Shown piece after piece: positions 1 to 38,035 of a DNA stretch of 38,035 nucleotides (within the stretch, counting starts at the first letter, position 1; each line of letters begins with the position of its first letter). The notes under the pieces are model-generated. The model was given only the letters and a program-made list of their open reading frames with translations. It was not told the origin of the DNA and made no database searches. The position numbers were made by a program, and so were the translations under genes. The stretch is taken from positions 1 to 38,035 of the IMG/VR virus record IMGVR_UViG_3300042922_000169. One strand, 5' to 3'. This DNA is from a virus.

Positions 1-127
1 GTTTCCTTGGTGTTACTATTTTTTTCTATCATGTGTTCCTTTTCGAGAACATTCAAAAAATCAAAAACTTTCTTCCGTGACCAGCCCCAACGATCAGCTA
101 ATTTCTTTATGCTTGTGATGCGAGACC
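1..127. repeat. Terminal direct repeat, left copy, identical to 37909..38035
   Basis: Base-by-base comparison: gtttccttggtgttactattttttt...gcttgtgatgcgagacc is found at both ends. A 127-nt length is typical of a k-mer overlap in a circular assembly. Confidence 0.95.
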
Positions 128-287
128 CCCTCTTTACAGTGGTGATCTGGTTGCCATGGAGAAACTCATTATCCTCATGATTGACTAATAGAATTAAATC
201 AACCCATGCCTGTCCTTTGGTGAATGGCTTATCTTCCCATAACCAGTGATCTGTTAACTGCCGGTTTATACTTACCCATCCTTCCAC
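1..287 (-). CDS. Replisome organizer (DnaD-like), N-terminal winged-helix part. The gene is split by the window junction and continues at 37908 down to 37425.
   Basis: GTG at 287 follows the RusA TAG stop directly. Translation is VEGWVSINRQLTDHWLWEDKPFTKGQAWVDLILLVNHEDNEFLHGNQITTVKRGSRITSIKKLADRWGWSRKKVFDFLNVLEKEHMI, which matches the phage replisome-organizer N-terminal motif. It is in frame with ORF 37425..37964 (287+484=771 nt). Confidence 0.7.
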   Translation of the reverse strand, partial: MEGWVSINRQLTDHWLWEDKPFTKGQAWVDLILLVNHEDNEFLHGNQITTVKRGSRITSIKKLADRWGWSRKKVFDFLNVLEKEHMIEKNSNTKE

Positions 288-665
288 CTAATCACCAACC
301 TCTACAATAGTTACCTCGATTCGTGAATTTTTATTGTCGCAAAAGAAATGATCTGAATATCCAGTAACGAACTCCCATCCGTCATTTTTCAAAATACCTG
401 TCTTGACCAGACTGTCTTGGATAACCTTATGTGCGAAGGATGAAATATTATCAAGGTCACGCTTTTTATTTGGCTCGTAGAACTCGTATTTTAGCAATAC
501 AGGCTTCGTAATATGTACATTGCGTAATTGTTGCCTTATCTGCCAAATAATCGTTTCTTCGGCATCCTTTTTCATTTTGGAGCCTTTATATGGATTGGTT
601 CGGTTGGCTGCTGTATAATTATTAAGTCCTTCCAGTCTCCCTATAATAGTTAAACTATATTGCAT
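288..665 (-). CDS. rusA: RusA-family Holliday junction resolvase
   Basis: 125 aa. Motifs LNNYTAANRTNPY, YEFYEPNKKRDLDNISSFAHKVIQDSLVKTGILKNDGW are typical of RusA. RBS GAAAGGAG. Confidence 0.8.
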   Translation of the reverse strand: MQYSLTIIGRLEGLNNYTAANRTNPYKGSKMKKDAEETIIWQIRQQLRNVHITKPVLLKYEFYEPNKKRDLDNISSFAHKVIQDSLVKTGILKNDGWEFVTGYSDHFFCDNKNSRIEVTIVEVGD

Positions 666-742
666 ACTGCTCCTTTCTCCATGTTTCGGATAAGGAGGCC
701 ATGTGGATGTGTGATATGTTATTTACATGACCTCCGGTGGTT

Positions 743-1030
743 CTATAGATATGACCTCTTAAACTCTCGTCTAAAAGAATCTCTATCCCCTATTCTTTGT
801 TCGTATACCGTCTGTCCCCAGCACTTTAAAGCAAGGTCGACTATACGGTTTTTGTGCGGACAATCCGCGCTTCCGGTATGATGTTTGTTACAAAGTGGAA
901 CTACTAAACCATGCTTTTCAGCAATTGGTCTATCTGATGTGCCGAAGAATATATGATGTTCCTCTACTGTTGCATTGAAGCAGAAAATACAATGCTCTTT
1001 ATCATCAATCATAATGCTTTTCTTTAACAT
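743..1030 (-). CDS. Small HNH/Ref-like zinc-binding nuclease (recombination enhancement type)
   Basis: 95 aa. Pattern CIFC...EEHHIFFG...R..AEKHGLVVPLCNKHH...H resembles Ref/DUF968-type HNH proteins. It sits in the recombination module. Confidence 0.5.
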   Translation of the reverse strand: MLKKSIMIDDKEHCIFCFNATVEEHHIFFGTSDRPIAEKHGLVVPLCNKHHTGSADCPHKNRIVDLALKCWGQTVYEQRIGDRDSFRREFKRSYL

Positions 1031-1827
1031 TAAATCTCCCCCAATAATTCAGAGTAGTGGATAGGCTTAGTTAAAACCTTTGTATGCTTGCACCAGTCGC
1101 ATAAACCGCATCTAATCGGCTCAACTTCCCTGCACTTAAGCATCATGATTTTAGGAGTATTCTGTTCAACCTCATAAAGCTTCTCTCTAAGATGGTCATT
1201 ATCAATCTGGATGATCTCAATGTTAGGTTCCTTCTCCTTGGAAGCTGCCGCTATGTAGAAAGGAAGTCTCTTCCCGGTATTCTGATATACTACTTCTTGG
1301 TATACGGCTCCCTGAATGTCATATCCCCAATACTGGGTAAAATCCATATAAACGAAATCTTTAGTATAGAATTGCTTCGTAAGACTCTCCATAACTTTTA
1401 AATCAACTATTGCGATTCCTTCCAGGTAACTATCTATCTTGATTTTCCACTTGGCACTGAATAAATCAGCGGTCATAATAACTTGCTTCTGGCCGGACAT
1501 GAATTTCATGAAATATTCATCACGATAGATACGATTTATAATTTCTTCGGCTCTGCGGTATTCCGCTTTTAATTCACCTTTCTGAGTGAATATTGAAGGG
1601 TTTTTTGCTCTGAAAATATCAAGCGTTCCTTCAAAACTAGCATCTACATATGATCCAACCAGAAGAGCGGTGGTCTGTTCCATTTCCCAGAGCCCATCTA
1701 ATTTCGCAATTGCTTGTTCTTCGCAAGCTGGCTTTCCGAGTGTTCCGGTAAAATCTTTATATTGGCTAACCGAGAGATATTCCCGGCTAGCTTCTTCACT
1801 AAAATAATTTTCATTTGTTAGTATCAT
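1030..1827 (-). CDS. PD-(D/E)XK-family exonuclease (RecE/YqaJ-like functional position)
   Basis: Track ORF 1030..1890. The likely start is MILTNENYF at 1827. N-terminal ENYFSEEASREYLSVSQYKDF plus IVDLK and C-terminal Cys cluster CGLCDWC. It lies next to the annealase. Confidence 0.6.
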   Translation of the reverse strand: MILTNENYFSEEASREYLSVSQYKDFTGTLGKPACEEQAIAKLDGLWEMEQTTALLVGSYVDASFEGTLDIFRAKNPSIFTQKGELKAEYRRAEEIINRIYRDEYFMKFMSGQKQVIMTADLFSAKWKIKIDSYLEGIAIVDLKVMESLTKQFYTKDFVYMDFTQYWGYDIQGAVYQEVVYQNTGKRLPFYIAAASKEKEPNIEIIQIDNDHLREKLYEVEQNTPKIMMLKCREVEPIRCGLCDWCKHTKVLTKPIHYSELLGEI

Positions 1828-2629
1828 TAGCAGCACCTTCTTTCTTGAAAGGATCCTCAGCCGTAGTTGTAATTTTAAAATAATCCTCAACCTTAGCCTG
1901 ATTATTTTTTAATGCATTATAAACGCCCCATAAATCAGTACATTCCTCAGCACCGAAGTCAGCAAGATTTCTACCTGCATACTCTTCTAACTGCGCTTTT
2001 GATACGCAAAAATCTTTTTTAAAGAGCTTTTCAATCTTTGCGATCTTTTCCTGGCTTGGGAGTTCTCCATAACCTTTCTTCTGTGTGGTCTTACATTCTT
2101 CCACTGCCATATCAACAACATCACCAGGAATAACCCCTAGGATGCAAGCTCTCATTCTTCTTGCTCCAAAATTAGCTGTAGCCTCGTAAATATCTCGTGC
2201 ATCTGTAAGGTCTTTTCTGCCTTGTTTGGTGTCTCTAACATGTTCTACGGTAAATATTTTAGTTACTCTTGTATTGGTTTCCAAATCCCAAGCATATGCC
2301 ATCATTTCAGAGGTTCCATTCTTCTGTTCTAACTCAATAACACCATAATCAATATTTCCCCATGTCTGCGCCATTGCCTCGGCTAATCTAATACTTGGTC
2401 CGGATACGTTTTGACCACCACGAGGATACGAATAAATCGCCTGTTCTGCCAAGGACTGCCGTTGGCATGCTCTTTTAATCTTCTCTATGGCCTCATATTC
2501 GTCTCTAGGAAATTTCTTTGCTATAACCATAGCTGCTTGAACTTCCTGAGCTTGTCTTGATATCATCATTTCAGTCTGGCTGCTCTTCGTTGGAGCAAAC
2601 TGATCCTGCATAATTAATTCGTTTCCCAT
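1811..2629 (-). CDS. Single-strand annealing protein (RecT/Bet-like recombinase)
   Basis: 272 aa. The segment YSYPRGGQNVSGPSIRLAEAMAQTWGNIDYG and ...RRMRACILGVIPGDVVD resemble the Bet/RecT core. RBS AGGAGGT. Confidence 0.6.
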   Translation of the reverse strand: MGNELIMQDQFAPTKSSQTEMMISRQAQEVQAAMVIAKKFPRDEYEAIEKIKRACQRQSLAEQAIYSYPRGGQNVSGPSIRLAEAMAQTWGNIDYGVIELEQKNGTSEMMAYAWDLETNTRVTKIFTVEHVRDTKQGRKDLTDARDIYEATANFGARRMRACILGVIPGDVVDMAVEECKTTQKKGYGELPSQEKIAKIEKLFKKDFCVSKAQLEEYAGRNLADFGAEECTDLWGVYNALKNNQAKVEDYFKITTTAEDPFKKEGAANDTNK

Positions 2630-2638
2630 AATTACCTC

Positions 2639-4072
2639 CTAAAATTCAACGATGGTTAAATCTTCATCGTCAGTTGTACGGGTAGCAATAAACTGTAATC
2701 CTTTAGCCTGGCACTTCTCATAAAGCTTATTTCTCAGAACTGTTGACAGCTTCTCAACACCATCAATCAGGATGATTTGTAATCCGTTAGGCTTCTGAAT
2801 AGCCACATCAATGCAAAGATCAAGTTTCTCACCGTCAGAAAGATTAGATACCGGAAGCCCATTAATCAATGGAATACCGTCCTTAACTGTAAGTCCTTTG
2901 ATTGGAATAGTTGCTGTTTCGAGGATCTCCCCAGGAAGCGTTCTAGCCTTTTCAATCTTTCTTGTAAGCTCGGATGATTCAGCAAGCAGCTCTTCAACCT
3001 CATTCTGTAAAATAACCATTCTGTGATATTCATTGATATGTGACTTCATTTTCTCAACCAGTGCGGCCTGCTCAGATAATGCAGCTGTTGACTTGATTTC
3101 TTTGCCTGCATATTCCTTGTATTCTTCAATCTCAGCATCATATTTAGCAACATCCGCTTTATACTTCTGCTCAATAATAGTCAGCTTGTCCGCCTTCTTT
3201 TCTGCAAGTCCTTCCTGTTCCGTTCTTAATGCCTTGATCTGGGCTTCAAGCTTGATAATATCATTAGTAATCTGGCTTGATCTCGTATCAAATTCACGGT
3301 CTAAAGCTGCAATTGCAATTTCTTTATCTGCTTCAAACTTACGAACCTTATTATTACGGTTCTCGATAAGTTGAATAGCTTTTTCAATGGTTTCATTCTC
3401 TTTACGGATACGCTCAATCTCTGTATAGATTTCATTAAGACTTGCATTCTCCCATTTCTCAACCTGATATCCTTCTGGGATATTGGCAGCGATATCCTCA
3501 ATGAATGCATCTTTATTTCTCTTATCACGGTTGATATTCTGTCTACGCTGAAAGTAATACCCCTTATCAGACTGGATATCATTAAGCACCTGGAGAATGT
3601 TCTGGTCATAATTAATATCTGGAACAATCTCACCAAACCATTCCTTGATTGTCTGGATGGACCATGGATATTCAATCATGTCAAGGATGATAGCGTTCTG
3701 CTGTTTCTTATCCATTTCCATAAACTCAACCGGAGACAGCTGCAGCGGAGTGAAAATATCCTTTAAAAATGTTTCCGGGCTTCCAACTTCACGCCCATTC
3801 TGTTTTACGCTCTTATAATCTGCCTGCTGAGTTCTAGGCTTACGGTCGATACGGATACCGTTATCAGTTTCGATCAATATTTCTCCCTCGGTTTCTCCGT
3901 TATGGATTATGTAATCACGATCTGACTTATTGGTTAATGCGAATCTAATCGCATCGATTACAGAAGTCTTTCCAACTCCGTTTTTCCCCTTTAACTCCAC
4001 TGACTTTCCATCTTCTAAATCAAATGCCTTTAAACCGTAAAGGCTCCTAATATTTAATTTTTGCATTCTCAT
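2639..4072 (-). CDS. SbcC/RecF/SMC-like AAA ATPase with long coiled coil
   Basis: 477 aa. Walker A GKNGVGKTS, central heptad-rich region, C-terminal signature/Walker B-like LSDGEKLDLCIDVA...IILIDGVE. Confidence 0.75.
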   Translation of the reverse strand: MRMQKLNIRSLYGLKAFDLEDGKSVELKGKNGVGKTSVIDAIRFALTNKSDRDYIIHNGETEGEILIETDNGIRIDRKPRTQQADYKSVKQNGREVGSPETFLKDIFTPLQLSPVEFMEMDKKQQNAIILDMIEYPWSIQTIKEWFGEIVPDINYDQNILQVLNDIQSDKGYYFQRRQNINRDKRNKDAFIEDIAANIPEGYQVEKWENASLNEIYTEIERIRKENETIEKAIQLIENRNNKVRKFEADKEIAIAALDREFDTRSSQITNDIIKLEAQIKALRTEQEGLAEKKADKLTIIEQKYKADVAKYDAEIEEYKEYAGKEIKSTAALSEQAALVEKMKSHINEYHRMVILQNEVEELLAESSELTRKIEKARTLPGEILETATIPIKGLTVKDGIPLINGLPVSNLSDGEKLDLCIDVAIQKPNGLQIILIDGVEKLSTVLRNKLYEKCQAKGLQFIATRTTDDEDLTIVEF

Positions 4073-4091
4073 AAATTAATTTCCTCGCTCT

Positions 4092-4496
4092 CTATATTTT
4101 CATTAATCTTTCGGCAATCTTACCGGCACAATCCCAACAAATATCTAAATAATCATCCGGGACTAAGTCGGTTGATCCGCAATGCTTACACCTTGGTTTT
4201 TTAAACTTGCTAACAAAGCGTTTGACATCTCTAAATATTTGTGATATTTTACATTTAAAGTTTATTACCCATTGGCCTGTCGGGAGTTGCCGCTCCTGCA
4301 GGTCGTTTTTATTGCTGTAATACTTGTTAATTAGGTACGCATCCAGACCAAATACCACTAAGCCGAAGCCTGTACGGATTAAGAACTGCCGTACTGTTAT
4401 TGTGTCGCACTCTAAGGCTCCAAACTGACCTATTATGTACCATAGCGATACAAGGAATAGTACTGAGGCTATAAAGCCCATTATTTTATTTTTCAA
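4092..4496 (-). CDS. Membrane protein with C-terminal zinc ribbon (unknown function)
   Basis: Preferred start is TTG at 4496, preceded by AGGAGGA-N6. Two hydrophobic helices (FIASVLFLVSLWYIIGQF, GFGLVVFGLDAYLI) and CKHCGS...CWDC. Confidence 0.5.
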   Translation of the reverse strand: MKNKIMGFIASVLFLVSLWYIIGQFGALECDTITVRQFLIRTGFGLVVFGLDAYLINKYYSNKNDLQERQLPTGQWVINFKCKISQIFRDVKRFVSKFKKPRCKHCGSTDLVPDDYLDICWDCAGKIAERLMKI

Positions 4497-4506
4497 GCTT
4501 GTCCTC

Positions 4507-4908
4507 CTATACGATTTTGAAATGCTTTTCCAATATGTTCTTAACCGTGTTATAATCATGATGATTAGAAATTCTTTCCGTTACGATTTTTTTCTGGTAT
4601 CCTCGTGATTGCATTCTTGTTGTTTCTTGATATTTAACCGCCTCACGCATACACGTATTCGCATAATCATAGACCTCAAAGTAAATATCACCAGAATCAT
4701 TTACATTAAATCTTCTCCTAGCTTGATGGAACCATTCCGGGTTGAAATCTCCATAATCTACAGGCCTTGCATCACCATCTTGGCGCTTATATTTCTCCAA
4801 CTCCTCAATAAGCGCCTTGCCTTGAGTTTCCAATGTATCCTCATTATGTTCACAAATAAAACAATGTCTCGAATTGTAATATTGTGAAGTGATTAGTATA
4901 TATTTCAA
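4507..4908 (-). CDS. Hypothetical early protein
   Basis: 133 aa. TTG start preceded by AGGAGGA-N6. No recognisable motif. Confidence 0.45.
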   Translation of the reverse strand: MKYILITSQYYNSRHCFICEHNEDTLETQGKALIEELEKYKRQDGDARPVDYGDFNPEWFHQARRRFNVNDSGDIYFEVYDYANTCMREAVKYQETTRMQSRGYQKKIVTERISNHHDYNTVKNILEKHFKIV

Positions 4909-4920
4909 TGGTTGTCCTCC

Positions 4921-5322
4921 TTAATCAATGTTATCGAGGTTAACCGGAATCCACATTTTAGGATTATAGTTAAGCGTATATTTGTATTTAGATACATTGT
5001 TAATGTCCATGTCCTCAACTACATATGTAACGTTGTCACTCAGTCCGATAAAATGCTTTTTATAGGTTCCATATTCATCCTCAACGATAATTTCAAGCTG
5101 ATTATCTGCCATATCTGCCGTTATTGACATCTTCCCGGACATTTGGAACAATACATCACCTTCTAGGCAGTTGATAACCGTGATCTGTCTTACAACATTG
5201 AAATTATCCGCCTGCTGAGACAAATTATAGGAAACCCTATCCGCTTCACTCTCACACCCTGTAAATGTCAAACCAATCATTGCAATTACTAAAATTATTC
5301 CTAATACTCTTTTCATTCTCAT
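4921..5322 (-). CDS. Lipoprotein (beta-rich, unknown function)
   Basis: Signal peptide plus lipobox MRMKRVLGIILVIAMIGLTFTGC. RBS AAGGAGAT. Confidence 0.65.
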   Translation of the reverse strand: MRMKRVLGIILVIAMIGLTFTGCESEADRVSYNLSQQADNFNVVRQITVINCLEGDVLFQMSGKMSITADMADNQLEIIVEDEYGTYKKHFIGLSDNVTYVVEDMDINNVSKYKYTLNYNPKMWIPVNLDNID

Positions 5323-5328
5323 ATCTCC

Positions 5329-5478
5329 TTATCTACCTTTCATTTTTTTATTTTGAAATGCGATGAAATTTTTCTTTGCATCACCTTTTGTAACGAACAG
5401 CTTTTCTACTCTAATTATTCTATCCTGGTACTTCATTTCCTTTTCGTTCAGTGGCTTGTCCTCCTTTACATCCTGCAT
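5329..5478 (-). CDS. Possible small protein (49 aa)
   Basis: Open frame MQDVKEDKPLNEKEMKYQDRIIRVEKLFVTKGDAKKNFIAFQNKKMKGR fills the gap between Rha and the lipoprotein gene. The AGGAGG abuts the ATG, which is poor spacing. Confidence 0.25.
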   Translation of the reverse strand: MQDVKEDKPLNEKEMKYQDRIIRVEKLFVTKGDAKKNFIAFQNKKMKGR

Positions 5479-5526
5479 CCTCCTTTCCCTTAACTGATAC
5501 GATGTTACTCAATTACATTCTTCTTT

Positions 5527-6186
5527 CTAACTGGCTTCCAGATATGCCAAGTCTTTAAACATATCCAATCTCTTTTTACAATCTTGATAAATATCCTTAT
5601 AATGCTTGTCCGTAATTATCCCGGCATCAACTACATGCAGTATGATATTTTCGATTAAGGACAGATTATTAAGCTGTGCAATTGTGGCAGCATCCCGATC
5701 CGTGATCCCGGCTACTTTATTAGCTAGTTTAGAATAGGTCATATAAAGCTTATCCGCATGTGTACTGCCTTGACCCTGTGCGTAGTCTACTAACTTCTGG
5801 ATCGTGTCCGTTTCGGCTTTTCTGGTTAGCTTGCCTTGGTATCTGGTGGCTATCCATTCATTGGACTGGCGTTCCAGAATGAAACGGCGCATTTCGTAGA
5901 ATTGACGAACAAGTTCTTTTTTGAATTCTATAACCCTCGGAGAGTTACCAAGGAATGTCATCAATAGCGTTGCTTGTGGTTCGTTTAAGTAATAGCATTT
6001 TGCATGCCTCGTACCCGCTTCATTAGTGGATTTCAAGTAGTCTGACAATTCGCCGAATGATTCAAAATACGCTGTGTATTTATTTAATAACTTTGCGACC
6101 GCTTGGTGTGAATTACCTGTCATTTCTGAAATTATCCAACTATCAGTAAAAACATCATTTCCTTTTAGAGAAACTAAGTTGTTCAA
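5527..6186 (-). CDS. Rha-family phage regulatory protein
   Basis: 219 aa. N-terminal VFTDSWIISEMTGNSHQAVAKLLNKY...FESFGEL matches the Phage_pRha pattern. The C-terminal part resembles the ORF6C/antirepressor-like region. Confidence 0.75.
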   Translation of the reverse strand: MNNLVSLKGNDVFTDSWIISEMTGNSHQAVAKLLNKYTAYFESFGELSDYLKSTNEAGTRHAKCYYLNEPQATLLMTFLGNSPRVIEFKKELVRQFYEMRRFILERQSNEWIATRYQGKLTRKAETDTIQKLVDYAQGQGSTHADKLYMTYSKLANKVAGITDRDAATIAQLNNLSLIENIILHVVDAGIITDKHYKDIYQDCKKRLDMFKDLAYLEAS

Positions 6187-6266
6187 TTGTTGCTCCTTTC
6201 TGCTTGACGCATATTAAAGATTCGATTTTAAATAGAACCTTTCTTGCTTGTCCACTAAGTATCCGC

Positions 6267-6428
6267 TTATGCGGATTTATCTTTTCGTCTATACCCTATT
6301 GATTGAACGGCTCTGTCATTTAAAATTATGGAAATTTCTCTTTGCTTTTCTTTGGACAAACTATCCCACGGCACATCAGAGCCATTAATATTTATGAAAA
6401 GTTTGTATGTAATTTCTTTTTTTGCCAT
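6267..6428 (-). CDS. Small hypothetical protein (53 aa)
   Basis: MAKKEITYKLFININGSDVPWDSLSKEKQREISIILNDRAVQSIGYRRKDKSA. AGGAGG lies 6 nt upstream of the ATG. It is below the size cutoff of the ORF track. Confidence 0.45.
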   Translation of the reverse strand: MAKKEITYKLFININGSDVPWDSLSKEKQREISIILNDRAVQSIGYRRKDKSA

Positions 6429-6487
6429 AACGCACCTCCTGTGATATATGTTATGCGTGAGAAGTTGTACTTGTTGCTATTAAATTA

Positions 6488-6742
6488 CTATGCGCACTCT
6501 TCTTGTAGTTCGTGTTTCTGAACTTTTGGAGTAAAAAAATATAGAGGTATTTCGTCAATGCTCAACTCCAATACTTCGCACGCGTTTTTCATCTCGCTTC
6601 TTGACCAATCGAGATAGTTATTTAATCTCTGGCTCAGCGACACTTTACCCATTCCGATACGCTTAGCAAACTTGTTTTGTGTTCCACATTTTTCTTTTAT
6701 TTTACCCCTAAGTTTGCTATAGTCGAATTGTTCTAATGCCAT
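6488..6742 (-). CDS. Cro-like HTH regulator (DUF739/XRE type)
   Basis: Likely start is MALEQFDYSKLRGKIKEK at 6742 with RBS AAAGGAGGAA. HTH segment QNKFAKRIGMGKVSLSQRLN. Divergent from the CI-like gene. Confidence 0.75.
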   Translation of the reverse strand: MALEQFDYSKLRGKIKEKCGTQNKFAKRIGMGKVSLSQRLNNYLDWSRSEMKNACEVLELSIDEIPLYFFTPKVQKHELQEECA

Positions 6743-6760
6743 CAAGTTTCCTCCTTTCGT

Positions 6761-6870
6761 TCTTGTTTCTGAACTCATCTTATCACCCTTTGCATCATAG
6801 TGTCAAGGGCCTATTTCTTGTTTCTGAACTTTTTTTATTGCGAGACAATTTTTTGTTGCGTTTTCTGAAC
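6761..6870. promoter_or_regulatory. Operator array of the genetic switch: direct copies of core TTTCTGAAC
   Basis: TCTTGTTTCTGAACT is identical at 6761-6775 and 6816-6830 (55 bp apart). GTTTTCTGAAC is at 6860-6870, inside the rightward promoter spacer. A fourth copy, GTGTTTCTGAACT, is at 6512-6524 inside the 3' end of cro. Confidence 0.55.
6777..6806 (-). promoter_or_regulatory. Early leftward promoter (PR-like)
   Basis: On the minus strand: TTGACA (6801-6806), 18-nt spacer, TGaTAAGAT extended -10 (6777-6782). A 15-mer operator copy lies just downstream (6761-6775). Confidence 0.55.
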
Positions 6871-6884
6871 AATTGTGTTAATAT
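6856..6884 (+). promoter_or_regulatory. Rightward promoter for the CI-like repressor and integrase (PRM-like)
   Basis: TTGCGT (6856-6861), 17 nt, TAATAT (6879-6884), about 35 nt upstream of the repressor ATG. Confidence 0.45.
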
Positions 6885-6919
6885 GTAAAAAATAGTTATT
6901 ATACAGAAAGAGGATTGAT

Positions 6920-7378
6920 ATGAAAACAACTGCTGATAGAATTAAAGAAGCCTTGGATTTAAGAGGGATGAAACAAGCTGACTTAGTAGAAAAGACAGGT
7001 ATCGGGAAATCTTCAATTAGCACTTATATATCTGGCAGCTATGAACCAAAGCAACGCAACATATACAAAATAGCAAAAGCGCTTGATGTTAGCGAACCTT
7101 GGCTTATGGGGTTTGATGTTCCCATGGAGAGAACTTCTATGTCTCAATCAGATGAAAGTCCTGTAATGAAGGCTTTACTTAATTCAGATAACAAAAATTC
7201 AGCAATAACAGAAAAGTTTATAATGAAAAAACTAGCAGATAACATAGAGTTTGAATCGTTAGATTTTCATATGCTATCAGAATTCAAAAAACTTAATACC
7301 GAAGGTAAAAAAGAAGCCATTAACAGAATCATGGAATTAACTTTTGTGCCTAAATACGCAAAAGATTGTGTTGAGTAA
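6920..7378 (+). CDS. CI-like XRE-family repressor without an S24 peptidase domain
   Basis: 152 aa. N-terminal HTH RIKEALDLRGMKQADLVEKTGIGKSSISTYISG. The C-terminal ~80 aa is helical with no Ser/Lys peptidase motifs and no Ala-Gly site. Confidence 0.8.
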   Translation: MKTTADRIKEALDLRGMKQADLVEKTGIGKSSISTYISGSYEPKQRNIYKIAKALDVSEPWLMGFDVPMERTSMSQSDESPVMKALLNSDNKNSAITEKFIMKKLADNIEFESLDFHMLSEFKKLNTEGKKEAINRIMELTFVPKYAKDCVE

Positions 7379-7400
7379 TCTATTATAAGGGGGGTAAGAA

Positions 7401-8843
7401 ATGAAAACAGCCGCATTATATATTCGGGTGAGTACAGAGGATCAAACTGAATATTCCCCAGATGCTCAAAAACGACTTTTGACTGATTATGCGAATAAGA
7501 ATGGGATGAGTGTTTCGAATGAATTTATATTTATTGATGATGGAATATCAGGTAAGAAAGCAGATAAACGCCCACAATTTCAACACATGATAGGTCTTGC
7601 TAAATCAAAAGAGCACCCAATAGATGTGATTCTTGTATGGAAATATTCCAGATTTGCGCGGAATCAAGAAGAGAGTATTGTATATAAATCGTTACTAAAG
7701 AAAAATAACGTTGATGTGATAAGTATAACCGAACCATTAATTGATGGTCCATTCGGTACATTGATTGAGCGTATCATAGAATGGATGGACGAATATTATT
7801 CTATCCGCTTATCTGAAGAAGTTAAAAAGGGCATGACAGAAAAGGCAATGCGTGGAGAATATCAAACCTATGCTCCATTTGGGTATACTATGAAAAAAGG
7901 GGAAGGTCAACTAAAAATAGACGAAAACAAATCCGATACAGTTAGGCTTATTTTTGATATGTATCTAAATCAGTCTAAATCCTTTTTTTATATAGCCAGG
8001 CATCTGAATGACATGGGATTAAAATCCAGTAGAGGAAATAAGTTCGAGCATCGTACAGTCAAGTATATAATACAGAATCCAGTGTATAAAGGTTGGGTTA
8101 GGTGGAACCCATCCGGTCAAGTTGATATTAGGTATCAGAAGGATACACGCGAAGATACTATTTTAAAACAAGGGGAACACGAACCAATAATTGATGAATC
8201 TATCTGGGATGCTGCCAATGAAAAGATGGTGAAAGAATATCGTCCTTTAAACTCCAAGCCTAGAGAAGTTATGGTTCATTGGTTAAGTGGGATAATAGTG
8301 TGTAGTAACTGTGGTGGATCTTTAGTTTCAGGAGGTTCAGCGGGTGGGTTTCAATGCACATCTTACTCAAAGGGTAAATGTAAAATATCGCATTATGTAA
8401 GTTATACCAAAATAGAGAAGGCCGTAATCAATGCACTACAAGGAATATCTATAAGTGGGAATTTTGATTACGAAATTATTAACAGTACTACGGTTAATGA
8501 TGATGCAATAATTGAAAATGCGCTATTAAGGCTTGATCAGAAGGCGAAGCGTATGAAGGATGCATATTTAAATGGAGTTGATTCATTGGAAGAATATAAA
8601 GAAAATAAAATTAAATTTGAATTAGAACGACAGGATTTGATTGGCAGAATGTCCGTGAAAGATACTGTCTTAAAATCATCTGACACAGATCAAATAATGA
8701 TTGAAAGAATTAGTACAGCATTATCAATTATAACATCAGATGCTGACAGAGATAAAAAAAGTATAGCTATAAGGAGCATCATACAGAAGATTATATACAA
8801 TAAATCTAATGAAAATATTGATGTTTATTTATATTTGGCATAG
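7401..8843 (+). CDS. int: Large serine recombinase (integrase)
   Basis: 480 aa. Resolvase catalytic N-terminus AALYIRVSTEDQ, recombinase domain, zinc ribbon CSNCGG...C...C, C-terminal coiled coil. Confidence 0.9.
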   Translation: MKTAALYIRVSTEDQTEYSPDAQKRLLTDYANKNGMSVSNEFIFIDDGISGKKADKRPQFQHMIGLAKSKEHPIDVILVWKYSRFARNQEESIVYKSLLKKNNVDVISITEPLIDGPFGTLIERIIEWMDEYYSIRLSEEVKKGMTEKAMRGEYQTYAPFGYTMKKGEGQLKIDENKSDTVRLIFDMYLNQSKSFFYIARHLNDMGLKSSRGNKFEHRTVKYIIQNPVYKGWVRWNPSGQVDIRYQKDTREDTILKQGEHEPIIDESIWDAANEKMVKEYRPLNSKPREVMVHWLSGIIVCSNCGGSLVSGGSAGGFQCTSYSKGKCKISHYVSYTKIEKAVINALQGISISGNFDYEIINSTTVNDDAIIENALLRLDQKAKRMKDAYLNGVDSLEEYKENKIKFELERQDLIGRMSVKDTVLKSSDTDQIMIERISTALSIITSDADRDKKSIAIRSIIQKIIYNKSNENIDVYLYLA

Positions 8844-8844
8844 A

Positions 8845-8890
8845 CTATACGCAAATGCAATTAGCACCACCAAATTGTATTTGCGTATAG
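8845..8890. other. 46-bp dyad element immediately after int (candidate attP core, or an int terminator)
   Basis: CTATACGCAAATgCAATT-agcaccacca-AATTGtATTTGCGTATAG. The outer arms are 12-bp perfect; the arms extend to 18 bp with one mismatch. There is no T-run after it. Confidence 0.35.
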
Positions 8891-8925
8891 CATTAATTAA
8901 ATATTAAAACTATTGCTATAACAAA

Positions 8926-8965
8926 TTAAAACGCCCCGACCTACAAACTGGTTGGAGCGTTTTAA
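8926..8965. terminator. Hairpin terminator between int and the convergent small ORF
   Basis: TTAAAACGC...GCGTTTTAA stem with inner CCGACC/GGTTGG pairing, flanked by A/T runs on both sides. Confidence 0.5.
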
Positions 8966-8982
8966 TAATTTATATGTATAAT

Positions 8983-9162
8983 TTATTTCTCGTCCAGATA
9001 TATCAATACATAATTAATGCAATCTCTAAACGAACATAAGTTTTCTCTTCCGTATGGCGCCATAATTTCAATTACATTATTCATGTCCACGTCATTTTCG
9101 GATAATTTCTTGTTGACATCATTTGCGTCACTAAGCATTTTATACACATTCCCAACATCCAT
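8983..9162 (-). CDS. Small acidic protein (59 aa), unknown function, expressed from a LexA-box promoter
   Basis: MDVGNVYKMLSDANDVNKKLSENDVDMNNVIEIMAPYGRENLCSFRDCINYVLIYLDEK. RBS GGAGAGGG 6 nt upstream. It is below the size cutoff of the ORF track. Confidence 0.5.
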   Translation of the reverse strand: MDVGNVYKMLSDANDVNKKLSENDVDMNNVIEIMAPYGRENLCSFRDCINYVLIYLDEK

Positions 9163-9217
9163 ATTTGCCCTCTCCTGCTTTGCGTTGTAATATCCATTTG
9201 GTAGTGAAATTAAGTAA

Positions 9218-9246
9218 ATTATATCAGAACAAACGTTCTACTTCAA
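9218..9246 (-). promoter_or_regulatory. Sigma-A-type promoter with a LexA (Cheo) box in the spacer
   Basis: Minus strand: TTGAAG (9241-9246), 17 nt, TATAAT (9218-9223). The spacer contains AGAACGTTTGTTCT (9226-9239), a perfect GAAC-N4-GTTC. Confidence 0.65.
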
Positions 9247-9335
9247 CTATCTTTTGTATTTTGCACAGACTTCACCTGTGTTTATCTTCCGTATATCTAT
9301 TTCATGCGCATATTATGTAATTTTTTAGTAAAAAG

Positions 9336-9419
9336 CCCCACCATTTACAGTTAATAAGCAATCTTTTTAAACACCCTATAAGTGCCATGTGTCTGCTTAT
9401 TAACTGTAAATTAGTGGGG
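9336..9419 (-). terminator. Unusually long hairpin (24 of 25 bp paired, 33-nt loop), probable terminator of the 9534..9758 gene
   Basis: CCCCACCATTTACAGTTAATAAGCA (9336-9360) pairs with TGCTTATTAACTGTAAATTAGTGGGG (9394-9419). On the minus strand it is followed by CTTTTTACTAAAAAA. Confidence 0.45.
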
Positions 9420-9533
9420 GTAGGGGATAGTTATTGATTAACTACTATCATTAAGGCAATTATATAACACAATTATGGCAAAGAAAAGACATAGGACAAA
9501 TTTCACATCTGTGCCATTTCTGGCATTTTAAAC

Positions 9534-9758
9534 CTATTTTTCCATGTAAGTTAACGTTTCATAGTCTATATCAAATACATGCTCTAATTTGAAACCAAGA
9601 CCATGGGAAATTTTAATTGCATCGGACAGTTTAGGGTCCACTTCCATTCTTTCTATTCTGCCTAGAGTTGATTTAGATACCTTTGCTATGGATGCAAGAT
9701 CGTCTAAAGTAAGCCCTAACTGGTGTCTTATTGGTCGCGCGAAATTTATTGGTATCAT
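9534..9758 (-). CDS. XRE-family HTH regulator (74 aa)
   Basis: Likely start is MIPINFARPIRHQLGLTLDDLASIAKVSKSTLGRIERME, with RBS AAAGGAG. The track ORF extends to 9794. Confidence 0.7.
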   Translation of the reverse strand: MIPINFARPIRHQLGLTLDDLASIAKVSKSTLGRIERMEVDPKLSDAIKISHGLGFKLEHVFDIDYETLTYMEK

Positions 9759-9793
9759 GGCATCATCTCCTTTTTCGTCAGAATAAAATATCA

Positions 9794-9825
9794 ATACTTT
9801 TAGTATTATATTTTTACTATTAGTA
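9794..9825. promoter_or_regulatory. Two palindromic operator-like sites between the divergent HTH genes
   Basis: ATACTTTTAGTAT (9794-9806) and TACTATTAGTA (9815-9825). Both are TACT-N-AGTA-type palindromes. Confidence 0.45.
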
Positions 9826-9887
9826 TATGCATTGGTTGTGTTGTTCCTCCAAATTTGATATGATACATTTTCTTAAGGGGTGCAAAC

Positions 9888-10178
9888 ATGATTGACGGTA
9901 AAGAATTTGGACAACGGATCCGCAGTGCGCGGCAAAGAAAAAATATAAAACAACTTGCACTATGTGAATTAGCTGATATAAGCCAGCCCAGGCTATCAGC
10001 TATGGAGAATGGCGACACCAATATGTTGATAAACTCGCTTGATAAAATAGCGGAAACCCTAGAAGTGCCTGTTTCTTGGCTCCTGGGTGAGGATGTTATT
10101 AGTGTAAATGGATTAACTACCGATGAAATATTAGAATTATTGAAATACAAAGAATTGTTAATAAGAAAACGTAAATAA
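9888..10178 (+). CDS. XRE-family HTH regulator (96 aa)
   Basis: FGQRIRSARQRKNIKQLALCELADISQPRLSAMENG is a classic HTH_3 pattern. RBS AAGGGGTG. Confidence 0.75.
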   Translation: MIDGKEFGQRIRSARQRKNIKQLALCELADISQPRLSAMENGDTNMLINSLDKIAETLEVPVSWLLGEDVISVNGLTTDEILELLKYKELLIRKRK

Positions 10179-10390
10179 GCCTTTATCCACATGGATTTAG
10201 GCTTTTATGCACTTTGTACACGAAAGCACTTTATTATCTCCTTTATGCCAAGTATACAAAATATACCAGATCGGATATAATAAAGGAGTCTTGGAGAGAC
10301 AGTTGGTATTATTGGATGAAATAGATATTAAAGAACGGACGGGAACCCTGTGCTGCTGCATGGGGTTTTCGGTGTTGAGGAGGAATAAAG

Positions 10391-10627
10391 ATGAATACAC
10401 CAATAGCTGTTAAAGCTGCATTTTCCGTCACTGGAGAGATTAAGCCTTTGTATGTGCAATTAGAAGATAAAGCATACAAAATACATGAAATCGAATATTC
10501 GAAAGAAGAAATCTATGTTGGTATAGCAACTATCCTATTTTGCTGTTATATAGAGCGGAATGGCCAGCCGGAAAGAATCAAGATAAGGTTTCATCGGAAT
10601 ACAACACAATGGGTATTGATAAAATAG
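10391..10627 (+). CDS. Small protein of an unassigned family (paralog 1 of 3 in this genome)
   Basis: 78 aa. RBS GGAGGA-N7-ATG. It aligns with 34439..34708 on shared residues (P.Y.Q..D..YK...I.Y.K.EI..GI.T.LFCC..E..G....IK.R.H..T.QWVLI). Confidence 0.65.
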   Translation: MNTPIAVKAAFSVTGEIKPLYVQLEDKAYKIHEIEYSKEEIYVGIATILFCCYIERNGQPERIKIRFHRNTTQWVLIK

Positions 10628-10662
10628 CCCTGGCCATCTCTGCCCATGGCTTATTATTACGC

Positions 10663-10676
10663 AGAACAAATGTTCA
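10663..10676. promoter_or_regulatory. LexA (Cheo) box
   Basis: AGAACAAATGTTCA, a perfect GAAC-N4-GTTC, in the intergenic region 30 nt upstream of a TATAAT (10706-10711). Confidence 0.55.
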
Positions 10677-10737
10677 AATTCACAGTTTTCACAGCTTTAA
10701 CATAGTATAATACTTGTTAAAGGGAGGTGAAAGCTTC

Positions 10738-10782
10738 ATGGATCATATACAACATTTAATAAACTTTGCTAGATATTGTTAA
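10738..10782 (+). CDS. Possible 14-codon leader peptide
   Basis: AAGGGAGGTGA-N7-ATG, peptide MDHIQHLINFARYC. It lies between the LexA box and the DUF3467 operon promoter. Confidence 0.25.
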   Translation: MDHIQHLINFARYC

Positions 10783-10793
10783 ATTTTTGTGAA

Positions 10794-10836
10794 TAAACAT
10801 GTGTTCGTTGCAATCTTAAGTATATCACTGTATAAT
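10794..10836 (+). promoter_or_regulatory. Promoter of the DUF3467 operon with an adjacent degenerate LexA-like box
   Basis: TTGCAA (10808-10813), 17 nt, TATAAT (10831-10836). TAAACATGTGTTCG (10794-10807) has one core mismatch to GAAC-N4-GTTC and abuts the -35. Confidence 0.55.
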
Positions 10837-10873
10837 AATACCATAAAACATATTTGATACGGAGGATAATACT

Positions 10874-11131
10874 ATGAATGAACAACCGATAATCACTACT
10901 AATAACGTAGAACCATTATCATCAAATGCAATAGAAATGAATTTCAGCATATATGAAGTGAGCATGAATTTTTTAAGAGACACTGCGGCGAATGGATCAA
11001 TTACCAGAGAATCCATGGCTGACATTAGAATTAGTCCACAATTAGCAAAAATGATTACTTTTCTAATGCAGGAAAATATAGGTAAGTACGAAAAAGAATT
11101 CGGCGTTATACCTATGCCAAAACAACCATAA
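10874..11131 (+). CDS. DUF3467-like protein
   Basis: 85 aa. ...IRISPQLAKMITFLMQENIGKYEKEFGVIP matches the DUF3467 C-terminal signature as I remember it. Confidence 0.55.
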   Translation: MNEQPIITTNNVEPLSSNAIEMNFSIYEVSMNFLRDTAANGSITRESMADIRISPQLAKMITFLMQENIGKYEKEFGVIPMPKQP

Positions 11132-11140
11132 GGTGAACAT

Positions 11141-11485
11141 ATGATGAATAATTACATAAATACAACTGATGTATTTGGGAATAATATTATATGCAGTGAG
11201 GATCATTGGAATAATCACGTAGCCGCAGGAAGTCATAAGATAATGTCAAAAAACAAAGATGCTGTGGTTGATACTCTTAGATCTCCTGATGCTGTGTATA
11301 ATTCAAGTGACTATGCGAACAGAAAAGTTTTTTTCAAGAAATCGACGCATTCTTCATATGACTGCAACCGATTTAATACTAAAGTAGTTGTAGGTTATGA
11401 CTCAAATCAATCAGGTGAAATCATTACAGCATTTCCTTCACCTGGAGAAAAAGGAGGAATAGGCGATGTCATATACCCAGAATAA
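11141..11485 (+). CDS. Toxin-like small protein (possible barnase/RelE-fold nuclease, uncertain)
   Basis: 114 aa. ICSEDHWNNHVAAGSHKIM....DTLRSPDAVYNS....RKVFFKK. The downstream gene, a DUF2283-type partner, overlaps it by 20 nt. The assignment rests mainly on context. Confidence 0.3.
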   Translation: MMNNYINTTDVFGNNIICSEDHWNNHVAAGSHKIMSKNKDAVVDTLRSPDAVYNSSDYANRKVFFKKSTHSSYDCNRFNTKVVVGYDSNQSGEIITAFPSPGEKGGIGDVIYPE

Positions 11486-11723
11486 AGTCAGTTATGACAA
11501 GAAATATGATGTACTCTATTTCAGTTTAGAGGATAATGATAATTCTTATGGCGATGAAATAGAGGATAATATTGTTTTCATGAAAGATATAGATACAAAT
11601 GAAATTACCGGAATTACTGTAATGGGCTTCTTGAGATATTTTTCTAATACACCCGAACGGCTTGACTCACTAAAACCATTTTTGGATGTATCGGAAATAG
11701 CAAATAAGTGCGCCAATATGTAA
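11466..11723 (+). CDS. DUF2283-like protein (antitoxin-type partner)
   Basis: 85 aa. SYDKKYDVLYFSLEDNDNSYGDEIEDNIVFMKDIDTNEITGITVMGF matches the DUF2283 pattern. RBS GGAGGA-N7. Confidence 0.6.
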   Translation: MSYTQNKVSYDKKYDVLYFSLEDNDNSYGDEIEDNIVFMKDIDTNEITGITVMGFLRYFSNTPERLDSLKPFLDVSEIANKCANM

Positions 11724-11740
11724 ACCCATGATATTAAAAT

Positions 11741-11779
11741 AAAGGCTCCCTGGTCTAATATTTAAGCCAGAGAGCCTTT
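11741..11779. terminator. Bidirectional terminator between the convergent accessory operon and the endolysin gene
   Basis: AAAGGCTCCCTGG-N13-CCAGAGAGCCTTT (13-bp stem, one mismatch), flanked by A-run and T-run. Confidence 0.6.
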
Positions 11780-11791
11780 ATATTGTATCGG

Positions 11792-12451
11792 TCAAGCTAA
11801 TTTATTAAGCAGCGCTTTTAAAGCCGTATAACCCAGAGAACCACTTGTTGCATCACTGTACTTTCTGCTTGCTCTAAATGCATTAACAGCCGCTATGGTC
11901 CCGTTACCCCACAATCCATCTGCTTTAATCCCTAATGCTGTCTGGATTGCCTTTGTAACGTATGTAGTGGTATGCTTGGAATCAAATACCGCCGCAAAAT
12001 CTCCCTTTACCTGGAAGTGAGGACTATCCGGTGTAGTCTTCCAGTTAGCTCCCGGCTCAAATCCATATTTCTGCATCGTCTTGATGATAATCTGAGTCTG
12101 AGGGTCTTTGGTATTATAAATAGCAGTCATTTTACCCTTTACCAGTCTTTGGGGAACCACGTCCACGGCTTTACGTTGGATATGTATGCTATCAAGGGTC
12201 CATGTCTTTTTACCTACCGATGTATTACAGTATGCTTTTGCAAATACATTACCAATTCCCTTGGTTGTACACTCAGCTATCGTGCGTCCCTGGCAGTATA
12301 AATAATGCTGCCTGTCTAAAGGTCTGTATGTCTCTGTAACAAGAGGATTAACGCCTTGCTTGCGGATATCTGCTAATGCCAGCTCCAACATGATCCGAAC
12401 TAATATATTTAATTCTGTTGCATCTCTGCAGCTTACCGTAACATTGCTCAT
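11792..12451 (-). CDS. Endolysin: M15 (VanY-like) peptidase with C-terminal peptidoglycan-binding domain
   Basis: 219 aa. TYRPLDRQ, SIHIQRKAVDV and DSPHFQ are metal ligand motifs. C-terminal IQTALGIKADGLWGNGTIAAVNAF is PG_binding_1-like. Confidence 0.8.
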   Translation of the reverse strand: MSNVTVSCRDATELNILVRIMLELALADIRKQGVNPLVTETYRPLDRQHYLYCQGRTIAECTTKGIGNVFAKAYCNTSVGKKTWTLDSIHIQRKAVDVVPQRLVKGKMTAIYNTKDPQTQIIIKTMQKYGFEPGANWKTTPDSPHFQVKGDFAAVFDSKHTTTYVTKAIQTALGIKADGLWGNGTIAAVNAFRASRKYSDATSGSLGYTALKALLNKLA

Positions 12452-12879
12452 TTAGTTTCCTCCTCCGCCTTACTCTTCAGCACATCAATGGCATTCTTTA
12501 ATATCTTAGGATAATCAATCCCCATTAGACCACCATTCTCCAAGATAGATACTGCTTCGTTCGCCGCGAAACCTATAACCACCGTATTACGCACAATCTC
12601 AGTACCAGTAAGCTTATCTATCTGAGTAGCTACAAGGACATATAGTAAGATCATACCTTTTTTACATAGCCCTTTGAATCCGGCTCTGCTTTCTAAGGCT
12701 CCGTTCTCAGTCTTGGTTGACTTCTTAAACACCACGGCTACAACAAGCCCCGTTATGTAATCAACCGCCATGAAGATAATTAAAGTCTGCAATGCTAAGT
12801 CCCACCCCCCAAGCGCCTGCGCTATGATGCTTCCTATTAGTCCGAATACTCCGAATAATGCATTATGTTTCATAATCAA
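12448..12879 (-). CDS. Holin (phage_holin_4 / LL-H family)
   Basis: 143 aa with 3-4 TM segments. DYITGLVVA....ESRAGFKGLCKKGMILL...ANEAVSILEN is typical. Its ATGA overlaps the endolysin start. Confidence 0.85.
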   Translation of the reverse strand: MIMKHNALFGVFGLIGSIIAQALGGWDLALQTLIIFMAVDYITGLVVAVVFKKSTKTENGALESRAGFKGLCKKGMILLYVLVATQIDKLTGTEIVRNTVVIGFAANEAVSILENGGLMGIDYPKILKNAIDVLKSKAEEETK

Positions 12880-12896
12880 TATTTCCTTTCTGTATT

Positions 12897-12916
12897 AAAA
12901 AGAGCCTGTTGGCTCC
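12897..12916 (-). terminator. Weak hairpin plus T-run upstream of the holin gene
   Basis: Minus strand: GGAGCC-aaca-GGCTC followed by TTTTTAAT. Confidence 0.35.
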
Positions 12917-12922
12917 CGGTTA

Positions 12923-13231
12923 CTATCTTACTGCTAAAGCTTCTTTGATTGCTTTTAGTTCTGCCGTCATAGCATCCGTAGATACAACAATGGTATATGT
13001 ACCTGCTTCGTAATCCTTTTTGATTGTCTTGAGTCCTACACCATCATAGTAGCCAGCCAGCACCTCACCCGATTCAGCTAGACATTGAATGTTCGAAACA
13101 TCGGCAAATGCTGCCTCTACGTCTGCATAAGGAGCCTCCGACTTGACGGTAAACTCTCGGCTCTTCTCCCGGTCTGTGATGCCGTTTACTACTAATTCAT
13201 ATTCGTTTGTTCCAATCTTAATTTTTTCCAT
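12923..13231 (-). CDS. Hypothetical protein (102 aa)
   Basis: Clean ORF with RBS AAAGGAAAT. No recognisable motif. Confidence 0.5.
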   Translation of the reverse strand: MEKIKIGTNEYELVVNGITDREKSREFTVKSEAPYADVEAAFADVSNIQCLAESGEVLAGYYDGVGLKTIKKDYEAGTYTIVVSTDAMTAELKAIKEALAVR

Positions 13232-13247
13232 ACTATTTCCTTTCTAT

Positions 13248-13277
13248 TTGTTGATATTTGGTGTTTTATGGTATAAT
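13248..13277 (+). promoter_or_regulatory. Promoter of the plus-strand zinc-ribbon moron
   Basis: TTGTTG (13248-13253), 18 nt, TGgTATAAT extended -10 (13272-13277). Confidence 0.5.
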
Positions 13278-13326
13278 CTCCTTACAGGCCGTGAGAGCTG
13301 AGTACAAAAGAAAGGAGAATATACCT

Positions 13327-13530
13327 ATGGCTCGTTATTTGAAATGCCCTTATTGCGGTAAAGAAAAGCTCGGGGAATTATCCGCAAGCGAAGGTAAATC
13401 GTGGGGTTTGGTTGAATTCGACCCAAACAAGGATCAAACGGTTTTAGAAAGAACAATGCCTGTCGATGTATTCGCTTGTGAGGATTGCCACTCTATACTG
13501 CTCAAAGGTATTGATATTGAAAAAATCTAA
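13327..13530 (+). CDS. Small zinc-ribbon protein (67 aa), counter-oriented moron
   Basis: Preferred start is MARYLKCPYCGKEK, with RBS AAAGGAGAA. CPYC...CEDC. The track ORF starts earlier, at 13258. Confidence 0.55.
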   Translation: MARYLKCPYCGKEKLGELSASEGKSWGLVEFDPNKDQTVLERTMPVDVFACEDCHSILLKGIDIEKI

Positions 13531-13679
13531 TTTGCGATTGCGGAAGTTTTGCTTTTGAGTTTAGCAACTCCATCATCAGTATTAAGCACTGTGCCTGCAG
13601 CAATTCTTTTTTCTAAAGCTTCGATTCTTTCCCTATAAGGGTCTTTGCACTCTATCGTGCATCCTTCTATTACTTTCAT
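13527..13679 (-). CDS. Small hypothetical protein (50 aa)
   Basis: MKVIEGCTIECKDPYRERIEALEKRIAAGTVLNTDDGVAKLKSKTSAIAN. RBS AAAGGAG-N7. Its stop overlaps the stop of 13327..13530. Confidence 0.4.
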   Translation of the reverse strand: MKVIEGCTIECKDPYRERIEALEKRIAAGTVLNTDDGVAKLKSKTSAIAN

Positions 13680-13736
13680 GTAAAATCTCCTTTCAAGACA
13701 TAAAAATAAGCCCTCTCTGAGGACTCTGTTAATTAG

Positions 13737-14054
13737 GTTATTGATAATTTAGCTGTATCTGGTGCTGGTGCTACTCCAGCATCTGGATTAAATGGTACGC
13801 GAAACTGGATATACAAGAAGTGTGGATTTTGTTGCATTGACTTGGTTTTATCCGGGTCTATAACAAGCGGTATGATTGTTGCAGCTATACCGGCTGGATA
13901 CAGACCCACTCCCGGGGCTGCCTTAAAAGCTATAAACACAGGAAATGGTAGCTTTGTTTACTGTACTGTTTCAAGTAATGGAGATGTAATTGTTTATCCT
14001 GGTAGTACTATATCAAACATAATAATATCTGATACTTATTATGCGGTATCATAA
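13737..14054 (+). other. Silent inverted cassette encoding an alternative tail-fibre C-terminal domain (no start codon context of its own)
   Basis: Open 105-codon frame VIDNLAVSGAGATPASGLNGTRNWIYKKCGFCCIDLVLSGSITSGMIVAAIPAGYRPTPG...YYAVS. There is no ATG or RBS. It begins at the 12-bp repeat TGATAATTTAGC (13742-13753), whose inverted copy lies in the fibre gene (14347-14358). Confidence 0.55.
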
Positions 14055-14597
14055 AGTAGTGATATAAGCTCCTGTAATGGTATATATTTGTTCCGATGTT
14101 AATGCGCTCAAAGTTGATATGAATCCATCATTTGTCACGTGCATGTTATATGCCGTGCCATTAGTCTCATTCCTGCCCTCAAGCCCACTTACATTTACAA
14201 GAGCATGTGGCAATCCGCTGAATAGCAGATATAATGCGCCTACATCAGATGTTAATACTATGCGAATTGATACTATTACTAATCGCCCGGATTTTATATA
14301 TCCACCGGTTACAGTGCCATATATTGACGCAACTGACTTCACCAATGCTAAATTATCATTTAGTGTTTGTAAGCTCTGTCCCATGGAGTAGGCCAGTGCA
14401 GCACCGCATATCTTTTCAACATTGTTAGTCTGGACATTTACTATATCAGCCTTGGCAGCCTTTACACTGTATAAATCCTCTATGGCATTGTCGCAATCAT
14501 CTATACCCTTTTCCATATGATTAAGATTAGTTGCATTGATCGGTGTGGCAGTGGACGGGCTGTCTTGCCAATTAAGCTTTATGTATCTCTTTGCCAT
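14049..14597 (-). CDS. Distal tail fibre / receptor-binding protein
   Basis: 182 aa. N-terminal KLNWQDSPSTATPINATNLNHMEKGIDD is a widespread Firmicute-phage fibre N-terminus. RBS GAGGTGA. Confidence 0.65.
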   Translation of the reverse strand: MAKRYIKLNWQDSPSTATPINATNLNHMEKGIDDCDNAIEDLYSVKAAKADIVNVQTNNVEKICGAALAYSMGQSLQTLNDNLALVKSVASIYGTVTGGYIKSGRLVIVSIRIVLTSDVGALYLLFSGLPHALVNVSGLEGRNETNGTAYNMHVTNDGFISTLSALTSEQIYTITGAYITTL

Positions 14598-14793
14598 CTG
14601 TTTTCACCTCTTCCTGAGCCTTTTCAAAGGCTTGTCGTTCGATCTGGATTTGTTGTGCTGCAACATTGTTTACTTGGGCTGTCAACTCGAATAGAGCCAT
14701 TTGCGTTATCGCAATAGGCAACTTCGAGTCATTGATTACCTTTGTAAGGTTCTCCTTAAGCATTTGTATCTGTAAGTTGATTCCTATTTCCAT
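14572..14793 (-). CDS. Hypothetical small helical protein upstream of the fibre gene
   Basis: 73 aa, RBS AAAGGAG. Possible fibre-associated or assembly factor, judged by position only. Confidence 0.4.
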   Translation of the reverse strand: MEIGINLQIQMLKENLTKVINDSKLPIAITQMALFELTAQVNNVAAQQIQIERQAFEKAQEEVKTDGKEIHKA

Positions 14794-14811
14794 ATCTGCT
14801 CCTTTCGCGCA

Positions 14812-14843
14812 TAAAAAGAGCAGATACCCTTAGGCTCTGCTCT
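14812..14843 (-). terminator. Rho-independent terminator after the Big_2 moron
   Basis: Minus strand: AGAGCAGA-gcctaagggta-TCTGCTCT followed by TTTTTAT. Confidence 0.6.
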
Positions 14844-14858
14844 GTTTGCTGTGTTAAA

Positions 14859-15806
14859 TTATTTCGATATTGATACATCACATTTTAGGACAATAACTTG
14901 GTTCTCCGGGGTTGTAATTGTACATGTTACAAAGGCTTCACCCTCGCCCACGGCTCTGATCTTACCGCTTGCTGAATTAACTCTAATCTTAGACCAATCT
15001 GAGGAAGCATATTTATATTTACTCTTTGCTATTCGGTTCTCTACTGTGATATCAAATGTATCATTGATAGAAAGGTCTAATGCTGATTCGGTCAATACCG
15101 GTGCGTTTTCATCTTCTCCAACTACTACCAAGCTTGTGAGTGTTTCGGTCTTGCCATTAGGAAGAGTGGCTTTACAAGTGATAGTTGCCTTACCTGGCTT
15201 AACAGCTCTTACAAGGCCGTTCTTAGCATTTACCGTTGCTATGCTTGTATCAGAACTTGTCCATGCATATTTGGTTCCGGCTGTATTGTCGACTATATTA
15301 ATATCGTATGCGGTTGCTGTTGCAAGCACTACGGATGTAGCGGTAAGGGATGGTGGAGTAATTTCATCGGCTGCAATTGCTTCTTCATCTTCTGGGACTA
15401 CATCTCGCTCGTCTACGGAGAATGGAACCTTTTCCTTTTTAGGCAACTCAACTCCATTTATATAAACTTTAATAGTAAAACTTTCACCAAGATATGTGCA
15501 AACAAGATTTGCATATTGCTCACCACTAACTATAATGTAATCAGGATTCTCCCATGTAAACTTAGCTAATGTTTGAATGTTATCTTTAATAACTGCACCT
15601 ACAGGTGCATATGCAACCAACTTTTTGCCTATATAAGCGTTTGTATCATCAGGCTTATCAAATGTATTAAACACTGTAACGTTCACATTATAATCTTTAT
15701 CGCTTATGTCAATAACGGTAAAGCTTTTTTGGTCTGCACTCGCTTGTGAATTAATTAAAAAAAAGAATATCAATGATAATAAGAATATTTTATAAATTCG
15801 CTTCAT
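14859..15806 (-). CDS. Secreted protein with two bacterial Ig-like (Big_2) domains
   Basis: 315 aa. Signal peptide MKRIYKIFLLSLIFFFLINSQASA. Two repeats of the Big_2 pattern: ..YAWTSSDTSIATVNAKNGLVRAVKPGKATITC.. and ..YASSDWSKIRVNSASGKIRAVGEGEAFVTC. Confidence 0.75.
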   Translation of the reverse strand: MKRIYKIFLLSLIFFFLINSQASADQKSFTVIDISDKDYNVNVTVFNTFDKPDDTNAYIGKKLVAYAPVGAVIKDNIQTLAKFTWENPDYIIVSGEQYANLVCTYLGESFTIKVYINGVELPKKEKVPFSVDERDVVPEDEEAIAADEITPPSLTATSVVLATATAYDINIVDNTAGTKYAWTSSDTSIATVNAKNGLVRAVKPGKATITCKATLPNGKTETLTSLVVVGEDENAPVLTESALDLSINDTFDITVENRIAKSKYKYASSDWSKIRVNSASGKIRAVGEGEAFVTCTITTPENQVIVLKCDVSISK

Positions 15807-15825
15807 ATATTACACCTCCAATTTT

Positions 15826-15853
15826 ATTATAACACTTATGTAATATTTTACAA
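15826..15853 (-). promoter_or_regulatory. Own promoter of the Big_2 moron
   Basis: Minus strand: TTGTAA (15848-15853), 16 nt, TGtTATAAT (15826-15831), then GGAGGTG RBS. Confidence 0.55.
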
Positions 15854-15878
15854 TATCTATTAAAATATTCTAATTATA

Positions 15879-18275
15879 TTATAATGATGCGATAATAAAG
15901 CACAATAATTCCTCGTATCTAATACCAAGTCTTGTAACCGGGAGCGTTCCTTCATCCTCTGCCGTATAAGGTATTTCGTCTTCCCTTACTGCTTTTCCGT
16001 CTTTTTCGTACCATGTGTCAGAGCAGAATAAAGCGTAATTATCTACAACTAGCCCTTCTTCCTCGAAGATCTTTCTGACTTCTTGCGCATATACTCCAGT
16101 GTGCTTTCTTGCCTCATCACCTTTAGCCTTGACAGCATCGTTAAACTTAAAAGTCTTTATGCTGTTTTTTATTTTTAAAGCAACCCTTCTTTCTGCGTCC
16201 GATAAGCTCATGCCTTGCTGCTTTAATGTTTCGTCAGAGGTTGAAATTACTGGGGTTGCTGCAAATACCTGAGTCCATAAGTATGATGGTGATCCGCAAG
16301 ATATTACATTAGAACCAGAGTCACTATGAGGCCTAAAGTTATTACCAAATGCCGTAACCTTTGCTACTCCATCATATAAAGAGGTATGTGTATGATACGC
16401 CGGGGAAGCATACGAGCCAATGTTGGCGGAATTTATTGGTGTTCCTCCGTTTAAAAGGGTGCAATATAGATACCCATCCACCGAAAAAGAACCCTTTGTA
16501 ACTCCACCCACAGTCATATTAAGCCCAGTATGAGCTAATGCCACGTTATAGCTTCCGGCGGTATCCTGCAGCACGATATTGCCTGGGGAATGATTAGAAG
16601 ATATTGTACCGCTATATTGATAAAGTAAGCTGGTTGTAATTGCACCATTGGATATAGTTGTGGTATGAGTAGTTCCTACTTGGTTGAACGATGTTGCATT
16701 AATCGCCCCACCGTTTATCGTAGGACTGTTAATCGTATTTCCACTCAGTGTTCCTGTAAAAGTACCATCGACCCCTGACAGTGTCCCCATAAATACTCCG
16801 CCGGCAGCATTTAAATCCCCAGAAAAAGAACCAGAAGCAGCAACTAATTCACCGCTAAACTTTCCATTTACCGCTTCCATGGAACCGTCTGCTAGTATCT
16901 TGAAATTATTATTAGCCGTAATCAAACCTTCAAGTGAAATATTATCAGCTTTAAGAATAATACTGGTTAAATCAGTATCAGGATCACCATTAAGATCAAT
17001 ATAACCAATATTACCAGCGCTATTCACCTTAAGCACTACCTGGCCTGCAAGTACGGCTATTTCACCGGATAAATTAGTTTCTAGGTCAGATACGGTTACG
17101 CTGACTTCATCTACGGTCTTAACTATTCTTGCTGTTCTTCCTTTAAGTTGCTGTATCTCATAATTTAATCCGAAATTCTGTATCTGCTCTTCTTCACCCT
17201 CGGCCACAAATACGTCTCTTAGTCCTTGTATACCGGTTAAAGTCCTTTGTAGTACAAATCCTTGCACCGGATCATCCTGGGAGAATTCCACCATGTCTCC
17301 AACTTCGATATAAGGCAATCCAACATTATTACTTGAATACGGTCTATAAGGTCTCTTGGCGATATACCCAAAAATATTTGTAGCTATGGTCTCAAGCTCT
17401 GCAGCAGACTTTCCATATACCAAAAAGTTATCCTGAATAATATAACTATTGGAACCGGTTCCCACGATAGCCCCAATATCATCATCGTCCTGCCGGATAA
17501 TAAGTTTAGTGATTTCCTTGACTGTGTATTCCTCGAACTTGATTGATTCCATCATGCTTACCGTGATTGTCTCGTCTACAAGGCTTGGTGTCACATATGT
17601 GGTGTCTGTCTCTGATCTAGGATACTCATGCCCGGGGTAAAATGTTCCGGGGTATAAGCCGTAGGCAGGCTTAAGGATAATATGTGTAAATTTTCCCTCC
17701 CGATTGATGTGGCCAAAGCAACCGTTTATTTCCTCACAGGCTTCTATTACGGTTCGCCCTGCAAGCTGTGACACGCTAATTGTCTTTTCTACGGTCATTG
17801 AGTCATTAGGCAATGGAAGTTTGCTTGTGTCTTGTTCAAGCCCTACGTGAGCCAGAAATGAGGCTCTGAACGCTGCTAGCGTCAAAGGAAAGGTCAATCC
17901 ATTATACCAGTCACCGACATCTACCTCAATTTTTTTCATTCGGTCATAAGCAACTATATCCTTCATTGTCATATCGTCGCTCGTGGTGCAGCTATAAACT
18001 TTATATATTCCAAGCGGTACTGTATAGCCTCCTATGATGTGCTTGTATTCAAATTCATAACCAGTTAAATCATTAGGAATTAATTCTATGCTGATCTCAC
18101 ATTGAGACGCTATACAGGAGCCATATACAATGTTATCGCTGTTAACTATGCTTTCTATTAATTTAGGGCTTTCTTCTATAATCGAATCTGATAAAGTTAG
18201 CCCTAATGACGGGAAATACATAACAGGAGTTATAACTTCACCCTGCTTATAAAGATTCTTTATTGCTTCTTCCAT
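15879..18275 (-). CDS. Tail-associated (Tal-position) minor structural protein / tail spike with C-terminal S74 intramolecular chaperone domain
   Basis: 798 aa directly after the Dit-position gene. Central Gly/Ser/Thr-rich repeats. C-terminal TSDETLK...HTGVYAQEVRKIFEEEGL matches the endosialidase chaperone (peptidase S74) motif. Confidence 0.75.
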   Translation of the reverse strand: MEEAIKNLYKQGEVITPVMYFPSLGLTLSDSIIEESPKLIESIVNSDNIVYGSCIASQCEISIELIPNDLTGYEFEYKHIIGGYTVPLGIYKVYSCTTSDDMTMKDIVAYDRMKKIEVDVGDWYNGLTFPLTLAAFRASFLAHVGLEQDTSKLPLPNDSMTVEKTISVSQLAGRTVIEACEEINGCFGHINREGKFTHIILKPAYGLYPGTFYPGHEYPRSETDTTYVTPSLVDETITVSMMESIKFEEYTVKEITKLIIRQDDDDIGAIVGTGSNSYIIQDNFLVYGKSAAELETIATNIFGYIAKRPYRPYSSNNVGLPYIEVGDMVEFSQDDPVQGFVLQRTLTGIQGLRDVFVAEGEEEQIQNFGLNYEIQQLKGRTARIVKTVDEVSVTVSDLETNLSGEIAVLAGQVVLKVNSAGNIGYIDLNGDPDTDLTSIILKADNISLEGLITANNNFKILADGSMEAVNGKFSGELVAASGSFSGDLNAAGGVFMGTLSGVDGTFTGTLSGNTINSPTINGGAINATSFNQVGTTHTTTISNGAITTSLLYQYSGTISSNHSPGNIVLQDTAGSYNVALAHTGLNMTVGGVTKGSFSVDGYLYCTLLNGGTPINSANIGSYASPAYHTHTSLYDGVAKVTAFGNNFRPHSDSGSNVISCGSPSYLWTQVFAATPVISTSDETLKQQGMSLSDAERRVALKIKNSIKTFKFNDAVKAKGDEARKHTGVYAQEVRKIFEEEGLVVDNYALFCSDTWYEKDGKAVREDEIPYTAEDEGTLPVTRLGIRYEELLCFIIASL

Positions 18276-18287
18276 TGCTTCACCGCC

Positions 18288-18677
18288 TTATAAACTTATC
18301 AAAACAATATCGATAGGCTGATAAATGATTTCTATGTCTCTGACCTTGTAGTGCTTAAATTCAAAATCATTGGTTTTGAAAGTGTTAGAAGTATAATATG
18401 TACCGGTTTTCTGATCCCAAAACTCAATAGTCAATCCACTACCCGAATGGAAATATCCAATAAACGCATCAACCGCAGCCTTTTTCATTGCATTGGTTGA
18501 GAACTTTATTTCAGAAGTGGTATGTGGTGAATAAATCTCGTGTTGCTTACCATCTGCCGTGTAATAACTCCTTATTAATCTCCTTACTATGGGCTTGCAT
18601 GAATATGTTTTCATGTTGATGTATCTATTGGGCAACTCTATATCATTAATTTTTAACAAATGACCATCAAACGCCAT
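18288..18677 (-). CDS. Putative distal tail protein (Dit position, short)
   Basis: 129 aa between the tape measure and Tal. The assignment is by synteny only. Confidence 0.4.
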   Translation of the reverse strand: MAFDGHLLKINDIELPNRYINMKTYSCKPIVRRLIRSYYTADGKQHEIYSPHTTSEIKFSTNAMKKAAVDAFIGYFHSGSGLTIEFWDQKTGTYYTSNTFKTNDFEFKHYKVRDIEIIYQPIDIVLISL

Positions 18678-18681
18678 TGTA

Positions 18682-21099
18682 TCACCCTATCGGGAATGGA
18701 GCAGTTCCCGTCCTTTGATAATATTTCTTTGCCTCAAGTCTAATGAATTCGAACAATCCACCATTCTTTTCTGTTGCTGTAATTTCAACCCCGAAAGTTC
18801 CTATCAATGCACTAAGTATATCTTGTGATCCGTTAATAGGTGCTCCGCTGTTCTTTGATGACATATCGAACGATGATTCTATGTCAAAATCAGTAGGTAT
18901 GCTTGCATTGATATCCTTTGCCACGCTGTCCATCTCATCTACAAAACCCTCGCCAAGTCCTTGCGCTAGATACTTACCTACTTCATCTCGAAATACTGTT
19001 GACGGGGAGTGGATTCCAAAAAAGTCCTTAATACCGTTGAGTACTGAACCGCCAAAGCCTTTTATCTTGCTAATAATCCAATCAGTTGCGTTGTTTATAC
19101 CATTCCATAAGCCTTTTACTAAGTTAAGTCCTATATCAGCTAATCCAGTTAAGCCACTTGATAAACCGGATATAATATTACTACCAAATTCTTTTACATT
19201 CTTCTGTATCCATGTCACAAGACCATTCATACCGAGCCATATACCCTTAACTGCATTTATTCCTATAGTTTTTAAATTATCAGGAAGCTCGCTTAGTCCA
19301 TCTACGATTTTTGTCAACACATTCTTTGCTGCTTCTATAGCCTTATCTTTCAAACTGTTTGCAAAGTCTTGAATTTTCTGCACGCCATTGTCGAAATGTT
19401 CTTTCAACTTCCCTGGTAATTCCCCTATACTCTTTCCGAGGTCTACAAAGAAGGTTTTGACCTTCTCAACCAATTCATTTACCTTAGTTCTAAACTCTTC
19501 GTTATTATCATAAATGAGTTTAAAAGCGCCGGAGATAGGATTTACTAGCATCAATAGCAACGCCTGCCAGTTATCTTTTACGAAACTGATCACACCTGAT
19601 AAAAATCCTTTCACTTTCTCAATTGCGCCGGATACTACTTCTGTTATATTGCCCCATATTTCTTTAACTCCATTTCTTAAATCTTCATTAGTAGCAAAAA
19701 GCGTCCCGATAACTGCAACCAATCCCACAATAGCTGTTATTATTATCCCGATTGGATTGGCATTCATTACGACATTTAACGCTGCTTGCGCTATAGCCGC
19801 ACCTTCATTTGCTAGCTGAAAAGCTTTTATAGCTGTTACGGCACCTTGAATCATAGTAACAACATTCCATGCGACAAATCCGGCAGCTATTCCGCTAATT
19901 ACGGCTATCACTTTATCTCCGTTATCTACAAGCCATCCTATTAATTCAGCTACTTTTGATGCTATATTACTAACAGTTTCTGCAATGGCAGGAGCGCTTT
20001 CCTGCAATTTTTCTATTAAAGGTTCAATGGAAGGCATTAATTCGCTTAATATAGACCCGGCTATTCCTGTAACAGACGTTTTTAATTGCCCCATAGTATC
20101 ACCGAAATCATCGAGTGCAGATACTGTATCATTGCTCATAACTGCCCCGGTGTCTTTTGCCTGCTGTGCCAGTTTCTCAAGTTCGTCTGATCCAGCTTTT
20201 ATAAGTGGATTTAAGTCTGCCGCAGACTTGCCGAAAATATCTTGTGCAATAGCCGTTCGTTCAGTTTCATTTGTGACCTTTCCTAATGCATCGATAGCCT
20301 CATTAAACACATCGTTACTGTCACGCAAGTTACCTGCGCTATCAGTTACTTTTATACCTAACTTTTCAAATGCTTCATATGCAGTTCCGCTTTCTCCAGA
20401 TGCACTTGACATATTGTTAATTAATTTCGAAAAGCTACCAGTGATTGTATCAATGCTTGTTCCAACCGTATCTCCAACATATGCAAGCTCTTGTATTTTT
20501 TCCGCACTCAACCCTGTCTGATCTGCTGTCTGTTGTATGCTGTCAGCTGCTTCTAATGCTTCTGATGCAAGAGATGATATAGATCCAACAAGGTTCTTTA
20601 TTCCACCTATTATGGCCTCTGAAATCAGGTTTGCCTTAATCATATCGCCCATGGAAAACGCTTTTTCACCTGCTTCATCAGCTTTGTTTCCGAATTCCTC
20701 AATCTCTTTTCCGAGGTCATCTGCCGGATTAGTTGCCTTTTCCATTGCATCAGTGTTGTTCTTGAGTTCTCTTTCCATGGTATTTAACTCAGCAGTAGCC
20801 TGGTTAACTGAACGCTGCCACCCCTGTGTTACCTTGTCATTTTCTCCGTATTTATCAGATGCAGAAGAAAGTCCTTTTTGCAGTTCTGCAAGCTTTTTGT
20901 TTTGTTCATCAATCTGCTTGTTTAATACTTCATTCCTTGATGATAATGCCTCGACACTGTTATCGCCTTTATCAAACTGGCTAGCAACTACCTTCATTTC
21001 AGTGCCAAGAGTTTTTAAATTTTCGTTAATTCCATTGATTGCGCTACGAAATTCAGCTTCGCCATCAATCCCTATCTTTGGGCCGATATCATATGCCAC
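18682..21099 (-). CDS. Tape measure protein
   Basis: 805 aa, helical and Ala/Gly/Ile-rich with central hydrophobic segments. It sits downstream of the G/G-T chaperones. Confidence 0.9.
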   Translation of the reverse strand: MAYDIGPKIGIDGEAEFRSAINGINENLKTLGTEMKVVASQFDKGDNSVEALSSRNEVLNKQIDEQNKKLAELQKGLSSASDKYGENDKVTQGWQRSVNQATAELNTMERELKNNTDAMEKATNPADDLGKEIEEFGNKADEAGEKAFSMGDMIKANLISEAIIGGIKNLVGSISSLASEALEAADSIQQTADQTGLSAEKIQELAYVGDTVGTSIDTITGSFSKLINNMSSASGESGTAYEAFEKLGIKVTDSAGNLRDSNDVFNEAIDALGKVTNETERTAIAQDIFGKSAADLNPLIKAGSDELEKLAQQAKDTGAVMSNDTVSALDDFGDTMGQLKTSVTGIAGSILSELMPSIEPLIEKLQESAPAIAETVSNIASKVAELIGWLVDNGDKVIAVISGIAAGFVAWNVVTMIQGAVTAIKAFQLANEGAAIAQAALNVVMNANPIGIIITAIVGLVAVIGTLFATNEDLRNGVKEIWGNITEVVSGAIEKVKGFLSGVISFVKDNWQALLLMLVNPISGAFKLIYDNNEEFRTKVNELVEKVKTFFVDLGKSIGELPGKLKEHFDNGVQKIQDFANSLKDKAIEAAKNVLTKIVDGLSELPDNLKTIGINAVKGIWLGMNGLVTWIQKNVKEFGSNIISGLSSGLTGLADIGLNLVKGLWNGINNATDWIISKIKGFGGSVLNGIKDFFGIHSPSTVFRDEVGKYLAQGLGEGFVDEMDSVAKDINASIPTDFDIESSFDMSSKNSGAPINGSQDILSALIGTFGVEITATEKNGGLFEFIRLEAKKYYQRTGTAPFPIG

Positions 21100-21116
21100 T
21101 TATATCACCTGCCTTT

Positions 21117-21335
21117 TTAAAATGGAACAGCATCATCAAGAGTTGATGAAGATGATTCCAAATCACAATATCTGATATGTTTTGCTATCATTAACATTTC
21201 TTGGTCAAAATCATTCTTGTATTCCCGGTATAGTTTCATAAACTTACCGAGAGTCATCCACCCGATTTCTTTTTCCTTGAATCCCAATTTTTTTACCCCT
21301 ATATAAGTTAACCGAGCAATGGGGATTATCACCAC
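21117..21335 (-). CDS. T part of the tail assembly chaperone, reached by -1 frameshift from 21344..21754
   Basis: No independent RBS. The -1 frame from the slippery site reads KKLDNRVVIIPIARLTYIG..., continuous with this ORF. Confidence 0.7.
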   Translation of the reverse strand: MVIIPIARLTYIGVKKLGFKEKEIGWMTLGKFMKLYREYKNDFDQEMLMIAKHIRYCDLESSSSTLDDAVPF

Positions 21336-21343
21336 TCGGTTAT

Positions 21344-21754
21344 CTAGTTTTTTTCTTCATCATCTATCTCTTCATCTGCTGATGGATCCTTGGAACGATT
21401 TGAGTCTGTTACCAGATTTTTAATAACCTCTGATGCTTCCAATACACCGCCAAGTATTCTACCTACCTGCTTTTCGGTAAGCAACTTCCTGGGTTCTTCC
21501 CTCTTGACGTAATATTGACACTCTGGATCATTTTCCATCTCGATACCCTCATTAATGCAGACAGTATATATAAACTTAACATCTTGCATTTTTGGTTCTG
21601 CTTGCTTGCCGTGCTCATCTGTACTTGGACTAAGTGCATCTGCGAATTTACTCATGCTGCCATATCGATCTTGTACGCTCTCTATTACATTTAAATTAAA
21701 AGCTAGTGGATATTCTTTTCCACCAGCGCTTACATGTCGAAATACATCTTTCAT
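21344..21754 (-). CDS. Tail assembly chaperone (gpG-like)
   Basis: 136 aa with an acidic C-terminus, between the major tail and tape measure genes. Confidence 0.75.
   Translation of the reverse strand: MKDVFRHVSAGGKEYPLAFNLNVIESVQDRYGSMSKFADALSPSTDEHGKQAEPKMQDVKFIYTVCINEGIEMENDPECQYYVKREEPRKLLTEKQVGRILGGVLEASEVIKNLVTDSNRSKDPSADEEIDDEEKN
21347..21353 (-). promoter_or_regulatory. Programmed -1 ribosomal frameshift heptamer A_AAA_AAC
   Basis: Minus strand: gaa gaA AAA AAC tag at the last codons of the G chaperone gene. This is the canonical X_XXY_YYZ pattern. Confidence 0.7.
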
Positions 21755-21770
21755 TTAAGCCCCTCCGTCA

Positions 21771-21799
21771 AATAAAATAGGGGTAGAATCATCTACCCC
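21771..21799 (-). terminator. Hairpin plus T-run after the major tail gene
   Basis: Minus strand: GGGGTAGA-tgat-TCTACCCC followed by TATTTTATTT. Confidence 0.5.
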
Positions 21800-21807
21800 A
21801 TTAATCA

Positions 21808-22674
21808 CTAAGATACCTTTACTACCACGATTTCAGTCGTTTGTGATTGCTTTCCTGCTTCGAATGCAACAATCTTTAACTTCTTAGTTCCTGTTGCTGC
21901 AATTGCTATCGCGGATGACGCAACACCACTTGTAAGAGTCTGTGTTAGCACATCGTTAATATATAGTTGAATTGTGTGGTTTGCTGCCGTTGCGGTGACT
22001 GTAAAGCTAGTACCGGTAAGCCCACCAAATGTATAGTATCTTGTATTGGCTCCGAATGCAGGTGACAACGTACCACCGGTTCCTGCCATTGTCAAGCCTG
22101 TTAAACCACTGGAAGATGAAACAGGAATTCCAGCTTTCGCGTTCAACCACGCTATCGCATCGGCTTCTACATCTAACAATTTTTCAATTTTCAAATTACC
22201 ATTGACATCTTTCATGATCGTACCATTGATAGTTGGTGTCTGAAATGCAACTGTTTCACCTTTAGTGGTGTTATCATCTGCCGGCTCACTGTATTGCATT
22301 TTATAAAGCCAAATTGCGCGGTATTTATAGGCACCGTTCCGCTTAACCTTACCATAAAATCCGTGTCCTAAATAAGGAGCTAAGTCATTTTCATTTACAA
22401 CCATCTCCCCGTTTCCGTTGATCTGATGTCCCAATACAAACGCCTGAACTTCATGTGTGAGTTCATTTAGTCCAAGCGCCTCTGTTCCTCCTGATATTGA
22501 CTGATCTATATCATCTAATGCATCATCAGCATAAAGAGGAACATTGTTACTAGTCCATGCGAGATTCGCCGTCATTGCCTTACCCATCACCATGCCATCA
22601 GTATACACCGGAGTACCGGTGCTATCATCGTACTTAGCACAAACAGGATATTTTAAACCTATCTTTTTGCTCAT
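21808..22674 (-). CDS. Major tail (tube) protein with C-terminal cadherin-like/Ig-like domain
   Basis: 288 aa. The N-terminal region is typical of phi13-type major tail proteins. The C-terminal ~100 aa contains LTGLTMAGTGGTLSPAFGANTRYYTF... Confidence 0.8.
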   Translation of the reverse strand: MSKKIGLKYPVCAKYDDSTGTPVYTDGMVMGKAMTANLAWTSNNVPLYADDALDDIDQSISGGTEALGLNELTHEVQAFVLGHQINGNGEMVVNENDLAPYLGHGFYGKVKRNGAYKYRAIWLYKMQYSEPADDNTTKGETVAFQTPTINGTIMKDVNGNLKIEKLLDVEADAIAWLNAKAGIPVSSSSGLTGLTMAGTGGTLSPAFGANTRYYTFGGLTGTSFTVTATAANHTIQLYINDVLTQTLTSGVASSAIAIAATGTKKLKIVAFEAGKQSQTTEIVVVKVS

Positions 22675-22688
22675 ACTCTACCCCTTTC

Positions 22689-23168
22689 TTATAAGGCATA
22701 TATTGTTAAATCTGCTTCTATACTTTTACCCATTTCTTCAACTGATTTCTTTTTGCTTCGGTTTACTGCTTTTCTTACAAAAGGGGTTTTCTGTCTTACG
22801 CTTGAACCGCTTTCTATTGCTCTTGCTACCAGCGCGTTAGGAACTCCCTTCGTATACTTTTTGGTAGGATAACTTCCGTACCCATCGAATCCTATTTTAA
22901 CATTAATAATTCCGTCTCTATCAGTGCTTACAGGAGTTATACCAAATGAATCAATTAAATCCTTCTTAGTTCCCTTTGGTGTCCCAACAAAACTATCACC
23001 AGTCTGCAGCTTTCTGAATTTTTCATCCGTTAAGGACTCCAATTCATTTCTAATTTCATCAGCAACTATTCCGGCACCGACTTTCAAAGCATTGCTACAT
23101 ATTTTTGTAGAATCTTTTCCGAGTTTAGATAGTTGCTCCATGTATTTTTCGGGTCCATTGATTGTCAT
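22689..23168 (-). CDS. HK97 gp10-family tail component
   Basis: Preferred start is MTINGPEKY at 23168, one nt after the upstream stop. ...ALVARAIESGSSVRQKTPFVRKAV matches the gp10-family C-terminus. Confidence 0.65.
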   Translation of the reverse strand: MTINGPEKYMEQLSKLGKDSTKICSNALKVGAGIVADEIRNELESLTDEKFRKLQTGDSFVGTPKGTKKDLIDSFGITPVSTDRDGIINVKIGFDGYGSYPTKKYTKGVPNALVARAIESGSSVRQKTPFVRKAVNRSKKKSVEEMGKSIEADLTIYAL

Positions 23169-23169
23169 T

Positions 23170-23496
23170 TTAGCCAAGCATATCAACCTCCCATAACCAC
23201 TCATGATGAATATATTTCGTGTCCTCTTCATATTGCACACTGGCCAATGTCCATGATATTTCATTCTCAGTCAATTTATCTTGTATCGACTTAACCATGG
23301 GGTCAAACTCAAGCTTTGTATAATAATCAATGGTCCCTTGTGTAATCTGATCTACTTTTTTATCATCGGCATAAGAAGCATCACTTTCCGAATCCTCCGC
23401 CCACACAATGTATTTATCCAGCTTGGAATAGGCTTGATAATGAAATACATTGGAGGTTATAGTTAATAGCATTGCTTTAAATTCCTGCAAACTCAT
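23170..23496 (-). CDS. Head-tail joining / tail completion protein (uncertain)
   Basis: 108 aa within the connector gene block. Assigned by synteny only. Confidence 0.35.
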   Translation of the reverse strand: MSLQEFKAMLLTITSNVFHYQAYSKLDKYIVWAEDSESDASYADDKKVDQITQGTIDYYTKLEFDPMVKSIQDKLTENEISWTLASVQYEEDTKYIHHEWLWEVDMLG

Positions 23497-23845
23497 AAGC
23501 CACCTCCAGACGGGTTAGTGATAAGTCAATACATTTTGGTTCAACATCATTTATATACTGTGCTTGGTAAACATCGTATTGCTTTCCATCTACCAAAGTA
23601 ACTACGTCGTGTACACTAATATCATTTATTCTTGGTATTCTAACCAATTGTTCGATTGAAGATTGTTCCTGCTTCGCTAAACTATTCCTAGTAATACCGA
23701 CAATTCTTTCCTCGTAAGGTATAGCACTGTCCAATTTTTGAACTAGCCCTTCTTTCGGTAGATCACCCGGGGAAGCAATATTATCTACTCTGTAAATTTT
23801 CAACACTCCATCATTAAAGGTCTGTGTCAGGGTTTTCGGCTTCAT
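23477..23845 (-). CDS. Head closure / head-tail adaptor protein (SPP1 gp16-like)
   Basis: 122 aa. FNDGVLKIYRV......YEERIVG..R...A.Q is a pattern typical of the Phage_H_T_join family. Confidence 0.65.
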   Translation of the reverse strand: MKPKTLTQTFNDGVLKIYRVDNIASPGDLPKEGLVQKLDSAIPYEERIVGITRNSLAKQEQSSIEQLVRIPRINDISVHDVVTLVDGKQYDVYQAQYINDVEPKCIDLSLTRLEVAYEFAGI

Positions 23846-24137
23846 AGGTTGCCACCTCCTGTTTAATCTGCAGTGTCAATAGTTCCGATAAGTAATTAGT
23901 CTGAAATTCACTTAATGCATTTGACCGTACATATCGGCAGTAGTCAAGTAGTAATTCCTTTGCTTTATCTTCTTTTGTATAATCTTGTTCTGCACCTGCG
24001 GCACGGTCTATGTAACTGATTCCTCTCTTAATAATACCAGTGAGTTTACTGTTTGTTTGAGCATCTTCCCATGTGATATCTAAGTAGTTTTTAATATCTA
24101 TTAATAGAGTCCCTAATAATGCATCATTAACCGCCAT
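23814..24137 (-). CDS. gp6-like head-tail connector protein
   Basis: 107 aa. IKNYLDITWEDAQTNSKLTGIIKRGISYID....LLLDYCRY is the typical connector signature. Confidence 0.7.
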   Translation of the reverse strand: MAVNDALLGTLLIDIKNYLDITWEDAQTNSKLTGIIKRGISYIDRAAGAEQDYTKEDKAKELLLDYCRYVRSNALSEFQTNYLSELLTLQIKQEVATYEAENPDTDL

Positions 24138-24156
24138 GTAAAATCACCCCTAACAT

Positions 24157-24186
24157 CCGTAGGGTTCAATTTATAGAACCCTACGG
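24157..24186 (-). terminator. Perfect 11-bp stem hairpin after the capsid gene (partial terminator or mRNA stabiliser)
   Basis: CCGTAGGGTTC-aatttata-GAACCCTACGG. The T-run is on the plus side only. Confidence 0.45.
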
Positions 24187-24198
24187 CATTATTTTTTA

Positions 24199-25680
24199 TT
24201 AAGACTTGGTTACTGTGATCTTGTATGTCTCAGTCTCGGTTCCGCTGGTAACATTGATTGTTACAACATTTGCACCGTTTACCCATGTTGCTGCAGCTCC
24301 GTTTGCAACCGGTGTGCTACCGTTAAGAATTTCGATTTCAGCATCTCCGTCTTTTGCAACAGCAGTAATTGTATTTGTGGTGTTGGTTGTTGCTGCTGTA
24401 TAGATAAATACCGACTTATTGAATCCTGGTGACAATGTTAAGCTACCGATAGCCAAGCTTGACAATCTAGCATCATAGGTACCCAGTACACTGATTGATT
24501 CATTAGCTACATAAACCTGTTGTACATACGGCTGCAGATTGGTAATATCAAGTAACGCGAAAGAGTTGTTATCTTTCGGTTGTCCGTGTCCGTAGAACTT
24601 TGTCAAATAAATCCTTTCATCCTCAAGGAAATGATACTCATCTGAGAACTCTATTTTCCCGGACTTACCTGTTCCAGCTGCCATGATATATCTATTTCCT
24701 ATACCAATAATAGCTTCGTTTTCTGCTATTCTGGTTGACTGAATAACAGTTGTAGGGAACGGGAATACATCATATGCAAATGTTCCGTCTGTTTTTCTTG
24801 GTGTGGTTGCCGGCATTATCTTGGTCAGGTAATCCTTGGGGTTAACTACCAGAATTACTCCTGTAACCACTCTGGTGTGTCCATTTTCTGTCTCTGCAAG
24901 GGTTGCAAGGAGATTTCCATACGATGTTGGATCGAGTGAGTTTAAAACTACCTTTGTCTTATCTGGGTAACCCGTGGTTGGGTTTACGGAACCGGCTAAA
25001 TTTTTTCTCATTCCGATAGGTTCATGCAGATTAGCTGTCTGGCCTTTTCCGTTCAGAATTCCATCTTCCAATCCAAGATAAAGTGATTCTGATAAAATAG
25101 CTCTAACGTATCTGTCAAGCCAAGCAGGCCCCAAATCCAGCATTGCTTTGCACACAGGAAGAAACGCTGATAATTTATTCTGCTGCAAATCAATTTTTCT
25201 AAATCCAGAAGTTAGCTGTTTTACAATCTCTGCACATAATGGCGACCATGTTGCAAGTTCATCTGTATTAGCGTTTAGCAGCCATTCTGTAACAGCTCCT
25301 GCGTTTTGGAAGTCAATTGCATCCAACAAAGGGTGACTAGTTGTTAAATCATTAAACACATCATCAATGACAGTCTTAGGCAGAACCACATCCAAATCGG
25401 TAAGTGCCTGTTTCGGATTAGGCGATTTCATCGCGGTAATAACAGCCTGGTAATACTTTGTTTCATCGGAAGTAAGCTGTCTTACACCTCTTTGGGCGAG
25501 CACATTCACATCCGTTGTCTGCACTGCCTGTTCGTATTCTAAGACAACCGCATCTTGAATTGACATTGCTAAATCATTAAACGCCTGTGAATATGCCTCT
25601 GTATTGCCATCTGCAATAGCTTGACTCATTCTCTGTAAAATTGTATTTCTTTCCTGCTGTACTAAATCTTTATTTCTCAT
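24199..25680 (-). CDS. Major capsid protein (HK97 fold) with C-terminal cadherin-like/Ig-like domain
   Basis: 493 aa after the ClpP-type protease. The C-terminal ~88 aa contains LSSLAIGSLTLSPGFNKSVFIYTAA...YKITVTKS. Confidence 0.85.
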   Translation of the reverse strand: MRNKDLVQQERNTILQRMSQAIADGNTEAYSQAFNDLAMSIQDAVVLEYEQAVQTTDVNVLAQRGVRQLTSDETKYYQAVITAMKSPNPKQALTDLDVVLPKTVIDDVFNDLTTSHPLLDAIDFQNAGAVTEWLLNANTDELATWSPLCAEIVKQLTSGFRKIDLQQNKLSAFLPVCKAMLDLGPAWLDRYVRAILSESLYLGLEDGILNGKGQTANLHEPIGMRKNLAGSVNPTTGYPDKTKVVLNSLDPTSYGNLLATLAETENGHTRVVTGVILVVNPKDYLTKIMPATTPRKTDGTFAYDVFPFPTTVIQSTRIAENEAIIGIGNRYIMAAGTGKSGKIEFSDEYHFLEDERIYLTKFYGHGQPKDNNSFALLDITNLQPYVQQVYVANESISVLGTYDARLSSLAIGSLTLSPGFNKSVFIYTAATTNTTNTITAVAKDGDAEIEILNGSTPVANGAAATWVNGANVVTINVTSGTETETYKITVTKS

Positions 25681-25707
25681 ATTTTCAATCCTTTCTTTAC
25701 ATAAAAA

Positions 25708-26505
25708 TTAGCAGGTCTTAAGTCCTGCCAAAAAGTTTTTAAGATTATTTTGTTTTGGTGGTTCTTGCGGTTCAGCCTGCGGCTCCTTTGGTTCTGACTC
25801 TTCTTTTACAAATTGTCTAAGCTGTGCAGCCACCGCCTTATTATAACTTAATTTTTGTTCTAATGTACGGTTTGCCTTTTGCAGTAATTTTTGTGCATTA
25901 TCCATGTCGGCGTCTTGCTCCGCATATTCATCGGCAAGGCCGTATTTAATACAATCTTCTGCGGTGAGCCATGTTTCAGCATCGAGCAATTGCACAAGTT
26001 CATCTTCGGTTATTTTGCCAGAAGCTTTTTGAAGATAGGCCTGCCTATTTCCTTTGTTGATTACATCCAAATCATCAGCCGCTTTTCTTAACTCCGCTCC
26101 ATTACCCATTGCAACAGTCCACGCATTATGTATCATCATCATTGCGTTTCTTGGCATAACAACCTTATCACCTGCCATTGCGATCGTAGCCGCAACAGAA
26201 CAAGCAAAACCATCCACATGTACTATTTTCTGCGCCGGATGCCTTCTTAACTGATTATAGATCGCGGTACCTTCAAACACGCTGCCACCATACGAATTAA
26301 TAAAAATATTAATCTTCATAGCGTTAGGATATTTGGCAAGTTCATTTCTGAAATGATTTGCCGAGGTTTCACTCTCTATAATCTCGTCTGTCCACCAGTC
26401 GTAACTATCACTTTCCACATCTCCATAAATATACATTTCCAATGTGTCAGGAGCTGCCGCCTGTTTCAGTTCCCATATCCTTTTCACTGCTTCCACCCCT
26501 TTCAA
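25708..26505 (-). CDS. ClpP-like (S14) prohead protease
   Basis: INSYGGSVFEGTAIYNQL, GFACSVAATIAMAG and MMMIHNAW are ClpP-type motifs. The real start may be GTG at 26487 (RBS AAGGGGTGGA). Confidence 0.85.
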   Translation of the reverse strand: MKGVEAVKRIWELKQAAAPDTLEMYIYGDVESDSYDWWTDEIIESETSANHFRNELAKYPNAMKINIFINSYGGSVFEGTAIYNQLRRHPAQKIVHVDGFACSVAATIAMAGDKVVMPRNAMMMIHNAWTVAMGNGAELRKAADDLDVINKGNRQAYLQKASGKITEDELVQLLDAETWLTAEDCIKYGLADEYAEQDADMDNAQKLLQKANRTLEQKLSYNKAVAAQLRQFVKEESEPKEPQAEPQEPPKQNNLKNFLAGLKTC

Positions 26506-27658
26506 GTGATTTTAATAATTCTTCAACCGTTGCATAGTTCTTTGTCATAAAGAACTGGTTCGCCCAATCTTCATTAATTGGCTCATCACCCACCGTTTTC
26601 CTTATGTCATTTATAGTAAAGCATCCAGAAGATATCAACTTATCTATGGATGTTGCAACGCTTAATAAATCGATGTGTTTAATTACCTTGGTGTCAATTT
26701 GCACCTTAGTTCCTTTTAGGAATTCTGCTTGCCCAATTCTCTTACGGTTAATTTCCTCCTGCAGCATGTCGCACAGTGGATCGATGCAAAATGTCAATGT
26801 ATAGTCTGTAGCACTTGCAACGTCCTGCGTATCCCCTTTAGTTAAAGAAGGATGCACGTGAAATCCTCTTGCTGTAAAGTCGAAAATATCATCTATTAAG
26901 GCTCGTATATCCCGAGTACTTTCACTTGCATAGGTTTTTGATCCAATATCCGAATAGGATTGTCCTTTACCAAGCGGTAATACTGCATTCCCTGATTCCA
27001 TAAACTTCTTAAATTTTTCATTTATTAATGCATCAAATGCTTCCCTCTCTGGAGTGCCTGCAACTGGTAGTGTGTCATAATTGAATACGCCTTTTGTTCC
27101 TCTGGATTTCTGATAGGCTTGCATACTGTATGTAATTAACTTTGCATAACTTCCATACAACGCATTGTTAACCTTGCGCATATCAGCCTGTGATAATTCC
27201 CAATAAAGCACCTCAGATTGTTTGAATGATTTATTAAATGTAAAATCACCAACTGTAACTTGTGTAAATACATCATCATATAGTGCGTACTTTTTTCTGT
27301 CAAAGCTATCTGCAATTAACAACTGACCATTATGTTCAACAATAAGACATTCATTTTCCCCATAAAGAGTTGCTATCCATTTATGTATGAAGCCACTGGA
27401 ATTTTGGTTCAAGTTGGGTGATACGTTCCATGTGTAATACTCTGATCCCTTAACTTCTTTGCCGCGTATATAAGTTTTAAATTCACACTTACTTACCGCA
27501 TTTGCTATTAGGTTCACGGTACTCCAAAACGCCATTTCCCTAATATGTATTTCAGACACAATTTCATCCAGATACATATTTAATTCACTTCCACTTAACG
27601 GAACTGAACCACCGCTAAATTTACTTGATAGCCAGCTTATTAATCCCAAATTTATCAC
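26447..27658 (-). CDS. Portal protein (HK97-type)
   Basis: 403 aa between TerL and the protease. Confidence 0.85.
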   Translation of the reverse strand: MINLGLISWLSSKFSGGSVPLSGSELNMYLDEIVSEIHIREMAFWSTVNLIANAVSKCEFKTYIRGKEVKGSEYYTWNVSPNLNQNSSGFIHKWIATLYGENECLIVEHNGQLLIADSFDRKKYALYDDVFTQVTVGDFTFNKSFKQSEVLYWELSQADMRKVNNALYGSYAKLITYSMQAYQKSRGTKGVFNYDTLPVAGTPEREAFDALINEKFKKFMESGNAVLPLGKGQSYSDIGSKTYASESTRDIRALIDDIFDFTARGFHVHPSLTKGDTQDVASATDYTLTFCIDPLCDMLQEEINRKRIGQAEFLKGTKVQIDTKVIKHIDLLSVATSIDKLISSGCFTINDIRKTVGDEPINEDWANQFFMTKNYATVEELLKSLERGGSSEKDMGTETGGSS

Positions 27659-27662
27659 CCCC

Positions 27663-29348
27663 TTATATTGTAATTACTGGAATGTCTTCATAACGACTTG
27701 TCTCTTCCGGTAAGCTATCCTCAACTACCATAGAATGCACTAGAGCCATAAACGGATCAATCTTCCGGCTTTTAGGCTCTATCTTTCCATAGTAGTAATT
27801 CCCTGTTTCTGTACCTTCCTTTTTGCCTGCGCTTAAAAGCTTTGTATTATTAACCGCCCATCTTAACGGAGGATAATCTCCCCACGTAAATAAATGGCGA
27901 GTAAAGCAGCTATCAATTACTTTTTGCACCTTGTATATATCGTTTGGTCTTACCAACTTTACATTCTTATTTTCTTTCGCATCAAAACCTATTTTTTTTA
28001 ACGACGCTGCAACCAGAGCATATTTATTATTGTCAAGGCCAATCATTTCAATATGATACTTTTGAGATAATTCAGAAATATATGCAGTCAATAAATCGGG
28101 GTTAATTTCAACATCATCCACTAATGTTATGTCATTGATATCAGCCCATGATTGCCAAGGTATTTGTAGACGCTTTAAGTCAGCCGATTGCAGGCATAAC
28201 CACGAATGATTTATATCAAATCTTTCTTCTCCCTTTTTAAAGTGGAAGTTAACGCTTGCCCAGTCATTAATTTTTGCATAATCAATCCCAACTGTGCACC
28301 TCCATCCAGTCATATCAGGAAGTGGTCTATTTGTTGGCACAATATTTTTATCGTAATCCGTTACAGCAACTTCCATGTTTGACAAAGGCCAGTTCATACG
28401 CTTAGTATAAAACTCGCTCTTTATCTCGGGATCATATTCCATCTTTGCAAATTCTTTTTCCATTGTATCCTGCAGCACTGGAAGATATTTTAATGATGGG
28501 TTTGCCTTGTGCCACATCTTCGGATTTTTGATTTCATCTTCGCTGTTGACTCGATAAATCAGGGGCAATGTTTTAGAATTCTTTATATTGCGGTGTAGAA
28601 TGTCATAGCAAATTCTTAATTCCTTATCTAGGACTCCATCTCTAACATGTCCGTTGGTGGTTATTTTAAACACCCTGGAATGCTTTCTTTTACCGAAACC
28701 AGAAGTAAATACATTTATCATTGCATATGTCATATACTCATGAATTTCATCAAATATTAGACACGCCGAACGCTTACCGTCTTTTGTTTTTGCATTTGAT
28801 GTATGGTACTTTATTATCGATCCGGTTTTTAAATTTTTAATGTACTCTTTACTTTTATAAAAGAACTTCTTAAGCTTTACCCATTTTGATTCAAGCACAT
28901 TGTAAATATCTGAGAATGAAGTCTCTGCCTGATCTTCACTGTTTGCTATTATATCAATGTTGTATTCTTTAATACCGTGGTAATGAGTAGTTAAGTACCA
29001 CGCAACCGGTGATATAAATCCGTTCTTGCCATTTCCACGACCCATCATGATTATAAATTCATCAAAGACAACCGTGTCATTATCGTAATAGCAATGTATC
29101 AAGGCAAAAATAAAGAGCTCCCAGTCGAACAGTTTTATTTCAAAATAGCGTTCGGTCAGTTCTACTGCCTTATCTATTTTTTCACTGTCAATGAAAACTC
29201 TCGGATTGTTTAACTTTTCTTCTGCTATGTCTGCAGCAAGTATAATTTCATCTGATGGAACTACGCTGCCGTCATAAATCCCGTCTAAGTAAGCATCTAT
29301 ATACGGATGATAATTTCTCTGTCTACATTTCGTCACCATCTCCTTCAC
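27663..29348 (-). CDS. terL: Terminase large subunit
   Basis: 561 aa. Walker A-like IIMMGRGNGKNG, Walker B CLIFDEIHE, C-terminal nuclease region. Confidence 0.9.
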   Translation of the reverse strand: MKEMVTKCRQRNYHPYIDAYLDGIYDGSVVPSDEIILAADIAEEKLNNPRVFIDSEKIDKAVELTERYFEIKLFDWELFIFALIHCYYDNDTVVFDEFIIMMGRGNGKNGFISPVAWYLTTHYHGIKEYNIDIIANSEDQAETSFSDIYNVLESKWVKLKKFFYKSKEYIKNLKTGSIIKYHTSNAKTKDGKRSACLIFDEIHEYMTYAMINVFTSGFGKRKHSRVFKITTNGHVRDGVLDKELRICYDILHRNIKNSKTLPLIYRVNSEDEIKNPKMWHKANPSLKYLPVLQDTMEKEFAKMEYDPEIKSEFYTKRMNWPLSNMEVAVTDYDKNIVPTNRPLPDMTGWRCTVGIDYAKINDWASVNFHFKKGEERFDINHSWLCLQSADLKRLQIPWQSWADINDITLVDDVEINPDLLTAYISELSQKYHIEMIGLDNNKYALVAASLKKIGFDAKENKNVKLVRPNDIYKVQKVIDSCFTRHLFTWGDYPPLRWAVNNTKLLSAGKKEGTETGNYYYGKIEPKSRKIDPFMALVHSMVVEDSLPEETSRYEDIPVITI

Positions 29349-29637
29349 CGCCTTGTGTCGGCTTTATACCAAGCGCATCGAGTATCTTAATCATTTGCTG
29401 ACTAACTTTTAACACCTGGTCAATGCTTTCGTTTTTCTTGGTGCCGTATTGATTTTCCCCATTCTTATATCCTACAGTAGCACCTCGTTCCATAATGTCA
29501 TCAACTAGCATGTTTTTAGTTCTCCACAGGCTCATATAGTCATCTACAAGGTCAATATAATACTTCCCTGATGTCCCATTGCGTTCAAGCTGGTCAAGTA
29601 AGTCATTTTGGATTTCGTTCATTGTTGGCTTTTCCAT
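29323..29637 (-). CDS. terS: Terminase small subunit (P27 family)
   Basis: Preferred start is MEKPTMNEIQNDLLDQL at 29637. YYIDLVDDYMSLWRTKNMLVDDI...GTKKNESI is the typical P27-family pattern. Confidence 0.75.
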   Translation of the reverse strand: MEKPTMNEIQNDLLDQLERNGTSGKYYIDLVDDYMSLWRTKNMLVDDIMERGATVGYKNGENQYGTKKNESIDQVLKVSQQMIKILDALGIKPTQGGEGDGDEM

Positions 29638-29900
29638 TACCACCACACCCCCATCATGTGAGATTTCAAAAAATATCATTTGTCAAGAACCCACCCGAGT
29701 AACGCCATCTGAAATTAAAATGCGTTTTGTTTTGGGTGGGGGTATGTATTTTTATTCGCCGTAATTTCTATTACCCTCGAATATTTTGATACTTTAATTC
29801 ATTTCATCGTATATATAATCAATGCAGATTGGTGTACGGAATTGAACCGGCACTTACCCGACCACGTACCAAAGATCCCGAATGTACGGCTGCATTGTTA

Positions 29901-30251
29901 TTACCACCTCTCCTCTGTTAATGGCTTCTCTTTCTTCTCTGGTTGTCTATATCCATGTAGTTCCTCATGACAGTTATGGCATACTGCTATAAGGTTTCGC
30001 CTTATCTCTCCTTTGAATGTGTATGTCTTGCTTAGTGCATACCTTGGATGCTTGCGTACATACTGTACATGATGCACATGATTGGCTTTAGTATATAGCC
30101 CTTTGCTTTTACATATCTGGCATTCATACTTAGACTCTACTAATACTTCTTTCCTTAACGCCCTCCACTCAGGAGATACATAGAAGTCATGCAGCCTATC
30201 TTCACCTATTAACTTAGTTATCCAATTACTTACCTGATCTTCACTCATCAT
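29901..30251 (-). CDS. HNH endonuclease (packaging-associated)
   Basis: 116 aa. CQIC....HHVQYV....NLIAVCHNCHEELH. It sits upstream of terS as in HK97-like cos phages. Confidence 0.85.
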   Translation of the reverse strand: MMSEDQVSNWITKLIGEDRLHDFYVSPEWRALRKEVLVESKYECQICKSKGLYTKANHVHHVQYVRKHPRYALSKTYTFKGEIRRNLIAVCHNCHEELHGYRQPEKKEKPLTEERW

Positions 30252-30345
30252 CCCAGGTTCCCACCAACCCTATGTCATTGGACGATACATTGCCCGGCTT
30301 ACGCCACACCACTGTATATAATTCTTACGTCGCTGCATAATAAAA

Positions 30346-30377
30346 GGCACCGTTACGAGAATCCCCGTTTCGATGCC
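30346..30377 (-). terminator. Hairpin plus T-run downstream of the tRNA
   Basis: Minus strand: GGCATCG-N18-CGGTGCC followed by TTTTATTAT. Confidence 0.4.
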
Positions 30378-30536
30378 TGCCTCCGCTCTTGGAGGTCTTG
30401 AAATGTATTTTATCGCCTTATTTCTTAAGGCTTATACTTTGCTAGAGATGCTATGAGTCTATATCTCTGTAGCATCTCTTATTTAGATATTACACGTGTG
30501 CCGCCCATTAGATGCTATTCTATGTAAGGCGGTTAA

Positions 30537-30611
30537 TGGATACTAAGGGATTTGAACCCCTGACTTCGGAGTTATGAGCTCCGCGCTCTAACCAGGCTGA
30601 ACTAAATATCC
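30537..30611 (-). tRNA. tRNA with anticodon CAT (Met, or Ile2 if lysidine-modified)
   Basis: Minus strand: GGATATTTAGTTCAGCCTGGTTAGAGCGCGGAGCTCATAACTCCGAAGTCAGGGGTTCAAATCCCTTAGTATCCA. It has a 7-bp acceptor stem, D arm AGTTCAGCCTGGTTAGAGC, anticodon loop CTCATAA and T loop GGTTCAAATCC. Confidence 0.85.
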
Positions 30612-30748
30612 ATGTATGCCATGTTTTTGAGGTTAGGCACATGGCAGCCTATGTATGTGCATCATGAAGAAGTTTTGTTATATCTGTTATATTACATCTA
30701 TCCATGCTATTACTATAGCACACTTCAAGCGGACATGTCGGACAAATA

Positions 30749-31186
30749 TCAATTAGTATAAAAGAATCTTTCAAATTCCTTTCTTACACTTTCATCTGTC
30801 GTCCTTTTTCCACCGATGTTCATAGCTACCTGAGGCCAAGTCATATCGTCAATGAATTTATATCTTATAATACGCCTCATTCTGCTATCGTCTATAGACT
30901 GTATGTATTCCTCTACTTTTATGGTCATATCCTCTATCTTTGGTATTGCACTCTCGTACTGAGCCTTATTGATATATAGCCTGGTTTTCTTTCTGCTATA
31001 CTCTGGGTAAGGGAAACCCCTAATCATGAAGTGCTGAGTTCCGCCTAACCCTCCTGTCACTGAATCAGATACACATTTTTCATCCTCGATACGATTAATA
31101 TCACTTTCAAGCTTTTCTATCCTCTTATGAATATCCTTGGCCTCTTGCTTTAAATCGCAATACTGTACTAATATATCCTTGGTCAA
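30749..31186 (-). CDS. Late-gene transcriptional activator candidate (sigma-70 region-4-like HTH)
   Basis: 145 aa. TTG start after GGAGGGGA. N-terminal coiled coil. C-terminal SRMRRIIRYKFIDDMTWPQVAMNIGGKRTTDESVRKEFERF resembles sigma region 4. It sits just upstream of the packaging genes. Confidence 0.5.
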   Translation of the reverse strand: MTKDILVQYCDLKQEAKDIHKRIEKLESDINRIEDEKCVSDSVTGGLGGTQHFMIRGFPYPEYSRKKTRLYINKAQYESAIPKIEDMTIKVEEYIQSIDDSRMRRIIRYKFIDDMTWPQVAMNIGGKRTTDESVRKEFERFFYTN

Positions 31187-31189
31187 TCA

Positions 31190-31327
31190 ATCCCCTCCTA
31201 TCTCCCTCTCTATTTTTTCGATTATCTCTTTTAGATTCTGCTCCATCAGATCATTACCATGTCCGTCACATATCCAGCACCGGTCGGTATCTTCATCCGG
31301 GCAGCGTTCGCAAAAGTCAGTTCTCAT
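31190..31327 (-). CDS. Small zinc-ribbon protein (45 aa)
   Basis: MRTDFCERCPDEDTDRCWICDGHGNDLMEQNLKEIIEKIEREIGGD. Its ATGA overlaps the MazG stop. Confidence 0.45.
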
Positions 31328-31722
31328 ATAACCTTCCCTCCGTGCTTGTAAGGTCTTGATTTATTGAACTCATGCTTTTCTATTAGCATTGATTCAATAT
31401 CAATTCCATAGTGATGGCACATATCGAAGATACGAATTACAACATCTGCTAACTCTGACGGTATTCCTTCTGGTTTACCTAAAAATTCGCATCCCTCACA
31501 ATTATCAGGAGTTACTCCGCAAAACTCACTTGGTGTTTTGCATGAATAATATGTATCATTCGGATTTTTACCTTTGCGGTATTCCTCAAGAGCCTCGGAT
31601 AATTCAGAATGACATAAAGCTATTAACTCACCGAAGCTTCTCTCTTCTCCGTCCCACCAACCATGATCTATAGCATTCTCTCCTACTTCTTTTACAAACT
31701 CTTTAATATTTAAATTATACAT
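31324..31722 (-). CDS. mazG: MazG-like nucleotide pyrophosphohydrolase
   Basis: 132 aa. ELIALCHSELSEALEEYRKG and ELADVVIRIFDMCHHYGIDIE are the two MazG EXXE/D helices, with a Cys-rich insertion between them. Confidence 0.7.
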   Translation of the reverse strand: MYNLNIKEFVKEVGENAIDHGWWDGEERSFGELIALCHSELSEALEEYRKGKNPNDTYYSCKTPSEFCGVTPDNCEGCEFLGKPEGIPSELADVVIRIFDMCHHYGIDIESMLIEKHEFNKSRPYKHGGKVI

Positions 31723-31798
31723 AGACTTCTATCCCTTTCTTAATCTCGTATTTAGCCCTGAGAGCTATTTTAATTTGGTTTTGGTATTAATCCTTGGC

Positions 31799-31990
31799 TT
31801 ATGTTTCTTTGCCTCTTGTTTCCCTTATTGCCTTAATGATTTCATCTTTCGCATCCCATAAGCAAGTCATTATTCCCACAATTCCTAATATAATAATTCC
31901 GCAACTTGCAAGCCATCTTTCATCCGTTATATATCCGTACAGTACTTGCACCATAGCAAATAAGAAGAATAATGTTACATTTAATTTCAT
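31799..31990 (-). CDS. Small membrane protein (2 TM)
   Basis: 63 aa. LFFLFAMVQVLYGYI and GIIILGIVGIMTCLW. Confidence 0.5.
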   Translation of the reverse strand: MKLNVTLFFLFAMVQVLYGYITDERWLASCGIIILGIVGIMTCLWDAKDEIIKAIRETRGKET

Positions 31991-32349
31991 TCCACTGCAC
32001 CGCCTTTCAATGCTTGTTCGGCTGCTTCTCTGGTAAGGAATACGGTTTTACCTATATCACTTACAGAAAATTCGTATCCACTTCCTTTACCGTGACCTTC
32101 TATTACTTTGACATAGAAACTTAATTCATTCTTGTAATGGAAACCAAATACCTCACAGGTGATAATGCCGTGCTCCTTAAACCATATATCAACTTCATAA
32201 ACCGTATCACCATCCTTACATGGCAACTTAACCAATAACCCTTGTTCCTCTGCATCCTCATAAGCAGATAATTTATTCAGATACTTATATATTCCTTCAT
32301 CCATACAATCACATGATCCGTATGTGACTCCTGGTGTTGTTAACCTCAT
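31987..32349 (-). CDS. Hypothetical early protein
   Basis: 120 aa. LPCKDGDTVY ... VFLTREAAEQAL is a motif common in Firmicute phage proteins of unknown function. Confidence 0.5.
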   Translation of the reverse strand: MRLTTPGVTYGSCDCMDEGIYKYLNKLSAYEDAEEQGLLVKLPCKDGDTVYEVDIWFKEHGIITCEVFGFHYKNELSFYVKVIEGHGKGSGYEFSVSDIGKTVFLTREAAEQALKGGAVE

Positions 32350-32615
32350 AGGCTTCTCCCTTCTATCACCTCAAAATAATCACAATCACCACATTCTTTA
32401 TCCTTGCATTCAGCGAAGACATTCATCTGAGTAATTTCACATACTTTCTTGCAATGAATAACTTTATAGTCGAATGTATCAGTTGGTCTTATGTATCCTA
32501 ATGGATATTCGCAATTATGACAGTCCTGGATATCACAATTTTCGTTCTGACAGTATTTCTGGATCACTTCGACAGCGTTTTTAAAGTCTTTTGGCATATC
32601 TTCATAAAAGCTCAT
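32346..32615 (-). CDS. Cys-rich hypothetical protein
   Basis: 89 aa with 10 Cys, including CHNC and CGDC. Confidence 0.5.
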   Translation of the reverse strand: MSFYEDMPKDFKNAVEVIQKYCQNENCDIQDCHNCEYPLGYIRPTDTFDYKVIHCKKVCEITQMNVFAECKDKECGDCDYFEVIEGRSL

Positions 32616-32639
32616 ATGTTTTATCTCCCTTCTGATAAA

Positions 32640-32843
32640 TCAAATTAGCAATAAATCAACTAATCTTATATTTTCTTTTTTAAGTCTTTCGTCCTTCATC
32701 TCAATAAATTTATCAATTAATTCATCTTTTGTAAGGTTCTGAACGCAGGCATTGGTTAGGTCTTTATCTATGTCTAATTCACCTGCTATAACAACTATTG
32801 CATTTATCAATCTTTCTCTTGCTTCTGTTACGTTATCTTTCAT
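32640..32843 (-). CDS. Hypothetical protein
   Basis: 67 aa, helical. RBS GGAAAGGAAG. Confidence 0.45.
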   Translation of the reverse strand: MKDNVTEARERLINAIVVIAGELDIDKDLTNACVQNLTKDELIDKFIEMKDERLKKENIRLVDLLLI

Positions 32844-32943
32844 ATCTTCCTTTCCGATGCAGGAACCGGCTCAGCCTGCCGCTCCTGCATCTATATCAAT
32901 CCCGGACTTGCCGGACGGATTGCTTAGTTACCTAAATATCAGT

Positions 32944-33840
32944 TTAGCTAATTAATTCTAAGTCTAATTCCATCTGGTCAGGATCTTCGTTCATCCACCA
33001 CTGGAATACTTCCTCACCGGATTTCCACTCGGTTTCCAGTCCTCTACGAAGCCTTTCTTTAATCATCCGGTCAAAAGCATGGATATAAAGGGTTTGGTAT
33101 TTAGGGAATACGGCAAATTCAAAATATCTCTTCTTATTCGCCAATGGACACCCGATACAACCAACTCTATCAAATCCCATGCAGTATAATGGATTGCATT
33201 CGAGCTTTTCAGAATGGATGTAATCCCAAATATCTGTATTTGTCCATTCAATGATTGGGTTACACACCGATTTAGCGCGAAGCTCACACTTTTCAAAGAA
33301 TCTTCTGTTGGTGTCATTGTCATTGGTTAATATGATTTTGCTCTGAGGATCATCGTTATCTGAAAGCTTAATCTTATTTTTCTTTGTACTCCCTATGATC
33401 TCCATGCCCCCCTTAGTTGATCTTTGAGTACTTTCATCCCAACGAACCCCAGTTGCTATCATCCGTCCGTCTCCGGCTCCTTCTTTAAGCACCTGACAGC
33501 AATATCTTGCCTTTCTAGTTGGAGGCATTAATTTTAGTGGTATGAGTGTCCACATTGAAATTGGTTCGCCTTGATATCTAGGTTTTTCTATAGTACACTT
33601 GATTCCCTTAAGCTCCAGATCATAAAACTTTTTCTTTATGTATCTGACTGTTTCAGGAGCGTCAGCGGTTGTATGGCTATTCTGTACTTCGAACGGGATA
33701 CCGCTTCTTATCACCAATTCAAGCTGCACATCACTGTCTTTCCCACCGCTATATGTAACTAGAAGAGGCTGTCCATAATATCTTAACGACATTTCACTAG
33801 CCATTCTCAGCCGTTCAAATGATTTATGTTCTAAATCCAA
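32944..33840 (-). CDS. PAPS reductase-family protein (IbrA/DndC-like adenine-nucleotide alpha-hydrolase)
   Basis: 298 aa. PP-loop LLVTYSGGKDSDV, ..RWDES, C-terminal Cys cluster CNPLYCMGFDRVGCIGCPLA. Confidence 0.75.
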   Translation of the reverse strand: MDLEHKSFERLRMASEMSLRYYGQPLLVTYSGGKDSDVQLELVIRSGIPFEVQNSHTTADAPETVRYIKKKFYDLELKGIKCTIEKPRYQGEPISMWTLIPLKLMPPTRKARYCCQVLKEGAGDGRMIATGVRWDESTQRSTKGGMEIIGSTKKNKIKLSDNDDPQSKIILTNDNDTNRRFFEKCELRAKSVCNPIIEWTNTDIWDYIHSEKLECNPLYCMGFDRVGCIGCPLANKKRYFEFAVFPKYQTLYIHAFDRMIKERLRRGLETEWKSGEEVFQWWMNEDPDQMELDLELIS

Positions 33841-33871
33841 TCCGCACCTCCTTATTTAACTAAATCCTTAA

Positions 33872-34306
33872 TTAGTCCTGCGTCGTCAGAAGAAATTGCT
33901 TCTCTTCCAGCTTCTCAAAAAGCGTTCTACCATGGTTATCTACTATGTAAGGCATGAATATTTCTTCCATCCGAACCATTTCGATATCAAGTAATGCCAT
34001 CTGTGCCTCAACCCAATCCTTAAGAATGCGCCATGCTACACGCTCCGCTTGATCTCTGGTATCCTTCACACTTTTAACTCCGGCTTTCTTTTCTTTCTTC
34101 AAAACCGCAAGGCACTCATTAACCTTAACCGGAAGTTTAATCGGTACTTGGTTGTATCCAGTATCAATCAAGAATGATAAACCAGTTATACTATCTCCTT
34201 CAAACTCCTTCATAATGGATTTAGCCTTATGTTTCATCAAAATATATTCAATTTCCGATACCGTTTTAAAAGCATCGATTGTAGTTGTGTAGTTCAATAT
34301 TGCCAC
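33872..34306 (-). CDS. Hypothetical protein
   Basis: 144 aa. GTG start after AAGGGAGGAA. Confidence 0.5.
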   Translation of the reverse strand: MAILNYTTTIDAFKTVSEIEYILMKHKAKSIMKEFEGDSITGLSFLIDTGYNQVPIKLPVKVNECLAVLKKEKKAGVKSVKDTRDQAERVAWRILKDWVEAQMALLDIEMVRMEEIFMPYIVDNHGRTLFEKLEEKQFLLTTQD

Positions 34307-34367
34307 TGAGTTTCCTCCCTTCGCTATTGAGGTAAAACTTTACTTCTCCAAACCCATTTAATTACTC

Positions 34368-34416
34368 TTTACACTACAATCCAAAAGTACTATAATTAAC
34401 TCCGAACACATGTTCT
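34368..34416 (+). promoter_or_regulatory. Near-consensus promoter with a LexA (Cheo) box over the transcription start
   Basis: TTTACA (34368-34373), 17 nt, TATAAT (34391-34396). CGAACACATGTTCT is at 34403-34416, with a perfect GAAC-N4-GTTC core. Confidence 0.65.
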
Positions 34417-34438
34417 TGTTTTCTATTCCGGAGGCCTT

Positions 34439-34708
34439 ATGAACGAACCAGTACACGCAATTGCAACCTTTCTAACTGATGGCACCATACACCCTCATTA
34501 CATTCAAGTAAATGACGTTACCTATAAACTAGGCGATATCGTTTATATCAAAGATGAAATCTTTGCAGGCATCCCAACTAGACTATTTTGTTGCTGCTTA
34601 GAGGCTGACGGTACCACACATGAAATAAAGGTTAGGTATCATTTTCGCACCCATCAGTGGGTCTTAATCGGAGGTTCGGACAATGCCATTTTTAAATCCA
34701 GTACGTAG
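34439..34708 (+). CDS. Small protein of an unassigned family (paralog 2)
   Basis: 89 aa, homologous to 10391..10627. Counter-oriented inside the early operon. Confidence 0.65.
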   Translation: MNEPVHAIATFLTDGTIHPHYIQVNDVTYKLGDIVYIKDEIFAGIPTRLFCCCLEADGTTHEIKVRYHFRTHQWVLIGGSDNAIFKSST

Positions 34709-34964
34709 GCCTGTTATCCAACACCCGGAAGGGCACCCAGTGGATGTAATCGTATCTGTCAGTATTGATGCTAGATTTAGGATTGATTACATCCGGCTGG
34801 AGGATGATCGTGGTGAACGGTTTACTTATAAGATTTCCTATTGCCATTTACGCAAGGCATTTAACTTCATTGAAACCTATGATTGCGAATATGTAGCCAA
34901 TGGGAGGATTAATTATATTACCCTTGTGTTTGATGTTATGGAGCATTATTGGGTTTTGGGATGA
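34683..34964 (+). CDS. Small protein, distant third member of the same family (paralog 3)
   Basis: 93 aa. RBS GGAGG-N8-ATG. The previous gene overlaps it by 26 nt. It shares the pattern ...YIRLEDD..ERFTYKI.Y......F....YDCEY...G....I.L.F....H.WVLG. Confidence 0.55.
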   Translation: MPFLNPVRRPVIQHPEGHPVDVIVSVSIDARFRIDYIRLEDDRGERFTYKISYCHLRKAFNFIETYDCEYVANGRINYITLVFDVMEHYWVLG

Positions 34965-35432
34965 TTACTCCTTGTATGTTTCTGGTAGTGGTTTCCATGC
35001 GATAACGTCAAATTCATCACCTAATATGTAATTGCCATTGTCTGCTATAGCATTATCTTCATACCAGCACTCAGGAACCCAAAAGCAATCATTTTCCTCG
35101 TCATACTCAGTGTCAACATATTCAGTGTCCCATCCCCAATCCTCGGTTGTGTGACTATGTGGAGCGTTGTAACATGCTTTATATATAAAATATCCTCTTG
35201 CTCCATCTTTTCTTCGTGCTGTTACAATAACCGGATTATCATTCTCTGGAAGCCGTTCTGATGTCGGTATCCATCCGTTATTTAATTGCTGAGTGAGTGC
35301 GGATATTGCAAGCTTGGTTGCCTTTTCTTGCTCGTTCCAATCAATAACATATGATTCTTCTCTAAGGCTTTTAATCTCATCTAAAAACTCTTCCCAGTAT
35401 TCAATAGCCTTTTCAATCTCTTGCTTATTCAT
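34965..35432 (-). CDS. DUF551-like protein
   Basis: Preferred start is MNKQEIEKAIEYW at 35432. GWIPTSERLPENDNPVIVTA is the typical DUF551 signature. Confidence 0.55.
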   Translation of the reverse strand: MNKQEIEKAIEYWEEFLDEIKSLREESYVIDWNEQEKATKLAISALTQQLNNGWIPTSERLPENDNPVIVTARRKDGARGYFIYKACYNAPHSHTTEDWGWDTEYVDTEYDEENDCFWVPECWYEDNAIADNGNYILGDEFDVIAWKPLPETYKE

Positions 35433-36003
35433 CCTTGACAGCTCCTTCCAAATTGTGTCCGTATGGATCAATCCCTAACTCTCTGCACTTTGCAATACTA
35501 CTTGTCATTCCGGAGGTAGATGTACCGCTCATTAATAAATCTCTTACTACAACCCAGTTTTGATTTCTAAGTCCGTATACTTTAGGCATGTTTGATAAAT
35601 AGTTTTTGAGAAGTCTTATTTCATCCGGTTCAATAGGACGGAATTTGTCCATCATATCGCACCACTCAATAAAGGCCTCTATAATCGGTTTTGTATCCCT
35701 GCTGGCAGCCCATCCAGCGAAGCCTATAAATCCATCGTAGTTAAAGCTTATGCACTCTCTTTTGCGCCATTCACGGCTGTTTAAACGAATGTAACTACAA
35801 AGCAAATTACCATTCGTTTTGTATCTTGCATCAATCTTTTGGCTCAAGTGTATTGTATCATCTGACATTTCGTGATTCTTGCAGGCTCTCTTGATATGCT
35901 TGTTTAATATCATTATGAGGCAGCATATATCTCCGCTTGTTATATCCGAATATGTAAGGCCTTTATCATCGAAATATTGTCTTGCTTCATCGTTCGTCAT
36001 CAT
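35425..36003 (-). CDS. Hypothetical early protein
   Basis: 192 aa, tightly packed in the operon. Confidence 0.5.
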   Translation of the reverse strand: MMTNDEARQYFDDKGLTYSDITSGDICCLIMILNKHIKRACKNHEMSDDTIHLSQKIDARYKTNGNLLCSYIRLNSREWRKRECISFNYDGFIGFAGWAASRDTKPIIEAFIEWCDMMDKFRPIEPDEIRLLKNYLSNMPKVYGLRNQNWVVVRDLLMSGTSTSGMTSSIAKCRELGIDPYGHNLEGAVKDE

Positions 36004-36325
36004 TGAAAACTCCTTTCACGATATTTGCGGCTCTCTGCACTACTTGATTAGCAAATCTTATGTTTTCATCTTTCATAATATGGTTTATTTGCTCCACAAC
36101 CTTATCCACATCGTAGGCAGTATGAAGATCACTTATGCCGTCTATGGCTTCATATGCATCTATCAGTGTTAGATTTTGATTTCCATACATATTTCCATCG
36201 GTACACAAGTTTTCTATTACCTGTATTGCTGCTTTACGGCTTATTAAATCACCTTTATGCTCACTTTGAAGCTTTACATCCTTTATGCTCATTTGGCCTT
36301 CACACTCGTAATTAAATACATCCAT
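35987..36325 (-). CDS. Hypothetical early protein
   Basis: 112 aa. Confidence 0.5.
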   Translation of the reverse strand: MDVFNYECEGQMSIKDVKLQSEHKGDLISRKAAIQVIENLCTDGNMYGNQNLTLIDAYEAIDGISDLHTAYDVDKVVEQINHIMKDENIRFANQVVQRAANIVKGVFNDDER

Positions 36326-36645
36326 TACACCGCCTGCCTTTCTCTCGGCTTAACATACTTATGTGGCTTGCCTTTTATCATTACGGTTACAATCCGTCCG
36401 CCTCTGTCTAATTCTCTGGCAGCTCTAAGCATTTCATTCCACTTGTCAACGAGCTCGTCTCTGATCTCCCCATCAACCACGATTTTGTACAATCCCTTTG
36501 CTTTCGTTTTATTTCTCGCGTATTTATTCACAAATCCGGCTGGGATGCTTATAATCGAAGAAACTTGCATACATGTTAAATTAGTACCTACAATTGTTTC
36601 TCTCCCATTGTTTGGATGTACTTTTATTACGGAATATGTATTCAT
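36325..36645 (-). CDS. Hypothetical early protein
   Basis: 106 aa. Its TAATG overlaps the downstream gene. Confidence 0.5.
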   Translation of the reverse strand: MNTYSVIKVHPNNGRETIVGTNLTCMQVSSIISIPAGFVNKYARNKTKAKGLYKIVVDGEIRDELVDKWNEMLRAARELDRGGRIVTVMIKGKPHKYVKPRERQAV

Positions 36646-36833
36646 TCATCTTCCTCCTCTAAGGCCTTAATATCTCCGTCCCCGGATACCAGTATGCCTT
36701 GCTTATAACTCTTACCTACTTTTACTTTGGCTCTCTCTACGGTAAACCCATTCTCTACAAGGATACCGGCTATTGTCTGTAATTTATCTAACCCATTGAT
36801 TGGGATGAATACTTTACCATCCTTTATAATCAT
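36642..36833 (-). CDS. Hypothetical small protein
   Basis: 63 aa. Its ATGA overlaps the downstream gene. Confidence 0.45.
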   Translation of the reverse strand: MIIKDGKVFIPINGLDKLQTIAGILVENGFTVERAKVKVGKSYKQGILVSGDGDIKALEEEDE

Positions 36834-36842
36834 GATTACCTC

Positions 36843-37415
36843 CTAATCTTCATCCCTGTTGATTGATATGGGTAATACAAGCCTTAAGCACCTTTTGTCT
36901 TTTAAATCCCTGATGATGACCGGGTCTTTTTCCCCTCTGGTTTCAATCATTGTCCGCTTCTTTTCTCCGTGATAGTTTATACCTTTCAGTGCCTCGGTTA
37001 GAAACAACGGGTCAATTCCGATCTTTGACAATGGTTTAATCAATTCCGTATCTGCTAACATTTTCTTGGTATCGTACCATTCACCCTCAGGCTGCTTGAA
37101 TTTTAGGCTATAAAATCCTAAATCGATTTTTGCATATCCATTGTAAAGTTCTATTTCAGTTTCCGTGGAATCCGTTTTCCATGGGTTAAATGGCTTAATG
37201 TAAACCGAAAAGCTTCTTTCTGTTTTGCATTTAACATATTCAATTGCAATTCGATGTCCGTCTAATGCCTCACATCTAGCCTCCTGTGTAACCTTGTTAA
37301 ACTCGATAAAGATATGTTCCATCTTTTTATCAGTGTATTGGTTGTATTTCATAACGAAAGGCTTTAGAGCCTTAATAACTCTTATTAATTCATCAGTCTT
37401 AATTGATGCTTTCAT
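36843..37415 (-). CDS. Half-size beta-sliding-clamp-like protein (tentative)
   Basis: 190 aa. CEALDGHRIAIEY resembles the DnaN ATDGHRLA motif. The C-terminal DPLFLTEALKGI ... CLRLVLPISI resembles the DnaN domain-III ending (..YL.dAL... yllMP.r.). It lies next to the replisome organizer. Confidence 0.35.
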   Translation of the reverse strand: MKASIKTDELIRVIKALKPFVMKYNQYTDKKMEHIFIEFNKVTQEARCEALDGHRIAIEYVKCKTERSFSVYIKPFNPWKTDSTETEIELYNGYAKIDLGFYSLKFKQPEGEWYDTKKMLADTELIKPLSKIGIDPLFLTEALKGINYHGEKKRTMIETRGEKDPVIIRDLKDKRCLRLVLPISINRDED

Positions 37416-37424
37416 GCTTACCTC

Positions 37425-38035
37425 CTAAAGATTCTTGTTTAATAGCTTCTTTTCCATCTCGGCATAATCCTGAGCGGTATATGTTCGCTGTGGGAAATCA
37501 TGCTGCTTATTTATTGGTTTTGGTTGCTGTTGTGGCTTATTCTCTTGCTTGAGAGGAAATAAACCTTTCCAACCGCTTACTATAGATTGATTAATGATAG
37601 CTATTTGGGTCGATATATCCGGTGATAACTTAGGCAGCTGCTTAATCATTAAGTCAATAGCCTTATCCGTCATAGGAGCTTTCATGGATTTACTTTTTCT
37701 GAACTCTATGAAATCTAAAATAGCTTGATTTAATAACAGATCATCAACGTAATTTTTTATATTATCGTTAGATAATATATTGTTATCATTATTCTCATTA
37801 TTGTTTGTGCTTTTTGGTGTTTCCTCGGTGTTTCCTTTGCGTTTCTTTGGTGTTTCCTTGGTGTTTCTTGAATTCTGGAAATCGCTATATTTTACAATGG
37901 TTATAGCTGTTTCCTTGGTGTTACTATTTTTTTCTATCATGTGTTCCTTTTCGAGAACATTCAAAAAATCAAAAACTTTCTTCCGTGACCAGCCCCAACG
38001 ATCAGCTAATTTCTTTATGCTTGTGATGCGAGACC
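37425..38035 (-). CDS. Replisome organizer (DnaD-like), C-terminal two thirds. The N-terminus runs off the window end and is completed by 287..1.
   Basis: C-terminal DnaD-like domain LLNQAILDFIEFRKSKSMKAPMTDKAIDLMIKQL...IINQSIVSGWKGLFP. Low-complexity Asn/Lys/Thr linker. Confidence 0.75.
   Translation of the reverse strand, partial: SRITSIKKLADRWGWSRKKVFDFLNVLEKEHMIEKNSNTKETAITIVKYSDFQNSRNTKETPKKRKGNTEETPKSTNNNENNDNNILSNDNIKNYVDDLLLNQAILDFIEFRKSKSMKAPMTDKAIDLMIKQLPKLSPDISTQIAIINQSIVSGWKGLFPLKQENKPQQQPKPINKQHDFPQRTYTAQDYAEMEKKLLNKNL
37816..37870. repeat. Five tandem 11-bp iterons inside the replisome-organizer gene (candidate origin)
   Basis: GGTGTTTCCTC GGTGTTTCCTT TGCGTTTCTTT GGTGTTTCCTT GGTGTTTCTTG. 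A sixth copy, GCTGTTTCCTT, is at 37906-37916. An AT-rich tract at 37741-37810 is adjacent. Confidence 0.55.
37909..38035. repeat. Terminal direct repeat, right copy, identical to 1..127
   Basis: Same 127 nt as the window start. Confidence 0.95.

Follow-up and report, generated by a model that had tools for sequence, protein, structure and literature searches.

A stored, inverted receptor-binding head in a complete phage genome: a candidate inversion switch without a linked recombinase

In this study, we asked whether an open frame without a start codon, which lies inverted behind the gene for a tail tip protein of a phage, is a stored alternative to the end of that protein, and whether inversion of the DNA between two short repeats could bring it into use. 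The DNA analysed, hereafter the window, is the whole of an IMG/VR virus record (IMGVR_UViG_3300042922_000169; 38,035 nucleotides); its ends overlap by 127 bp and close it to a circle, so that it represents a complete phage genome of approximately 37.9 kb with a G+C content of 38%. The features referred to below are as follows, with positions counted from the first letter of the window.

7401..8843, plus strand: large serine recombinase, 480 aa (Pfam Resolvase, Recombinase and Zn_ribbon_recom; PHROG 95, integrase)
11792..12451: ORF of 219 aa
12448..12879: holin-sized ORF
13699..13726, minus strand: terminator-like hairpin and T-run for the transcription unit of the receptor-binding protein (RBP), just beyond the outer repeat arm
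13737..14054, plus strand: silent, start-less inverted head cassette, 105 codons and a stop, tail-to-tail with the expressed head
13742..13753, plus strand: outer arm of the 12-bp inverted repeat, at the 5' end of the silent cassette, encoding D-N-L-A in the same phase
14049..14345, minus strand: currently expressed head (tip), residues 85-182 and the stop, from the ORF list
14346..14597, minus strand: constant part of the RBP gene, residues 1-84 (MAKRY...QTLNDNLA), outside the putative invertible segment
14347..14358, minus strand: inner arm of the inverted repeat (exact, 12 bp), which belongs to the family junction site
15879..18275: 798-aa tail protein with Peptidase_S74 (S74 chaperone domain)
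18288..18677: DUF6711 protein

The 12-mer TGATAATTTAGC is present in the window in exactly two copies, at 13742-13753 on the plus strand and at 14347-14358 on the minus strand, and in both arms it is read as x-GAT-AAT-TTA-GC, which encodes D-N-L-A in identical phase and corresponds to residues 81-84 of the fibre protein. The minus-strand gene (14049..14597) encodes 182 aa and meets the silent frame stop-to-stop with a 6-nt overlap (TCATAA), where the stop codon of either frame is antisense to the last sense codon of the other. The plus-strand frame at 13737-14054 has 105 open codons followed by a stop; it is directly preceded by a TAG at 13734-13736, contains no ATG before 13872 and has its first TTG at 13842. 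A flip of the segment would join residues 1-84 to a 99-aa tip in exchange for the present one of 98 aa. The exact repeat with its shared phase, the start-less frame, the overlap and the exchange of tips that a flip would bring had all been put forward in the original prediction, and all were confirmed when the sequence was re-read. Furthermore, positions 13726..13708 together with the T-run score as a minus-strand terminator, and no terminator was found between the two heads. This terminator lies outside the outer repeat arm and past the stored head, and hence it would serve the gene in either orientation.

The 182-aa gene encodes an RBP of the TP901-1/PSA type. The genes are arranged in the order DUF6711 protein, 798-aa S74 tail protein, Ig-like protein, 73-aa ORF, RBP and lysis genes, and the homologous lysis-region neighbours in relatives are Phage_holin_4_1 and Peptidase_M15_4 proteins; the RBP gene thus has the position known from TP901-1/PSA-type phages, past the Dit/Tal baseplate genes and ahead of the lysis cassette. 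The N-terminal part of approximately 84 residues matches PHROG 2012 (minor tail protein) and is 57-88% identical to scores of proteins of 130-190 aa, the C-termini of which are mutually unrelated. The boundary between the constant N-terminus and the variable C-terminus is a conserved motif, L-N-(D/N/K)-N-L-(A), and it falls exactly at the window's repeat. Residues 1-84 probably serve for attachment to the baseplate or as a stem; a PDB profile search with this module returned nothing meaningful, and it has no sequence similarity to the N-termini of the TP901-1, p2 or PSA RBPs. The expressed tip type is also found joined to a shorter N-terminus (P0009). An AlphaFold2 prediction of the expressed RBP from the single sequence gave a pLDDT of 52 and was unusable.

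For the silent tip, no matches were obtained by tblastn against 50,697 GenBank phages or in a scan of IMG/VR, and a word-indexed search of 5.8 billion proteins returned only a fragment of the tip itself. An exhaustive HMMER search with the silent frame recovered 26 distant homologues, nearly all of which align through the C-terminal part of the matched protein, and in several of these the domain starts about 10 residues past an N-N-G-L or N-N-N-L motif. The silent frame matches the C-termini of PHROG minor tail proteins and retains all four of the family-invariant residues (P52, R56, P57 and G82). With the homologue alignment, AlphaFold2 predicted an all-beta domain for the silent head with a pLDDT of 91.5, and Foldseek matched this model to the RBP heads of TP901-1 (ORF49/BppL), Listeria phage PSA (gp15) and p2, with TM scores of 0.65-0.80 and E values down to 3e-5 (structures 4hep, 2f0c, 6r5w, 2wzp and 1zru). 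A profile search also matched it to a PDB 'receptor-binding protein' at an E value of 0.0015. According to this model, the silent frame specifies a complete head domain of an RBP, and the earlier view that the plus-strand frame is a genuine alternative tip is borne out. The accompanying label of a distal fibre is less apt, and in view of the Foldseek matches the product is better described as a TP901-1/PSA-like RBP. In addition, a prophage of Anaerosporobacter faecicola encodes a protein (P0066) in which the MAKRY N-terminus is joined through an NNNL junction to a head from the family to which the window's silent head belongs; judged by its sequence, it is a natural example of the product predicted to result from a flip.

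In a BLASTP comparison of the expressed tip with the silent tip no similarity was detected. Unrelated paired tips are the rule throughout the family, so this null result carries no information. For the same reason, the expectation voiced in the original prediction that the two tips should be structurally related if they are alternatives is not apt.

A different use of the plus-strand frame would be as an independently expressed small gene, translated for example from the TTG at 13842 or the ATG at 13872. The JGI annotation did call a 60-aa ORF here (P0001), and in-frame ATG codons are found a few codons upstream of the junction motif in three related loci (L036, L046 and L055) and 9 codons upstream in a fourth (L003). 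However, a product of 60-70 aa would lack four beta-strands at the beginning of what is confidently predicted to be one domain, and the majority of loci have no start but a stop 2-12 codons ahead of the motif. No promoter-like site was found upstream on the plus strand, and the frame lies downstream and antisense within the RBP transcription unit. Independent expression was rejected on account of the incomplete domain, the upstream stops and the lack of a promoter-like site, and we regard it as very improbable.

If the stored frame is a head, the question arises whether its position behind a repeat could be accidental. The 12-bp repeat alone is not significant, as 6 of 100 shuffled sequences gave two or more matches when up to one mismatch was allowed, while the probability that a frame of 105 codons stays open by chance is approximately 0.002 at the local base composition. 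We judge the layout significant because the repeat sits on a junction site that is common to the family and because at least 17 further loci are laid out alike. Relatives of the N-terminal module were taken from GTDB genomes, IMG/VR, metagenomes and individual contigs, and at least 17 distinct loci besides the window have an open, opposite-strand, tail-to-tail cassette directly past the RBP stop (L003, L013, L014, L029, L036, L039, L046, L048, L049, L057, L059, L062, L066, L150, L151, L152 and L153). The cassettes in these loci extend for 72-109 codons from the junction motif, with that of L066 cut by the contig end, and an inverted copy of the junction site heads the cassette in every locus whose contig reaches the cassette's 5' end. 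The shared order is constant N-terminus, site, expressed head, inverted silent head, inverted site and terminator hairpin, and a GC hairpin equivalent to that of the window lies outside the silent site in 12 of the related loci. On the strength of these comparisons, the silent-cassette layout is real and not due to chance.

The junction site has the consensus (A/C)GCTAAAT(A/G)A(T/G)AATTTAG(C) and is a near-palindrome, AAAT-NNNN-ATTT, of the 6-4-6 or 8-4-8 type and 16-20 bp in length (the conserved element spans about 16-25 bp). In the window, the family site CTAAATGATAATTTAG is found at 14348-14363 on the minus strand and encodes L-N-D-N-L; the left half of the outer arm is degenerate, with TATT where the family has AAAT. 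Exact repeats in the relatives measure 11-18 bp, and some loci have repeats of approximately 24-25 bp with 1-3 mismatches, which places the window's repeat of 12 bp among the shortest in the family. In L013, on contig JAAQRO010000030.1 of A. faecicola KCTC 15857 (GCA_012070565.1), the two sites are at 5138-5150 and 5732-5744. In the silent copies the repeat runs about 11 bp further into the non-coding outer flank (GTTAnTGAGCT), and most of them have stop codons 2-12 codons upstream of the motif. Further junction-like sites were sought in the window, including near the integrase gene, and only matches at chance level were found.

The layout is not uniform among the relatives. A single locus, L049, has two stacked silent cassettes, compared with the one silent cassette and two sites of the window. 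In two others the inverted site lies within a full-length convergent fibre gene, of 279 aa in L035 and of 551 aa with collagen-like sequence in L061, so that inversion in these would exchange the heads of two genes that are both expressed. Five loci (L015, L027, L038, L051 and L055) have kept the inverted site and the hairpin with a truncated or absent cassette, and a cassette is altogether missing from L001, whose RBP is the closest to that of the window.

Comparison of the loci with each other points to traffic of heads between the two slots. The silent head of L066 and the expressed head of L150 are 97.8% identical at the nucleotide level on opposite strands, with 91% identity in the adjoining colinear sequence. 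Similarly, the silent head of L036 and the expressed head of L047 share 80% identity in amino acids and 82% in nucleotides of the opposite strand, and their upstream sequences are colinear at 85%. The silent head of L013 is 79% identical in amino acids to the expressed head of L066, and that of L150 is 46% identical to the expressed head of L151. On these alignments, heads are shown to have been relocated between silent and expressed slots among close relatives. Silent-versus-expressed comparisons gave dN/dS values of 0.17 and 0.08, at dS values of 0.77 and about 1.9, where neutral drift of silent copies is expected to give approximately 0.5 or more; the silent heads have therefore been under purifying selection.

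The same loci also differ abruptly at the junction. The 548 nt that lead up to it are 100% identical in L066 and L151, which are unrelated beyond it, and L150 and L153 are 99.6% identical over 475 nt and unrelated beyond. In the N-terminal subfamily that ends in ...QDQVTELNKN, about 15 different heads are found downstream, and the metagenome contigs L044 and L032 end at the site, with L034 ending approximately 24 nt past it. Among the contigs of sample Ga0172378, L044 is the one that ends at the site, and L062 begins within the N-terminus. Judged from these identity breaks, heads turn over at the site itself, and do so fast in comparison with point mutation. The partner heads differ among relatives and form chains (W with X, X with Y, Y with Z) with no reciprocal pair (X with Y versus Y with X), which implies that cassette replacement must act besides any two-state flip. 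The original prediction had pointed to related prophages as the place to find both orientations; heads were indeed found in silent and in expressed slots there, but not as a clean reciprocal pair.

These observations bring in a second explanation, namely that the cassette is an evolutionary leftover of rare illegitimate or homologous exchange at a mosaic boundary and never flips within the lifetime of a lineage. Heads would be swapped between phages through homology in the N-terminus and junction, and the inverted copy would merely be carried along. Mosaic phage genomes typically show an abrupt loss of identity where modules meet, and the finding that near-identical phages carry different partner heads speaks for replacement rather than a flip. 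That some loci retain only a remnant of the site, and that the window's repeat is just 12 bp long with a degenerate outer site, fits this explanation as well. Moreover, 20 predicted flipped fusion proteins (10 loci, with alternative starts) were looked up as exact sequences in approximately 15 billion proteins and all were absent. The window itself was assembled as one unbranched circle, and a single orientation therefore dominated in that sample. Given the short repeat and the degenerate outer site, the window's own cassette may be frozen or inactive. However, ordinary replacement does not leave an inverted, start-less, in-phase and stop-free copy between a gene and its terminator, and the layout is found in at least 18 divergent loci, the window included, with unrelated cassette sequences, each of which would have to keep its frame open against a per-locus chance of approximately 0.002 for a frame of 105 codons. 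In addition, the dN/dS values of 0.08-0.17 suggest that the silent heads are exposed to selection and so must be expressed at some time. We thus consider it unlikely, if still worth serious weight, that the cassettes are such leftovers.

In our judgement it is probable that the locus is a recombinase-orphan inversion switch, in which a stored RBP head is swapped in at the L-N-D-N-L-A junction by a catalyst acting in trans. In this mechanism, the constant residues 1-84 are joined at the conserved junction to an exchangeable C-terminal head, and behind it a stored head on the opposite strand, with neither start codon nor ribosome-binding site, would be held ready with the same junction in phase, followed by the operon terminator. 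The inverted junction copies measure 12 bp here and 11-25 bp in the related loci. Were they to recombine, a segment of about 617 bp would turn round, so that the stored head would come to follow residues 1-84 and the head in present use would fall silent; the predicted flipped junction, with the N-terminus joined to the stored head, is ACAAACACTAAATGATAATTTAGCTGTATCTGGTGC. In this way the phage could change its specificity for the host receptor reversibly, as a form of bet-hedging. Real-time inversion in the window's phage, its rate and its enzyme are matters that we infer.

Which enzyme could carry out such an inversion? In agreement with the original prediction, Pfam and PHROG screens of the ORFs of the circular genome identified the large serine recombinase at 7401..8843 as the sole site-specific recombinase; they covered the window's ORFs other than two parts of the structural module, the head/packaging genes (24199..27658) and the 805-aa tail ORF (18682..21099). 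The recombinase gene adjoins an HTH repressor-like gene and lies 5 kb from the cassette. Other products recognised in these screens are RusA, a PDDEXK exonuclease (DUF3799) and an SMC-like ATPase. No small serine invertase of the Hin/Gin/Cin family was found near the cassette in the window's Pfam/PHROG screens, and no Phage_integrase-family match of the kind that a tyrosine invertase (rin) would give was found either in the window screens or beside cassettes in relatives. Likewise, among the long ORFs beside cassettes in all loci examined, none is recombinase-like. In A. faecicola, L068 and L069, no recombinase is encoded within 10 kb downstream of the cassette, the prophage ending there in two of the three.

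It could be argued that inversion is real and is catalysed in cis by the large serine recombinase, acting as both integrase and invertase. It is after all the sole site-specific recombinase found in a complete circular genome, and PHROG also scores its catalytic domain against a 'DNA invertase' family. However, large serine integrases are directional and act on dissimilar attP and attB sites of approximately 40-50 bp, whereas the window's two sites are short and alike, and no junction-like site lies near int. Many relatives of the recombinase are encoded close to or at the termini of viral contigs in IMG/VR, and no cassette-bearing IMG/VR contig is among those that encode its best 80 relatives; cassettes in A. 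faecicola and L069 moreover have no recombinase within 10 kb downstream. The product of 7401..8843 is most likely the integrase, and any part of it in inversion is hypothetical; we hold such a dual role to be improbable. The placement of its relatives at contig ends fits integrase genes at the edge of an integrated prophage.

For the switch that we favour, a phage without a dedicated invertase means that the catalyst is to be sought in trans. The candidates, in order of preference, would be a host invertase supplied in trans, short-homology recombination by phage functions, which would proceed at low frequency by the phage's own recombination genes, and the phage integrase.

Two other possibilities were tried and rejected. 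A diversity-generating retroelement was dismissed since the screened ORFs contain no reverse transcriptase domain and the two tips share no sequence. A hix-like site was considered in view of GGTTATTGATAA, which we take to resemble a hix half-site, and was dismissed since no second half-site is present.

How does the locus compare with established switches? The original prediction likened it to the Mu G and P1 C segments. In the Mu G/Gin, P1 C/Cin, p15B Min and e14 Pin systems, the constant 5' part of a fibre gene lies outside the invertible segment, two opposed 3' parts lie within it, and inversion alternates the host range. Systems of the Mu G/Gin type, which occur in myoviruses of Proteobacteria, encode beside the segment a small serine invertase of approximately 190 aa, with an enhancer, and possess 26-bp crossover sites in 34-bp repeats and co-inverting chaperone genes (U/U'). 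The comparison is apt for the geometry only, including the position of the repeat at the module junction, and fails on the remaining points, as the window has no small serine invertase, no gix/cix-like site of 26-34 bp and no co-inverting chaperone gene. The protein itself compares with TP901-1 BppL (ORF49), p2 ORF18 and PSA gp15, which are of similar size (163-180 aa for TP901-1 and PSA) and have a beta-sandwich head that determines the host range and onto which the predicted silent head superposes. Crystallised chimeric TP901-1/p2 RBPs are among the structures listed (PDB 3d8m and 3da0), which indicates that such heads are exchangeable. We know of no report of a stored, inverted head in the TP901-1, p2 or PSA phages, and in a limited literature search we found no description of stored inverted head cassettes of TP901-1/PSA-type RBPs or in phages of Clostridia.

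Tail-fibre genes have been found to be enriched among programmed inversions in a systematic survey (PMC9881135). The closest precedent in layout comes from the tRNA-Met-integrated bifidophages 689b-1 and Bb423phi2, in which a locus of approximately 500 bp is inverted between the two prophages (Mavrich et al. 2018, PMC6109161). It has an 8-bp repeat and comprises the 3' end of a tail-region gene and a small, dissimilar segment on the opposite strand; no recombinase flanks it, and the authors proposed a trans-acting invertase, unreported in phages until then (PMC6109161). Our locus shares with it the short inverted repeat, the size of approximately 0.5 kb, the combination of a gene's 3' end with an opposite-strand alternative and the absence of a flanking recombinase. 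In the bifidophage case, however, the host is an actinobacterium, the genes are without identifiable function and two genomes were compared, whereas the family described here has an identified TP901-1/PSA-like RBP, a conserved near-palindrome of 16-25 bp and at least 18 Clostridia-associated loci; the likeness is one of layout. A second precedent is the Rin shufflon of Bb423phi1 and other phages, which diversifies a siphophage RBP with a constant part of 168 aa and a variable part of 95-100 aa by means of 11-bp sites and start-less downstream cassettes (PMC6109161). In that system a tyrosine invertase is encoded next to the cassettes, five full-length RBP alleles are possible and inversion was seen in virion reads (PMC6109161). 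The window's RBP, with 84 aa constant and 98 or 99 aa variable at a 12-bp repeat and with a start-less cassette, resembles this arrangement, but it has one silent cassette (two in L049) and no linked recombinase, and its inversion is what we infer. In our view the window's locus belongs to a sizeable, hitherto undescribed family, and it is best understood as an orphan system, without a recombinase of its own, that inverts or exchanges the RBP head.

Inversion as a means of host-range switching is textbook knowledge for Mu and P1 and barely documented in siphophages of Gram-positive bacteria, and phage inversion systems that lack an invertase have been documented only tentatively. A wider reading, which we can put forward as possible but regard as rather doubtful at present, is that these loci form a widespread orphan system in phages of Clostridia (Lachnospiraceae-type), in which the near-palindromic site in the codons of the RBP neck (L-N-x-N-L) would serve both as an intragenomic inversion site and as a population-wide exchange point for heads, with an enzyme that is supplied by the host or is of an unrecognised kind. 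Within this two-role reading, dozens of unrelated heads would pass among almost identical phages. The junction site and the discrete heads also provide a natural modular scaffold for engineered RBP swaps, and the isolate lysogen Anaerosporobacter faecicola KCTC 15857 makes flipping directly testable. If the cassettes flip, phase variation of the host and of the phage would be tied together by a recombinase acting in trans that awaits identification, gene callers miss or truncate the stored heads, as with the 60-aa JGI fragment here, and host-range predictions from RBP sequences would be wrong for about half of the family. A large group, made up of phages of anaerobic digesters and prophages of Lachnospiraceae-type hosts, would then hide second host specificities.

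The window, which has a G+C content of 38%, carries an exact 127-bp repeat common to both contig ends (positions 1-127 are identical to 37909-38035), and it is therefore a complete phage genome of approximately 37.9 kb whose assembly is circularly closed. Outside the silent cassette, the start-less inverted head frame stored tail-to-tail with the receptor-binding protein (RBP) gene, several further genes can be recognized:

within 13258-13679, plus strand: 90-aa Zn-ribbon-like protein (CPYC...CEDC)
within 13258-13679, minus strand: 50-aa ORF
within 11141-11723, plus strand: 114-aa gene without a family match
within 11141-11723, plus strand: 85-aa gene, DUF2283
29901..30251: HNH endonuclease, adjoining the small terminase gene
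32944-33840: 298-aa PAPS-reductase-domain protein, early region

The first two lie between the terminator of the cassette and the next conserved gene; they were not found in the relatives examined (L001, L014 and L013) and look like an inserted moron. The 114-aa and 85-aa genes overlap and adjoin the lysis genes, an arrangement that recalls a toxin-antitoxin pair or a moron pair. PAPS-reductase-domain proteins are of a type frequently tied to phage DNA modification. In many related prophages, a signal-peptide-like protein is encoded on the opposite strand just past the lysis cassette, and this recurrent protein may act in lysogenic conversion or be the product of a moron:

L067 12333-12875, minus strand: annotated Big_2 (Ig-like)
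L068 13191-14051, minus strand: annotated Big_2 (Ig-like)
L008 7565-8296, minus strand: similar in sequence to the two Big_2 proteins
L011 8673-9317, minus strand: similar in sequence to the two Big_2 proteins
L018 7905-8618, minus strand: similar in sequence to the two Big_2 proteins

At the silent cassette itself, the JGI source annotation contains only a 60-aa ORF called from an internal ATG (window 13872-14054), and the RBP is started at Met28, giving a protein of 155 aa; start-less cassettes are therefore systematically truncated or missed by gene callers.

Among the related loci, the junction site, a near-palindrome at the border between the RBP N terminus and its exchangeable head, is also found in other settings. 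In five loci, whose stored head is truncated or missing altogether, an inverted site and the hairpin are retained 1-105 bp past the RBP stop:

L015 5487-5499: inverted junction site with hairpin
L027 690-702: inverted junction site with hairpin
L051 1404-1416: inverted junction site with hairpin
L055 518-530: inverted junction site with hairpin
L038 702-714: inverted junction site with hairpin

Such layouts might represent switches that have decayed, units for the exchange of a single cassette, or on/off arrangements. In the isolate genome of Anaerosporobacter mobilis DSM 15930 (L012, contig end at 5447-5469), the contig ends 22 bp past the RBP stop, breaking off within the perfect palindrome TAAATAGCTATTTA, and a near-identical motif is located between two tail-to-tail heads in L150. 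The palindrome might serve as a third site, or the contig may merely have been broken there in assembly. A tandem, direct arrangement is seen in L060 (1222-1824), where the RBP runs in frame through one head into a second junction motif followed by another head, that of L054; this is possibly the product of recombination between directly oriented sites. Finally, two loci have their inverted junction site within a convergent fibre gene of full length:

L061 501-2156, minus strand: 551-aa fibre protein with collagen-like G-x-x repeats
L035 1280-2119, minus strand: 279-aa fibre protein

Recombination at the site in these two loci would swap the heads of two expressed proteins, rather than exchange an expressed head for a silent one.

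Follow-up and report, generated by a model that had tools for sequence, protein, structure and literature searches.

A pair of small phage genes behind a LexA-type box is probably a duplicated, polymerase-less variant of an SOS translesion-synthesis accessory family

Introduction

In the Bacillota, LexA binds operators of the CGAAC-N4-GTTCG type, the so-called Cheo boxes. The prediction that small proteins of the ImuB-C type help mutagenic polymerases is more than a decade old, and YolD/YqjX (PF08863), which pairs with the YqjW/UvrX subfamilies, has been proposed as the UmuD analogue of the Bacillota. Phage P1 carries the small subunit only, and its HumD protein depends on the polymerase of the host. 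The reference list of PMC4713147 cites McLenigan (1999) for HumD as a functional homologue of UmuD'.

Stand-alone ImuB-C proteins have been described by Aravind, Anand & Iyer (2013) as small and all-beta, with a conserved C-terminal tryptophan and basic residues, and their genes most often neighbor those of DinB, SRAP and LexA (PMC3765255). The DinB-ImuBC-SRAP operons given in the supplement to that work include those of C. hylemonae, Lachnospiraceae bacterium 3_1_57FAA_CT1, C. hathewayi, C. leptum, Acetivibrio and others. In a later analysis, ImuB-C was coupled to two YqjH subgroups, found mostly in Clostridia (Timinskas & Venclovas 2019, PMC6511836), and in a survey from 2026 the model of ImuB-C is a beta-barrel whose fold has no relatives in the PDB, UmuD' and YqjX being SH3-like (PMC12926913). 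In the same survey, the models of UmuD', YqjX and a third, YqjW/UvrX-type subunit, but not that of ImuB-C, show an N-terminal arm inserted into the polymerase (PMC12926913). In our search of the literature, no experimental studies of the Clostridial ImuB-C branch came up.

Here we analyze a locus at positions 34368-34964 of the IMG/VR virus record IMGVR_UViG_3300042922_000169. The whole stretch of 38,035 nucleotides is hereafter termed the window.

Results

Promoter, operator and gene layout

The locus comprises the following features:

34368..34396, plus strand: sigma-70-type promoter TTTACA-17-TATAAT, read directly (-35 at 34368-34373, -10 at 34391-34396)
34403..34416: putative LexA (Cheo-type) box CGAACACATGTTCT, 6 nt (34397-34402) past the -10
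34430..34434, plus strand: ribosome-binding site GGAGG of ORF1, 4 nt ahead of the ATG
34439..34708, plus strand: ORF1, 89 aa, short-type family member (the type that is polymerase-linked in chromosomes)
34670..34674, plus strand: ribosome-binding site GGAGG of ORF2, within the 3' end of ORF1
34683..34964, plus strand: ORF2, 93 aa, long-type family member

The promoter agrees with the consensus at 11/12 positions and is the joint best within 30000-38035. The box covers the expected transcription start, which lies about 7 nt after the -10, and agrees with CGAAC-N4-GTTCG at 9/10 specified positions, which is the same count as the 13 of 14 positions given in the original prediction. ORF2 is in the +1 frame relative to ORF1 and overlaps it by 26 nt. 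The genes on either side (33872-34306 and 34965-35471) lie on the minus strand, the stop codons of ORF2 and of the convergent gene 34965-35471 abut, and a search for a plus-strand terminator downstream of ORF2 found none. Direct reading hence bears out the arrangement that had been predicted at the outset, both for the near-consensus promoter followed after 6 nt by a box over the start site and for the two overlapping plus-strand genes of 89 and 93 aa amid minus-strand genes.

LexA-type boxes and other elements in the window

Taken by itself, the 14-mer is not significant window-wide: a match with at most one mismatch occurs only once in the window, yet 27 of 100 shuffled sequences contain at least one such match. 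The exact core GAAC-N4-GTTC, on the other hand, is found three times, against 0.22 expected, and none of the 100 shuffles reaches this number. When the window was scored with a weight matrix trained only on the promoters of Y-family polymerase genes from other genomes, the top site was 34400-34419 (17.8 bits), followed by those at 9223 (17.3 bits) and 10660 (14.3 bits), and three sites scored at least 12 bits under this polymerase-promoter matrix, against a shuffle mean of 0.23. The two additional boxes and a third member of the family are as follows:

9226..9239: second putative LexA box AGAACAAACGTTCT, 17.3 bits, in the spacer of a minus-strand TTGAAG-17-TATAAT promoter (9246..9218)
10391..10627, plus strand: third paralogue (ORF3) of the short type, 78 aa, among the accessory genes that separate the serine integrase from the lysis genes
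10663..10676: third LexA-type box AGAACAAATGTTCA, 14.3 bits, just downstream of the third paralogue

The minus-strand promoter at 9246..9218 faces a 59-aa ORF (8983-9162) next to the serine integrase, which is at least as good a candidate for an antirepressor or excision factor as ORF1-ORF2, and the box at 10663..10676 abuts a weak plus-strand -35 at 10679. The third paralogue is 48% identical to ORF1 and has its own promoter without a LexA box; at the matching place of a related prophage, that of Clostridium sp. KNHs205, there is a LexA-box-controlled copy. In the CI-like repressor of the window (6920-7378) an HTH_3 domain was identified, and no match to Peptidase_S24, in agreement with the earlier claim of a repressor that lacks self-cleavage. 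The window also encodes a Rha-family protein.

A family of small proteins annotated as hypothetical

Judged by their sequences, ORF1 and ORF2 are weakly similar paralogues (27% identity over 78 aa, with an E of 0.002 in a single comparison). A word-indexed search of 5.8 billion proteins returned only ORF1 itself and, for ORF2, one 60%-identical relative, while an exhaustive search of 1.84 billion representatives with a family profile returned 115 clusters at E<=1e-3, nearly all of them 75-110 aa in length; the homologues of ORF2 share 45-60% identity. An alignment of 78 sequences yields the signature PVxVIAxF...G.I.P.YFR...YKI...K...[FY]xC...G...IxLx[YF]....HxW, in which a glycine, a cysteine and the C-terminal tryptophan (present in 77/78 members) hardly vary; there are also two or three conserved basic columns (K/R in 65/78 and 58/78, and R/K at the third column in 46/78). 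The long type, represented by ORF2, is distinguished by a conserved N-terminal arm, MPF(L/F)NP...GHP, and all its occurrences seen here are on phage-like contigs (L001, L002, L004, L080, L082 and L083). Four contigs encode a 202-aa protein (P0007) in which an ORF1-type and an ORF2-type copy are fused head to tail. Its gene is counter-oriented and associated with a LexA-like box, and each relative of this protein aligned with just one of the two domains. The existence of such a natural fusion argues that ORF1 and ORF2 work together.

The family carries the NCBI label 'hypothetical protein'. ORF1 and ORF2 have no Pfam or PHROG match, a search of PDB sequences with the family profile gave chance antibody matches only, and the original prediction that these proteins fall in no recognised family therefore stands. 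For the 78 members searched against Pfam at E<=10, no family recurs among the matches listed (the best 25 of 40 families), and neither PF08863 nor Peptidase_S24 is among the families listed. The deposited phage collection gave no match with the DNA of 33800-35500, nor with ORF1 or ORF2 by tblastn, and pattern scans of IMG/VR and metagenomes found no relatives; the plasmid collection gave two weak matches only, both from Clostridium estertheticum.

Genomic context of the homologues

Using a five-sequence alignment as profile, we scanned one genome per species and obtained 55 loci. The named records among them belong nearly all to the Lachnospiraceae (genera Mobilitalea, Herbinix, Lachnoclostridium, Diplocloster, Anaerocolumna, Lachnotalea and others) or to unclassified Clostridia or Bacillota metagenome-assembled genomes, with one labelled Anaerolineaceae. 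At 46/55 loci the family gene lies directly 3' of a gene coding for a Y-family (DinB/YqjH-type) polymerase, often overlapping it, and in the same orientation, with SRAP detected nearby in 15. For P0123 and P0124 the gene begins at, or overlaps with, the stop codon of a PF00817 (IMS_C) Y-family polymerase gene, sometimes with SRAP just upstream, and P0128 adjoins a convergent polymerase operon. By tblastn, ORF1 is 30-48% identical to the genes found 3' of polymerase genes in dozens of Lachnospiraceae chromosomes (E 1e-11 to 1e-21), and the matches of ORF1 and the third paralogue to polymerase-linked genes range in E from 1e-10 to 5e-23. A role as cell-division inhibitor or toxin was considered and set aside, there being no family match in Pfam or PHROG and the chromosomal linkage being to polymerase.

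The remaining arrangements include stand-alone copies. In Anaerocolumna jejuensis (L065) a copy with a LexA box sits amid aminotransferase and FAD-oxidase genes, with no phage nearby, and in L001, L002/3, L004, L013, L014, L019, L080/81, L082 and L083 the family gene is, as in the window, a lone plus-strand gene within a minus-strand run. The copy of Clostridium sp. KNHs205 is located at the end of a prophage, where its neighbors code for a holin and for an M15 endolysin sharing 67% identity with that of the window, and the likeness of this prophage points to a Lachnospiraceae host for the window phage. Neither a Y-family polymerase nor SRAP was found in the window and, hence, the proposed polymerase partner would have to come from the host.

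Operator conservation at the homologues

A box with at most one core mismatch lies at -130 to -20 in 13 of the 15 independent transcription units that contain a family member (binomial tail 2.5e-20, with a background of 0.022 per scanned window). In L001, L002, L004, L019, L020, L074, L076, L080, L082, L063 and L065 it is found in or next to the core promoter, either in the -35/-10 spacer or just past the -10, and in L005 and L015 it sits upstream of the polymerase gene. The boxes are as follows:

L001: AGAACAAACGTTCT, in the spacer of TTGATA-17-TATAAT
L002, L004, L080 and L082: cAAACATTTGTTCt, abutting the -10
L019: CGAACGTTTGTTTG, in the spacer
L020: cAAACAAATGTTCG
L074: AGAACGTTTGTTCT, in the spacer
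L065 (Anaerocolumna jejuensis): two boxes, one of them the window 14-mer CGAACACATGTTCT
Polymerase operons: boxes of the CGAACATAAGTTCT type, some 44 nt ahead of the start of the polymerase gene

The copy of CGAACACATGTTCT in A. jejuensis is located in the promoter region of the stand-alone homologue, about 115 nt before its start codon. Boxes of the CGAACATAAGTTCT type occur at about 40 polymerase operons, and at 41 of the 42 polymerase-linked loci for which the promoter region was captured, a LexA-like box lies no more than about 180 nt upstream of the start of the polymerase gene. No recognisable box was seen at L083 or at L013 and L014, which are more distant phage homologues. Across the homologues it is the operator, and not the promoter, that is conserved. 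The matrix ranking and the conservation of the box at 13/15 units lend strong support to the LexA-box and SOS reading of the original prediction; given these comparative data, SOS control of the ORF1-ORF2 unit is very likely, and we infer from them that LexA binds CGAACACATGTTCT and the other boxes.

Predicted structures and search for known folds

The AF2 model of ORF1 has a pLDDT of 91.8 and contains six beta strands; that of ORF2 (pLDDT 85) shows the same six-strand topology, preceded by an N-terminal arm of low confidence. On the basis of these models the family, with its 75-110 aa or so, is all-beta, and the N-terminal arm of the long type, conserved and modelled with low confidence, may take up its fold upon contact with a partner. 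Foldseek searches of the PDB with both models gave no match at E<=0.001, and no SH3, UmuD or LexA C-terminal-domain chain appears among the top 50 matches listed. The sole match in BFVD is another uncharacterised member of the family.

A link to ImuB-C was also sought at the level of profiles. In hmmscan searches of the 78 members at E<=10, PF20114 (DUF6504) is not among the families listed (25 of 40), while the ImuB-C of D. deserti, a plasmid gene annotated as DUF6504, matches PF20114 with an E of 6e-7. An hhalign comparison of the family profile with the single sequence of this D. deserti protein gave a probability of 1.3%, with an alignment confined to the last 30 columns, in the expected register; with one sequence as template, this is a weak test.

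Discussion

A probable SOS-controlled accessory cassette

The best explanation for the ORF1-ORF2 unit is that of an SOS-controlled accessory cassette, or 'moron', of a temperate phage with a Lachnospiraceae-type host, and the feature is probably a phage-borne, polymerase-less and duplicated variant of an unannotated family of SOS translesion-synthesis accessory proteins. With a probability of roughly 0.6, we propose that ORF1 and ORF2 are SOS-induced accessory proteins that act on the translesion polymerase of the host, by analogy with HumD of P1. In the mechanism that we infer, host LexA bound to CGAACACATGTTCT over the start site would keep both genes off in the lysogen. Upon DNA damage, activated RecA would promote self-cleavage of LexA and ORF1 and ORF2 would be transcribed, independently of the phage early operon and against its direction. 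The two products would probably associate as a heterodimer and probably bind the Y-family polymerase of the host (plus RecA), adapting translesion synthesis during the replication of the damaged cell and of the prophage. The phage would thus bring only the small partner, as P1 does with HumD, and the likely benefit would be replication of damaged prophage and host DNA.

The long type, seen on phage-like contigs only, could have acquired a different job. It may be postulated, as a rather unlikely elaboration, that it is an exapted polymerase accessory barrel that docks on RecA filaments or on the Y-family polymerase, alone or together with the short type, and that acts as a damage sensor, an induction trigger or a hijacker of mutagenesis. 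Were this the case, prophage induction or phage replication would be tied to the mutasome and not to repressor cleavage.

Alternative explanations

The original prediction had gone on to propose that ORF1 and ORF2 are antirepressor candidates, and it is this step that was not borne out, since the relatives of ORF1 are 3' partners of LexA-box Y-family polymerase genes and the A. jejuensis copy is phage-free. If the locus encoded a LexA-controlled antirepressor, ORF1 and/or ORF2 would bind the non-cleavable CI-like repressor and trigger induction. The LexA-box promoter, the prophage setting and a repressor composed of an HTH without an S24 domain all suit such a role, and they are shared with Tum of 186, GfoA/GfhA of the Gifsy phages and Coi of P1, where small genes also lie behind a LexA operator and the prophage repressor has no self-cleavage domain; the LexA site in the coi promoter of P1 is on record (PMC4713147). 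The long type adds to this, as it is restricted to phage-like contigs, always counter-oriented and usually accompanied by a LexA-like box. ORF1 and ORF2, however, are not homologous to Tum, GfoA/GfhA or Coi, nor similar to any antirepressor family in Pfam or PHROG, and their relatives are chromosomal partners of polymerases, unlinked to phage repressors: the family gene is the 3' partner of a Y-family polymerase gene in the great majority of loci (46/55) and, in L065, stands alone amid housekeeping genes. The family, moreover, occurs on phage-like contigs with very different neighborhoods and insertion sites, which seems unlike a repressor-specific antirepressor, and the window offers other candidates for the role in the LexA-controlled 59-aa ORF by the integrase and the Rha-family protein. 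This polymerase-linked chromosomal distribution points to a component of the SOS response and translesion synthesis and not to a repressor-specific antirepressor, which we consider improbable and which survives mainly for the phage-only long type.

It is also conceivable, if unlikely, that the phage-borne proteins serve as decoys or inhibitors: bound to the Y-family polymerase of the host or to the RecA filament, they would block or redirect translesion synthesis or SOS signalling in favor of phage replication. The phage carries the small partner only and never the polymerase, and the presence of three diverged copies, together with an extra conserved N-terminal arm in the phage-specific long type, would agree with such a role; by analogy with the accessory subunits whose arms are modelled as inserting into the polymerase (PMC12926913), a modified arm could change the outcome. 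In the short type (ORF1 and ORF3), however, every conserved position is retained and identity with the chromosomal partners amounts to 30-56%, which suggests an activity shared with those partners and not that of a decoy. In a different vein, SOS-triggered convergent transcription that interferes with the minus-strand early operon, or is antisense to it, might be the point of the arrangement, with the ORFs as secondary elements. The abutting stop codons of ORF2 and the convergent gene, the failure to find a plus-strand terminator downstream and the counter-orientation that recurs in all phage-borne homologues could be read in this way. Nevertheless, each ORF is preceded by a strong GGAGG site, the proteins are 45-60% identical across otherwise unrelated contigs and have confidently predicted folds, and the chromosomal copies are co-oriented with the polymerase gene, all of which makes transcriptional interference a very improbable explanation.

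Significance

The window phage and at least nine other phage-like contigs reveal that the protein is mobile, that it has its own compact LexA-wired promoter and travels without the polymerase, and that its two diverged types can occur fused. With only two genes and a single operator, the unit would provide a small, separable genetic handle on translesion synthesis in gut and biogas Clostridia, and a means of asking whether temperate phages tune the mutagenesis of their hosts or their own survival in damaged cells. A LexA box before a small phage gene of unknown function is by itself no proof of an antirepressor.

Comparison with known systems

ImuB-C (DUF6504/PF20114) is the family that the homologues of ORF1 and ORF2 most invite comparison with. 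They share with it the size of some 80-100 aa, the all-beta composition, the nearly invariant C-terminal tryptophan and the basic residues, as well as the adjoining Y-family polymerase, the SRAP nearby, LexA control and a gene order that equals that of the published Clostridial operons. The bacterial groups are also the same (Lachnospiraceae and other Clostridia), and the lack of a PDB match at E<=0.001 for the models of ORF1 and ORF2 is consistent with the published description of the ImuB-C fold. It seems quite probable, hence, that the family is the Clostridial branch of stand-alone ImuB-C; given that no sequence link to PF20114 was found, this assignment is held as probable and not as proven. 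The window copies, in contrast, have no polymerase, SRAP or lexA neighbor and stand alone in a phage, and they comprise a tandem duplicate plus a third copy elsewhere, with one type bearing an extra N-terminal arm.

YolD/YqjX resembles the family described here in that it is small, SOS-induced and encoded together with a Y-family polymerase in one operon, and it too is found on a prophage (SPbeta). HumD and UmuD' are S24/SH3-like and YolD belongs to PF08863, whereas the ORF1/ORF2 family matches neither by sequence or fold search, and its polymerase is, by the published description, of the DinB/YqjH type and not of the UmuC type. The proposed arrangement would nonetheless be a familiar one: with the plasmid- or phage-borne HumD of P1, MucA, RumA and the YolD that accompanies UvrX in SPbeta, it is likewise a mobile element that supplies a small accessory subunit for an SOS polymerase.

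A second LexA-box unit and a further family copy

Besides the LexA-box promoter of ORF1 and ORF2, the window holds a second strong predicted LexA box, which lies beside the serine integrase gene in a unit spanning 8983-9246:

9226-9239, predicted LexA box AGAACAAACGTTCT, within the spacer of a minus-strand promoter, TTGAAG-17-TATAAT
8983-9162, minus strand, 59-aa ORF faced by this promoter

The ORF is positioned just past the integrase gene, is followed by a hairpin and is absent from the gene calls of the public collection; its product matches no family except for a weak, sub-threshold hit to DUF3993 (E 0.002). This small protein could be the real SOS-triggered antirepressor of the phage, or else an excision factor. 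Antirepressor is also a frequent annotation for Rha-family (PF09669) proteins, one of which is encoded in the early operon next to a DUF739 Cro-like gene, where it has no LexA box.

Among the accessory genes between integrase and lysis lies a third paralogue of the family of all-beta small proteins to which ORF1 and ORF2 belong, and its candidate promoter, TATACA-17-TATAAT (10253-10281), contains no LexA box. A predicted LexA box is found shortly 3' of its stop codon, adjoined by weak promoters on both strands and by a 14-codon mini-ORF. The same region harbors two small, divergently oriented Xre-type HTH genes, which look like a second repressor/Cro-like switch, distinct from the main switch at 6488-7378. 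Three genes within 10794-11723 may constitute a toxin-antitoxin-like module; they encode DUF3467, a weak match to PBECR2-like nucleases and DUF2283.

Further features, in window coordinates:

9534-10178, Xre-type HTH pair (minus-strand gene, 86 aa; plus-strand gene, 96 aa)
10391-10710 region, third paralogue, 78 aa
10663-10676, predicted LexA box, 14.3 bits
10794-10807, degenerate half-box TAAACATGTGTTCG, adjoining the -35 element of TTGCAA-17-TATAAT
10794-11723, this promoter and the three genes that follow it
5527-6186, Rha-family regulatory protein
32944-33840, minus strand, early-region PAPS-reductase-like gene (PF01507, phrog_424), two genes on from the ORF1/ORF2 unit in the downstream direction of that strand
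30537-30611, minus strand, one tRNA gene (Rfam RF00005, 62.5 bits)

Related phage-like loci

A phage-like contig with an ORF2-type gene (L004) encodes at 7771-7998 a 75-aa protein whose sole match is the LexA DNA-binding domain (PF01726) and which might be a non-cleavable LexA mimic. In Clostridium sp. KNHs205, the loci L074/L075 (3448-5759) cover one end of a prophage. Encoded there are a holin, an M15 endolysin that is 67% identical to that of the window, and a family member that is located behind a LexA box and occupies the same relative position as the third copy in the window. Taken together, the similarity of the endolysins and the equivalent placement of the family member point to a Lachnospiraceae host for the phage of the window.
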